Program-made: the position numbers and the translations under genes | Assembly: GCA_002633005.1 (NCBI GenBank) | Contig: NMRA01000492.1 | Span: forward strand, 124,001-188,000 | Length of the DNA: 64,000 nucleotides | Source of the DNA: Phoronis australis | Taxonomy: Eukaryota; Animalia; Phoronida | Reading direction: 5' to 3' | In this document: piece after piece, positions 1 to 64,000 of the stretch | Numbering within the stretch: the stretch's first letter is position 1 | Layout: every line of letters starts with the position of its first letter | Notes under the pieces: generated by a model | Databases searched by the model: none | What the model was told of the DNA's origin: nothing | Seen by the model: only the letters and a program-made list of their open reading frames with translations

Positions 1-1
1 T

Positions 2-246
2 GTCAGTTTTCAAGTGAAGGTCACCCCCATGTGGGGTTCTTCAGATTTTTGCTGGCTCCAAAATACTTTTCCTCGAACACTTATTTCTTCATCGTCGCTT
101 TTACAAATTCCCAAATCATGAACATGCGATTCTCAGCTGAAAAGCACCACCTGTTGTCTTTGTCGAAGCGTTTTCGGAAAGTGCAAAAAACACTCATCGA
201 TTCCACCAGGAACGTCGTTTAGCGACAGTGTATGTGCCTCTGCCAT
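2..246 (-). pseudogene. Stop-interrupted coding-like fragment, possibly the N-terminus of a transposon-associated SWIM/YqaJ-type gene
   Basis: caagATGGCA start at 246. The frame reads MAEAHTLSLNDVPGGIDECFLHFPKTLRQRQQVVLFS*ESHVHDLGICKSDDEEISVRGKVFWSQQKSEEPHMGVTFT*. The HVHD...VRGK...S..K.EEPH pattern is recalled from such proteins and was not searched. Confidence 0.3.
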
Positions 247-373
247 CTTGTTTGTTTGTCGGGTGTCACGTAACTTTTCGCAAGGGGCGGAGCTTGCGAT
301 AGGTCATTTGAGGGCGACCGGGGTGTGGTGGAAGTGGTGGCGATAGGAGGGGTCCGAAATTTAGGTTCATAAG

Positions 374-711
374 CAGTGGCGGATTTGGGGGGGCGGGCAA
401 GGGAGCCATGCCCCCCCCCTAAAATTCTCCCAGATACCATTTGGCAGTTCGGGTTGCGAATTGCTGACCGTCAGCAATTCAGTAGTCGGACTAGCACATG
501 CGCGCACCAAGGGGTGCTCGGGGGGGACGAATGTACAATGCATAGGCCTTGAACGAACCACCTTTTACCGTTTTTTTAGTAATAAGGTCCTTAAACCCAA
601 ACATTCGAGACCCCTTCATCCCAACATTTTAGGCTGGGCGAGCGCATGTGGCGAAATCCTGGTTATTCCTGTGCCCTGCCTCCCCAACTCAAAATCCTGG
701 ATCAGCCCCAG
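374..711. mobile_element. Degenerate non-autonomous DNA transposon (MITE, hAT-like CAG ends)
   Basis: Left end CAGTGGCGGATTT, right end AAAATCCTGGATCAGCCCCAG (imperfect inverted pair). ATAAG directly flanks both sides (5-bp TSD). Confidence 0.55.
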
Positions 712-1786
712 ATAAGAATGGGGGACAACATTTTGGCGAAGTCAAATTCCTTCCGGGCCTGGTGTCTGATTAGCAAAGACTACAATCTAAATAAACTAAG
801 GTTTACCTACCTACGTGTAGTCAAACGTTTGAAATTTTTTACACCATGTTTGAGAATTTTGAGCGTGTTTGAAAAGCTCTGAGCCATGTTTCAGTGAAAA
901 ACTTTTCTTAAATGTTTATTACGAAAACTACAATGTACAATAATTGGAGTTACGCCTAGAAAGCGCTAGACACCATTTGCGCCACGTTTTAAATCTTGAT
1001 CCATGTTTGAAAAGCCACTTTTTCTGCTTTTAATCCAAATGATTTAAACTTAGTGATAGCGACGTGCCCATGCAGGAAGTTAAACCATAATGTGTTAACT
1101 CATTGTATAGTTGTTTTCGTAAGACTAAAAGGAAGATTACCACACAATCTGCAACTTGTTTGAATTTTGTGCAGGGACAACGCTGGGAATGGTTCGATAG
1201 TTTGTTTTTGTTGATTATCTTTGGTTTCCTTACATTTACCGACAATCCGAGTTCATGGTATGGCATTAAATCACAATGGGCCGTACGATTTAAAACGATT
1301 CGAGTGCAGAATGGAACCAGTATTGTGCAATTTTTTAGCCTGGTTGTTCTCTTGTAAAACGAACTTAGGCTAAAACATTAGGTTATAGACCCCCATGAGA
1401 TTTTTTTGTATTAATTTACAAATGTGTTTAGAATGGAAATACAATGCTTTCACGGTAAAAAATATGAGACCCATTTTATGAGAGTAATAGAATTACTTTG
1501 ATTATCGTTTTTTGCCATTTCAGCGAATGAAAACCTCACTCCGTTCCAAACTCATTTCAATTCTGTGTTCCCACCGTCCCGTGTTCATTGCAAGGCGAAC
1601 CTACTCATTTCGTTGAACTTACTTCTGGCTGCACTATTGCTGCCAGCCAGCGGCGATAATTGGCTATTTTGTAATAAAATTGCAAACACACAGTGGATTT
1701 CGTTATTTGCTCTAGTTAAATCTAATAACTGCAAGAAGTCTATCCAATCCAGTAATAATCACAGAATGCGGTTTTCGGCCCTGAAA

Positions 1787-2195
1787 CCAGGGCCCGGTCT
1801 CCAATCTTTTTACTCGAAATGGAACTCGAAATTAGGTTTGGCATTTTCTACTCTACTTTTGGGCGAAAACAAGATAAGTGTCTATTATTCTATGCTCGAC
1901 TACACAACAACTTACGTAGATAATTTATTGCCCTTAGTTCACAGTTTGTAAACCCAATATTAAAGCAATAAGTTCGACTTTGAACTCGAAAGTTCGAGTT
2001 TTTACTCGAGTTTGTAACACGAATATAAGGGTCTTCAAGGGCAAACTTGAACTAGAAACTCCTATTCATAAACTATAATGTATTCGAGCACAGTCTGATA
2101 ACCAATTATCTTAAGTTCGCACAAAAGGAGCAGAGAAATTGCCAAACATATTTACGAGTTCGTTTCGAGTACAAAGATTAGAGACGGGGCCCTGG
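1787..2195. mobile_element. Fold-back MITE, PIF/Harbinger-like
   Basis: ~95-nt imperfect inverted arms (CCAGGGCCCGGTCTCCAATCTTTTTACTCGAAA... vs ...TTTCGAGTACAAAGATTAGAGACGGGGCCCTGG), a central palindrome AACTCGAAAGTTCGAGTT, and CAG/CTG (CWG) at the two ends. Confidence 0.75.
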
Positions 2196-2477
2196 TGCAT
2201 ATTCGGCATCATTTATTGAGGATGACATCTATATTCCAGACAGAAATGAATTGAAATAGGTCCTGGCATTAGCGGTGTTGGTGCCATGCACATTATACAA
2301 TATCTTTTCCAACTGAAAGTTTAAAATATGTGTTCCTCGTTTTCAAATACAGTAATTTGGCATGTCAAAACTATTAGTTTTACTCTCCCCCGGATTCTGT
2401 CCGATGAAAGACTCAAAGGTTGAATTTAGGTCACTGTCCGTTAGTACTAGTTTCGCCGGGCAGACGCACCTGTCAGA

Positions 2478-2485
2478 TGACGTCA
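2478..2485. promoter_or_regulatory. CRE/ATF palindrome in putative promoter
   Basis: aTGACGTCAt about 420 nt upstream of the putative first exon. Motif match only. Confidence 0.35.
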
Positions 2486-2894
2486 TCGGTCTGTAGCAGT
2501 GGTCACACCGATGATTCACATCTCATTTTATTGCTTAGTGCACAATTCTTTCTATGACTGACAATAAAACCCATTACATGAACTGACAAGTGGACACTAT
2601 GTGTAAATATATGAACCCCATTAATCGTAGCGTAAGAAGCCCCGCTTACATGAATCATCTTCATTCAAATTAGGTCAAGCAATGTTCACTCATATTGCGG
2701 TTAGTTCCTCCGCTAACCATAAATAGTGCTAAATGATTTATAAGTTTATATAATTAAGCATCTTTGCACATGTTTTCTATACTCTTTTAATGATCAATTA
2801 ATATTCCAGTACAACATGAAACAACTAAATACTCAAAAAATGCATGAACAGTGCAGAACGTGAAGACCGTGTAGTAATCTAGAAATCATAGTAC

Positions 2895-2981
2895 TTCGGT
2901 TCCGGTGTTCGGTTTTCGCGACAGTTATTTCGGATTTGGAGGTGAATTGCTCTGTTTACAGATAGCTTGTCTGAAATAAAG
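2895..2981 (+). other. Putative non-coding first exon (5' end approximate)
   Basis: CpG-containing stretch with an ETS-like TTCCGGT, no ATG, ending in a good donor AAG|GTATGG at 2982. Confidence 0.5.
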
Positions 2982-5635
2982 GTATGGTATTATCACATTG
3001 CTTGCTGTGTTAGCTTTCCGATTTCTTTTGACGATTCTTACCGGTTAATTGCAAATGAGGAAGCCTCAAGAGAATAAGTTTAGGTCTCGCCTTTTTCGTA
3101 ATTATGTGTTTTCCGCCATGATGATGGTTGTCCTCAGATTTTAATTTACCGGTAATTTCAAATTTGCCGGTCTTCTCACGCATATATTGGCACTGACTGT
3201 CCAGGTCGGCAAATAAAGTTTCATAATCTTGTGGTTTCGCTGATGAACTACTGTTTCGTAAAACTTTAGATCATTAAAATTTAACACTTTAGCTGTGCCT
3301 AGCTACTCGGAATCTCAAACAAATGTCACTGAAACGGGGGTGTAGCTTAAGTTTGGGCGTTGAAACAGCAGTATTTTGTGTCTTACATTCACGCATTGTA
3401 CCGTCTCTGGTATTGCCTGACCCATGGACTGTGGTGCTTCAGAGCATCAAGTTTATCGCCAAGGAGCATCCGGATTTGTCAAATGAAATATTCCTATTTT
3501 TGGCAGTGACAGTTTACCCAACAAGGCAGCCAAATGAGCCTAATTTTGCTATTCACCTGACAAACATTTCATTGTCAGTGGTCTCATAAGGTCAAGATAT
3601 ACATGTGGCGTCACAACCATATCGAACACGAAAGATGATTTTTGCTATTCACCTCGCAAACTTTTCAACAAGAATAGCTGATCACTTCTTAAGTACCATC
3701 GATCGTTCTTTGGTTTTGTCAAAAGTTAATTGGTTTATTTTTTGTGCCACAGTAACCGATCATACAAATTTATACATTTGTCTTATGACTTAAATTTAAA
3801 AAGTGTAGCTTTCGATAAACTCTTCAAAAATACTGGTAAATAGTATCAAAAATCTGCTGGTTATTTGAGACAACTGGGTGGATGAACCAAGACTCGGCAT
3901 TAACTTTTTGACTAGTTTATTTGGCCAATGTTACTTTCATTCTACTCAACTAACACCAAAATGAGCTAACTCCAAAAATTTAACCCAATGGCAAATGAAC
4001 ATTCCAACATGTTTTTTGACAGGCACTTCAAAACATCAACCCATCTTTAACATCAGCCATTGAACAATTGCCAGCCACTTGGGCACAAAAATCTCCTTTC
4101 TGTGAGTTGAATTCAATCACCTTGTTATGTGTTGCACTTTCTGAAATGTATGACTGTATGATCTTTAACTCACGTCTCTTGTTAACTCAAAAACAGTTCC
4201 GGGTGCAGCGCTTACTGATACAATGAATGTCAGTGTAGTAATTGGAGATGTGCATTTGAAAACGTCAAAAAATTTACGGAAGTTATTGTAAGGTTTTGTA
4301 CGATCCTTGAAAGATGTCAAAATTTGGCTGAATTCGGAACATCACATCTCAGAAATTGCTGATAGTATTCTTATGAAAATTTCAAATATTATGCCTTATG
4401 CACTCCAAAAAGGTGTTGGGAACTGTTTTTAAAGTGTCACACTTGCGCATGAGGGGCTATTAAAAATCTGACTTTTATTATTTGATTTTTATGCAAAATG
4501 TCAAAAGTTTCATAAAAGGATAACCAGTTTATTTTCCTATTTAGAAAAGTTGTGACTAATTTCAACATTGAAGTTGCGTGGTAAATGGCAGAAAATTGAT
4601 TATTTTAATTTGCAAACATACTATTCTAACTTTTTAAACTTGAACAAAAATAAAGCCAAGAAAAAGGCTTTTTACAAGTCTGCATTCATTTCGGCGAAGC
4701 GCTATGCTGCAAAATTGACAAAAGTCAGCGAATTTTGCTACTTACCAAGTGTGCTTAATTTGAACCAGGCAGAATGATTCAGCAGTCAGTTTCTAATCTT
4801 ACTGCAAAATGTCATCCTGCAGAACATTCTTGTTTACTGGTTGTCATTTTGTGTTGATGCTTCCTAACCTGTTATTCAGTTGTGGTCTGGTTGTTGTGGT
4901 TTGGCAATCCCTCAATCTGGTCTGCCTCTCATTCAGAGTAGCTGTTATTTTTTCTTCTGACTGGGCTGTTAACAAGAGCTGTCTGTGTGGCACTGAGATA
5001 TCAGAAACTTTCAGCTTTTATTTCTAACATAATTTGTTTCACTCCACCACCGCTCTTGAATGGGACCCCAAGAGTGCAGTTGACTAAACCTCAGAATCCA
5101 CTAATTTGACTTGTGTTATGAGAGCTACAAGTTTTGAGAAAATTTTCGGGTTTGAATCGGGTTTTCCTGTACCCTCAGTTCTCGGGATTTGAGCCACGAG
5201 AAGTGCGCAAAACTTGATTTGCATTATTTTGATTCCATGTTGTGAATTTGTTCTAGTTTATCTTTGGAAGCTTCATGAAAGACCATGACGTACACATTTT
5301 GTTTTCAAACTGAGTTCAGATACATGGATTATGAATTAGAATTGTCGTACATATGCATATTATTTAGACCTGATCGCTAAAGAATGAAGGATTGATGCAA
5401 AATTGACTCTTAGAATACGACCTTGACATTACATACACTCGGTAAATGCTGATACTGAACTGTCAAGTTTTGTCACCCTAGTAAATACTGTGTTTAGAGG
5501 TAATGTTCTTGGACCTACGTATCTTGTAGCTGATTGGTCAGAATATTTTCTGCGAGTATGATGGATTTAACTTGCGAATCACAGGTTCCTTACCAACTTA
5601 AATCGAAAATTGTGTACGGTGTTATCCGGAATATT

Positions 5636-5755
5636 AGGTCATAGCCTCATAGTAGAGTATAGCCTAATATTCAATGTAAGGTCATAGCCTCAGAATGGAG
5701 TATAGCCTAATACTCAGTATAAGGTCATAGCTTCATTGTAGAGTATAGCCCAATG
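5636..5755. repeat. ~43-bp tandem repeat, ~3 copies
   Basis: Unit AGGTCATAGCCTCATAGTAGAGTATAGCCTAATATTCAATGTA. Confidence 0.85.
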
Positions 5756-6650
5756 TGAGACTATGTTCTTATCCCAAACAATACAGTGGAAGTGTCTCTG
5801 AGCTTCCTGTGATAACTTCATTGAGTCATCACTTGGTACTGTCATGGGTGTTTATTGGCTGATGTTTGGAGATTGAGCTCATCATCTTGTCGGGGGCTGT
5901 GGTTTTCCTCAAGTTTCACTTTCCACTCACTAGAAATTGGGAGACTTGTTTATTTACCTTGCAGTCTGTAATCAACCTGGAGTCTGAATTCAATGTCTGC
6001 TTGAAAGTTGGAAGACATGAGGAATCTGTCAAAGGTTTTGTTTATTGGGCTACAGTGGCCTGTCTAGTCTAGGTTTGCACTTGATGTCCCCCCTTCCCCC
6101 CAGATTCGAGCTACAAATTTGAGTGAAAATTGTAAAAACTGGAAATTTTCAGTTCGGACTCAAACTTTTAGTGTTAATGCAGGTGCAAAATAGGATTAGA
6201 CATTATAGCTATTGTGTTCTCCAGCACAGAGTTATAGACAGTTGTCTTGACCTTTCGCAAAAGTAGAATACTGTAGAAAATGTGAAAAGTAATCTGTGTT
6301 CAATTTAGAGAAAAAGACTGGCCCTGGTTATGAGATGTTGCCTTGGGGAATTTTTTGGGCATCATGAGGTAACTGGCAGTTCTTGCATCTTGGCGTGCAA
6401 GTTACAGCAACTCTCGACTCTTGAAAGTTGTATGGACCCTTTGTAAGTTGCAACAGCATGTTCAAACTAGGCGACGGATCGTCGCTTCACGGCTGCGTGT
6501 CGTTTTTTTGAGGATGAGTGAGATTGAGCATTGGATGTTGTAAAAAGCTGATGTGGTTTGATATGATGGTCAAATACAGGTTGATGTATTTTTTATTTCA
6601 TCAGGAATGATAAGAAATTTTCACAAGTCTGCTCACAACTTGTAGTACTA

Positions 6651-6809
6651 CCGTAATCGTTCGGGTTAACGCCCATGCTCAGTTAACCGCCCATCCCCTA
6701 CTTTAGGTGGATTTTCGATTTAACCGCCCACTGCTCGGTTAACCGCCCTCCCCCGATTTTTTGGATTCGCCAATTTAACCGCCCAGGGCGTTAACCCGAA
6801 TGATTACGG
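6651..6809. mobile_element. Tc1/mariner-type MITE
   Basis: 24-bp TIR CCGTAATC(G/A)TTCGGGTTAACGCCC with one mismatch, TA on both flanks, and four internal TTAACCGCCC direct repeats. Confidence 0.85.
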
Positions 6810-6823
6810 TAATACCGCTCTTA

Positions 6824-6902
6824 CAGGGGTCGTGCAGTTTGAGAATCAGTTTCTTCGCTGATTAACGGGCATCAAACTGGTTTTTAAAATCTGGGACCCC
6901 TG
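6824..6902. mobile_element. Very short Tc1/mariner-type MITE
   Basis: TA-CAGGGGTC...GACCCCTG-TA with ~30-bp imperfect inverted arms. Confidence 0.6.
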
Positions 6903-9178
6903 TAAGTGACTTGAGGTATAGATGGGTGTTGCTATTTAGAAGTAATTGATTCTAATTAATATACAAAATAACTGCTTTGAAAAAATATATGTCAGAGTCC
7001 TGGTGGTCAAAGAGTTTCTCAAAGTTTCCGTTCTCTCTACTTACAGTAATTCTGCACATTCACAAGACAATGATTATTAAAATTGTCATTTTCTAGTTTT
7101 TCAAAGTGTTTTTACCCTGTTGTGAATACTTGGAACTTTACCAAGTGTTGTTTTGTCATATCTACAGCACTTACCTGGTAAGATAGGAAAATTTCATAAG
7201 CGCTCATTTTTGTTGAGAAATTGGGCGGAATAAATTTTCAGTGTGACCTTTGCTAAATCTTACTGCTCTCAGTGCCTTTGCAACCTCCAGGCTTGGTTTC
7301 CTCAAAACCAGATCAGTTTGTGTTCAGTTGTAAAGTCATTAAGTCCACCAGCATTGTGTCATTGTTTGTTGGATCAATAGGGAGCCTTGGTGTGATTAGA
7401 CTAGTTGTGTAATGTTACACTTGATTATGTAACTCAACCTCAGGTATGTAGGGGATTGTGTTGGAATGATCTTCTGGGTGAAAACATGTAGAGTCATGGA
7501 CTCATTGAGGTTTAGGAGTTAGTTTATTCATTTTGGTTGTGGGGAAAATAATTTTTGTTGGAATTTTACAGTGACATTAACAGTTTCAACAATTATATAG
7601 ACAGACTATTGACCTTTATTTTGAAGTTTATTTTAAAATCCGGGCTGTGGCTCCATGCTATAGTTGCATCTGTGACCTTGTCCATTGAGAAATCGGGAAA
7701 ATCCATTTGGAAGCTCTGTTTTTGAAACTCTGGATGAATCCCTTATTTGCGTTTCTTGTCCATTACACAGCTTATTGGGAAATTGTCACCTGTTTAACAG
7801 GTGTTGGGAGCAAAAAATACAATTTCCTGAGTGTTGACCTTTCTCATTTCATTCTTTTAAAAGCATTTGTGGCAGTCAAATGCTCAATCACTGATGTTTC
7901 AAAAGCATAGTCTGTGTCTCGGATGATCTGAGTGGTATAAGTACGGACAGGTTGCATCAAGCTCGCCTTGCCTTGTTAAAAGAAATGACGTTACAAGGCT
8001 GACTCATGAGTGGGCCATATGACAGAAAATGTCGCCAAACTCTATCTTCTAGCCTTACTGAATGTGTCCATGATCTCACAACATTTGTGACCGTTACTTC
8101 AAGCTGTCAGACATTCATGAATATCGCTCTGCTCTTATCAATGCAATATAGTTGACATAATAAAGTTCTCCATGACTGTCCTAGTCCTAGATACATAATG
8201 GATACACCTGGTAGCTTTGTGTTATCACCATGTAATGGTGGGTTTGTTTACCTCACACATGTGCTTGTCACTGGTGGTACTTGTATGTTGGCCTGTGTCA
8301 ATGACTCCTAGGCCTGCTTCCTGTGCCGTGAGATTATGCTGGCAGTTGAAGGTTGCACTGTTCATTGCCCAATCTGGATTGGGGAAAGGGAGTGGGAAGT
8401 AAGTATGTAGTGGTATTGATCGTGCTTCTTAAAGAATGGGTGTCAGTCAAGAGAGGCTTGTCGGCATGAGTTAGGTAAAATTCATATTTAATCCCCATTC
8501 TACGCTGTCTTGGACACCGTATGCATTGTATTTGTTCGTGCTTTGGGAACCTTTTGTTTCGGTTTTTAATATATTAGCATTCCTAATCAGATAAAAAAAT
8601 CGTGGACCTGTTGGAGCTCATTGATTTCTACAACAGAAAGGTTCAGTGCCAACATTGACTTATTGGAGTTGGGAAGTTTACGATTTTGGCTTGACCTAAT
8701 TAGTGCTATGTGGTGCTGTAAAGTGACGATACACTGTTATCAAGCATTCTGTCTGATTGCTTCCATTTCTGCCTTCTTACTTTAGGGCTACATTTCAGTA
8801 ACAAAACTTAAGGTTAGGCTCCATTTGCTCTTGTTGATCGCGTGTAGTTGGCCAAAATTCTAATATTTGGCTCACAACTGTCATGCTAAACGTGCGCATC
8901 AAATGCTTTTGTTTGAAGATGGTTGACAGGATGCTTTCATGACTGCCCGTTCTAAATGGCTGATCTGCGAGCCGGTTCAGATCACTTGTTGTATTTGCTT
9001 TCTGTTAAAAATCAGCGAATATCTTCTACAGTTTCCATGTTAAAGTCTTGCCAATGTTTAGGTCCTACCCCTCCACTCTGCGTGTGGTTAAATGTGTCCA
9101 TGTGTGAATTCCAAAATCTTGTTCCCTGTCACGTACACGTTTCCTGTCTAACCATGTCAGTTTTTACAGTCTAGGTAG

Positions 9179-9235
9179 ATGGCGGATGAGGCGCGCACTC
9201 CTCTGGCAGATGAGGACCAGCCAGACATGGCACAC
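9179..9235 (+). CDS. EPB41: 4.1 gene first coding exon, [19 protein letters not shown]
   Basis: Acceptor tttttacag (9169) or ctag (9174), ATG at 9179, strong donor CAC|GTAAGC. Phase 0 matches the exon at 29217. Confidence 0.7.
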
Positions 9236-12200
9236 GTAAGCAAGCTTGCCCTCACTTCTCATCCAGTCAATGTTTTGTGTCTTCACGAATGTGCTACTAT
9301 GTAACCTCTTAACATCTCTTCAAATTCTCGTCATGTCGTGCATGGCTACCTGGACAGGGTATATATCTATCGGGCCACGAGACCACCAGTAGTTGCTCGA
9401 GACTTTGCTGAAAATTAACTTGTAATGAATCTCCATGGTTTGCTTCCATATTTCAAGCATTGTGAATGGTTAAATTTTGATGTTGAGTCTCGAGCAATCA
9501 TTGGCCCAGGAAAAGCAAACTTGTTTTCCTTTTCCCGTTGATGAATGATTTTCTCTCGATACCGCAAGAACCAGCATACTTTGTGGTGACAACATAAATT
9601 TGAAGTTAAGTTCACTTAAGAAATGTGGCAATATTTGAGAGTTTTCGGCTGGTATATTCTAAAAGTGTTATGGTTGCACCGCTCTTGCCAGAACTGTTCA
9701 GGTAGCCTGTGCGTAATTCTCTAATGTCCTTTGTAGTTGGCGAGAGTCTTCTCTTTGCCTGCTTTGACTGTTGTAGGTGATTACCCTCTCCAGAGTGAAG
9801 CTAACCTGTCACTTTCGGTGTTCTCCACAACCCAAACCTTAGTCCTGTCTGATATGTCAACAAACATGCCTGCACTATCTTAAGTGCACATTTACCCGCC
9901 TCGATAGTGGGTGCACCCAAATAATAATCGGCAATTCAGAAAACCAAAACTTGTTCAACTTCTAGTTAAAAACTGATGGCAACCTATTTTATGATTAGAT
10001 AACCTTTTTTGTTTACAAACTGTTCTCCGGAAAACTCAAATGTGTTGGCACTTTTCAAACGTCTTGCGAGTGTCAGCAAACGGGTCGTGTCAACACCAGG
10101 CATTGGCGACATGTTACCGTTAAACAGGTCGTGGAGAACAATGTATCTTGTCTTGATATTCACAAGTAGTGCCAAGTGCTATAGTTGTCTTGCATCACAC
10201 CTCTTATGCTTTATACGTTACAACGCCTGCGCTTCAGTACTTTGCATTGTGGAACCAGGTTCTTCGCCCGCCTATATCCTGCACAGTATCGGAGATTTCC
10301 CTGCTGTGTTTTGGCGACCTTTGTCAGGTGATTGTATTCATTCTTCATTCCATGGCTCTTTGGTCTAGGGACTAGTTTGCATATTGTCCTATTACGCTGT
10401 TGCTGCACAGTACTATCTTCAGGGGTTTTGTCTTCGAGAGTAACGTATGCACGACGCATGCCAGTGCTAGGTGCACTCCTGTGGAGTAGTAGACTGGTAT
10501 TATAAGTGTCAGGCAAAGGTTCATCTAGCGTTGTTGGACGCGGGCAGCCATATCTGGACACCTATGTTTTTTCCAAATCATGAATTTTACCTCACTTTTG
10601 TATCATCTTAATTTCAAAGTCTTGTTTTGTACCATTATAAAAAATAACCAGACTGTTTCCATTCCTGAATTGAAGCTCTGACAACGTGTGTAGTTTGTGC
10701 CTGTAGTTAGCGTAGTAGCTCTGAGGAAAATCAATAAGATAATACACCTGTCCTGCAGATAGCGTTACAGTTAAGAGATGTATTTAACATTCTTGTGCGC
10801 TACTACAGATGGAAAATCCATAATTAAGGACAGTCTCCGAAATATGGAACGTGACAATTTTCAGGCAAAGGTAAAATTCATAGTTTGCTGAATTAGACGG
10901 CAGAGCATTTCCCTCTTAAAATATTTTAGTTACGGTAGTGTTATTTGGGCAATGCTAATTTGCTTCTTTGAAGTAATCGATTCCCTTTAGGTGTGTGTAG
11001 TTTATAAATCACTTTTTTGAAATAACACATTTCGTTATTCATCTTGTGGTTATTACTGCCTTTCATTTTCTTCATTTGAAAATACATAACGGACCATTTT
11101 GTTCACAGGAAGATATAGAACCATAGTACATAGTACAGTACACAACCAAAAGTATTCAGACAAAATTACCTAGAATTACCTATCACGTTGCCTCGGTAGA
11201 ACCGAATGCGTTGTTCATGTCGCCATCCTTCATGACCGCGAACAAAGGGTACTTTAAAGGAATGTTGGTAATGTCATAGCTAAACTATTCTGTAATTAGA
11301 ACTTTTGCCACCATAGCAGTCATTGCTCATCATTTTTGTTGTTAACAAAACTAGCCATCATGACAGGGGAACTGATATGTTGTCTGATTACTTATATCTT
11401 TGTATACCTGGAAATGTTAAACAAGTTTACCTTTGTACTGTTATTTACTTGGCCGATTACTGCAGTGTACTGAACTTGAATTGAGTTTGATGGTCAGTTA
11501 GCAGCAGACATTTGGTTACTCAATAGTTGCTTATGTCTGGAAAATAACATGTCTCCTTGTGTGTACACTGTATAGAACTGCACCAGCACAATGCCTGGCT
11601 TGTTAGCTTGGTGATTTGGAAGATCTAAGCATTTCTGGACCTCCAGCCTGGTGGAAGCCGGGTTATCTCGGGTTTGTTGCCTTACCTTAAAAATTCCCAA
11701 ATTTAGGACATTCTCCCGAATTTAAGACATTGTCATTGTGTTACTTCTAAATCTATGATGTCGCAAGGTGGACAACTCCGATTTTGAAAGAAATTATTTG
11801 CGTAATCCCTAAAAACGTTGCCATGGTTTTTTGTTCTTTTCTGTAGATGGAATGAAACCTCCTGGCAACTCCTAAGTTCAGCTTCACCGAGGACTCATTC
11901 ATTCACTTCCTATCACATTTTTTATCTTTTGGTTGTATTCATATACAGTACAGCGTTCTTTCAACAGTTGCCTTTGCTATGTAGTTGCATGCTGTTTGTT
12001 TGCTGCAGTGGCTGATAATGGGAATTAGCCGACACAAAAGTGTATTGAATTCGTAGCCAATTCAATACTGTGAGAAAAATGCCTTGCTGTTGGCCAGCAA
12101 ATAACGGCCTTTTGAGAGCTGGATTGATTTTTATTCTCAGACTCAAGATATGACTCATCCAAGCACAGGCTTTTGATAAGTTGGGAGGGAACGCTGCTGG

Positions 12201-15200
12201 CGTTAAACTTTTTAAAAATTGTTGGAAGCATGCCTTCTGGTGTTCTACATGACATGATCACAGTGTAAATTTGATTACGGTCTCTGTGGATCATTAAAAA
12301 TTGTGTGTGCCATTCAGTCTGGCCGATTGTGACTCGTTATTTGCACCTGTGTCACGCCCACTGACCCTTTCAGGTAAATAGTATAATGGGCTCTGTGTAG
12401 ACTATGGCAGTCAGTGACCGGGCTTGACATCCTAGGTCGTACAATGACCTTGTATTGAAGTCAGTGCCTAATGGAGGCTGCTGCTGTTGCTGCTGCTGTG
12501 GTTAGCTTAAAACTGCTACTGCAATCAAGAATATTTTGGACTTAGACGTAAGTTGTGCTTTTGGCAATAAACATGTAAGTGACACAGTTGCCATTTAATG
12601 CTTCCGCGTGCAATATGCTGTAATAGTATGGGGCATTGATTAATAAATTCCTTGGGTATCATGGGTTTGATATTGTGAGGTAGAGGAGTCGAACTGGTCA
12701 TTCATTTTTGATTAGATCCATTATCTACTAATGCTCAGTTTGGATGCTGTCTCTCTCTCTCTCGCTCGCTCCCTCCCTCCCTCCCTCCCCCTGTCCCTGT
12801 CCCTGTCTCTGTCTCTCTCTGCGTGTCTCATTTGAGTTCATTTCTCCCTCATTTTGGTTGCCCTACCTTTGAAGTCCTGGATGAACCCCTATTCTCATAT
12901 CTTGCTGCTGGTGTCAGTTTACGTGATTCTGCTTGTTTCTGTGTAGATTGCATGTTCCCATTGTTCTGTTTCTTTGTAGATTGCATGTTCCCATTGTTCT
13001 ATTCTGTTCTGTTCTTTTGTTGCCCCGTCGTTTATTTCTCTGCACAAGGTGGCGTCACATGTCATGGCTGGTGGTCGTCCGTTGCCAAGGTGATGCAGCA
13101 TGGACTGGCATGTCTCACTTGCAAATGGTCATACTTCTCTCCAGCATGCTGTGTTGGCATCATGGAATGTTGTTATGCATGCATGTTTCAAGATGTTATC
13201 TAAATTAAACAAACACAGTAAATTTGGACTCCTTTGTGTCCTTGAATGTTTGTTTTAACATGTATTAGGCTTGTCAGTTTGCATTGCATCAATTGTCAAA
13301 TGATTAAATCCTGATAGTTATGCTGTATGTTCAGTTTTTGAAACATTTTTAAGTTTTTCTATATGTCCGTTATTGTAAAGTTTGCAGCGATCGATTGGGC
13401 GACCTGCGGCCCACCAACGCAACCTCAGATTTTGTTTGTTGACCTGATAAAATCTCCACGAAGTCACCGCACACACACACACATACACATCTGAGCGTAC
13501 TCTCAAAATGCTGCAGGAAGTAGACAGGTGGTATCAGAATTGTTCGTCTAAATTAGAACAGCGAATCGTGATTGCCTGTTTTTCCCTTAGTTGGGAGATG
13601 GGTCTGTGTGGAAAATTGGATCCGAGAAGGTTAATTGCTGTTCTCACAGTGCACAACTAAAAAGGACACCCAGCGGTTCTCTGTTGTCTCGGGGGAAACA
13701 TTTGCCTGGTTCGTTACATCTTCGATTCAGGTATCCTGATCTTTTGTTTTCCACTGCTGCCCACCATGGGTTATTTCGTTGGCCAGGATTTTTACACCTC
13801 TGCGTCTTCCTTGGCGACTTTATTTCCTGTTTGGAGACCTGGGATTTTTGCCAGGTCCCTTTTGCCAGGTAGGAGCTGTCCAAACTGTCAAGCCCTGGTT
13901 TGTGTGCACCATCTGCAAATGGCAGAAACATTGGTTAGTCATGACTACATTGATCACCGAATCCTATTAGAAGCTGGCCTGAGTAGAAGCTGAAGGTTTG
14001 ACTATGCCAAAATTAGCGAAAGCTGTGATGCTTGGTGTGTACTAGAAAGCCATTGTTTGGACCAATGTATTGTAACAAATGGAATCGTTTAAGCTTCTAT
14101 CATAGGCACTAGCATAGGTCGTCGCATTTTATGTTTCCATGGGCAATTTAATTATCACTTAGCAAATATCGACGAGTGTAGAACACTCGGCTCATGAAAG
14201 CTGAACATTTTTATCATCCCCAGACAGATGATGTTCATTTCCTGCGTAGACTGGGAGCACCGATCAAACAATTATTAATTATCATATTTGGCTACGTACA
14301 GTGTTAAGTTAACTCCTTATACAGTTATTGTGGTTTGGTGTGTATGGAAAATGACGAAATACTTGATGCGTTGAGACCTATCCATGTTTGTCAGTGTATC
14401 TTAGTCCATGGGCTACAAATATGCCCTAGATTTGAGCCCCTGTGGGTCAACTGTCCCATAACCATGTCTTTTCTGAAATGACGTGATTTTATACTTCTTA
14501 AGTCACATTTGAAACTATTGTCAGCAATCATGGCATGGGTGAACGAGTAGATGTTTTCCAAAACAATGAGAAGTTTGAAAATCTCATTGCATTAATCTTT
14601 CCTTGACACCTCCAGGTGGGGCTGGTGTCCTCTGTAGGTGTGTGTGTGTTTGTGTTATCACAATGTTCATAGGTATTTGACCTAGTTGATAATACAATGG
14701 TTTCCTGTGACTGGCAGGCTTTTGAAACCAGTGGTCCATGGTCTGTGTGTGAACAAAGCCACTGTCTCATTCAGGCTGTTACCTTTGTGTGGTAGATCAG
14801 CTAGTCATTAGTTTGGAAGCTAGTCTTATTCTCTATGTACAAACTGTTTGACTCCCATTTACCCTGGCTGCTCAAAGCCAAGATTAGACAAGGCTGAATC
14901 ATCTGGTATACAGTTACCTACCTGGATTCTATTTTGTGAGAGGACCAGCTTTGCTATTGTCTGTGGGGCAATGTAGGGATGCATAGTCTGAATTCGTGTG
15001 ATTACAGCGATACTTGGCCAAGGGAAAATAGGCGTAGTCGACCAGTGTCACAGAATCTAGAATCTCTGTGGTCATCCATCAAAAGGCGTGCGTCGTCACT
15101 GAGTCTCTCTGAGCGAGAGAAGAGCAAGCAAGTCCGAAAGTCGGGTTGCTCGTTGCGCGAATTTGAACCGTTCTGGAACTCTTGCAAGGAAGCTAATCTG

Positions 15201-18200
15201 CTGGGAACCAGTCACTTGAATCTACGACTACAGGTTATCTTTATGTTCTGGTTGAAAAATTATCTTTGAAATACGGAGGTGAGCTAGAGGGGTCATTTAG
15301 GAACTCCAGTTTTCAGAAAGTCTAAGATTCCTCTTTGACATTTCAAGTTATCTCATAGATTAGTTGACATTTAAGAATTTCTTGAGGAGTTGTCGTCTTG
15401 ACTTCACACCCTCGACTTTACACCCTCGTTATTTTGTCTAGAATTCTTTTTATTTTCTGTATGACAAGTAACCATTCCCCAGTTTATACATTTGGGTGGA
15501 TGTAGATCAAGTGGAGTTCATTGCTAAGCCTGCATTGTCGGTCAAAACTTGTGCGAAGTATCCACTGACATCAGATTATTTACATAATAGAAATCTTACC
15601 AGCTTGTAATAATTTTGTTGTATAGTTCATCACTGTCCAGTAAGGGGGTTTTGGATTCGCGTGTATCCGAGGCATGTAGCGCCGTGTGGGGAAGGTGGTT
15701 TCCCCCCTGCTGGGTTGTTTCAGTGATGATAAAAAACACGAAGTGGGCTTTTAGTAACCAAAGCAAAATCAACTTACCCGGTAAACAAAACATCGCAACT
15801 GTTGTGACTCTACAGACTCCGATATCGCCGTGGTCAGATTGGTTTGACCTATGATGTTGTTAATTTAGGCATAATTTATTGCCACTTGTATCCGATTTCG
15901 ACCGTTCTGACACTGGTGTGAATACAATGCAGCCGTGCAAATTTTTGGCCGAAGAGTCGCTCGATATTTCGGTTGCCAGTGTCATTCATCTGAATCGGGC
16001 TTTGGTGTGTAGAGATATTTGTCACCACAATCTTAATTCTGATTCAGGTTGGCATTTTTGACCTCGCACGATTGTTGTTGTGCATGCCTTCAGTTCCAGT
16101 GGAGAGTGGGGTTATCGACTGGTACTTCTTCAAAAATTTTATGGCAACAGACTTGCTGAAATGTTGATTTAGGTTGTGACGTGCGGGTAGGCAAGTGGCA
16201 ATGTAATAGTGTTCCTACGGGTCGCTTAGTAACTGTCTTGTCTCTTTGTTCTATCTATGGGGTCAAGCCAAAGATTAACACTGCATATCTGTATTAACAT
16301 TACATAAGGGTATCTCATCGGTGGACATTTATTGTCACTGAAATGTGGAGAGATTTGGCTTTGTGGAGCAAACAGGAAGTAGTTTCTTTCCAGTTTTTAG
16401 TCCTTTACCTTAAGGAGAGTCTATGTTACATGCAAAGAGTTTCTCCGACTGTACTGGTCATTAGTTCAACACCAAGACTTAACTTCCACTCAGATATAAA
16501 CATTTACTATAGAGCTCTTTCTTGAAGTGAAAGCACAAATGTGAATTCTATTTGATCCCCCTATCGAATTTTGTTGGACAGACGGACCTCAGTGGGGTAT
16601 GAGTGAATCATAATTTTTTTCATGTGTGGGATATTTCGCAATATTGGCTTGTTACGTGAGTTGTTTGAAAACTCATCCCTTGACTGGTAAACGGTGATGG
16701 TTGCAGAAAAAAATTTTAAAATTTGCAAAATCCAATTTCCAAGTGCTTTAGATTACCTTCCGTGTCTTGTGAACTAATTCGTTGCAATGTTTAAAGCTAT
16801 GCTTTATCCAGCTTAGCTAGCTAAAAAACAAAATTGAATTGTGCCTTTTAGTGTCACAAAATCGGTCTCGTTATAGTCCTAACCATGACAGAATTGCATT
16901 TCCGTTACTAAGAACATCACTCCTGTCAACAACTCAAGAAAATACTTCAGAGTATATTGAGGTTGGTCGATTACAGAATTGCAAATTTGAAAATAGTACA
17001 TGTTCGCATTGCCTTTGACTGAAATTCTACTTTTCCAAATTTCTCTACGAAAATAAAGATCAAGAAAATTTCAGTCTAGTATTAGCATTGTTTTTAGGGT
17101 GTGGATTTCACAAAACAACATTAGGTAAATTTCTATTTGTAGCGAGGTGATCAGCGTTTAGTGATAATTTTGGCAATTATTTTTATGTGAAATAAGTGAA
17201 AATTGCCGTACTGTGTGTCTGTATTTGTAATTCCTGTAGACTTCTCTGTCCAGGCTGCTAAAGAAAACAAGACAGGCATTATATATGCATGGATAGCTAG
17301 CTGACTGACCTACCATCAATCATATGAATGTCAGCTAAGCCATGTTCACTCTCTCTCTAGACCAGATTACCTTGGTCAGAGTAGTTGTTGTGGTGTGTTT
17401 TAGTCTGAGCTGGGTCACTCTGCTCACTAGACTGGTGAAGGAGGCTTGCTGGGGAAAATCTACACAGCTAGTGGTCGGAGAATGGGGGTAGGTGGAAGTC
17501 TCTCTAGGGCCATGTTGTGCTTGCTGTTTAACAGTTATTGTGTGCTTGGACAGGATTAGTGGATTGTGGTCAATGGACAGCTGGTGTGTGGAGTGTAGTG
17601 AAACCATTGGTTGGGCAAATTTGTTCAACCTGTGTGTAGTTGTAGTGGTATTGGTTTCTTTGGTCTGCCAAGATTTCGTCAAAGGTCCAAATGGAGTTGG
17701 TCAGTTTTCTTGGTCTCCTCAGTTTCTGCAAAAACTTTTTACATGCCAAAAATTTGGATGAAATTAATCTTCTGGAGTTTGGTCGTGGGGTATGGAGCAT
17801 ATTTGATGCATGGGTTTTGTTTAGGGTCGCTGATTTGGAACGTGGATGCGTAAATTTGGTTTGTGTCGTTCTGTCCTCTGCAATACCTGTCAACATTTTT
17901 TTAAATATTCAGATCATAATTGCCTAACCTTTCCTTTTTATTGTGGGTTTGTCGATGAATTAGCTTCAGATATTCACTATACTAGTGCGACATCTTTGTT
18001 GGCAAGTGGTGTGTTGAATGTGCAAACCAGGTCCATGTAACCAATACCAGTCCGATATCCTTCTCTGCTTTAGAATGTTCATGAGTTCAATGGCAGGGTT
18101 GAGATAGTTTTATCACTCCCAGCATCCTTATTGACATTCCATCACAGAGAAACTGCTGATGACTCAGTTTGTGTTCTTAATTACAACACAGTCAGTCCTG

Positions 18201-21200
18201 GTTATGTGCAGTTGACTGTGAGCTGGATTGTCATCTTGGGAATATCTGTGGAAGTGATCTCTGTGTAAGTGGAGTCAGGGATGAGCCTAGTCTTGTGTAT
18301 GGGATTGCCCTGCCCAAGAGTGCATCCTCTTTGTTCAGGGGTGAACAAACTCGCAGAAAGCAAGATCGCGTACCGGGAAACAGGCCCACCCCAAAGTGCG
18401 CCCATTGGTGTATTTTCGATAACTGTTTGTGTGCTTTGAAAATCTGAAACACACATGTATTATGTTTTGTTGTGGAATTTTGTTGATCACAACTTCACTC
18501 AAATGTCTATTATTTTATGAGATAATGGGTGACTTTGTTGGTAACTAACCATGTTAGCACAGTTTGAAGGGCCGTTTCAATGACAGTTTCCAAACATACG
18601 CTTCCCTTTCCAAAATACACCCTGGTGTATATTCGGTTTCATTTGCTGCTTTTGAAAGGTCATTTTCCGAAGGTCTGCCCATGGGCCTATTTTGAGAAAT
18701 CTCGGGTGAAAGTCGAGTGTTTTGCAACCATAATTGAATCCTTACTAGCGTACCCCAGCAAAACAGCGACCACTGAAGTGAATGGTCAATGAGATTACAG
18801 TTCACTGCATCTGTTCCATACGGGAGGACTAGTGGTTCATTAGTGTCTTATGTCTAGGGAACTCCCCCCAGATTACTGTTTTTGTACTGGTATTGGGACT
18901 CTGGCAACTGCCTACCACCAGAACTGTGCTGTAATTGCCAAGTACCTGTTCAACTGGTTGGAAATATGATAGCATCCACTGGCTATATCTTGTCAATGGC
19001 TTTTGGCCTGGATTGGCATATGCGTGTGTTTCACTGAAAGGTTGCCTAAATATCGTATCTATCAGTATCTACTGTATTTTTTATGTAAGTCAGGTTTGTC
19101 TGTCAGAATCCAACATCTTGTCATTGGTTAAAGGCATGTGCGGATGTCGATGGAAGCATTTTAGCCAGTAAATAAATTTAGAGTAGGATTTGAAAGCGTG
19201 TATTTCTGCTTCAGGCACTCATTTCCATTCATGATTATTAAAAGCCAGAATAAAAATAACTGTCCTATGATTGTCTTCACAACTCTGTTCACATTGGTTT
19301 GAATTACTGAATGTGAACTTAATGTTTCGACTATAAGCCAATTTAAGAAATTATTAAGAGTTTCCTTCCTTCTTAAGCCTAGACATGAAATAAGTTGGTT
19401 AGCTAGATTATAAACTGGCATAAAGTTTTTCTTGCCATGAGTGCAAATTTGTGTTTCTGGTATCAATGATACAAAACTGAGAGTTCATCTACCATTGGCA
19501 TGAAGTAGTTTCCACAAGGCTGGTCAACATTTTTCAAACTGATGACGTATGTTCGTTTCTTCTTGTCTAGATGTTCTATTTGTGGATGATAATCATTTGC
19601 TTCGATTGCATGGATAAGTTGGAGGCAAATCTTGTGTGATAGAGTAACTTGGATTATAATTTTAGAGTGAGGAGAAAGTTTCCTTTTTAGTTACAAGTAA
19701 TGTGTCAATGCCGCGGAGAAAAGTAGATTTCCGAGATCATCATAATGCGGAATTGAACCCGTTACAACCTCGGCAGTCGTGGTTCACTTGATGCTATGCG
19801 AAGTATTTTTAAGAATATTCAACTGGTGACGCCACCGGTCTTGAATTCTAGGAATGACCGACAGACAATGGCGAGAATTATTGATTTGTAATAAAACCAT
19901 CAAAAACAAGGCAAAGCTAATAATTCAAGATGTCAAATTAAACAATAAACCCAGAATGCTTTGTGGGGCTGTAAAACCTGATAATGCCCCCTTTAAGTAC
20001 CATTATTGTCTTGCCCAATATGACTTAAAGATCAGATAAGATTTGTCTTCCTCTACTCTGACTCCAGGGATATACTTAGCCACTCGCCCAGTCGCCAGTG
20101 CGAGTAAAAATGGTGTTAGGCGAGTAGAAGTTGACTTGCCGGTCGCCCAGGTGGCGAGTGAATTTTCAGAGCGCAAAAACGCAATCGTTTCCCAGGTGAA
20201 CATGAATAAATTTTCTCCCTGTGCTGTTTTTATCATCATGAATTTAAGGTTCAGTTTAGTCAGTGTGTCGATGCTCCATCAGTAAACATCGGCGCAGTGC
20301 GATCCTACCGATTCAGTAGATGTCAACCGTTACGCGATTTGTCTTTGTATATAATGGCGAATTTTCAAAATGCATTAACCACTAATTTTTGTTAAAAACA
20401 ACACCACGGCGGTATTCAGCTGGAAAAAAAGCAACCAAGTACGGTTTTCGATTTTTAAAAATCTATGTACTAATAACTAAAAACTACAACCATTGGGTAC
20501 GATTGAAGATAAACTACCACGCATATTGATATACTCGGTGGACACGCTGATCAGAGTTAACAATATCACATGGATTCATTTTATGATATTCTATCAATCT
20601 CGTTTGACCAGGAAACAGTTGTTGTGCCCACTTTTCATTTTTTATTACTGACAAAGAGCTAGAATAGTTATATAGTCAGTGCCACCGAAATTGTCCAGAG
20701 ATTCCAAATCTTCAGTTTGGTTATCACCATATTTGTACTTTTGTATATATTTTATGATTTGAGTTCTAATAAAGATTAAACTTTAATGACACGTGAAACG
20801 TTTAGTGTACCTGTATTGTGGTAAGTTTAGGGATGGGCTCACAATGAACTTAACTAATTGAGTTTAGCTGGCGATCAAAATCTACCATTGTTTTGGTACT
20901 TCAAGCTTAAAACTTAGATATAAAGTTATCAACCCATTCCCGTTAAAAAAAAATAAAAAAAATAAAGAAAACCAATATGAAACTTATCGTTCCTTTGTGG
21001 TAATTGTCCCTTTGTGAAGATAAACACAAGTTAACCTTTTTAGTCATTTTGTAATATTTATAATGTACCAAGTTAAAACTTCTCTCTAGAGTTGCAGGCT
21101 ATAACTCTATAACTCTGCAAATGCCAGAGAAAACCAAATTGGGGGTACTAACAACAACCATTGCTGAGACAGTAATGCTAGCTATTACCTTTCCACTTCA

Positions 21201-24200
21201 TTAGCTCAGATCTACATCAATACAAAGGGCGTGCTGAATAGGCATCCTAAAAGTTGTCTGGGGCTTAGGGAATCGGAGCCATCACTAGTGTAAGCGAGAA
21301 ATTCTCCATGTTGGCCATGTGAGCCCATGCTAATTCAGTGTTTGCTGACAGAAAGCTGTTGTGAAACGATATTTCGATTGTATATCCTATGGTCAGATGT
21401 TAGTGGAATCTTTATTTAGATATTCATATACATTATTGGAATCATTGTTACTGTACAACTTTTGCCCTGATGGTTTTGCTATGGAAGGGTATCCTGACTT
21501 CGCTGCCCCCGATGAACTAGTAAGTAGATTTGCAGTTTTGTGTCTTAATTCACCAAAATAATCATGTGCACTTTATTTCTTTGGCTCACTAGTATAGTCT
21601 TTTCGTGACTGGAAGTTTAATTTCTAACTTTGGCTGGTTTCTGTTCGCGATGTCTTCAGGCCGGCCGCAACGAGCCTGATCGGGTTCCGAGCCACTGGCC
21701 GGGATAACAAGCATTTTGTCTGTTTAGAACTGAAAAAATCGCAAGTCTCAAATTAGAACACACAGCTATGTTCTCATGTCCCGCGACCGACCTTGGTAAA
21801 TTGGCCGACCGAACTTTGTAGGCTACGGTACATTCCAATACCTATAAATCCGTAACAGCGAAATAAAGCAACACATTTCTTCAATAACTTGATGTATTTG
21901 TAAGGGCTTTACGTCGAAGTTTGTTGATTTTTTGGTGTAAAACAATGAATTCAACTGATAGGCTGACACCAGTAAGCGTGTTGTGAACTGCTGAACAGAT
22001 TGCGTTCGAACCTCTGACGTCATCGGTTAATTTCAACACCTCCGTCTTGCCCTCTTGTGTCAGGTAAAAGAACCGTACTTGCTGTTATCGAGTGGAACTA
22101 CTTGATCTAAATTGATACAAAGTAGGTTGTTTCTTGGGTGGCATTCTCCTTTAAGGAAGATTTCAGGTAATTTTTTGAGTCAAAACTGTATTTTTACTCA
22201 AGAATTCAAGTTGCCCTAACGACGATCGCGAGGCAGCGGCGCATCAGTCGGCAAGTTTTCGCCATGGGATTTCACCACATTTTACAAAAAGATCGTAATT
22301 TAACTACAAAGTTTGATAGCAATGCGCTACAGTTTTGTAGAAAGTCTGTCATAGGTTACAGATACGTCAGAGCTCGTAAATTTGATTTCACCTGATGTCG
22401 AAGACTGGGTTTCAACCGCCTTGGGCTACAGCAAGCGCCCCCCTTCCGAAATGAACTTTTCTAAGCACCCTGGGCAAATACGGTAGCCCCAACGCTCAAA
22501 ACAATGATTTTTATTAACCCTGGCAGCAAGTTGGTGGTGACATGCAAACGGCCGGGCGACTGAATTTCGGGCTGGGCGAGTAGATTTTCTGGCTCACTCA
22601 CCCATCTGGCGAGCAGGGTTTTGAAACTTGGGTATATCCCTGCTCTGGCATGACTTGATTGGCATTTGGCCATACACCATACTGTAGATTGTTGACATTG
22701 ACCTGTCATGTCTACAGTCACATACCTCAGCTGTGGCCATCAATGGTCACTGGCCTGGCTTATATCTCTGTTGTGTATTGTGCTTGGATGGCTCTAGTCT
22801 AATTAACTTTCTCACTGACAGCCAAGCCAGTTGTTGATTTGTTGATTGGTGTATTTGACCCAGGGGTGACCCCACAAACAAACCATTGGGCTGGGTGTGT
22901 ATTGGCCTGGGAGGAAGTGCACATTCCAGCTGTAAAGTCTGCTTGGTGGAAGGAAATGTTGGGAGTTGTCAACTAGATAAGGCAGCTTCATGTTCAGAGC
23001 AAGTATATCTTGTAAGTGATGGTCTTTAAATTATGTTTGTATGGCCAGAATTAAATTTCATATATTGCGTGTGTCTGCTCATTGTAGCTATGTTCTTATG
23101 GTTATCTAAGTTATGATTACTATATTTTCCTGGTTATTTCTGTACGTAAGCAATGGCTTGAGCATAAACTTAGTATGGATGAGGTTAATTGCCTGAATAT
23201 GATTTCATGGATATGTGCTCCTTGTTCCAGTTTGTTATAGCTGCCAAGGAAAAAATTAGGGCATAGCTTGAAGATTGCTTTATTCCAACTTAGATATGGT
23301 AAAGTTGTTTTCTTCAGAGAAATGTTGTCTGTTTCGAAGTTGTTTCGTGTCAATTTCGTTATATTCTATTATCATGACAGGTATTTCGAATCTTTTCTAT
23401 AAAAATTGAATTAACGAATAATAATTTCAGACTTGTTTTTTCTGAAATTTGTGCTCAATGTCTGAAATTCTTGCCAATTTTTGCTCCTAGCCTCAATACA
23501 TGTGATAAAAATTTAATTAAGTTATATGCGATTATGCCAAAACTAAGCAACAGAATAAATACAACTGCGATTCATCTAATCGACACACAGTCTTTGGATT
23601 TTGTGACCAGCTTAAAGTGTCACAGCTTGCAGTTTGAATAATTTTTACAATTAATGTCTAATGTTCCAAGTATCTCACCTGAAATATGCCAAATGAACTA
23701 AAAACATCAAAGTCACGAAACATAACATTTCCTTTTAAGTTTCATACGTGTTGGTTGTTGATTTGAATTTGGTACTGACTAATATTGAAATTCAAACACC
23801 TGAAACGTTTGACCTAGATACCTGGTGACTCATTCATAAATTATATGGTAGGTGTTTGTTGAATAGTGTGATCCTGTGGTTGACAGTATAAACCAGACAC
23901 TAGTGTGGGTATACCTCTTGTACCAGTTGTAATTTGTTAGCACTATTATCTCTGCAGGAGTGGCTGTTGAGATGTCTGAACCCATTTAGGCTGATCAACA
24001 AACCTCTAGAGTGGATTGGACAAGCTAATTCAAATACACTCCAGCACTAGTCAGAGTTAAAACACTTAAAAATTAGGGCTACATCATCTCTAGGGACTGA
24101 CAGCATTAGATGAATTGTTTTCAGTCACAATTTTATTCTGGCTTTGAATGTGTTGGATTGTATGAGCCTTCCGTGGTCATCATCTAGAGGGCAATGTAGT

Positions 24201-27200
24201 TGGAGATCCTTGAGGTCTTTAACCACGTTGCTGGACCAGTGCAACTTGTAGAAAGTTTAATTGAAGCTATTTGGCGTACAATTTGAATGATCATTTTATT
24301 AACAGATAAGACAAACCAACCAATGAGTTTGCGTTATGTAAATAGATAAATCTTTCAGGTGTATTGAGCAGCGCTTGGGAAACGTAGCACTGACTCCTAC
24401 ACAGATTAAAGTACAACTGTTTGCAGTTTGTTGCCAGCAAATCAAGGTAAAGCCTTAAACATCTAGTTGTAGCGTCTGACTTGGGGAAATTGCGATGTGG
24501 TGCCCATTTCAGATTGTCTTTACCTTTGATGAATTAATGCCAAATTCACGAGTGGTTTATTGCTTTCATGCTTTGTGTTTGCTGGTATGTGGCCTAACTT
24601 TTTGGGCAACTATGTAACTCTTGGAGACAGGCTGACAACTTTATTCTTCCCTGGAAGCCACCTGGCCTTCTGAGCAGCTCGGTTACATAATGAACATCAG
24701 CTGCCTTTTAGAGGTCTGTTTTGATTGAAGTACTTGGCACTTCTGCTTGACTGTTTTTAATAAGAGCAGGGGAAATCTGTACCTCTGAAGTCTATCTAGA
24801 TTTACCAAGCTCTGTGCTCTCTTGATCCTAATCAGTTAAGCTTCCTTTTGAGAGTTGTTAGATGATGCCTTTTCCTCAAGGGCCACTCGTGTTAAAAACA
24901 GTTTTTGTATGGGTCTGTTTTCCTTCACATGAAGAGAATGGACTTGTGGTGTATTTAAAGGAAAACTGCTCATGGCCCTGTTATATATTCCTTTATTTAG
25001 AGAGTGCATTTAAAGGAATACTGCTCGTAGCCCCAATGCCATTTTAGCCTGACGAATGTAAGACCGCAATTACAAATTAAACAAAAATTGCATACCACAG
25101 CTGCAGTCTTCTCTGATAGCTAGAGAGGAGCAAAGGCATGTTCTTAATTGTCATGAGTAGTATTACTTTGAAATGGTGATTTGTATTACAATTGAATACT
25201 TCATTACACGCCATTGTTTTGGGCAAAACCTAAAACTGCAGGCATTGTCTTGCTTCGAGAGGTGTCATTTCCCAGTTTCATTTGTCATTGGAGAGCAGGA
25301 TTGCTTTCCGTAAACACAAAGCACTCTCAAAAAATTGAGTTAACGGAAAATCACACAAGTAAAGCCAAAAGTTTTACGAGTCCTCAGGACCTTACTAGTG
25401 TATACACTAGCAAAATGGCAGTCTTTGAAGTGATTAGTTGGCGAGGCTGTTTTGTTGAATTATGGGACATGAGTTCTGGGGTTTTGTTTCACAAGTGGAG
25501 ATTTCTTGCCAGGCCCCAAGCCTGCACGGACTTATAAATAATTGGTTCTGAGGGAGATTTTGTGTTATCGACTGAGCTCTGAACTTTGCGCAGTTCATGC
25601 TCTTTGAAAGCATGCAAATAAGAATCTTAGATTGGGATAATCTTAGGATTTCAAGTCTTACCTTGAGGTTGCAAGTATACCTTGGCTTAGTGTTGGCAAA
25701 ATACCATGTGCTTTTGTAGTACAGGCGTCCCACACGTTGCAATTATATTATCTAGTCTGCTGTGGAGGAACTTTAATACTTTAATTTAAAATCCTATTTA
25801 AAAAATTTATCAGCTTCTGATACTATGTTGTGGTTGACATGTCCTTTGGCAAGGGTATTACACACTGTAGCTGATGCTGTGACAACAGTTTTTTTAACAT
25901 GAAGATGTTAGTTAGGTAATAGGGTTTGGTACATTGTTTTCCTGAGTAAACTAAAGTGTAGTTTTTGCACAAAAGTTATCATGGGTTAATTACACATATA
26001 GCCATGGACTATAACTGTAACTTTAGTTCATGGTCTGTGATTGGGCACACTATTGACTGCAAAGTCACTATTCACTAACGGCACCTGGTGTGAGTGACAA
26101 TTTTCCTTTCGAAAACTAAGTTGTCGAATTCCATATGAAAAAAGTTGCGAGACTGCTGTCTAGTGTTGTCCACACAAACAGACTTGCCCTAGAACATGTT
26201 ACTTCTGGAAAGAGTTGTTGCTAGGTTTGAGTTCTGTCTGGGTGCTATTTAAACTAGCGCAACTTACCCCACTTGTGAAAAGTTATACCACATTATGGAG
26301 GTGGGTAACTTGTTCCAGGGTAAATTGTGCCACTTCTAATTCCTGTGTGGCTGCAAACATGGGGCAAGCCAGAAGTAATTATCAGCAGGGGTTACATACA
26401 GATGGGTTTTCTTTTGTGCACCCTACTCGTGTGTTTTGCGTGCGTGCATGTGTGTGTGGTCGTTCCTCTTAAAAGTGGGGTACAATAAAACCTCACCAGT
26501 TTCGGACAAAAATAATTGCCAAAAATAGAACATTGTTCACTTTTCACAGGCTTCAAACACTGTTGTGAATCAATGATCTCATTTTTTCAAAATATCGTCC
26601 GTTGGTAGCCATGTTACAGAACTTGAAAATGGCAGAGCATCATTTTGGCACTGCATTATTTCTGGACATATGAGAAAATAAAATTTCATCCATTCGCTAT
26701 ATTGTGTATTAACTGTTGAAAGTTTACCGTAAGTTGCACTTGTGCAGGCTGTGTGTGGACGGGACCTATGGGCTATGATATGACTCAAATGTGCTGTTTA
26801 AAAAGGAATCATTTTATCCACCTACTACCAGTGTTCTTCCTCCACATGTTCATGCAAGATGTAGAAAAGTGCTGAGCCATGTTTGGAAATCTTCAACTAC
26901 TGTTTGTAAACTACAATAAGCAAGCTCTGAACCATGTTCAAAGTCTTGAACCATGTTTGTAGCAAGCTCTGAAGCATGTTCAAAATCTTGAGCCATGCTT
27001 GTAAACTAAGCAAGCTGTGTACAGTGTCTAAAATCATGAGCCATGTTTGTAAGCTAATGTGTAAATCCAGAGCCATGTTTGTAAACTAAGCTAGCTCTCT
27101 ACCATGTTTAAAATCTTGAGCCATGCTTGTAAACTAAGCAAGCTAATGTTTAAAATCATGAGTCGTGTTTGTAAAGCCTGAGCTTTTCAGCTTTAAAATG

Positions 27201-30200
27201 GTAGTGATTGGGATTAGTGTTATTTTTTGTACTTTCTGTGTAAAAATGATGAGGTCGTGACCAACGAGGGAAAATACTGGGTAACTGTAGCTGTTTATGA
27301 ACTACGAAAAATAGATCGATCCTTAAATTTTTTAACTGTGTCATGAAATGTTGTGGAAGATAAACTGACATTGTAAAATATGTTTGGTGTGGTAGGTTGT
27401 TCAGTGGAGTGTAAAGTATCAAGAAGACTTGTGTGTGCATTTTGCCTTGTGGCTCATTCATCAGTGATTAATTACTCCTGCAGTGTGTCCAAATTATCCA
27501 TCTTCATAAGTGTCTTGTTGGTCTCTTGTAATGTGTCTGCTATGTCGGCACCTATCTCATCTGTGTTCTCTTGATATGAACTGTGAGGGCTCTGTGTGAG
27601 CACTGATTCATGGTCAATGGTGGATAACATTAAGCCTAGGAATTATTACTTTGATATAAGCTTGTCTGGTATTATTTAACTGAATGTTGCCAATCAAGAG
27701 ATGTGTTCTGGTTTTCTGGTATAGATGCGCAATGTTAAAATTTGTTTTTTCTGTAGAGGCCATAGAATATTTATTGTGTAGATTAGCAACCCACCTCTGG
27801 TTTACATGTGACTTGGTCCAAGATATTTTAAGAGTAATTTTGCAGCTTTTGAAACTTTGTTATCGCAACATTGTCGAGTCATCATTGTTGGCCGGTGGCA
27901 TGTTCAAATGGTTTGCGAAAAAAGTCCGGTCTTCGCTAAATTTAGGTGTATGAAAGAAATTGTGTTTCGTCTCAGTTATCTCTGCAGGTGTTGACCGCCA
28001 GATTTTATCATGGGTCAAACAGAAGCCACTTTTGTGCTATCACAATGCTAGAGAGGTCTATGTGGAATGTTTGATATTGGTCATGGTCCTTAAATTTTGC
28101 TCATGCACATGGAATAAATCATTAATAGCTTGATAACTGAATAGCATGGCCTTTTATTATAGAGGTCTAAGTGAGTAATTACTTGCTTGATGTCCTAGGT
28201 GTAGTCTTTGTAATAATATCTCAGCATGGGATGTCCATAAAGTTGATGAGGTCACTGTTGTTGACTCACTTTGATGGTATTTTATTTCTGCTATGCATGT
28301 AAGGCTCATTCTTGTATTTGAAATATCTAGGGACACCATAGGATTTGTATCTGTACTTGCATCCTGATAATAGGGGCGGAAATGTATTGATTGGCCTTAA
28401 TAACAATTGATTTTCTACCATTTTAAGAAGAATCGTCTCCAATTAGACTTCGAGTATAATACAGGCAGTTACGGTAACAATGTCTTGTGTCTCCTGTAGG
28501 CAAAGTTGTGCTCTGACCAAAAAAGTAAAGCTGTGTTCTCAGTTTTACCGGTGGTGACCTGTGCCAAGACAGGTCATTGGTCATGTGATACACTTCTCAT
28601 CTTCCACACTCTCCTAGAGACCTTGGTTTTCTGTTTTCAAAAACAGAGAAATACATTTTTAAACTAACATAATATTCTGTTTTTTTTCTTTCTGTAAAAT
28701 GTCAAATTCTGTTTTGCTGTTTCAAAGAGATGAATAGCATAAAAATTACCCAAGAATTGCATTATTTTTTCAGCTCACTTGTGTCACAGCTCTGTTTTGT
28801 TTCTCTGATAACTTGCTGCGTGCCATATTAATTGTTTCTCAAAGCTGGAAAAGGACTGCACCTTTTGCATAAGGAACTTGTCTACTGAAAAACTATCGTC
28901 TATCGATTTGTGGCCAAAATACATTGAATTTCATGGATCATATATTCTTAATTTTTGGTCATCATAAACCAAAAAATAGGTTTGTGTCTGCTGCTGTAAT
29001 ATGGAAATTCTGTTCGAAATCCAATTCCAGGAAAGAGGTCACATTGATAAAGCAATACCTTTGATGTCACTCGTTTTTTATGAAAAATGAGAAAATAGAA
29101 TTTCACTATTCCACTAAGAGACTTAAGAGCAATTAAGGTGTTGGAAATATTTGAGCAAGCAGGTGACCCCCTTTAATGATGCAGCCAATCAGGTTTCTCT
29201 GTTTCCTCGTTTCCAGGACAACCACGCTGCCCAGATCAACACAGCTGAGCACAGCACAGAGAATCTCCAACAGGAGTCGGAACAGCCGCCCTCGGCAACG
29301 CTAGAAAAACAGAAGAAGGCGTCGCCTAAGAAATCGCCGGCAAAATCCTCTGGCAAGATGGCCAAGGTCAAGGTACAACTCCTCGACGGTTCTGACCTCG
29401 AGGAGACCATTGATGTGAGTAGCCATAGTAACGTGCTTGAAGTTTTTGCATTTAAACTGAAAAGTGTGTAATTATAGATTAAACTCCCACTTTAAAAGTC
29501 CTGAGGATCTGTGAAAGTGTTGCCTTTCTTTTCCAATCCGTAAATGAGGAAATAATCGAGTGGCATTTTCAGATATTCGAAGGTTACTTGATATGTCATG
29601 GAGGCTTTTTCAGTCCAGTTTGTCACACAAGAAACATTTCGTCTTAAACAATAACGTAGCCGACAAGTTTTCACTCCGCTTTCAAGCACCGATTCAGTGG
29701 ATTTGGCTGAAATCCGAAATTTTTAACAGCATGTAAAATCAGTCTAGAAATCGTTTTACCAGCCCCCAAGGGTGTGCAACGTATATTGCAAAAACGCGAC
29801 GAACCTGATGGAAAATACGGGAATACTACCCAGAAATGAAACTGGCGTTTTTTCTTCAGTTTTCAAGTTAACAAAATAGCTCGTACAGGGCTCGACGCTT
29901 AGCTTCACATCAAGTTACCAAATACAACCTGGCAAAATTCTTAGGGTGCCTGGTGGAAACTGAGGCCGCCAAATTTTCGTTGACAAGAGCGAACATGAAA
30001 GAAATCAGTTACCTGAAACGAAAAATCTGCAAACTCGGCGAATGCCCAACATCGTTCGGAGGAGTATCAAATAAATATTTTTATTGTTCAAAATTGGTGA
30101 CTGTATTTACACGCTGCCAGATTTGGAAACAAAAAAGAAATTGGCTTTGTAACCCAAACATGAACTTGTAAGGTCGTGTGTGAGAAGTTGCATGACAATA

Positions 30201-33200
30201 TGGCAACAATGAAAATATCACCATCACAGTTTGAAGCAGCTCCTGTGCTTGGAATTGTTTTGTCAAGTTGATAATCTTTGACTGGCAGTTGGTTCTATCC
30301 TTTCACACTCTTACAAAGATTTAAATTCCAACCCAACAGATGTGTTTGGTGTAGCTGCTGCTGCTGAGAGTGAGAAGCCTAGTTGTGTGATTTTGATTCT
30401 CTGCATGATCTGGAATCAATGCATTTGTTTTCTTAGCCTCCAACTGTTTCAGCAAATCACAATCTGTGACATTTAGAAGTGACCTCCATTGCAGCAGGTT
30501 TCTCTGTGGTGTTAAGGTCAGACACATACCCACTTGTACATTTTATCTCAAAGCTCCATGCAGCTTAATCTTAAAAAATCCATTACTTTGGTTCTTGTTT
30601 AGGAGTGGAATCAATTTTTTAATACCACCAGTTTAAAAGCTTTCCTATTCACATAATATAACACAGTGAACCATGTGTAGTTAGTACTTGTTTCAGTGGA
30701 GTGATTCACAGCCACCAGTTTGATTTGTAACAGTTTTAAGTAGACAGACTCTTCAGAAGTACAGTTGCACGAGACTTCAAAAAGGCAATTATTTGGGTCC
30801 AAAGTTTGAACGTTTTGAATATGTCCACCTGGAAGTGTTAAAGCACGGTGTCACGAATTATTAAAGAAGCCTTCTCAATTAACATGAAATGTGTCTGTGA
30901 AGTGCACTGTCATTGGTTATTGTACAACTGTTTATGGTAAAAGGATGCTGCTGGGTATAATGAACAACTCGTTAACCTGTCGTGGGTTGTTTGCAGAAAA
31001 ATGCTGTTGGTCAAGACCTCCTGAACAAGGTGTGCGATCACTTAAATCTGGTGGAAAAAGACTATTTCGCCCTCTCCTACGACGATGCCAACATCACAGT
31101 GAGTAAAGTGCCTTTGAGTTTTGACCGCAAGGTTGTGGGTTCAGTAATAAGTGGAAACATTAATCACAATTAATGGCTGTTTACTTTTTGTTCAAAATAA
31201 CTTAAGCAAAATGAAAATCAAAAAATAACTACAAGAAAAGGTTGGCCAAAATGGAGACACAAGATCGGGAAATGTGTAATAATGAAAACTTGTGTTATAA
31301 GAAGCTGTAGTGTCTAAGTTGAGGTAACTGTCCTAAATAACAGAGCTTCAAAGGTGGGTTTTCCAAAAGTGACCAGTATGAAGCCTTTCGTTTCAAAGTT
31401 TCATCTGCTAATCACCTGGATGTGAACATTCTCTGGAACATCTCATGGAATGCAGGCAGACACCCAGTGCAACCTAATCTAGCCCTGGACAATTTCTTAA
31501 AGAATGTGAAATAAGACACCTAGACGGACATGCAGAGTAATTAATAGACTGAACAGTGATATATCCATATCATCCCAAGTAATCCCCCTATCCCCTCCGT
31601 GGTAGTTGGAAGGCATGCAGCAACGGGTTGCCATCTACAAATGTTGATTATTGCAACAGATGAAATTCTATGATCACTAACAGCGTTTGCCCAAAACCAA
31701 ATCACCATTGAGGGCTTGTCTAAATATTTGAAGAGCTCAACCGCCAACATTTGTTTGTTATCTTTTACCGTCTGACCTCATGCCGAGATGTAGTGTGATT
31801 AACATGGGCATGATATCCATTCATAAAGAATGATGTGGCGCGCTTGCGATATGAGGGTTAAGATTAACGGATTTATCACCCACTCTGTATTGAGGTGAGA
31901 AATAGGTCGTGTGGCGGGTGCTATGCGCTTGGGATTTCAAGTTAATGTCTTGGGAAGGAGTGGAATTGATTACGACGGGGGGAGGTCCGCTCATTAAAAA
32001 TCGCATCAGAAGGCACCGGCATCTTCCCCTTTGGTGAGCGAGGGACCTGAATTTATCCACGACGTGTAGTGGGTATTTTCAATGCCCCAGGTGGATTGAA
32101 ACAAGGTTTAAAAAGTGATAGAATTTGTTCAATGTTCATTTATAGTGTGCTGTTGTGTTAAGTCATGAGTTTGGACAGCCTGTTTCTGTGTTGGAGTACA
32201 CACCTTTCAACACAGAATTGACTCGAGAGATGAGAAACAGGATTTCATGAGATTCGTAAAGACGTAGCCAGTTATACACCAGACAGGTCCCCATTAATAA
32301 TATACTGCTCAGGCAGGCTGTGTTGATATACACTAGCCAGGTGCACATAATAGCAGAGACTGGCCACGCACGCAGTATATCATACCTGGTGAGGTAGACA
32401 GTATCATCTACAATGACTAGTGAACTAGACATGTTTAACACTCGTGTAATACAAGTTCCCTGTTGTTGACTCATGGTTCTCGAGAACTAGGTGAACTGAA
32501 GTTAAGATAACTGAAGAAGGAGGGCATCAAAGGCTCTGCACCTGTTACCTATCAGTTCTGCTCTTGTCTAACCATTCTTGTCTACTCTGCCAAGTTCTCC
32601 GTTACAGAATTTTCATGTTTTCTAGCCACATGACACAAGTAGTTCACGTTTCAGTATGAAGCACTGACTGGTATTTTGCCATAACATCAAAACGAAGTTA
32701 CTGTCGCCGTTTGTCTTCATTTGTGATTGTTTTTGGTGTTTCGTGTTGGTTATTACAAAATTATTAAAAAACATTTGTTAAATTTTTAATAAAACAACAA
32801 AAATGGATCACTGCAATATTCGGATACAATAGCATCCTTCGTCAACGGAAACAGAAATAAAGTAAAATCAAACACTGCATGACAAATGACATCTGATATA
32901 TGGCGTAATGAGCGTAATGTAACATGTATCATTTTCATTACGCCACATATCAGATGTCAATTGTCATATATTCTACTTTTCGACATGCAAATGTATCCTT
33001 TAGAGGATCTGGATTGCCTCTTTTAGTTTCGGATTTATTTTCTACGTTAAATTTGAAACGTTTATTCCACTAACATTAGACACAAAAATAGCAAATTGGC
33101 GAAATTTAGCTGCTATTTTTTCCCAAACTGAAATCTCGCGCGTTTGCTTACCGCTCTGTTGCGTAGAAATTTATCTCATTTAAAAATAAAAGACCTTAAG

Positions 33201-36200
33201 CAAAAACCTTGTCTAATGTCAGGGTCCAAACACTGCTGAGATTCAAAGGATTGCTTTTCCTATAGATTTGTTATACAATAATTTTAACAGGCTATGGGTA
33301 GGAGACCATATGGTTATGGCTTCCAGTTCACCAACCAAGGCTTGGAATTTTTCACTTTTTAGAGGATTTACTCTTTTGGTTTCAATTTCCTCTTGATTTC
33401 AAGATTCCTCCTTTTTCATCCCTTTTTGCTATTATTTTGATTTCATTGTTGCAAAAACGTTTATTTCAGTGAAATTTTATGACGCAAAAAGTGTTTCTGT
33501 CACACAAATCTATTTGTGAAACGATACATCACCTTGAAAATTTTCCTCTTTTTTGTTTGCCATTGGTCATTCCAAACCCTGACCAACTAAGAACATGAAT
33601 TTACCGTCAGGCAGCAGTGGTGTTGAGCAGAACATGACTTGTTTGGATAACCAGTCATGGTTCGAAGGCCACCTAGTCATTTGGTGTCAGAAATAGAATA
33701 CTGGAATCCCTGCATTCCATTTTTTTAAATTTGCTTGACAAAAACATCACATTTATTTAAATCTCAAATGTCATGCAAATGTTAATTTTAAAACCCAATT
33801 ACCGAGCGTATGCCGCAAGCATTGAACACTAAAGTTACAAAGCAATTACTGTTTAAAAGGTAAATGAAAAAAAGCAAAGTAGGAAGGTATCTTGTCAGGG
33901 TGTAGAAACAGTCCATTGGCCAACCTTGTAAATATTCTGGCTAATCGTGTGTGAGTTGCATTCTGTTGATGTGTTGTTTTTATCTGTGGGCATGGTTTTA
34001 ACAGGGTTTAAGCAGTTGTCTCAGAGGTCCAGTTGAGTGTCTTGAGTCCAGGCACTAGATTTCACTTTGGCTTCATTGTTTACAGAGTTCAACCATTGGT
34101 TTTTGTACATCGTTTCCTCTGTATGTATTTAATTGCACTCAGTCTAGCCTAAATTGAAATAAATTTACAAAAGTCTGTTGACATTGGTTTAGAGATCCCG
34201 TCATGTCACTGCTTCTCTACCCTGCTGTTGATGTTCGTTCTGATAATTTTAAGGTCAGCAGGAGTTGACACTCTCCAATGTGCTAGCTAGTTTTTGTTTG
34301 CCTAAGTAGTCTGGATTGAACCTCTTCAAAATCACATTATGTACATGTTGTCAGCTGTTTTAGACATAAAGGCTGCTTGATCATGCTTACCAGACAGGCT
34401 GGCCTCTGGTCATTTAAATGTTTTTTGTTCCCATGACAATTCTGCCAAATGTGGTTGTTGGGGGTGGTGAGTTACTTACCGCTTGCTGATAATTATCCCC
34501 GTATTACCTTTTGGTTGTCACGGCGATGGTATCGATAACAAGGTCACATCTCTGGTGAATTAAATATGCATGTGTTTTTTACGTTCATGTGAGATGTCTT
34601 AACTGCTCTACTTTTTGCATTCATTTTTTATTGTGACTGGAATTGCTATTACACTGCGATAAGTGGAACGTAAGCTCCAGGTGATGTGATTAGCTAGTTC
34701 AAATGAATTTGTTGTCGTAGGATTCCTATTCAATAACCAAGTGTGAAAAACAGTTACTGGCAACCATTGTTCAAGCAAAAATCTCTAAAATTCAATATTG
34801 AAAAATTTTCAAGCTTGACTAAGGTTAAGTGTAGTGACTACCTCATGTTGATCTTAACCAATAAACAGTTGGCTACGGTGACTTGCCAGTTAGCTATAGT
34901 GACTTGTCAGTTAGCTACGGTGACTTGTCAGCTACAGTGACTTGGCAGTTTGCTACAGTGACTTGTCAGTTAGCTACGGTGACTTGTCAGTTAGCTACGG
35001 TGACTTGTCAATTAGCTACAGTGACTTGTCAGTTAGCTACAGTGACTCGTCAGTTTGGCCAATTTATGACAAAGTCAGCTGAGTAAAAAAAATATTTTAC
35101 AATCTTCAAGGGTGTGCATTATATATAGGCTGCTGTTGTTTCATCAGATGGCACATTTGTGGTGCTGTCTAGCTGGTGAAGTGTCTTGACCTGTTATCGA
35201 TTGTCACATCCCGTTGAAAGGGCAACTATGATAAAAGGTTGTCAGGTGTCCCCACAGCTAGGTCGCCTATAGTGGTTCGAAGGTGAAGTGGACTGTCTCC
35301 TAGATATCTGTTCTTATCGCTGACTGATAATTTTCCCTGTATGATTTCAGTACTGGTTGGCTAACGACAAGAAAATTAGCAAGCAATTGAGATGTGAGTA
35401 TATTTTTGTTTCATTCTGCAGTTTCCTTAATTGTAGAGTGAGAACATTTGCTGTTGCAGCACAGCCAACGTATTGTTCAGTTAATGTAGAATGGAGCTGT
35501 ACAGTGTGCCATGCTCGCTAGATAATGGAGCTGTACTGTGTGACAGTGTGCCATGCTCCCTAGATAATGGAGCTGTACAGTGTGACAGTGTGCCATGCTC
35601 CCTAGATAATGGAGCTGTACAGTGTAACTGTGCCATGCTCCCTAGATAATGGAGCTGTACTGCGTGGCAGTGTGCCATGCTCCCTAGATAATCGAGCTAT
35701 ACAGTGTGACAGTGTGCCATGCTCCCTAGATAATGGAGCTGCATTTCCATGGCGGTTAGCTACAAAAATTTAGTGAGCTCACGAAATTGATCTCGTAGTA
35801 TTCCTGTCCATGATTGGACTTTATTCCCATTGCTAACATGAAAATCGAAGTCCTCAGTGACCCAGGAAAAGGTTTCAGTGTGTATGGGAGTTCGACGACC
35901 CGAAAATTACAAAATTAGAAAATTGCACGTGCTCCTGTTGCCTGTGACTTTTAATTGCTCGATCAGGAACAATTATAGATGAGCGGATGAGTGTGGTAAT
36001 GTTTTTGAAGCCTATCTTGGAACAGTAACACCTGTAAGTTTGGTTCCTAACAGTAGATTATCAAATATAACTAACTGTTAGGAGTATTGGTTTGCTTTTG
36101 TCTACGTCACCACCAGAATCGCATTTTATTTAAACCAGCCGCGAATAACACCCACGTGCAATGGTGTTCTCTTCAGACGTCTATTCAATCAACTGTTATC

Positions 36201-39200
36201 GGCCTTCTGTTGTTTGTGCTGGGATCTCGCGGTGACACAACATGATTCGAAAAAGCAACTACACCTTTCATTTGATGGGTCTACATTTATTTGTGTGATA
36301 AAACTCTCGTTTTCTTATTTTGATAAAGGCTTTGCTGGAACTGACTACCTGGTTAGCACAATACGTCTAGAATAACAAAATTTCTTTGAACTTAGGTTTT
36401 AAACCCCAAAACGCTTCAGTTAAGAATAACCTCAAAGGTTCATTCTTTAAAACAACAACAATAACAACTATTAGGCAGTTAAACTCGACGCCAGTCATCA
36501 GTTCAAATCTCAATTTAGATACATGGTTAGGTCAGTTGATGATACGAACACCTGCACTGTGTTATCGGTTCTCTGATATTCTATTTCAAATGCCAGTGTT
36601 TTGACATGGAAATCAGAGAATTGGAGGCGACTTACCACACTGTCTGGGGATCCACACGAGTCAATGGTCTGATCTAACTATCACAATTGACTAGATGTAA
36701 GGAGCTTGAACGCGTGCCTTAATGCTCCCCTCTTCCATTGCAGCGACCCCATGGGTATTAGCCTTCCAAGTGAAGTTCTACCCGCCAGATCCAGCCTCGT
36801 TAGTGGAGGATATCACACGCTATCAACTGTGTCTTCAAGTTAGAAAAGATGTCTTGGATGGAAAGTAAGTGATTTGTTGGTATCATTGGCCTTGTTGTCA
36901 TTGAAGGTAACGAAACTGTGCCGTGCGTCTGTTATGCTTGTGTCTAGCTAATTATAGATGGTGCTGTAGGTCCACTGTTATAACTAATTGTCACAACTAC
37001 TCTGGTTTCCTGGCATGGGGCTTACTTTGTTTCCTCATTTATAAATTCCCATGTAGATAATAAAACGCCACTGATAACCATTTTCGAAACACCTCCATGT
37101 CTTGGAATTGAGTTGTGTGCCAAATTTGAGTCGTTAAGTACCGTTAGACGTTGTTGCATATGTTAGCTTTTCTGTTTGCTCTTGAATATCAGTCGTGGTT
37201 GTTATTGTGACATGTTTGTACAAGGTTCTGTAAGGTTAGACATGGTTAAGTCATCCCGAGATTCACTTATTGGTAAGATTGAAAGGACTTGTCAAAGACA
37301 TCATTGGTGGTTTGCAGTCCTATTTCTTGTCGCGTGCTGATCAGGGTAACGGTCTCGTCAGTAATATTACTGTGTGCTTTCCTGTGTTTCACTCAGCCTT
37401 CTTTATTCCTAGACTGCCATGTTCGTTCGTGACGCATGCCCTGCTGGGCTCCTACACTGTCCAATCAGAGCTGGGCGACTATGATGTGGGGGAACACGGC
37501 ATCGGCATCGGTTATATCCAAGACTTCCACTTTGCACCCAAACAGACCACCGAACTGTTGGAAAAGATTTCAGACCTCCACAGAACCCACAAGTACGTGT
37601 ACATTTGTTATTGGATGTATGGTTTATGTGCTGTAGTTAATCTTGTATTATAATTGAATGTTTTCTTTCGTTTGAAATCTTGATTTAAACATCTTTATTT
37701 AGATTCTTTCTGAAGGTGTCTCTGGAAACCATATAGAGAAGTTTTGGAGTTTCTTGTCTTGTACGACTTTCAGTCCAGCCTGGTAGATGATGTTACCAAT
37801 GTACAGTTTGTCTTTGTTACAAGTACTTTTACGTACTGATGTGTAATGGTGATTTCATCGCATTCATTATGAGCTGTTCTGCTGGGGCATATCTGTAGAG
37901 TCGCTGGCGTATCCGTGTGAATGTCCATTTAGTTTAGGTGAAATAAGTGTGCGCCTTTGTTTCCTTGCAGGGGCCAGAAGCCCAACGAGGCTGAGCTGCA
38001 TTACCTGGAAAACGGCAAGAAATTGGCTATGTACGGTGTGGACATGCACCCGACGAAGGTGAGGAGGGGGAGGTGACTATACACACTGGGGGCTGCTGCA
38101 GTAGGGATAGTCTGGATATGACTGTGGTCAAACTTTTTAGTCAATAACTTTACTTATTTTTAAATCTGAAAATATGTGTCCAGTGTTCAGGAACTTTCTA
38201 GAAACAGCACGACTCTCGATATTAAATCAAAAGTCAAAAAGTGAAGGCTAATAAAAAAAATCTGAGACATGGTTTTGGCATTGAAAGTGGGAAAGTTCAA
38301 ACACGGCTTACATATGTGGACTTTCAAGACATCGTGTTCAGAAGTTAGAAGTCTTGCTAAAATCGTGATTTCATGTAACCAGTCGAACACCACAATTTTG
38401 TTCTCTATTTCTGTCACGAAGAAGGCTCGCTGGTCTCGACTTTTGATGTAGTAATGTATTTAAGTTTTATTCTTTCGTTGATGTTTTCAAAACTGTAAAA
38501 TTCATCAAAATAGTGAAAGTAATAAACGAATGTTGACACTATTAACTGAAGTGTGTTTTTCTTTTGCGATCAAGTGATTCACTGAAAGCCGAGTTATATC
38601 TAGATCAACAAGTCACCTACGAGTGATTCACAGTCAATGTTGATTCTGCACCAAAATGAATGGCCTGAAACTGAATAGAGATTTGATGAACTCGTTGGGC
38701 GGTTTCTAATCCAGGCAATCCCTTGACTAGGGCAAGGACTTGGCGTAGAATCATGACAAAAAATTTCCCACACAGTTTGGCTTCTGCGTGGTATAACCAA
38801 TGAAAATGCTCAAAACTAAATATTATATGCATAGCTGATTTATTCAACGCAGTGGGAGGTTGGGCTTGTACTGTGGGAAATTTCTGGCTGAAGATTTGAT
38901 TTGATTGACAAACCTGGTGTTTTCCGAACAGCTTTTCAAAAGTATCAATTTTCTCTGTAAAACAAACTACCTGTGGTATCAAATAAATGTATAGGATTCT
39001 CTAACATGTTTTACTGTATGCACAACCACTGCTTTTAAAGCAGATTCACAATTTCAGTTTTTGTGATTGGTTAAGTGGTAAACTTTCTAAACATTTTCCA
39101 TTTTGTTTGTTGATTTATCATTGAGTAAACTCATTGGTTGCCACTAAATGTTGGCTCCCACCAGATGTCACTCTCTTTATGGATGGTAAATTTATTCATA

Positions 39201-42200
39201 GTTGCATATGACGTTTGTTTCAGGACTCTGAGGGTGTCGAAATCATGATCGGTGTCTGCGCCAGCGGCCTTCTCATCTACCGTGACAAGCTGCGCATCAA
39301 CCGGTTTTCGTGGCCGAAAATTCTCAAGATTTCGTACAAGCGAAACAACTTCTACATCAAGATTAGACCTGGAGAGGTACGAAGCAAGATTCACTTTGTG
39401 ACGCATAAAATTGTCTGATGCGTTGGTACATTTACACAAAAGTGTTTGAAGTACCATTTGTGTTGGAAGCTTTGATAGAAAGAGAGGTTAATTATAATTT
39501 GAGTAGGAACTGTATCGAGATAATTTGTATAAGCGATTGTGCAAATGTGGCAAAGAGCAGATGCTGTTATATATTAAGCAATTCATTATCTTTGTAGCTA
39601 ATTAGTCATTGCATTGCTAATTAGTCATGTTAAGCTAGTTGACACTTCTAGTTTTCCTGGATTGTAGTCTGGCTGGGGTACCTAATTGTACGCATTCTTT
39701 TGTTTGCAAAACTGTCTCGAAGTCGTTTTAACTCTGTTCGAAGTCTTAATTAATCTGCGCAAGCCTGAATTATCTGGTCCAAGTGATTTCGTCTAAGGAG
39801 GAATTTGGCTTCTTTTAAAAAAAGCCGAGTGAAGGAATTATATCAACAAAGGAGAAAATCTTAGCTTGGGATCATTGAAAAACCAACTTTCATTTGTGCA
39901 CACCCAACTTAGGTGACTTCGACTGCTGCGAGTTATATAACGTATATGATGTGTGTTAAGTGTCTGTTGCGTAGGTGTATATCTTCTGGTGTCTGGTTTC
40001 AGTTTGAGCAATTCGAGAGCACCATTGCCTTCAAGTGCCCTAACCACAAACAAGCAAAGAGACTGTGGAAGACAGCAGTGGAGCATCATACTTTCTTTAG
40101 GTGGGTGCTGCCACCTGGTGTGCCGTTCATGTAAAGTGTGTAAAGCTGCTTAATGGTGCAATAAACTGGTTCTCACTCAAGACGAAGCTCATTGAGCAGA
40201 TTGTCGGGGAAGGGAGGTTAGCTTCTTCAGTAGAAGCAATATGGCCAACACTGAATTCCAGGCACCTTTTTGTAATCAACTTCAGTTCAAACAAAGGACA
40301 AGTACGTGATTATATTACTTTTAAAGGGCAAAGGCACCTTTGAGAAAGTTTGATATTGGCGACAAAACATGGTTTATGGAGGTTTTAATTGTGAAATCAG
40401 AATTAAGATTAACCCTGTCAGACTGGACGTGAAATTCCCTTGCCATAATAGTTTCTGTTTTCAAAATTCAACCAAAATTAGGACCTGGGATTGCTTTAAA
40501 GCACTCTTATTTCGGGAGCGCTGGCCAACCTTTCATTTTCTCAACTGTTCTTTTCTTCCGTTAATACTTTGGATGCTTTCCCTGGAATTCAAAGTAAAAT
40601 TCTGTTCTGATTTTTGGACGGTTGATCAAGAGAAAATGCGAGCATAAGCTCTGAATAATTTTAATTACGATACATGCCTCAATTATATGTTGTTCGGTGT
40701 TGTTGCTGGACTTGGTGGTGTTCCCTGTTACAGAATGAAAGAGCCGGAAGTGCCCAAGAAGACCGGACTCTTCCCGGGCTTCGGCTCGCGCTACCGGTAC
40801 TCCGGCCGAACCCAGCACCAGACGCAACAGTCGGTCATTGACAGGGACGCACCCACAGTGAAACGGGGCGGGCCAACTCACAGCAGTATGGACGGTACGT
40901 AGATATTAATGTCATAATTGTTAACATTAATAACTGGTTGTTGATTTTACGAGTCTTTGATTGTTAACAATGTATTGTAGTATTGTCAGGAATATGTTTT
41001 TCTCAGATGTCTTACGGAACTAATGTCGGACGAATCTGTTCTGTAGGAAAAAGAGAAATCAGCTTGGTGAATACCGGTTTACGTTTCAAAAACTCTTGTA
41101 TAAGGACTGTGACCAGTTACGCATTTGCAAGACGTTGCTGACTTAGAAGTTAATTTTATTCAACTCTGTCTACAGTAGCAGCTGTCTCCAAAGTGATGCT
41201 GAAAAGTGTCTGACCAAACTGAATTATCGTTATTAGTGTTGTTTTTCTACACGAACATTTTGATTCCCTGACGAGGTTGTTGCATCGTGAACTGTTGTGG
41301 CATGTACAAAGCTGTACAACTGTCCCCTGTTCGACACGGAAACTGCTACTTTCTCGTTTTCGTTGTTGACTAAAATCATGGCAGTATTTAAGACGGCAGA
41401 AACCCAAAATGATTTTTGTTTTTGTGTTTAGTCCACTGGCTGTTATAAACATTCTCGCCGTGTTCCTTACTTGAATTAAAGATGATTTCAAGGGCAGAGG
41501 AGAACTGACCGATTGTTATTGCTTCAGACTATTTAACTTGCTTGTTGCGGTGGGGCTAGTTTCAGACAGTGTGCCCTATTAGGGAATTCCATGAGATTAA
41601 GTGTGGCCCAATTTCATTTCAAACAAGGGATAGGAATGCATTTGACAATGTTTGTGAAGAAAGTTTTTTTTTTTACTCTAGAACGTGGTTTATAGTGGGT
41701 AGCTTAAATCTGGGTTAAACTGTAGTATCCTGACTCTAAAACATTGATTTGTTGAGTAGAATTCAACTTATTTGACCTGTTTATGTATTGTTGTGTTGAG
41801 GAGACAGGTAATACGTCTGTTAAAGGAGTCGCCAGAGTTTTTCTCCTCCATTTTAATCACGTACCCAACCGTCGCTGCCTTTACAGAACTCCATCAATTC
41901 GCTCCTGGAAGCAACGAAAGTCTAGACATGGCCGAGCGAAGCGCCACATTACCAGGTTGTTAGCCCATCTGCCCCCATATGCCAGCATTCTGTACTAATA
42001 GGTTGCCCAATGCATGCACTTTGTCATTCCACTATTAGACAGTTTGTTCAGTTTACATTGACCGCATGGATAGTCTAGTTAATAAACAGAACTTAATACT
42101 CCGAGTCTTGTCTTGTCCAATAGCATGTCTAGTTATGCTACAGTTCTAGTGGTTTAACTCCAAGATTATGCAGGGTTCCCATTGTGGCTATTAAACTCTG

Positions 42201-45200
42201 TGCAATGCCATACACTAATACCCTAATAACTGGAAATTGCCTGTGCCACAGAGTACTTGAAATCTGATGGTTTTTGTGTGTGAGACTCTGGATAGCCATT
42301 GTCCATTAAGCAGTTAACTGGCATACTCATTCTTTTCTTGCTCATAGACAAGACTGTTAATGTATGAAGGTTTTATTACACAGCCAAAGAGTCCATCTAA
42401 TTACTATGCAGAGGACATGCCGAGTTGCTGGGTAGTTAGGTCACTAACAGCTATTCTCTGTTTGATATTCTCTGCAGAGCAAAGTGTATTGATTTTTGAC
42501 ATGGATGGCCATGTCTGGCTTTTTGTGTCATCGAAGTTCTATGGGAATAAGTCTGCTGTCCTTGGGCTCATTTATCTCCATCAGTTGCATGTCTGCCTTG
42601 ACAAATTCTATGACTGACTACTGTTAGTAACGATTCTTGGCTGTTTTATACTATATTTTCATTATTTCATGGATTCAACTGTTTAACGTAATGCTACAAA
42701 ATGTTGTTAAGTTTTCATAAGCTCAGATTTCATGAATTTCACTCGGGGAAAACAGTCAGTTTTTTCTTTCTGCTCTTGTCGACGTGTTTGAGGACAAGGT
42801 TGAAAGTTGGTCGCCTTGTCTGATGATTTGATTTACTTATCAGTATCTCAAATTCTCCTCAGAATAAACATTGTATAATATAACAGATAATAGTCAGGGT
42901 TTTTCCTAAGTCAAAATCTGAACGGCGGTGCGAGTTTGTGCAACGAGTTGCCGCATTATAACCTACCTTTGTGCTAATTCACTGAAACGACTAGAGGTGC
43001 ACGATACTTTACTTGATGAGCATAATTAATGCATTTTTGCTGCAAAAGAATAAAAATAAGCACCACTATGCGACACAACTTCAATCATTTGTCTTGGAAA
43101 GTAGACAAAACTCATGGCTCATACCTTTTCAAATTAGCTGAACATTTCCAAACATGGGAACAGAAGTTTCCAAACTTGGGGCAGCATTATGCTTGAATAC
43201 ACGTAGGGAGAACTCTTATTTTAAACCGCATGTTATTATTTTGACTTTTGATATTTAATTTTGCACGTACGTCATTCATAGATTGCTATAAGCTGTATTA
43301 TTTCTTTACCATTGACTGTCTTCCTTTAAGTGACTTGTAATTTTGTCATGTAACATCCCATTCTAAGTTTTTAGTTGAATGCTTCTTCTAGGTAATAATC
43401 TGAAAGTGTTTATGTAATATGTTACTGTCGATATCTTGTTGGTAAATGTGTCGCTAATTAGTGTTTTGAATGATTCATGTGGTTGGCTCGTGTTTACAAA
43501 TTGACTAAAACTTGGTGCAAATTACAATAAAAAAGCAATTTTATTTTGCTAAGTGTGGCTTCGACACGTGAACAAAAACTGTCACATAGCCTTACGCATG
43601 GTGAAGTGAGAGGTCTCAGGGATGGCTGCATCACTAGATTACTGCTAGCCTATGTGTGTGCTGTATTCATCTTTTTGTCCTGACACCATGTTCCTCTTAA
43701 CCAGCACATCATGTGACTCGTAACTAGTTGTTAAGTAAAGTTGCAAGCAATGACTGGATGCGTTTCTCCATTGTAGCCTACTCTCGCAGGGCTGCTCCAG
43801 AAGACTCCATCGAGCCTTCCACAATGCCACGCACGGACCGCGCACGCGCCAGCCAGGCGGAACCAGAAGAGGTTAGTAGTGCCGCACTATGCGGTGGTCT
43901 GTTGGCCGCCTGGGGTGGTCTGGGTTGCGACAGTTGTTTGGGGGCGGTCTATTGGTTGGAATTGAAAAATAGAGTTGCAATATGAAAGATGTGTGTATTG
44001 GGTTTTGTTGTTGTAGATCTTGTACGATGTCGTCTTGTGGAGGCATAGATAAGGCTGAAAATTGTGAGAAGATGCTCACAAGAAAATAAGATGTCAACAG
44101 ACTTGAAGCAGGGGTTAATCTGGCTTCCGTCATGAAACTAACATTTGATCTTGGTCACGAATGGTTATAACTTTTACCTGATTCAGATCAGGGGTGATTC
44201 CTGTGCTTTAGGAAGAACTGGGAATTCGTTATTGCTCAAGATGAGGCTCTGCCATTTGGCTCGTCTCGGTGGGTCATTTCATGCGCAGTCTTGAGTATTG
44301 CCCAACTGCCAGTTTTTTCACATTACAAGAATCACTCCCTATGTAAGTGAGGAACGATTTGGTAACAATTTTTGGCAGTAAGTAGTTTAAATCAAAAGTT
44401 AGTTTCTGCGACAGCCGGCGACAAGTTATGATTGCTTTAAACTACTGATTGAAACATAAGTTATTGTTCCTGTAATTTGTTTCTTGATGTGACAGGTGTC
44501 CCCTGTGGTCCCTTTCGTAGGTCATCGCTCTTTACCACCTTTCCTTGTCTCCCTTTCTCATTTAAGTTAAACCTGGCATGTATGGCAGCCTAGCCCACAT
44601 TGGTTAGTCAAAGCAGAGTACGCGTAAAAATCGAGGCTTAAACCTCACTGGTATCGCAAAACTCCTGGTGTACATTGCTGTGTGTTCACTGAGGTTACTG
44701 CGTTACATAAGTTGGGTGGACACCACTAGTCCAAGTTGGTCTTGACGACCCTAAGCGAAGAAAATGGCCACAGGTGCATGAGATTGGACAGCTACCTACC
44801 TGGAGTGATGAATTCTGGGGATGAATGCTGCATAACCCCACTGTGCTTGTAAATTCTCTTGCTAGGCCACGTCTCTTTTAGAAAAACTCTTAAATGATGA
44901 GACTCGTGCTTGGCGAATGCGTCTTTAGTCTTACTTTGTTTCTCTAGTCACTCGTTTTCTTCAGTACATGTATGGGCTATAATCTTTATGTTTCTGCACC
45001 GGTAATGAATCGTAGTAAAGCACGTTCTATTCTGAACTTGTATCCATTGTCTGTCAAAATTTCCATTTTTAAACGAAACTTTCTTCTCCTCATAGACATT
45101 TACCTGTGCATCCTTTGTGTATGGTAATCCTGTATCGATGTAGGGTTTTGGGAGGCTTTGCAGTTGGCTAGTTGGGGACATGCTGTTGGAGTGAGGTGTT

Positions 45201-48200
45201 TGCAGCAGTTTAGTTTTGATCCGTTATTAACCCTGCACTCTGCAAATACCATTTATGGGAGATCTACAGTAGCCTAGACAATATATGCCTTGTGACAGTA
45301 TATACAGGGTAAATTTTTCCTGGTAGATAAATGTTCCCAGGATGCAAATATATGAAAAGTGCACATGATTGAACTATAGCACTTTCCCCTGGTTCAGAGG
45401 AAATGGACACAATACATATTGCCCCGATGCATGGTAAATGGAAATAGTAGTGTGATGTTATAGTAAAACTGCACTTGTCGGTCAAGTGAACATGACTGCT
45501 ACTTTGTTGGAAAAAGACTTTGAACCTAAAATCATGACACCAGATCACTCAATTTGAGGTTGCTCATCTGATCACATGTAGTATAGCTGTTGTGTTGGGA
45601 CACGTATTTATTTCAATGGCGCATTGTGTTTCTCGATTTTTGGTTAGTTTGAAAAAATAATTCCAAGTTCTGATATTAGGTGGGTTAGCACTTCTACTTT
45701 TGTCACCATTGTACTTTGTTTGACGTGGCATATTTGGCTCTCATTTTCGTATTATCCGTCTTTGAAATTTCAGATTTCTGGACCTTACTTTCATTTTTTC
45801 GTAAAACTCTGTAAACCAGATCATCTAAGCTTTCGCCTTAATTAGTAATGTCACACTGTGTACAGTTAGTAGCCATATCTCTGTTGTCTGTAGCATAGTG
45901 CTATCACTCTTGACATGCTGCTAACACACTCAGGTCATAGAGGACATTGATGCTGGTGAACAGGTTGAGGGGCCACTTGTCACCCGAAAAGAGCGTTACT
46001 CGCCCTCGACCAGTCTGCCGCGCGACTCATCCCTGCCGCGGGCTGTCAAGAAGAAAGGATACAAACCAGAGCGCCCCGTGGTGGCCGAAGAGATTGTGCC
46101 CGTCGAGCACGAACGCAGCTACCAACAGCACCCGCTCCTATCTCCTTCCTCTCCGCTACAGGTTTCTCCGTCTTTCTAGTTTTTACGTTCATTTCTTCTG
46201 TTCTCTTGGTGCTCCATAATACTAACTTTTAACGTTTGGTTAGCTCTCATTCACCTGTCTTTGTTTTTTTTTTTTTGTTCTTTAAGCATTCATTTTCTTT
46301 AGATTTTTCTAATTTCGTTCTCGCTTCTGAATAGCTGTTTTCTTTGTTTTGTTTCTGAGTGGTAAATCTGATGTTAATGTTCACCGACTCACTCTGGGAG
46401 TGATTATTTCCTCAGCCCGGACAATATACTTTTGTGACCACTGATCAGGACGGTAACGTGACGCAGTGCGTGGCTGAGCCCGACGGCACCATTATTTCGC
46501 GCAAGACGCTGCCTCCTATCAAGAAGGACAGCACCCTGCCACGCCCGAATCTGGGCCCCAGGAGTGCAAACACGTACCCCCGGAAACAGGTGGATAGACC
46601 CTAACGGCATGCTAACAACAGCCTTGCGCTCGGAATGTTGATTGCTATGTTCCTAGGATTACTTTTCTGTTCAATCTAATGGCCCGCTTTTTAAAAATCT
46701 CGTCTTTGTCTCTTGTCTTAGACCTTGAGTGGTGTCTTCTCCTCTAGTGACCCGTGGATGTTCACAATGTGCCTCTGCTGTGAAACTGTTTCAAGACTTG
46801 CATGATACTATATTGCGCTCAAAGAGTCCGCGTCATCGTCTACAGACGGGAGTCTGTATTGTGTTGGTGTTAAAGGCGTACATCGACGTGGCAGTGTTTC
46901 ACTTTTGCTATTTGTGAATGACATACCTGTCCATTGTTTATATTAACGATACAGTTTGTAGGTGGTTCAGCCTTATTCATTTACAGCATGAAATTGACTG
47001 CTGAGTGTGATGCGTACTGTGTTCTTCCAGTTACAGACTATAGTGACTGGATGTCTTGAGTCTTAAAATTTGGTTTGAAAACACTGTCTCTCTTTCACGT
47101 CCATCTCTTCTTGTCGCATCATTTCTCTCCACCGTAAAAGCCTGCAGCTGTTACAAGGTGAAACGGCAACTTTTGTGGGTGATGTAGTACAAGCTGAGGA
47201 TTGTTTATTCTTCTAGATCTACTATATGCTAGGTGTTCTTCTGAACGTTCAGGAATGTATTGTGAAGTCTATGTTTTGCCGTCTGTTTTTCTCTGGGCCG
47301 TCCATCATTGGTAGGCTCTCAATGTGCTGTTTCATATAATGGCATGCTCTTGACTCTGCACCCCGTTGTTTATAGTATTTAGTTGTGTTTGTTTCATTTT
47401 GTTATGTTGTTTAATATGCCCTACTTCGCGCTCTAAATGATCACTGTTTGTCAGCGTTTTACGCTGGTATTTCACACTTTTATTTTCACGCACAAACTGA
47501 TAATCACTTTGTTTGACGTGTTCTCTTGTACTGAAAGCTTTTTTGTCTCGTCTCTTGTGTTCAGTTTCTTCTGCAGTGTCTTGTTCCATCACTATGTTTC
47601 TAATTCCTTTCTGTTGTTATTGTAGTACGACCAGGATGACCTTATCCGCGCCATGGGCAGTGCTAATTGGTGGAAGTATGCTCCGGAGGAGCGGTTCGCC
47701 ATGCTGGGGCCCCAGCGATGCTGTCCCACCCAGGAAGAACAGGAGAACCTGTTGCGTGACTGGCCGCTGTTGAAACCGCAGGAACGCGCCGATGTTCTGA
47801 AGCGGTGGCCGCGTCTGACACCAGGAGAACGAGAGAGACTGCTGGACGACTGGGCCAAGCTGAACCCCGAGGAGCGCAAGAAGACGCTGTCCCAGTGGTA
47901 CGACATGGCGCCAGTGGAACGCCAAGTACTATTATCCAACTGGGATAACCTGTCGCCGGAGGAGCGCAAGATTCTGATGAACAACTGGCCGCTGTTCACA
48001 CCGATGGAGCGCGCCATCCTGCTGAGCCAATGGCCTAAGCTGTCGCCAGAAGAGCAGGACCGCATACTAAGGGACTGGGACAAGCTGACGCCGGAGGAAC
48101 GAGACATGGTGCTGAGAAATTGGTACAAACTGTCGCCAGAAGAACAAGACAAGCTATTGGAGGCTGAGAAGGCACGACGACGGGCTGCCAACTTACCTGT

Positions 48201-51200
48201 GGACGTGAGTAGTGGGAGGCATACTGGTAAGGTTGGAGCTGTTGAGCTATGTGTAGATCTGAGCTCTTGGGAGAGAACATATTTGTGGGGTTGGTGTAGC
48301 TGATAAAAATGTCACTTGTTTATTAGACTTAGAGGTACACGCAGTTAGATGGATACTGTCCATTTTTCAAGCTTAAGGCAGTTGTTGTATTGCTATATTT
48401 CGAGGAGAATTTTTCGAACCATTTGTTGCTCATCGCACGGCACCAATGACTCACATTACTCACTTCCATAAGAGGGAGCTGGTGAGTGTCATGCAAGTGT
48501 GTTGCACGTGACACTTTGAAGTGGATTCCAATACGAACCATGACACTTTTGCACAATTAGTGATTATATCTTGACCCCCAAAAGTGTTTTTGTCTGTGTT
48601 TGGAAAAATACACGGGAAGTTCTAACGGTGTTGTCTGTGTTCACTTACAGGGTGTTCAAGATGAACTGATTCAGAGGTATGGCAAGGACACGAGTGCCAT
48701 TGACTATATCAAGACGGCGGCCGCGCTCACTCCGGAGGAAGAGGTGCGACTACGGCTCCAGGAGGATCTGAAGAGGCAAGAGGCTGCTGGGGAATCTGTC
48801 GACTCGGTGAGTGAGGATTGGCTAGGTCACATGACTCTTGGGCACCAGATTTTTGTCTCGGTGTCACGCACTTTGGTTGTAACAGGGTGGAGAGATGAGC
48901 CAGTATTGGGACTTGTTCATGCTCTGAGTAAGCAGTTGTCAGTTGCGTGGAAGGGCAGGACTCACTGCGTGACGTTGTTCCCTCTTTTCGTGCGAAATGT
49001 ACGCAAAATGTAAAACTTGGTAAGCTCGCGCACATTTTTCATAACATCAAAATGATTTCTGCCCAGTCAAATTGTGAGTTAATGCATTCCGTTATGCTTG
49101 GCAATGCAAACATTACTAGTGCATAAACTGCACGTTTTGGTCGAGAACGAAACTCGTGAAAGATAATAAGAGTATCCTGGAAGATGCACAGAAAATTTGC
49201 GGAACATGAAAACGAATTTGACAGCGGGAATCGGGATCTGAAACCTAGCCATGGTTTTGACAGAGTCCAGCCTTGAAGTTTAAAGGTCCGTCCAAGTGTC
49301 TTAGTCTTGCTTGACCGTGTACAGCTGCCATCGCATTTGGACATCATGCCCGCAGTTTTTGGGGCCAGCGGCAGGACTGCAGTGCTTTTCAGTTTTTGTT
49401 TCCGCATAGTGTAGCCACTGTTGTTACAAGTCCTAGCATCGAATTGTTTCTCCACCCTGTGTAAGGACTGTGCACTGTTTCAAGCACTGTGAGTGAAACC
49501 ATCTTTCATGTGGTTCAATTGAATATTGTTGTTGTGTACCATTCACCCACGTGTCTGTTCTGGAACAGAGTATGCCGTGACCATGCAAAAAGTTCCTAAG
49601 TTTTTGCGTGCTGGCTGAAACACTTGGCAAATCTCGGAACTGTTTTTTTTTTTTTTTTTTTGAACTTACGAAGCACATCCTGAGCAGTTTGTGGGCTCGT
49701 ATTTTTGTGTACTCTTTGGTTTTAGCTAAACAGTCTATGGTGCTAATTTTTGTCTTGACTATTAAAACATGGGGGTTTGGTGGCAGCCAAGAGCTATGTT
49801 TCGCCATTTTGTAGCAGCTGTAAACTGTCACCGTTTTGAGCAACTTGAGACAGCGGTGAAATATTGCCGTCTTAGAAGTTGTCTAAATTTTTTGCCTTTT
49901 TTGTCATTTCATTGTGACACCACGGTAGCCAAATCTGCTTGGATTTGATTATAGTCTCCCAAAAGGGAGTTGCCAAGGCATTTTGTCATGAACACAAAGT
50001 TATTTAGACATAGTGTTGTTTCCTCGTCACGACGGTGCTGTCCCGTCATAACGATGAACTCCGTTCGCACTTAGCCATTGTAATGGGAAATTCCAGTTGC
50101 ATTGCAGTCAACATGACGTCGAATTTCTAGTCATTCTGCACGTTTCTTGGTAGACCAGCTATGCCTGGCCGTTTTTGTTGCAGTTTAGGTGGCAACTTGT
50201 TCCAGCTGAAATTTTAGCCGTAGCTGTTTGGGCATTTTGTACTCAAGTTCTGCCTGTGTTTAGACTCTAGTTTGACCGTTACTGTAGACAGTAGTTTGTT
50301 TTAGACTAGGTCTCAGGGCCGCATGAGTCTCAGTGGTTGACATGCATTGGTTGCATGCTAGCACAATAGACTCCACTGACTGACACATTCTGAGATATCA
50401 AATTCCGTTGACATTTAATTTTTTAATGCCAAAGATTTACAAAACTTTCGGATAGTTTTTTTCGTGTATTTCAGGCACTCTGTGAATTAGGACCCTCTGT
50501 TTTCCATGCTATTTTTAACACTTTATTCTCTGTTACAAAAGTCTTGGCAACTATCACCAACCACGTTTTAAAGGGACATTGTCGGTTTTACGGTTCAAAA
50601 ACGCATTTTGGGTATTCTTGTATGGGATAGGCTTCTTGAAGGTATTATCTTTGACCAAAGCTATAAAACAAGATCCATTGTCGTCTTGGGATTTTGCAAA
50701 TTGCTGCTTCTCACTATTGTCCTCCAGACTTTCACTGAAATCAAAGCTGGTGTATTCACCACATACTCGGCAGTGCTGCATGTGTGATGCGACTCAGTGA
50801 CAGAGCCGTTCGCCTGCTACTGCCGAGCTTGTGAGTTCGATTCCTTTCTGCTAATTTCTGGTAAATTTATTTTCTTGCCGAGAATGTCCCTTTAGATATT
50901 ACGCTGTTCAAAATTCGAACTACAAAAATACTAATACTTAACAATTTTAGGAACCTTAGTAGATAGTTTCATAGTTTTATTTGAGCTCTTCAGCCCTGGG
51001 TTACCGTTATCGACAGTTGCGAGTGTTCCATCGCCAGCCGCCATGTAGTCGGTAGACCATGTGGTGCGCGTCAACATAGACTCTTAATTCTAGTTCACCG
51101 CCGTCCTGTGTGTGTTTCAGCTGAACATCAATGGTACTAAGGGCAACTGGGAGTCTGGCGACGAGTCCAACCCAGCCTCACCAACCTCCGATGCAGCCTC

Positions 51201-54200
51201 TTATGATCTTGAAGTATTCAATCCTTTAAATATGTCGCACTCCTGTCCTCTTCTGTTCATATCAATGCCTTTTACTTTGTTTACCGAGTAATCATTAGCA
51301 TTTTCAGTAGCGTTGCCGCAATCTACTTATAAGTGGAGCTTGGATAAGAATGATAACGATTTAGTCAGAATTTTGGCCATGTGAAACTGCTATACAAATT
51401 TGCAAAGCAAGCAGATTATGTAATCGAATGGTGTCTTGCTGTAAATTTGATATTAGCTTTGCATAGTCTGCTTTCTGGCCATATCTGTGTTTGTTTCTTC
51501 TTATTCACGCTTGTCGTTGTTGCGACGCGACACTTCTAGCAACTGCCTGATACTTTCAAGTGCATTATGCCCTGAGCTGGGTCCACTAATTGTAATGTCG
51601 CCAGGCTTTACTATCTTAGTTTGTTGTCTGTCACTCTTTAACACAACCAAAATTTGTCCTCGTGTACAATTCGTCAGTAGTATTCGTGTATTGTGTTTTG
51701 AACTTCCAAGGAAAATGATGTTGTGAAGTAGCATGCTTTGATTTCGTGTTGTTCCATACACTTTTATGCGCATGGCATTTTTCCTTCGTTCAACAGTCAT
51801 GGTTAACGGTGTACTTGCAAATTCATCTGTAGTGAAGACTACCGGACGTCGGACTAGTGAAGATTTCCACTAAATATTATCCTTATTGCATTTGATCTGA
51901 TTTTGGGAATTTTCTGCTTTATGGGGTTGATCAGGAGATATCAGTTTCCTGGCCAAATACATTTTGCTTTCCGCTGCCTTTTTATGAATCAAGAGTCAAG
52001 TGGAAGTACTCCAGGCTCTAGGCCATTATCACGTTTCATTCAAATTGGCAGGGAATTCTCGGGGGAGGGTTTTGCTTGCCTTTTGCCTGATTGTGAACAC
52101 CGTATGACACAAGCTCTTGCTCTTTTACAAGAATTGTTCTTTCTGAGAGAAGTGTAGCTTGGTTACTAACTTTCGTCAACAGATGGTGCTTTCGCTTGGA
52201 CAGAAATTAGGAATACTTGTTTATAGGGTATTAATGTGCGTTACACAGCATTTCCAGATGTTTTTGCATGGTAGAAAATATTCTGGCTATGTACATGATT
52301 GTTTAATAATTGTCTCGTTATATCCTTGCACTGTCAGCGAGCCATGATTTCTAACAATCTGTAGTCTTTGTTCCAGCATGCTTTTTAACATCTTTGTGTC
52401 TTGTTTTGTATTGTTCTCAACCCGAGTTACTTGTAGTTACTACTACAAATGTTTGATATTACTGTGATTTATGCTATCAGTTATGCGTTCAAGATAATTA
52501 AGATTCTTGTTTCTCTTGTGTTACTTAGCTTAGCAGCTTTTTTGTTTAAAGCATCACAGTATATGCTGTAAATGTGGTTCTGTATGCTACATTTAAGGGT
52601 CAGTGTACTAATGCATTTGACATTGAAATTTTAAAAATGCTTCTTTTTGCAATTTTGGTATCTATACACACTCTTCAGGTAGCCTCTTCATGTACGGTTG
52701 GTCTTATTTAAGCCCGTGCATACAATGTGTGTTACATTTCCTGTCCGGATCATCCACGTTATTAATGGCGCTGTTTCCCTTGCAGCATGGTATGGCTTTC
52801 TTCACTCCGGCTGGCTACGATACTCTCACCAAGAAGATGGAGACGGCGGATAGAGGCGAGAAAATCATTGTTGCCACTCAGGTGAGTACCAGCGTAGCTG
52901 TAGATATGAGAAGCAAACTCTGAACAGGTGTGTGTATCTTCCAGATGGCTTTGTTTGGATCTCTTGTGGAATATTGGGTGTGTTTGGTTGAGAAATGTTC
53001 AGAGCCTTTTTAATCGTCACTCGGCTAGCGGAGGCTGTGAACTCTTGCAGCAGTTCATTCACTCTCTGTCTTGAGTTTGCTTCTGTTTATCTGGTGTTCT
53101 TGTGTTACCAATGCTCTACAGGCTCGTCTGTCTTTGGTTTATTAACAACTTTCCAAGTTTTCATTTAGCTCGACTATTCTCAAAAACGTATACACTAGCC
53201 AGGTTGATGATGACTTTGATCTACTGGATCAGTTCATTAGTGTCACTGTAGGATGTCATCTGCGGTGCATTACAACAGAATCAAATAAGTAGTTCATTCG
53301 GTAGTTTGAAATTGCTAAAAAGTAGCGTAAAACCCCTGATCAGTTTAATGCATCAAGTATAAAAATTGGGTCTCTTCCTTTGGAACCCAATCACACCAAG
53401 CTTGTTCTCAGTGCCATACAAAAACGGGGGGAAAGAAAAAGGCGGAAACCAATTCAATTTCATCCAGTCTGAGTAAGAACTCAGTTGTCTGTCCCCTGTT
53501 TACGCCTTTCCCTTCCCGTTTAATTAACGTGTTGAGAAGGGTTCCAACGATCTGAGAACGAGTTTGTTGCTAGAGGGTCTTTATAAGTAACATATTAACT
53601 CACACATGAGAAATCTTTTAAGAACTTGGTCTCATCTGTCAGCTCACTCACCTTTAGTTCCAGTAGATTTTTAACATCATCACGTTTCCACATCACTATA
53701 GCAACTGCCGTCATCCACTCCTGATTTCCATATGCACTTTTTAGTCTCTTAGTGTGTTGTGGCTGTTGTGGAAGAATATCGAAGGAGCCATTCTTCAGCA
53801 AGTTTGTCGTAGATTTGATTTAGAATTTCTTGGTGTTGTACCGTTGTTGTACCAATTATGCCTTGTAACATAGAGACAAAGTACCTGAGTCGAAGACTAC
53901 ATGGGTTTTGTCTCAACGAGGCACCAATAGGTGTGCAGGATGAGGTTTTTCACACCTCTTGGAAGTCTCACCGTGCACATCGTGGAGTTGACGTTTCAAA
54001 TTGGCGTCTGATAAGCCTTGTGCAAGCATTTCGCTGCAGGAGAGTATTACCAGCTAAGATGCTAACTGAAAGTTGAATGGTTATGTTCGCTAGCTTGCTA
54101 CATGCCCATCTGAACTCAGCTGGCAAGAAACTGAGGAATTCAACAGCGCGGAGGTGTAGAAATCAGTTGAAAGCATCATTGACATCACCAACACTGTTTA

Positions 54201-57200
54201 CATTGTATCATAATATTAAACTCCTCTTCGCGTATTTTTCCACAGTGATTATAAGAGGAGTTGTAGTATTGATTAGTTTATTTGCCTATATCTTCAAATG
54301 TACCGCCAGATCTCTAGCGGAATAAACTCATTATGGAAGAGTGGAAAACAAGTTGAAATGAACTTCTGGAAAACTTGTGTGATCAGTTGCAAGGCTTGGA
54401 ATTTTCCGCGGAAACGCGGATTTCCGCTTTTTTCAAATGTTCTGTCTGCGTATTTTATTATATTTCCGCGTTAAAAAAATCGGATTTGATATAAAATTTC
54501 CGCGGCAAATTCCTTTCTTGCCGCGGCGTTGCCGACGACTTTCACCTCGAAAAGCGGAAGTTGCTCTTTATGTTTCGGGGCATCTGGGATAGCGTGGTGG
54601 ATTTTTCAATGGCCTGGTGCGATTGTAAACCGCGGTGACAAATACTACGACTCTGCAGCCAAAAATGTGCGGAGGTGGGAGTGGACAAGCCAGCTAAAAA
54701 GAAGCAGACGCTCGCTTCCAGAGGTGGTACCGTTTTGTTTTTTTTTTCAGTCCTCGCGTTTTTTTTTTTTGTCGGCAAGGTGTCCACATGGGCCATATCG
54801 AGGCCGGGAAGCGTGCATGTTTTGGGCCGTAAAAGTTTCCACGTATTTCGTCATTGGTCATTCCAAGCCCTGCAGTTGTTAACTAAAAAACAGCACGTGC
54901 TGGAAGTGCATGCGGAAGAAACACAGTATTGGTAGCACTGTCCAGTTTGTGGTGCTGTTCATTTGGTAAGATAAATGTAGCCATTTGATTCACTGGTGTT
55001 CAGCGGATTTATTTGCTCATACAACATGCAGGTCAAACTTGAATATCCACAAATTTTGTTTTGGGACAGAAGACCCTTCTTAGAGACACAGATGGGTGCT
55101 TTATACATGCACACTTGCAATTGCTTGCTGCGTCATTCCTGAAGATATGGTGCCACTACTGCTATGAGACCTGTCGAAAGCTCCTTCCGTGAAGGGTGCT
55201 GGCATAGACGTGAGAAGTATGAGTACTTGTGCTTCCTAATGCTTTAGGTTGTCTGGTGCAAGTCTGGTCTTTCATTCAGTGGTGTCATCGAATGGAGATT
55301 TCCGTTGAAGGTCACAGCTGCGTCGGGAGGTCATGTCATATTCGGTGTAGATGTTGTTTCTTGAGCAGTGGGTGCTGAATGGGTCTTACATTTGCCTAGC
55401 ACCATGCCTAGTGTTGGCTCAACTGATCACAGACAGTCGGATTTTGAGGTTCTGGGTTTCTGACCCTCATTAGAATAGTAGTCTGTTCTCACTCGGGTCA
55501 TTCATCTCAAAGTATGCAACATGTAGGTGAGCATTCCCAAACATATTTGCACTCAAATGCACAGACATATTTCATCATTATTGACTGATACACAAGTCTT
55601 TTTGCATGCCCAAGTGCCACAAAGGTTTGGCAATGGTAAAGTCAGAATTAAGGTGCATGCCAAAACATGGAGTCGTCGGAGTGGGGGGGAAGGACTAGCG
55701 AATCTCAGGTGTGTTGTCTTTCAGCGGACTACTGTGCAATCGACTGCCACAGAAAAGTCCACCAAATACACCAGCGAAGTGCCATTGGTCAAAACCCAGA
55801 AGAGGGTTATAAATGTGGAGGTTGACCCTAACGGGACGACACGAGTTGAAAAGGAAATCACCATCACCGGCAATAGTCAAGACATTGACTATGATGAAGT
55901 GAGTATTTATCTGTTCAGTTTTCTGCTGTCCGCTTGTCCGTGTTGCATTCATATGAAGCCCAGATTCAGCTTCGGCTTAAAAAAGTCATAGAGCGGTTAT
56001 ATGTGGCAAATATTTTTTAATACATCAAGTTAGCCTTCCTACTTTCACCTGATAACACTGTGGACTTGTTGAAGTTCAGTGACAGCTGCAAGCTTGTTGT
56101 GGCTTTAAGAAAAATGCATAATACAAAGTATCGTCTGAAGAGGGATTGTTTGGTAAGAGTGTGATTGAGGTTTGTGAAGCGCGGCCTGTTTGCTCTAAGA
56201 GTTACTTGTCGGTCACTTTGAAGTATCACCTCTCTCACGTATAACGTTGACAGCACAATGCCTCCAGTAGCTATAAAGTTTTATGCAACCCAGCTATGGC
56301 CTATGCTTAAATGAGCTTGTGATCACAGTAATGTTAGTCATCAAATCTATCAATTTTAATTGTGACTTGCATCTCGTGGATTGTTGGGCATAAGCATCTG
56401 AGAAGAGGAAAGTTAAGCCTAAGTTGTTCTAATCCACTTGTCATTTCCTACCAGGCATTGGCAGCTGCCATTCGTGAGGTGACAGACATGGATCCAGATC
56501 TCTCTGTAGACAAAATAGAAATCAAGACAAGCTAATCAACTCAGGTGAGGGTGTGTTTAGATGCTTTGCTCGCTTGACCTACTGTTTGTTAATTGTGTGA
56601 GGTTTTATAACAGCCACGTATTGGTTGCAGATGCCCTGAAAAAGCATGTGCGATAAAGTTGGTGGTTAGCCCACTTCACTGTTCACTCCTAGATCAGTAT
56701 AGAGCTCTGTGCTTGCTGCGTAATGGAAGTGTTAGCAAATTACAATATTTCAGCATTTTTTACCCACACCTCTGCAGTACTATTCCGTAGTTAAAATCGT
56801 GCCTTTTTCATTTCAGTCACTCTCTCAACACCGCCTGCCTGAGTGTTACCGTGGTTGCACATTGCGGTGGAAAACTCGCTGTATATGTCTTTCTATTTGG
56901 TGTGGATTGCTGCTATCGTCGCCGCTTATCGTTGTCACCTGGATTGTAAAAAATGGTGCAACTATGTTGCCAGCATATGAAGGACTTTTATTGACGTATT
57001 TTAGCCAACATCTGACCTTCAGCTTCCATAGTCGTGTTATGTGATGAAAACTTGTCATGCTAGCCTGTGTCATTTTGATAATGTTTTAGTACTCATCAAT
57101 AAATATTTGTACGACATACTATTTTTATGTAGAAGCATTGAGCACCAGAGTATTGTGAGTATTGTATTTCGTAGATGCATTAAGTTGTAAACAAAAGAGT

Positions 57201-60200
57201 ATAGATGTTTGTTTCTCTCAATGGTTAAAAGCTTTTCCCTAGGTGCGTGTATGTGCGGCTGAAATCGTTGACGTTCAACTTGCACTTGTGCTCTGATAAG
57301 TAAACATTTTAAATACTGGGAAATTTTTTGTATATGAATCAAGACTGCTCTGTGTTGCCTTGACAATGTGGAAGTGTGTGAGGACTGCCCACTGTTTGTG
57401 TCATTTTAGCTGTATGATAGATAGATTGATAGATAGATAGAAAGATATGCTCATGTGCTGAATTTGTAAGTTTTAACATTTTGTCATGTGCTACTGTAAT
57501 TTTTAGTACATATGTTGTTTTGAAAATGGTGGTATGGCTTTTACTAATAATAGTAATAGTTTGTGATAAACATGTTCTGAAAAGATTTTATTTTTTCATT
57601 TTTGCCTCACACAATCACAGTTCTACCTTTCACATTTATTTCTTTGTGTCTTTAAACGTACTAAGGAAATTAAGTTGATTACAAGAGAGAAAAGGTAAAC
57701 AAAAGGGTGTTTTCTGTGCTAGTGTTATGATGTGCAAACTGTTAGGAAGTGTTTCTGTGCTGTTGTGCCTACCATGACTTAATGTTACTATGTGTATCTG
57801 CTTTATGGTGGAATGCTTAATAAACTACTTCATTTTAAAGTTACCTTGTTTTCGTGCACATTATTGCGAATAGTACAAACCCCTCTGGTGTTGCTCGTTT
57901 CACCTCTTCTATTTCTACATGTAGCAAATGTGTTGGTCTTGGAGTAGTCGGAACAGCATGATTAGAACGGCCTTGGATTGCTCCCGCTGTGCCTCCATCG
58001 GGTTTCTTTTCTGTCTGCCCGTCATTGTGTCCATCCTTCAGTTCATGTTATTGCGTAGACAGGTCTTGTGCAGGTAGTGTTCGACTTGCATCGTCCAATT
58101 TGCATGTTGTTGGATTGTTGAACAGCCACTTTTGTGGTGATTCCGCTTGTCTTTGTTGAGCTGTTTTCTGTCTTGTGTTTGCGAGTAGTCCTCGAGTTTT
58201 GGTAACATGTGCATGGTACACTCACAACAGCTGTTTTGTGTTTCTTATTTTCACTATCTATCCATTTCGTGTTTTGCTTTCTGGTGCATGTTTGATGCAT
58301 TTTGTGTGTTTTTGAGCCAATTATTTTTTGGCAAAAAGATCATTGCTACACACTCACAAGAATATCACTGCTACACACTCTGAACAAGAATATAAACACT
58401 CAACAAGAATATCACTGCTACACACACTGAACAAGAATATAAACACTCAACAAGAATATCACTGCTACACACACTGAACAAGAATATAAACACTCAACAA
58501 GAATATCACTGCTACACACACTGAACAAGAATATAAACACTCAACAAGAATATCACTGCTACACACACTGAACAGGAATATAAACACTCAACAAGAATAT
58601 CACTGCTACACACACTGAACAGGAATATAAACACTCAACAAGAATATCACTGCTACAAGCACTCAACAACAATATCCCTTTGACAGACGCTCGACTAGAA
58701 TATCCCTGCGACATACTCTACAAGAATTTCAATGCCAGGCGCTCAACAAGAATATCACTGTTGCAGACACTAGTCTACAATATCACTGTAGCAAACGCTC
58801 AACAAGAATGTCATTGCTAGAGATTGTCGACAAGAAAAACAGGACCACGGGCACTACATAAAAACGCCACAGACACTACAAGAATGTCAATGTTACAATG
58901 ATTCAACAAGAATATCCCTACATGACCATTTCAGCAATGTTGGTTGTGTGTGCATGGAGTTGGACGTATTAGCACTTGTATGTTTGCTCTGTTCTCTCAA
59001 ATGAGTGACTAAGACCCTCGCAATATTTTATGGAATGGGGCCTCTGCTTTGGAAACTAGCAACGTTTTGACCCATTTCTATCCATCTATTATTCTGTCAA
59101 TTTTGAGATGAGTTCATAATGTAGAGGTATGTTTCCTAAACTTTTCTGGGCTTTTGTGGACTGTTGCTTGAACAAAACTTGACGTCATTTTGATTTGAGT
59201 AAGTGAGCTTCCTTTTGGTGTGGGTTCTGTGCAAAAGGTCCACTTGAAGGTTGCTGTGTACAACTACAAAAAGAACCTGCGGACAAGTGTCGTCTGGAGG
59301 ATGTAAATTTGCTAGGGGCCCACAGGGGTGTGGTTGTCAGAAGTAGGTGACTTCTATCAATCATAGGCCTAAGCTTCTTATTTATCAAACGTTTCGCTTG
59401 TGAATGGAGTAAACAGACACTCTGATGCTAGTTTAGGTTTGTTTTTGTTGTTTGGGCTTGGGCTTGATCGTGGTGTTTGTCAAGATGCCTTCTATGTTTT
59501 TGTCAGCCAACACACCTAGTGCTGTTGTCAACAACTGACCACAAAATAATGCATGTCTGTGACCCATACTGATATCATCTTGTCACGTGTCGCCATATTT
59601 CTTAGCAAGTGCGATGGTGTGTTGTGTACCTTGTTCTGGATATGAAGCGTCATTAAAAAAGTGGAACAATATTCCACCGGTTTCCAAATGATGCAAGAGT
59701 GCTTAGGCAGTGGTTAGCATCCTAACTAAAAATAGCAATGATCAGGATATCTGGAGTGGGGTAACCAGTTGTGCACATAGTGTTGCCAGCAAGAATTCCG
59801 TCAATCAATTGAAAACAAATGCCGTTTTAGGTAGAGAATTCCTTGAAGCCTTGTGCTTTGCATGCAAAAGATTTGCGTGAACTGCAGTTATAGAAGTAAC
59901 AATTTTGATAATGTGCAGCCACTGCATTTCAAATATGCTGACTACGATAATGAAAAAACATTTAGATCTAAGATACTTTGACAACCAAATTGGAGACTTG
60001 ATGTTCACTAGGTGGTGCTAATGAAGATACGGACCTCTTTTTTATCGTCTGAATTGAGCGAGGACAGAGACCTATGGAATCCACCATGAGACATGATTAT
60101 GCACCTATAGCTACCGTGCATGCTTTTCAGCTAAGACCGCTGTTCTATTATCACCACTTATAAATTCCGAGCTCGTGAAAAAGTTGTTTTGCTAATTATT

Positions 60201-63092
60201 TTAGACTTTATTGTTAGTGCACTCCATCTTTTTAACAAAAGTATGACAGGAACATTATGTGCACTTTGATGGCAAATGTCTGCACATGCTTGGCAAGACT
60301 GTTGATGCATGACATAGCGTTAATTGCATAGCAGTTCACTCTTTGGTATGCAGGTTCCTTTTCCTATTGAGCCATTTCATAGGAAAAAACGCTATCAGCG
60401 TTTATCAGATGGCCGAGGCTGACCTGTAGTTTAGATGTGTATGTAATTGAAAAAGCGATAAGTAATTGATTATGTTTGTCAATATTTTGTGTTTGCCTGT
60501 TCTATAATATGGAGATAGCTAAATAATGTGATTTGCTGCGGAAATCCGCTTCGACGTGATGTAATATATCATGTGAAAAGAATCCTACTTTGATACCCCA
60601 ACCAGTCGAGATTGGGCGAGTCGACGGGTTTGCGCACCTCAGAATCTGCCAATTTAGATCAAAGACATCATGCTGTTGTAGTTAATTAAATCGCCTCTCT
60701 AGATAATGATGCCCATCATAAAAACATTGGGGGTAACAATAGTGTTTTTAAATTTTCATTTTGAAAGTTTGTAAATAGCATATTTGAATAGTTCATGAAA
60801 AGCACTCGCAATAAGGTTTTTGAAGTTGTGTCACGGTACAATTATTGGCATGAGTTCCGCGGTCAAGACCCTGCTGAGACATAGACCTTCTCAAACTTGC
60901 AATTTCAGTTAACAGCGTACGGCCAACAAACGATGTGTCAAAGATAATGGTTGCTTTTTGCTGCTCCAAGTTTGAGATGTTTTTCAAACGCACCGTGTCT
61001 CACGATTTTTTGCTCATTCTAGCCCCCAACTGTGCAGACAACTCCTGTAACCTATGACCCGGACTCAGAGAACTCCTCCAAGTACACTCGTGATGTGCCG
61101 CTAGTGAAGACCAAGAAACACACTGTCAGTTACGAAGCAGAGGGCGCTGAAGAGCCACAAGATGGGGACCTGGTGACGTCACAGTCGCATTCTAGTCGGT
61201 CACAGACTATAGAAACAACCACAGTGTGTGAAGCTTCAACTGAACTTCTCCTAGACACGTTTGCATATTAGTTATACGCTGTATAGCAACGTTGATTTCT
61301 CACTTTCTGCTACTGTTGACCATTGCACTTGGCATTATATAGCAACTGAACTTGTGAAACTTTGGTTAAACTCATTTGGGAAATTGTAATGCCCTCTGGT
61401 GGCTTTTTAAAGCTTCAGTACCTAATTGCGTTACAGGAAGCTGGATACAAGCTGTTACATCTCACTATTGCGTGTCGTATTCACATTGAAATGGTCTGTC
61501 AACGATCAGATTGATTTGTAACTGTAAATTGTATGCAAACCAGCTTAGACGGACAGTTGCGGTTTTGGTAGTGTAATTCACCTTGACGTAATGTGCTTTT
61601 GACTGTCTAATGAACATCGATTACGGTGAGGCATGAAAAAGTTTATTGTTGAATGCATTTTGCTGTCTCTCTGCATGCATCAACAGTAGTCTTCGTTGAG
61701 GTTTTGGCATGTGTTTGATGCCTGTTTGTTTCGTTTTCAGTATACTACAGAAAAAGATGGCATGATTGAAACTCGTGTGGAGAGGAAAATCACAATCACT
61801 GGTGATGGGGAGGACATAGACCACGATGCAGTAAGTTGGACTCATAATTGTTTGTTAACTTTTGATTCGGACCACACACCGCTATAAAATTGGTCTCAAC
61901 TGGTTCCTTGACAAGTGATTTCTGGTTTCTTACAGTTTGTTTGTTATTTCCTGAGATTATGTTTGTCGCAAAACATAATACGCCGTGTCAAGAGGACTTG
62001 CAGAGCCTGTTCTTGAGAAATAACGAATTGTCAGTTCCTTCAAATCCCTGATATCAACCTCGGTTAGACTAAGGATTAATTTGAAACTAATTTCAGGATA
62101 GGTGGCCAAATTCAAAACCTTTTTTTGTCGTGGAAAGCCAGTTTGTAGACAGTTTCAGTGTTTTTTTTGCATAAAAGTAACGCCCAAAAAGTTTTTCTAT
62201 TTTTCTAAAACCTTCTACCTTGATACAAGTATTTTGTAAAGTAATTTGACAGTGGTACAGTACAAGCCATGCTTGAAATAGTGTTTTCTTCATCTAATGC
62301 TGAGAAATTTAAACACAATTAAATTCTCCACCTGTTGGCCATGTGAGATTGTGCCTAATGGGTTTGTTCTAAAGCATACTGGATCGTAGAATCATAGCTA
62401 AAAAACAGTTGACTAGATTCTCCTTTTGGAAGAAAGCAAATACAGCATAGCTGCTGATCATGTTATTGAGCACCCATTCTTCCGCATTACACGGCTTTGT
62501 TTTACCACCTGGTGCGCCCTCTAGGGCCGGAAGGTGGAAACTAGGAGCCCACCCCTCATCTAATGGCATGAATGGCTGCAAGTTATTTAGTTTGTAACCA
62601 CTAAGTATAAAGAAGTCAGTGTTTGTCTGCCTTATTAGTAAGTAGGTTTAATTATAGTTCGCCAGAGACCATTTCTGGCGTCATTTGATGCAACAAAGCT
62701 AAAAAATTCATTTAGTACTGACTTAGTGCTTCAACTTGAACACAGTTTTGAAAAGTCGTAAGAAATGAAATTAAACAAATGAAAATTGTCCATTTTGTTG
62801 CTTGGTTATATAAAGGTATTTTTGTAATGATGTCTGGACTTTTCTTGTACCCCAAGGATTTTGGAGGCTGGGTCCAGAGCAGCTCACTGTTTGGAAGTGG
62901 GGGCAAAACACTGGTTTGTATTTCCGAAAGGAAACTGCGGTCGCCTATTTCCATTTTGCACAAATGTATTGGTATCGTGTTTTCTCGTTTCACCAGGCCT
63001 TGGCTGAAGCCATACGACAGGTGACAGATATGAATCCTAACCTGGCCGTCGAAAAAATAGAAATCAAGACTGAGACGGAGGAAGTTAATTAA
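9179..63092 (+). CDS. EPB41: Multi-exon protein 4.1 / coracle family gene (FERM + FA + variable middle + 4.1 CTD), with two alternative terminal modules
   Basis: Exons joined at GT-AG sites keep one frame throughout. Family-typical sequences include [116 protein letters not shown] and the [23 protein letters not shown]. The symbol denotes the family (EPB41/EPB41L1-3/cora), not a specific paralog. Confidence 0.96.
12749..12820. repeat. Compound CT/CCCT/CTGTCC microsatellite
   Basis: Directly visible simple repeats. Confidence 0.9.
12934..12999. repeat. 33-bp direct duplication
   Basis: GTTTCT(G/T)TGTAGATTGCATGTTCCCATTGTTCT occurs twice in tandem. Confidence 0.85.
15095..15278 (+). promoter_or_regulatory. 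Candidate alternative promoter / first exon inside intron 2
   Basis: Local CpG enrichment (15030-15180), no clear upstream acceptor, strong donor GAG|GTGAGC at 15279. Confidence 0.4.
20065..22642. mobile_element. Possible decayed hAT-like element (two matching ends)
   Basis: CAGGGATATAC at 20065 and GTATATCCCTG ending at 22642, each with clustered subterminal GGCGAG/CTCGCC motifs. No clean TSD and no transposase ORF. Confidence 0.4.
26872..27180. repeat. Degenerate tandem array (GAGCCATGTTTGTAAACTAAGCAAGCT.../CCATGTTCAAAATCTT subunits)
   Basis: Repeated CCATGTTT/CCATGCTT cores at ~20-30 nt spacing. Related pieces at ~843-1015 (+) and ~43105-43160 (-). Confidence 0.75.
29217..29414 (+). CDS. 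EPB41: 4.1 exon: N-terminal headpiece and start of FERM (DNHAAQ...[20 protein letters not shown])
   Basis: ttccag|GAC ... GAT|gtgagt, 198 nt, phase 0-0. Confidence 0.93.
30997..31098 (+). CDS. EPB41: 4.1 exon FERM F1 ([34 protein letters not shown])
   Basis: ttgcag|AAA ... ACA|gtgagt, 102 nt. Confidence 0.96.
33336..33581. mobile_element. Non-autonomous DNA transposon with 6-bp TSD
   Basis: Ends CAAGGCTTGGAAT / ATTCCAAACCCTG, with ACCAAC duplicated on both flanks. Same ends as 54390-54872. Confidence 0.8.
34866..35055. repeat. 21-bp minisatellite, ~9 copies
   Basis: Unit CAGTTAGCTAC(A/G)GTGACTTGT. Confidence 0.95.
35351..35393 (+). CDS. EPB41: 4.1 exon FERM F1 ([14 protein letters not shown])
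   Basis: tttcag|TAC ... AGA T|gtgagt, 43 nt. Absent from the ORF track but required for the FERM domain and the frame. Confidence 0.95.
35486..35741. repeat. 42-bp minisatellite, ~6 copies
   Basis: Unit TAGATAATGGAGCTGTACAGTGTGACAGTGTGCCATGCTCCC. Confidence 0.95.
36744..36864 (+). CDS. EPB41: 4.1 exon FERM F1/F2 ([39 protein letters not shown])
   Basis: ttgcag|CG ... AA|gtaagt, 121 nt, phase 1-2. Confidence 0.97.
37413..37592 (+). CDS. EPB41: 4.1 exon FERM F2 ([14 protein letters not shown]...LHRTH)
   Basis: cctag|A ... AA|gtacgt, 180 nt. Confidence 0.97.
37971..38058 (+). CDS. EPB41: 4.1 exon FERM F2/F3 ([29 protein letters not shown])
   Basis: ttgcag|G ... AAG|gtgagg, 88 nt. Confidence 0.97.
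39224..39376 (+). CDS. EPB41: 4.1 exon FERM F3 ([10 protein letters not shown]...KIRPGE)
   Basis: tttcag|GAC ... GAG|gtacga, 153 nt. Confidence 0.97.
40003..40100 (+). CDS. EPB41: 4.1 exon FERM F3 end ([32 protein letters not shown])
   Basis: tttcag|TTT ... AG|gtgggt, 98 nt. Confidence 0.97.
40734..40894 (+). CDS. EPB41: 4.1 exon FERM-adjacent (FA) region
   Basis: ttacag|A ATG AAA ... GAC G|gtacgt, 161 nt, [12 protein letters not shown] motif. Confidence 0.95.
41887..41955 (+). CDS. EPB41: 4.1 probable cassette exon ([22 protein letters not shown])
   Basis: ttacag|AA ... CCA G|gttgtt, 69 nt, symmetric phase 1-1, weak donor. Confidence 0.7.
43777..43871 (+). CDS. EPB41: 4.1 middle exon ([31 protein letters not shown])
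   Basis: ttgtag|CC ... GAG|gttagt, 95 nt. Supplies the required phase 1 to 0 transition. Confidence 0.85.
45934..46161 (+). CDS. EPB41: 4.1 middle exon ([10 protein letters not shown]...LLSPSSPLQ)
   Basis: Branch-like CTAAC, ctcag|GTC, 228-nt GC-rich open frame, weak donor CAG|gtttct. Confidence 0.8.
46416..46589 (+). CDS. EPB41: 4.1 middle exon ([15 protein letters not shown]...NTYPRKQ)
   Basis: ttcctcag|CCC ... CAG|gtggat, 174 nt, phase 0-0. An alternative in-frame AG lies at 46448. Confidence 0.78.
47626..48204 (+). CDS. EPB41: 4.1 large exon encoding a 15-aa tryptophan repeat array
   Basis: ttgtag|TAC ... GAC|gtgagt, 579 nt, phase 0-0. TGG codons recur every 45 nt from 47761 to 48121. 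Confidence 0.9.
48651..48806 (+). CDS. EPB41: 4.1 middle exon ([11 protein letters not shown]...GESVDS)
   Basis: ttacag|GGT ... TCG|gtgagt, 156 nt, phase 0-0. Confidence 0.88.
50572..50891. mobile_element. Non-autonomous TTAA-targeting DNA transposon (Kolobok-like AGGG ends)
   Basis: TTAA-AGGGACATTGTCGG ... CCGAGAATGTCCCT-TTAG: inverted ends with one mismatch. Confidence 0.6.
51121..51213 (+). CDS. EPB41: 4.1 middle exon ([31 protein letters not shown])
   Basis: gtttcag|CTG ... GAA|gtattc, 93 nt, phase 0-0, weak donor. Confidence 0.75.
52786..52881 (+). CDS. EPB41: 4.1 last exon before the terminal modules ([32 protein letters not shown])
   Basis: ttgcag|CAT ... CAG|gtgagt, 96 nt, phase 0-0. 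Confidence 0.88.
54390..54872. mobile_element. Non-autonomous DNA transposon with 6-bp TSD
   Basis: Ends CAAGGCTTGGAAT / ATTCCAAGCCCTG, CAGTTG duplicated on both flanks, many internal TTCCGC/GCGGA motifs. Confidence 0.85.
55725..55898 (+). CDS. EPB41: Proximal CTD module exon 1 (RTTVQS...EVPLVKT...[20 protein letters not shown])
   Basis: tttcag|CGG ... GAA|gtgagt, 174 nt, 4.1 CTD motifs. Confidence 0.92.
56455..56535 (+). CDS. EPB41: Proximal CTD module stop exon ([26 protein letters not shown])
   Basis: ctaccag|GCA, TAA at 56533-56535, donor CAG|gtgagg 9 nt after the stop. Confidence 0.92.
   Translation, partial: ALAAAIREVTDMDPDLSVDKIEIKTS
56817..57845 (+). other. Proximal 3' UTR exon (3' end approximate)
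   Basis: Acceptor ctttttcatttcag| at 56816. First ~135 nt are homologous to 63828-63957. AATAAA at 57098 and 57819. Confidence 0.7.
57819..57824 (+). terminator. Candidate polyadenylation signal of the proximal module
   Basis: AATAAA followed ~20 nt later by the T/GT-rich CCTTGTTTTCGTG. A second AATAAA is at 57098-57103. Confidence 0.5.
58357..58670. repeat. 47-bp minisatellite, ~6.5 near-identical copies, decaying to ~58920
   Basis: Unit CAAGAATATCACTGCTACACACACTGAACAAGAATATAAACACTCAA, itself made of two CAAGAATAT-headed subunits. Confidence 0.95.
61023..61223 (+). CDS. EPB41: Distal CTD module exon 1 (PPTVQTT...[15 protein letters not shown]...IETTT)
   Basis: cattctag|CCC ... ACA|gtgtgt, 201 nt, VP.V.T...TVSYE motif of the 4.1 CTD. 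Confidence 0.92.
61741..61830 (+). CDS. EPB41: Distal CTD module exon 2 ([30 protein letters not shown])
   Basis: ttttcag|TAT ... GCA|gtaagt, 90 nt, canonical CTD core. Confidence 0.96.
62997..63092 (+). CDS. EPB41: Distal CTD module stop exon ([31 protein letters not shown])
   Basis: caccag|GCC, TAA at 63090-63092, donor AAG|gtaatt 12 nt after the stop. Confidence 0.94.
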   Translation, partial: ALAEAIRQVTDMNPNLAVEKIEIKTETEEVN

Positions 63093-63827
63093 ATTAACGA
63101 CAAGGTAATTAGCCTTTTTAGGTTGAGGTTAGACGCGGAACTGCTGGCAGTGTAGTACTGGTGTTTATTATACCCAGTGGCACTTGCTTCTGCTGAACAT
63201 CGAGAGGGGAAACCATCAGCTTTTGGTGTTAACTTCAGCAAAAGATTAAAAATCTGACTTGCAGTTCTTTTGACCATTAGCAATAACATAGGTGTGCAAA
63301 ATTTCATGCGAATTGACCCATTGATGTTTGGAACTGCTAAAAGCAATGTTGGTGAGAAGACTTCAAAATGACTGATAAAGATTTGCCACGAAATTGAAAT
63401 CTATTGACCTTGTCCCAATCAATGTTTGGCACACAAATATGTTATGAGTAGCAATAAACATGAAGATAGATTTTCAGGATTTGTGAATATTGCATTTTGG
63501 GGGAAAATTCCACGAAGGTTGACAATTACCTGAAATCAATTTCAACTTCTTAGTTGGCCAGTTTCAGGCCTTTTGATTTTTGAAGCTTTGCCATTTTAGA
63601 TGGTGACTTGTCTGCTGAAGAGGATTTGGAAAATATGATTTGCACTTGAAGAGTAATTTGACAAGTACAATGTTTACTTGTTTTTAAAACAGTTGATGGG
63701 AAGCACTGAATACCAATGGTTTTAAATGTGAAATATACATTGAGTTTTTGCTAAGCCTTGGAACTGAGGCCACCGTGGCATGAAGACATGCCATCACGGT
63801 AATAATTTTTTTCTTTTAATCTTTCAG

Positions 63828-64000
63828 TCTGTCATCCTTGCTTGGTTGTCTGTTACCATGGTTACGCATCGCTGACCAGTCATTCGCTGTTTGTGTCCTT
63901 ATATTTTGGTGTGGATTGCAACTGCCGCTTAGCGAAATCTTGTCGACTGATTGTAAAGCAGATTGTATGAAATGTTACTAATATATAGTGGTTGTATCAA
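63828..64000 (+). other. Distal 3' UTR exon (runs off the window)
   Basis: Acceptor ttttaatctttcag| at 63827. Homologous to the start of the proximal UTR exon. Confidence 0.75.

Follow-up and report, generated by a model that had tools for sequence, protein, structure and literature searches.

Protein 4.1 ties membrane proteins to the cell cortex through its FERM and CTD domains (PMC3791450 and PMC2132682, in the portions available), and the function of its unique regions is given as poorly defined in the accessible text of PMC3791450. The window analysed here, a whole stretch of 64 kb from Phoronis australis in which positions are counted from the first letter, contains an exact fifteen-residue tryptophan repeat within one of these regions. 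It raises the question of whether the repeat is a genuine part of the protein, where it came from, and what it might do.

The repeat exon and its host gene

The repeat is carried by an exon at 47626..48204 on the + strand (579 nt, 193 aa, phase 0/0) with AG and GT at its edges and joints seen in RNA; the frame is open on this strand over 47626-48300. Within protein 4.1 the exon falls in U2/3, the interval that separates FA from CTD. Nine exact 15-aa units, each with a predicted helix, occupy 47761..48165 (+ strand) at a spacing of 45 nt, and all of the nine claimed in an earlier note on this DNA were present. The unit pattern is W-x-x-[LMF]-x-P-x-E-[RQ]-x-x-h-[LM]-x-x, with W1, P6 and E8 each found in nine of nine units. 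Position 4 (L in seven units, M in one, F in one) and position 13 (L in eight, M in one) are hydrophobic throughout, position 12 is hydrophobic in eight of nine units, and position 9 is R in seven and Q in two. The two degenerate units said to precede the array were located at 47668..47760 (+ strand; exon residues 15-45, low model confidence). The worn unit at residues 31-45 is in exact register and lacks W1 and P6, while that at residues 15-29, starting at 47668, is shifted in register by one residue. Self-matches at a lag of 15 numbered 58, compared with a shuffle mean of 13.0 and maximum of 29, and none of 20,000 shuffles reached 58. The net charge of the nine units is -3 (near neutral) and the pI of the domain is approximately 5.2. 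A search of the 64-kb window for further copies of the repeat returned none.

The host gene had been taken to be protein 4.1, and this assignment was borne out by the FERM, FA and CTD regions. Searches by tblastn with eight relatives recovered the FERM exons in order, and the best named matches were 4.1 proteins. Eight exons for the end of U1 and the FERM domain (29217..40100, + strand) were modelled by homology using tblastn and exon edges. The FA exon (40734..40894, + strand) was identified by Pfam PF08736 at 42.5 bits (cut-off 30.6) and in RNA. The CTD was recovered by tblastn with E values down to 2e-14 over two exon sets; a single 26-aa CTD exon piece scored 15.7 bits against PF05902, under the cut-off of 25. 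Upstream of the repeat exon, RNA joints defined three alternatively skipped U2/3 exons (41887-41955, 45934-46161 and 46416-46589) and one that was not seen skipped (43777-43871), all on the + strand. Downstream on the same strand follow a spliced exon at 48651..48806 (52 aa, phase 0/0), a likely sister duplicate carrying a single helix-cap unit, and two further U2/3 exons seen in RNA, at 51121-51213 (skipped in some reads) and 52786-52881. A first, shortened pair of CTD exons containing a stop codon (55725..56544, + strand; tblastn) is spliced to the repeat-side exons. The second, more canonical set (61023-61223, 61741-61830 and 62997-63092, + strand) was placed by tblastn and exon edges. These two tandem CTD sets are likely alternative 3' ends, and the four U2/3 cassette exons allow several splice paths or more. 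With the repeat exon included, two isoform models read open from 29217 to the stop codon of the first CTD set, giving 774 and 962 aa.

The FERM-FA region is 62-76% identical to lophotrochozoan matches, and in trees it fell, on a longish branch, within a lophotrochozoan group with support of 95/93 in the larger tree, which was built with a donor 4 bases off that shown by RNA, and of 92/96 in the other. In AU tests, grouping with three annelids gave a p-AU of 0.33, and grouping with three molluscs a p-AU of 0.034; these molluscs also fail to group together when the tree is unconstrained. The vertebrate-type SAB, reported earlier as absent from the interval, was likewise not detected here: no PF04382 row was obtained with Pfam for the repeat exon or 11 other exon pieces, and the SAB-bearing queries P0120 and P0130 gave no tblastn match in the FA-CTD interval. 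According to the available portion of PMC3791450, the lack of a recognisable SAB is normal for invertebrate 4.1.

Also present in the window were an intronic high-copy element at about 54390-54872, with deep RNA coverage on both strands and many loose ends, and non-coding tandem arrays at 34866-35055, 35501-35741 and 58350-58675, with units of 21, 42 and 47 bp.

Inclusion of the repeat exon in mRNA

Splicing was assessed with three stranded raw-read runs from one study (18-19% of each run) and one contig set from a second study, with reads mapping to the locus mostly at 99%+ identity. Joints were listed only when covered by at least 3 reads, and the joint table was complete at 10 joints. Reads into the exon numbered 59, 55 and 86, and reads out of it 62, 83 and 154, in runs X2, X3 and X4, respectively, for totals of 200 in and 299 out, with an imbalance in X4. 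Upstream the exon was joined to 43871, 46161 and 46589, and downstream to 48651; every listed joint into 48651 originates at 48204. The exon is thus spliced into 4.1 mRNA, as the proposal of a new 4.1 domain had presupposed.

It had further been described as a skippable symmetric exon. The symmetry stands, as the exon is of phase 0/0 and the reading frame remains open when it is removed; skipping was not seen, no joint that bypasses the exon being found in the three raw-read runs or the contig set. The cassette exons at 41887, 45934, 46416 and 51121 were skipped in the same RNA. Both the phase and the cassette nature of the adjoining exons would fit a tissue-specific cassette that toggles a binding surface, sampled here from a tissue that includes it. 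Set against this are 0 skipping and 299 inclusion joints in the three raw runs and the lack of a skipping joint in the contig set of the second study, and we consider such a cassette unlikely. It could nevertheless coexist with any of the readings considered below, be it docking, spacing, spectrin/actin binding or import.

Conservation at the protein level

The units have a mean identity of 55% in DNA and 44% in protein, and identity by codon position is 0.55, 0.67 and 0.43, the third position being lowest. Pooled over 36 unit pairs, pS was 0.64 versus a pN of 0.39. A neutral simulation was run 20,000 times to the same DNA divergence as the units; 611 runs stayed free of stop codons and none of the 20,000 kept three invariant columns. 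These values agree with the selection at the protein level that had been proposed for the repeat. No DNA-level tandem array was listed in the exon by Tandem Repeats Finder at score 30, and two SNPs listed inside the exon (among 40 of the 108 rows of the SNP table) are both synonymous. The GC3 of the exon, 0.72, is similar to the 0.66 of a FERM exon. Alternation of odd and even units ranked 61 of 126 for protein and 98 of 126 for DNA, and grouping of units with a period of three was not supported. The repeat is old and has been maintained at the protein level; as a domain it is real, expressed and selected.

Occurrence in other proteins

A profile of the repeat was used to scan 134 other 4.1 sequences retrieved by their FERM region (the best 120 of 7,469 matches and 14 cluster members), many of which are isoforms of few species. 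The repeat was absent from all 134 (best E value 2.5; the exon itself scored 217 bits), in keeping with the lineage-specific domain that had been suggested. Of these sequences, 67 span FA to CTD; none of the 67 relatives has more than 3 tryptophans there, versus 11 here, and the length of U2/3 in them ranges from 148 to 1582 aa. Homologues of the 193-aa product were found among neither 760 candidates of 339-2000 aa nor 61 of 106-338 aa, which is weak evidence of absence. A search of representatives with the exon product returned 57 matches, none of which is a 4.1 protein by Pfam. In metagenome contigs, 117 pattern matches were reduced to three loci judged to be chance or motif-level, one of them a tail-like protein and the other two consisting of one short match each. 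The phage collection yielded one weak tape-measure match only, ESM Atlas no usable match to the repeat, the PDB sequences three weak matches (best E value 0.02), and NCBIfam six rows, all far below cut-off. A literature search, with most subscription papers outside its reach, found no description of this repeat, and the domain is apparently undescribed so far.

Tandem repeats unrelated to this one occur in U2/3 of other 4.1 proteins, with units of 30 aa in P0064, 18 aa in Ridgeia and 9 aa in Haliotis. Lophotrochozoan 4.1 proteins including P0064, P0065, P0096 and P0113 have lineage-specific U2/3 repeats, often accompanied by one or two QED motifs.

Relation to DUF3106 and other repeat families

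The likeness to bacterial DUF3106 repeats that had been suggested in the earlier note was recovered by Pfam (PF11304; 45.3 and 47.7 bits versus a gathering cut-off of 24.3). The cut-off is also passed by 39 of the 57 library matches and by unrelated repeat proteins (P0003, P0005, P0007 and P0021), among the unrelated ones being a TrbI-like protein, a FecR and a protein of 2770 aa. Shared with DUF3106 is the motif W-x-x-[LM]-[ST]-P-E-[EQ]-R. The period differs, being strictly 15 aa here (lag-15 score of 29 versus a lag-18 score of 5) and mostly 18 in DUF3106 matches by our own measurement rather than by a curated definition. Periods of the 57 matches peaked at 18/36 in 24, at 15/30 in 18 and elsewhere in 15. 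The present repeat differs further in its two hydrophobic residues at positions 12-13, and in lying within an animal cytoskeletal protein, whereas DUF3106 proteins are small (about 120-330 aa). Some of these small proteins mix 15- and 18-aa steps, with 15-aa stretches in P0029 and P0043. None of the top five matches is a small DUF3106 protein; all are unrelated, long and periodic at 15 aa, with 19-30% identity. Alignment A1 with bacterial DUF3106 members gave 16-30%, a likeness at the level of the motif only. In the literature searched, DUF3106 appeared in a single study, present in two versions, which does not deal with its function.

The motif likeness is real; descent is not thereby shown. 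A separate origin appears likely, and the sister-exon evidence described below points to a local one. Exonisation of a DUF3106 module from a bacterium or a Helitron-like element would account for the passed cut-off, shared with 39 of the 57 library matches, and for the 15-aa stretches of P0029 and P0043; DUF3106 is named among the domains carried by Helitron-like HLE2 elements in the available portion of PMC11417382. Such an import appears most improbable, given that the five best matches are unrelated long proteins, that the profile is as permissive as described, that the period here is 15 and 24 of the 57 matches favour 18/36, and that the ends of the exon match those of the adjoining host exon at 48651-48806.

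A resemblance to the last helix of the HMG box, also put forward earlier, was rejected (PF00505; 7.5 bits versus a cut-off of 25.4, E value 7.3). DUF7167 passed its cut-off (26 and 29.5 versus 24.4) over 14 residues and was treated as a motif-level match.

Long 15-aa repeats of the same pattern were observed in Darwinula stevensoni, beside a PARP domain in P0002 and after an AAA-type NTPase region in P0022; no repeat family above cut-off fits them well. These two proteins, together with P0003, P0005, P0006, P0010 and P0012, share with the present repeat the 15-aa period, an aromatic or hydrophobic position 1, hydrophobic positions 4, 12 and 13, and acidic positions 7-8. P0002 aligns to it gaplessly in any register at 26-29% but does not keep the tryptophan and proline. 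The host proteins and taxa of such repeats are unrelated, and common descent is without evidence. Branchiostoma belcheri P0004 has a near-perfect 15-aa tryptophan repeat ahead of a C-type lectin domain, possibly, at a guess, a collagen-type repeat in the wrong frame.

Origin of the repeat exon

The exon at 48651-48806, 446 bases from the repeat exon, carries a single L-[ST]-P-E-E unit. Both exons start with Q-D-[DE]-L-I at residue 3 and their ends are alike, a likeness that was spotted by eye and tested afterwards. Alignment of the two with the array looped out gave a z of 5.1 (0 of 5,000 shuffles), and the same alignment with six other exons a z of at most 1.3 in all six. When the helix-cap unit common to both was kept in place, the score was reached in 18 of 10,000 shuffles, and for each end alone in 12 and 16 of 20,000; at the DNA level, the likeness was reached in 2 of 500 codon shuffles. 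A QED profile was made from 19 motifs of a chosen subset of 20 non-vertebrate (lophotrochozoan-like) 4.1 matches. Its top seven sites all lie inside the two exons, with modest P values of 0.03, 0.02 and 0.002 for ranks 1-3.

The two exons begin alike, end alike and have one helix-cap unit in common, a likeness unmatched in 5,000 shuffles, which makes it likely that the domain arose in place by duplication of an exon followed by internal amplification. The short exon would have been duplicated, and its one helix-cap unit amplified ninefold within what is now the repeat exon. The earlier picture of a domain inserted into protein 4.1 is thus probably wrong, the exon resembling an expanded duplicate of the next one. 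This account of the origin is the most testable part of the analysis.

Predicted structure

AlphaFold2 was run twice on the single sequence (193 aa and 158 aa) with no alignment. Mean pLDDT was 72.7 and 79.8, respectively, the five models spanning 67-73 and 76-80, and pTM was 0.57 and 0.63. Blocks of pLDDT 80-93 cover units 3-9, and prediction was poor for units 1-2 and for the two worn ones. Each unit is predicted to open with a helical turn of 3 residues (W-x-x), which two linking residues connect to a helix of 9 residues beginning at P6, and the models are consistent with the short-helix solenoid envisaged from the sequence earlier. Foldseek at an E value of 0.001 found no match in the PDB or in viral models. 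The best hits of a wider fold search had Z values of 8.2 (rmsd 4.0, 128 residues aligned) and 8.8 (rmsd 3.9, 128 aligned), the neighbours being alpha-solenoids of various kinds and designed helical repeats, with no single match clearly ahead. For these predicted models, such Z values are typical of a common arrangement and neither name the fold nor prove novelty. Homodimer prediction gave no usable answer (score 0.00, twice).

As in alpha-solenoids, which together with designed helical repeats were its best structural neighbours, the domain would be a tandem repeat of stacked helices. Eight subfolds are distinguished in the accessible text of a review of alpha-solenoids, where PPR units measure 31-36 aa (PMC11514114); these are helix-turn-helix units, whereas here there is one 9-residue helix per 15 aa. 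At E values up to 10, Pfam gave 18 and 23 rows, none of them for a classical subfold family. The leucine-rich repeat variant (LRV) has alternating alpha and 3-10 helices arranged in a superhelix, with a unit of about 24 aa. Its alternating helices resemble the turn and helix predicted here, but its unit is longer than 15 aa, and no LRV row was found in the Pfam or fold-search lists for the exon.

Putative function

With modest confidence, we favour a docking role for the repeat, as a rigid segment lying between the FERM and CTD domains; the same degree of confidence is attached to the joint account of a spliced exon, a predicted solenoid, an origin in place and docking. The nine units would stack into a compact, rigid and roughly neutral helical solenoid within an otherwise variable linker. 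Judging from the sequence, the core would consist of W1 and positions 4, 12 and 13. Position 5, which is rich in S/T, would serve as the helix cap, and positions 7, 10, 11 and 14, which vary, would face outward. Units 4-6, which hold six of the eight hydrophobic residues found at variable positions (a small, post hoc count), are a candidate patch for binding a cytoskeletal or junctional partner.

A folded but passive spacer that determines how far apart FERM and CTD lie or how stiffly they are joined, with selection on the fold alone, is a possible if somewhat unlikely alternative. The conserved positions are of fold type only and the outer positions vary freely, the charge of -3 over nine units is close to neutral, and U2/3 regions of 148 to 1582 aa among the 67 relatives often hold unrelated repeats. 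A mere spacer would sit less well with an exon not seen skipped though its neighbours are, with the concentration of hydrophobic residues in units 4-6, or with a folded unit that is unusual for a linker, all 67 relatives having at most 3 tryptophans against 11.

The position of the domain, in the same interval as the vertebrate SAB, invites comparison with spectrin and actin binding. In the available portion of PMC3791450, U2/3 of amphioxus BjP4.1 is 68 aa long and lacks a recognisable SAB, yet it binds both spectrin and actin. The present gene and invertebrate 4.1/Coracle, BjP4.1 included, are alike in the order U1-FERM-FA-U2/3-CTD and in having no recognisable SAB (PMC3791450, same portion); it differs from them in its two CTD exon sets and in the 135-aa tryptophan repeat in U2/3 that is predicted to fold. 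The cryptic binding in amphioxus, and a first CTD set from which the greater part of the amphioxus-like segment is missing, would suit a spectrin/actin-binding module that evolved independently and takes the place of the vertebrate SAB in the first-CTD isoform. Such a module seems quite improbable. The minimal amphioxus binding peptide resembles the start of the exon at 61023, not the repeat, so that the comparable segment is present separately. The repeat exon and 11 other exon pieces had no Pfam SAB match, and no actin- or spectrin-binding fold was prominent in the fold searches. Actin-binding surfaces are usually basic, whereas the pI of the domain is about 5.2.

A broader reading is that the birth of a domain has been caught, an amplified 4.1 helix-cap motif having become a stable solenoid of an unsolved structural class with a new binding partner. 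We hold it tentatively and regard it as rather doubtful, at a level that covers as well the same solution having been reached independently in bacteria, an ostracod and others.

For protein 4.1, the analysis shows that the U2/3 region, in one species so far, holds a selected and regularly spliced repeat that is predicted to fold. Together with the probable sister exon, which bears one unit and lies at a distance of 446 bases, the repeat is a compact test case for the emergence of a folded repeat from a short motif, and the domain would offer structural work a soluble, natural helical repeat of 15 residues.

Follow-up and report, generated by a model that had tools for sequence, protein, structure and literature searches.

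We describe a protein 4.1/coracle gene whose 3' end is present as two tandem modules, A and B, each with its own CTD exons, stop exon and final non-coding exon. It is highly probable that this single gene splices its last shared exon either to module A, which encodes a short derived CTD, or to module B, which encodes the canonical CTD, giving isoforms that likely differ in partner binding. An earlier note on this DNA had proposed one gene whose two CTD modules exclude each other and are selected by splicing and polyadenylation, and RNA reads that join both modules to the same exon bear this out.

The gene and its two 3' modules

The gene with the two 3' ends is confirmed as protein 4.1/coracle, a membrane-skeleton gene, of a spiralian (annelid/brachiopod/mollusc group). 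Invertebrates are described with a single 4.1 gene and vertebrates with four (PMC3791450). The upstream exons at 29217..40894 were located by tblastn with the Lingula, Capitella and Haliotis 4.1 proteins and have GT/AG ends, and a frame check finds a single open frame from them to either stop. They contain a Pfam match to FERM_M, and the FERM domain is of the 4.1 type: one FERM exon finds 4.1R and 4.1B as its best PDB matches (E about 1e-18), a tree built with 4.1 orthologs supports the assignment, and identity to the FERM domains of invertebrate 4.1/coracle proteins is 60-74%, the closest relative found being 76% identical over FERM-FA. A FERM-adjacent region is also present, an assignment made through alignment of exon 40734-40894 to the post-FERM region of PF08736-carrying proteins of Lingula (E 6e-11) and Capitella (E 4e-12). 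According to the RNA junction table, several of the seven U2/3 exons are alternatively skipped. The relevant features of the window, i.e., the whole 64-kb stretch of DNA analysed, are the following.

29217..40894, + strand: nine upstream coding exons (end of the N-terminal unique region, FERM domain, FERM-adjacent region), same gene as both modules
41887..51213, + strand: seven middle (U2/3) exons (junction table, frame check)
47626-48204, + strand: 15-aa Trp-repeat exon, among the U2/3 exons (junction table)
52786..52881, + strand: last shared exon; its donor at 52881 joins either 55725 or 61023
55725..55898, + strand: module A exon A1, 58 aa (sequence alignment, RNA junctions)
56455..56544, + strand: module A stop exon A2, 26 aa, TAA, 9 nt to donor; supplies the helix and final strand of the CTD core, acidic tail absent
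56817..57839, + strand: module A non-coding last exon (RNA depth; X1 contig 56813-57839)
57098..57103, + strand: proximal AATAAA (sequence motif)
57819..57824, + strand: AATAAA preceding the observed poly(A) tail (tail at about 57839)
61023..61223, + strand: module B exon B1, 67 aa, canonical first CTD part (homology, RNA junctions)
61741..61830, + strand: module B exon B2, 30 aa (4_1_CTD match in Pfam at 25.1 bits against a cut-off of 25)
62997..63104, + strand: module B stop exon B3, 31 aa, TAA, 12 nt to donor, acidic tail (sequence, RNA junctions)
63828..64000, + strand: module B non-coding last exon, extending beyond the window end (RNA depth, homology to that of A)

For the shared exon, A1, A2, B1, B2 and B3, the ends are AG/GT, each length is a multiple of 3, and frame 0 stays open as far as the stop; the UTR exons at 56817 and 63828 each begin after AG. 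The exon coordinates that the earlier note gave for the shared exon and both modules thus hold, as do its observations that an intron lies 9-12 nt behind each TAA (9 nt in A, 12 nt in B) and that module A has its own AATAAA signals (57098 and 57819). Its description of two intact parallel series is correct as to intactness, but the series are not fully parallel: A1 is a single exon that joins a counterpart of B1's first half to a counterpart of B2's second half, and relative to B, module A is without about 40 codons (the middle segment), one intron and the acidic tail, the partner-binding core being kept. The canonical CTD is that of B (128 aa, compared to 84 aa for A), and B1 is 50-56% identical to its Lingula, Capitella and Haliotis counterparts. 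The CTD family PF05902 is present: taken singly, exon B2 reaches the cut-off, A2 and B3 match with scores under the cut-off, and neither A1 nor B1 matches; the full modules A and B both align to homolog CTDs.

Use of both modules in RNA and the conserved UTR start

The RNA evidence consists of three stranded RNA-seq runs of one study, sampled at about 18-19% of every raw-read run, and of X1 contigs, whose RNA nature is presumed. The two branch junctions singled out for comparison in the earlier note are both seen in 3/3 runs: 52881->55725 (module A) is covered by 114, 118 and 211 reads, and 52881->61023 (module B) is represented by loose ends, 43, 27 and 64 from the donor side and 42, 30 and 52 before 61023, with an agreement of 0.97-1. 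Every internal junction of A and of B is used as well, namely 55898->56455 (106/131/197 reads) and 56544->56817 (87/84/156 reads), both with the two directions summed, and 61223->61741 (19/59/54), 61830->62997 (27/39/77) and 63104->63828 (23/30/63). Two possibilities that the earlier note had raised against its own proposal are thereby removed, as module A is transcribed and module B is joined to A's upstream exon and is not a separate transcript. In the short-read junctions listed, the two modules are alternative 3' ends spliced to a common upstream exon and used mutually exclusively. The hybrids 55898->61023 and 55898->62997 that the earlier note had considered are absent among the junctions and loose ends listed, and so is any A-to-B connection at 61023, 61741, 62997 or 63828 (3-read floor, short reads); a skip of B1 or its equivalent, as in the short CTDs of relatives, does not occur among the junctions listed either.

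Module A is the commoner isoform, with about 75-80% of junction reads and an X1 contig depth of 613 (205 for B). The A:B ratio at the branch junction is 2.7, 3.9 and 4.1 in the three runs, which do not differ (chi-square p 0.20), and there is no sign of A:B regulation among these three runs of one study. The poly(A) tail of module A is found as 21 non-genomic A behind 57839 in one X1 contig, close to the site near 57845 that had been anticipated; at the proximal AATAAA (57098) no read-end pile-up is seen among the rows listed. The poly(A) site of module B falls beyond the end of the window.

In the history we propose, an ancient duplication in this lineage took in everything from the CTD exons to the last exon, and copy A afterwards lost about 40 codons and one intron. 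Choosing the near acceptor at 55725 would define A's last exon, with cleavage at 57839 removing B, whereas skipping 55725 would leave A's poly(A) signals within an 8.1-kb intron and let transcription continue to B. A special device for exclusivity is likely unnecessary. For docking/selector RNA pairing, the best duplexes (-24.5 to -29.1 kcal/mol) fall within the 15-shuffle range in 4/4 region pairs of this one genome, and among 125 arm pairs none is outstanding for long-range pairing, a search in which short conserved pairings could be missed on one genome. Nonsense-mediated decay follows the established 50-nt rule, and because the stops lie only 9 and 12 nt ahead of the last junction, both mRNAs should escape it.

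The UTR exon starts are homologous between the modules, 118 of 164 aligned nucleotides (72%) being identical over the first ~165 nt of both, and the block scores 147, compared to 60 +/- 7 (maximum 81) in 300 random intron-window pairs. This homology, which stands beside unalignable introns, is a new observation, and the block is probably a cis-element that the two mRNAs have both retained. It has no further copy within the window, the two blocks fold no better than shuffles (z +0.36 and +1.65), their two-sequence consensus fold is weak, and the 2 Rfam matches over 52700-64000 are both chance-level. A coding origin of the homology was rejected: the alignment contains frame-breaking gaps, and B's exon is closed in frame after 15 codons.

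Divergence, partner binding and alternative readings

Over the 62 alignable codons of A and B, pS is 0.77 (saturated) and pN 0.13, which gives a pN/pS of 0.17 (bootstrap 0.10-0.27), so that the dN/dS comparison between modules suggested in the earlier note comes out far below 1 for this pair. The count of 19 identical residues among the 26 of the stop exons (73%; alignment z 14.7) was reproduced, and the flanking introns, said to be without similarity, indeed align at the level of shuffles (z -0.15, -1.0 and +0.7). In module B, the five coding positions listed at which reads depart from the window sequence are all synonymous; the rows listed include no polymorphism in the exons of A. Because silent sites are saturated and few amino-acid sites have changed, A and B both appear to be under purifying selection, which for A is judged from the pairwise A-B comparison. 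The proposal of an old duplication, presumably retained under selection, is supported by the same saturated pS and low pN. Module A is nearest to B (49/84 columns; the best among 13 other species rows has 42), and A and B are sisters in both CTD trees (90/83 and 88/69). A lineage-specific duplication is likely, though not proven, since neither tree gives the sister pair support that reaches the tool's starred threshold. The branch of A is much longer than that of B (1.05 vs 0.19), and this fast evolution could partly reflect relaxation.

Both CTDs keep the strand-helix-strand core, which in human 4.1G binds partner peptides and is known in complex with NuMA (PMC10523638, PDB 8I8Y). The equivalents of 4.1G residues A975 and V988 are identical in A and B, and those of A979/V991/V993 are hydrophobic (numbering inferred). 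Module A has Glu in the first core strand where 26/26 homologs have Lys/Arg and DYD in place of DHD at a position nearly invariant in homologs, and it is without the acidic last residues found in the human 4.1G CTD, the removal of which weakened NuMA binding in 4.1G (PMC10523638). Owing to the missing acidic tail and the Glu for Lys/Arg, A would be expected to differ from B in its binding of basic partner peptides, the charge argument being taken from the human paralog 4.1G and the vertebrate partner NuMA.

Several other readings of the two modules have to be weighed. That retention of the two modules owes most to their 3' UTRs (stability, localisation, translation), with interchangeable CTDs, is possible but on the unlikely side. 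The whole binding core is kept in both CTDs, electrostatics outside the core is described as secondary in 4.1G (PMC10523638), and the conservation of the UTR starts despite saturated silent sites points to selection on RNA; however, the block is common to both modules and by itself does not distinguish them, and interchangeability sits poorly with the two changes of A at near-invariant positions, its 40-codon deletion and its lost tail. We regard it as improbable that A is a self-occupied CTD beside the canonical B, so that the dominant isoform would be a membrane adaptor whose C-terminal hub is off or re-targeted, with both mRNAs sharing a so far unrecognised ~165-nt UTR control element that outlasted silent-site saturation. 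The underlying structural idea is distinctly improbable: the deletion would set a hydrophobic strand and turn before the first core strand, filling the partner slot, and splicing would decide whether the protein can take a ligand (B) or is blocked for it (A). AF2 predicts a beta-hairpin in A1 (residues 22-33/39-50, block pLDDT 83-90), which could supply the geometry described for 4.1G, where the partner strand runs antiparallel alongside the first core strand and its C-end comes to lie close to the N-end of the latter (PMC10523638). Yet the canonical CTD of Capitella (P0008) likewise has a long hairpin predicted at this strand (E617-630/E633-646), and A may just substitute the next upstream strand for the lost one; a covered edge of the core strand is not evident in either model. 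The A1 and A2 exon products predicted as a two-chain complex score 0.01, which speaks neither for nor against this idea.

The reading of A as a decaying, neutrally drifting duplicate, transcribed because it is nearest, would fit its faster evolution, internal deletion and truncated tail, but is very improbable and largely refuted: only 13% of replacement sites differ while silent sites are saturated, the deletion preserves both the reading frame and the core, and A is the major isoform with a conserved UTR start. An assembly artefact, i.e., two haplotypes placed in tandem, or a separate gene B has a negligible chance. Trans-splicing is formally compatible with short reads, but the copies are divergent at 77% of silent sites, no sequence is common to their introns, reads of other samples map to A and B at 95% or more, and the same upstream exon is joined to both. 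The artefact, which the earlier note had also named as a possible objection, is refuted, as it fits neither the divergence nor the reads. The preferred reading thus remains that of one gene with two alternatively spliced CTD ends.

Comparison with known systems

The domain order of the gene is that of invertebrate 4.1/coracle (U1-FERM-FA-U2/3-CTD), with module B as the canonical CTD (PMC3791450; Lingula, Capitella, Ridgeia, Haliotis and Sinanodonta proteins). Other invertebrate 4.1 proteins differ in having a single CTD end, with one C-terminus in 17 Lingula rows and one final core in 5 Sinanodonta rows. Some relatives apparently obtain a short CTD by skipping the B1-equivalent exon (P0005 vs P0008; P0106/P0107 vs P0112; inferred from proteins), whereas here the short form comes from a second copy. 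A CTD end is recognisable in 81 of 123 retrieved proteins, many rows being isoforms of one gene, and none of the 81 is A-like; the upstream VP motif lies 52-76 residues ahead of the core in 32 of them, compared to about 19 in module A, and is missing from the last 140 residues in the other 49. Searching 1.84 billion representatives by phmmer with A1 yielded 2 weak matches to unrelated proteins, the Atlas gave none, and a B1 word search gave 1 match among 22 candidates; these A1/B1 negatives are weak because isoforms are hidden in clusters and the queries are short. No report of a duplicated 4.1/coracle CTD was found in titles or abstract openings, where coverage of subscription papers is thin.

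The architecture itself, with tandem 3' cassettes between which splicing and polyadenylation choose, is of a known kind and ordinary for animals. GNAO1 is a human example of C-terminal substitution derived from tandem exon duplication (PMC8373072, PMC9741552); EPB41 is absent from the main text of these two papers. In contrast to the GNAO1 type, the 4.1 duplicate also takes in a separate non-coding last exon, and one copy has been remodelled by internal deletion and intron loss, the derived copy being the major isoform. PGRP-LC, CG42235 and Pip of Drosophila are described as tandem multi-exon 3' cassettes on a common upstream exon, used mutually exclusively via splicing coupled to polyadenylation, with the proximal one favoured (PMC6191721). 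The 4.1 gene likewise has tandem 3' cassettes on a common exon and favours the proximal one, but the PGRP-LC-type choice is steered by docking-selector RNA pairing, and no pairing above the shuffled background was seen here in the one genome. Beside these systems, this lineage has reached two CTDs within one gene with the remodelled CTD as the main product. A and B form a natural pair for testing the role of the CTD parts outside the core (upstream strand, acidic tail) in partner choice, and a short conserved 3' UTR element is marked out that is directly testable.

Expression and choice of the two 3' ends

The protein 4.1/coracle gene ends in two tandem modules, A and B, and all of the exons, splice sites, phases and stops that the earlier note had proposed for them are present in the sequence:

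52786-52881, forward strand, last shared exon
55725-55898, forward strand, exon A1
56455-56544, forward strand, exon A2, with stop
56817-57839, forward strand, non-coding last exon of A
61023-61223, forward strand, exon B1
61741-61830, forward strand, exon B2
62997-63104, forward strand, exon B3, with stop
from 63828, forward strand, non-coding last exon of B

The RNA evidence comes from four runs labelled with the same species, namely contigs (X1, taken to be RNA) and stranded raw reads from one study (X2-X4, about 18-19% of each run read; counts are given in this order). Both modules are expressed. The predicted entry into module A, 52881->55725, is used (114/118/211 reads) and is continued by 55898->56455 (106/131/197) and 56544->56817 (87/84/156). 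The predicted entry into module B, 52881->61023, is used as well: loose ends behind 52881 enter the 61023 exon (43/27/64), and those in front of 61023 lead back to the shared exon (42/30/52, with an agreement of 1/0.97/1). Within B, 61223->61741 has 19/59/54 reads, 61830->62997 27/39/77 and 63104->63828 23/30/63. Module A has its own AATAAA signals, at 57098 and 57819, and the poly(A) site expected near 57845 is found in an X1 contig (56813-57839) ending with 21 non-genomic A, the tail at 57839 lying 20 nt past the second signal. At the branch, module A takes 443 of the 567 reads (78%), X1 depth is 613 for A versus 205 for B, and the A:B ratio does not differ significantly among the three read runs (p 0.20). 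The hybrids between modules that had been thought possible are absent from the junctions and loose ends listed (floor of 3 reads), where the loose ends given for 61741, 62997 and 63828 all come from the preceding B exon.

Most likely, the near acceptor and A's poly(A) site would compete with read-through to the far acceptor, the competing introns being 2843 nt (to A) and 8141 nt (to B), and cleavage at 57839 would make the modules exclusive. Docking-selector RNA pairing above shuffles was not detected in this one genome.

Several repeats lie in the region. The intron preceding A1 holds a MITE-like element (54379-54883) bounded by 24-nt terminal inverted arms; reads whose flanks differ widely accumulate on it, and it is therefore a dispersed repeat. 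Downstream of A's poly(A) site, and still ahead of module B, a 47-bp tandem repeat (58350-58819; 7 copies, 97% matches) decays into a 28-bp array. A short segment at 60745-60802, common to transcripts from elsewhere and mostly on the opposite strand, is probably a fragment of a repeat and lies 220 nt ahead of the B1 acceptor.

Age, selection and the conserved UTR block

The stop exons are identical at 19 of 26 amino acids, as first reported, with donors 9 nt (A) and 12 nt (B) after the stop. When the two module regions are compared by BLASTN, three matches are significant: 91 nt of the stop exons at 77%, 157 nt at the beginning of the UTR exons at 68%, and 66 nt at the ends of A1 and B2 at 71%; a fourth reaches only E 0.68. 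The introns lack visible similarity, in agreement with the earlier note, three A-versus-B comparisons scoring no better than shuffles. For the 62 codons that align with confidence, pS reaches 0.77, which is saturated, and pN 0.13; the ratio between modules is thus low (pN/pS 0.17, 0.10-0.27). Because total dN is only ~0.14 and dS is saturated, A's own dN/dS would also be low, provided that silent change is shared between the copies. In module B, 5 of 5 listed coding differences between reads and window are synonymous. Both modules are under selection, module A as judged from the pairwise comparison. A and B resemble each other in 49 of 84 columns, compared with 30-42 for A and 13 homolog rows, and they are sisters in CTD (C-terminal domain) trees (90/83 and 88/69, below the starred threshold). 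From the saturated pS, this likeness and the sister grouping we infer an old duplication, one that likely took place in the Phoronis australis lineage. The A branch is about five times longer than that of B; B is the conservative copy and A the remodelled one.

Over their first ~165 nt, the two last exons agree at 118 of 164 positions (72%), with an alignment score of 147 against a null maximum of 81 (300 intron pairs); the adjoining intron ends score only 18-33 over 60 nt. Since this identity persists despite saturated silent sites, the sequences argue for constraint on the block. Alternatively, the likeness may derive from old gene conversion. The block has no Rfam match, and its folding does not exceed shuffles; our best guess is a putative sequence-specific binding element. 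A coding role was rejected, there being no shared reading frame.

Structure of the two CTDs

The CTD of module B is canonical (128 aa); that of module A has 84 aa, everything from the VP-motif strand to the core being absent, and with it the B1/B2 intron. In human 4.1G, as described in PMC10523638, the binding core (residues 953-996) is a strand-helix-strand between whose two strands the partner strand inserts; binding was weaker once the acidic C-terminal ten residues were removed, electrostatics being termed secondary. Relative to 4.1G, the core is kept in both modules (mapped via 8I8Y, with inferred numbering). Module A has three residues only after the last strand, a net charge of 0 versus -3 (B) in the last ten residues, a more acidic core (-7 versus -4), and Glu at a position that is Lys/Arg in 26 of 26 homolog rows. 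AF2 predicts a hairpin in A1 (residues 22-33/39-50). In a Capitella model the canonical CTD hairpin, on the same core strand, is built from the segment deleted in A, and a further low-confidence strand lies upstream. On the simplest reading of these models, the upstream strand would have taken the place of the lost one in A, and the deletion would therefore be tolerated. A less likely possibility is that A represents a self-occupied binding site.

Gene context and comparison with known systems

Nine FERM/FA (FERM-adjacent) exons, placed by homology at 29217-40894, form with the middle exons a single open frame, which runs for 962 aa as far as the stop of A or 1006 aa as far as that of B, counted without a located N-terminus. 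In a FERM-FA tree of 33 rows (the window and 32 of 120 listed proteins) the gene groups with annelid, brachiopod, nemertean and mollusc 4.1 (97/91), with no closer placement; the top identity is 76%. The cassette exon 41887-41955 is skipped in 36/30/74 reads versus included in 40/37/43; other RNA reads leave out 45934-46161 and 46416-46589 as a pair and mark 51121-51213 as a further cassette. The heavily spliced-in exon 47626-48204 (193 aa, in frame) has nine Trp at exact 15-aa spacing in helical-looking repeats (Pfam DUF3106, E 1.9e-11), with no blastp match among 123 fetched proteins and no usable Atlas match; it is an unusual insert of the U2/3 region.

Invertebrate 4.1 is described in PMC3791450 as single-copy, with the layout U1-FERM-FA-U2/3-CTD. 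Seventeen isoform rows of Lingula have a single final core among them, as do five of Sinanodonta, and the layout of A occurs in 0 of 81 CTD-bearing proteins among the 123 fetched. Annelid (P0005/P0008) and bivalve (P0106-P0119) 4.1 proteins exist both in a form that has the B1-equivalent segment and in one that lacks it, which suggests that a long/short CTD switch by skipping of that exon is widespread in spiralians. The short CTD apparently arises by exon skipping in relatives, but by a duplicate module in Phoronis australis. None of the literature titles and abstract openings listed describes a 4.1 gene whose CTD module is duplicated, and such a duplication is apparently unreported for protein 4.1; the supplementary human event lists may be relevant to the presence of an event of this kind in EPB41 genes. 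Tandemly duplicated C-termini chosen through alternative poly(A) form a recognised class, accounting for 77/236 human events, the GNAO1 two-exon swap among them (PMC8373072, PMC9741552). The two-module 3' end is a real case within this class, with a remodelled CTD as the major form and a conserved UTR block.
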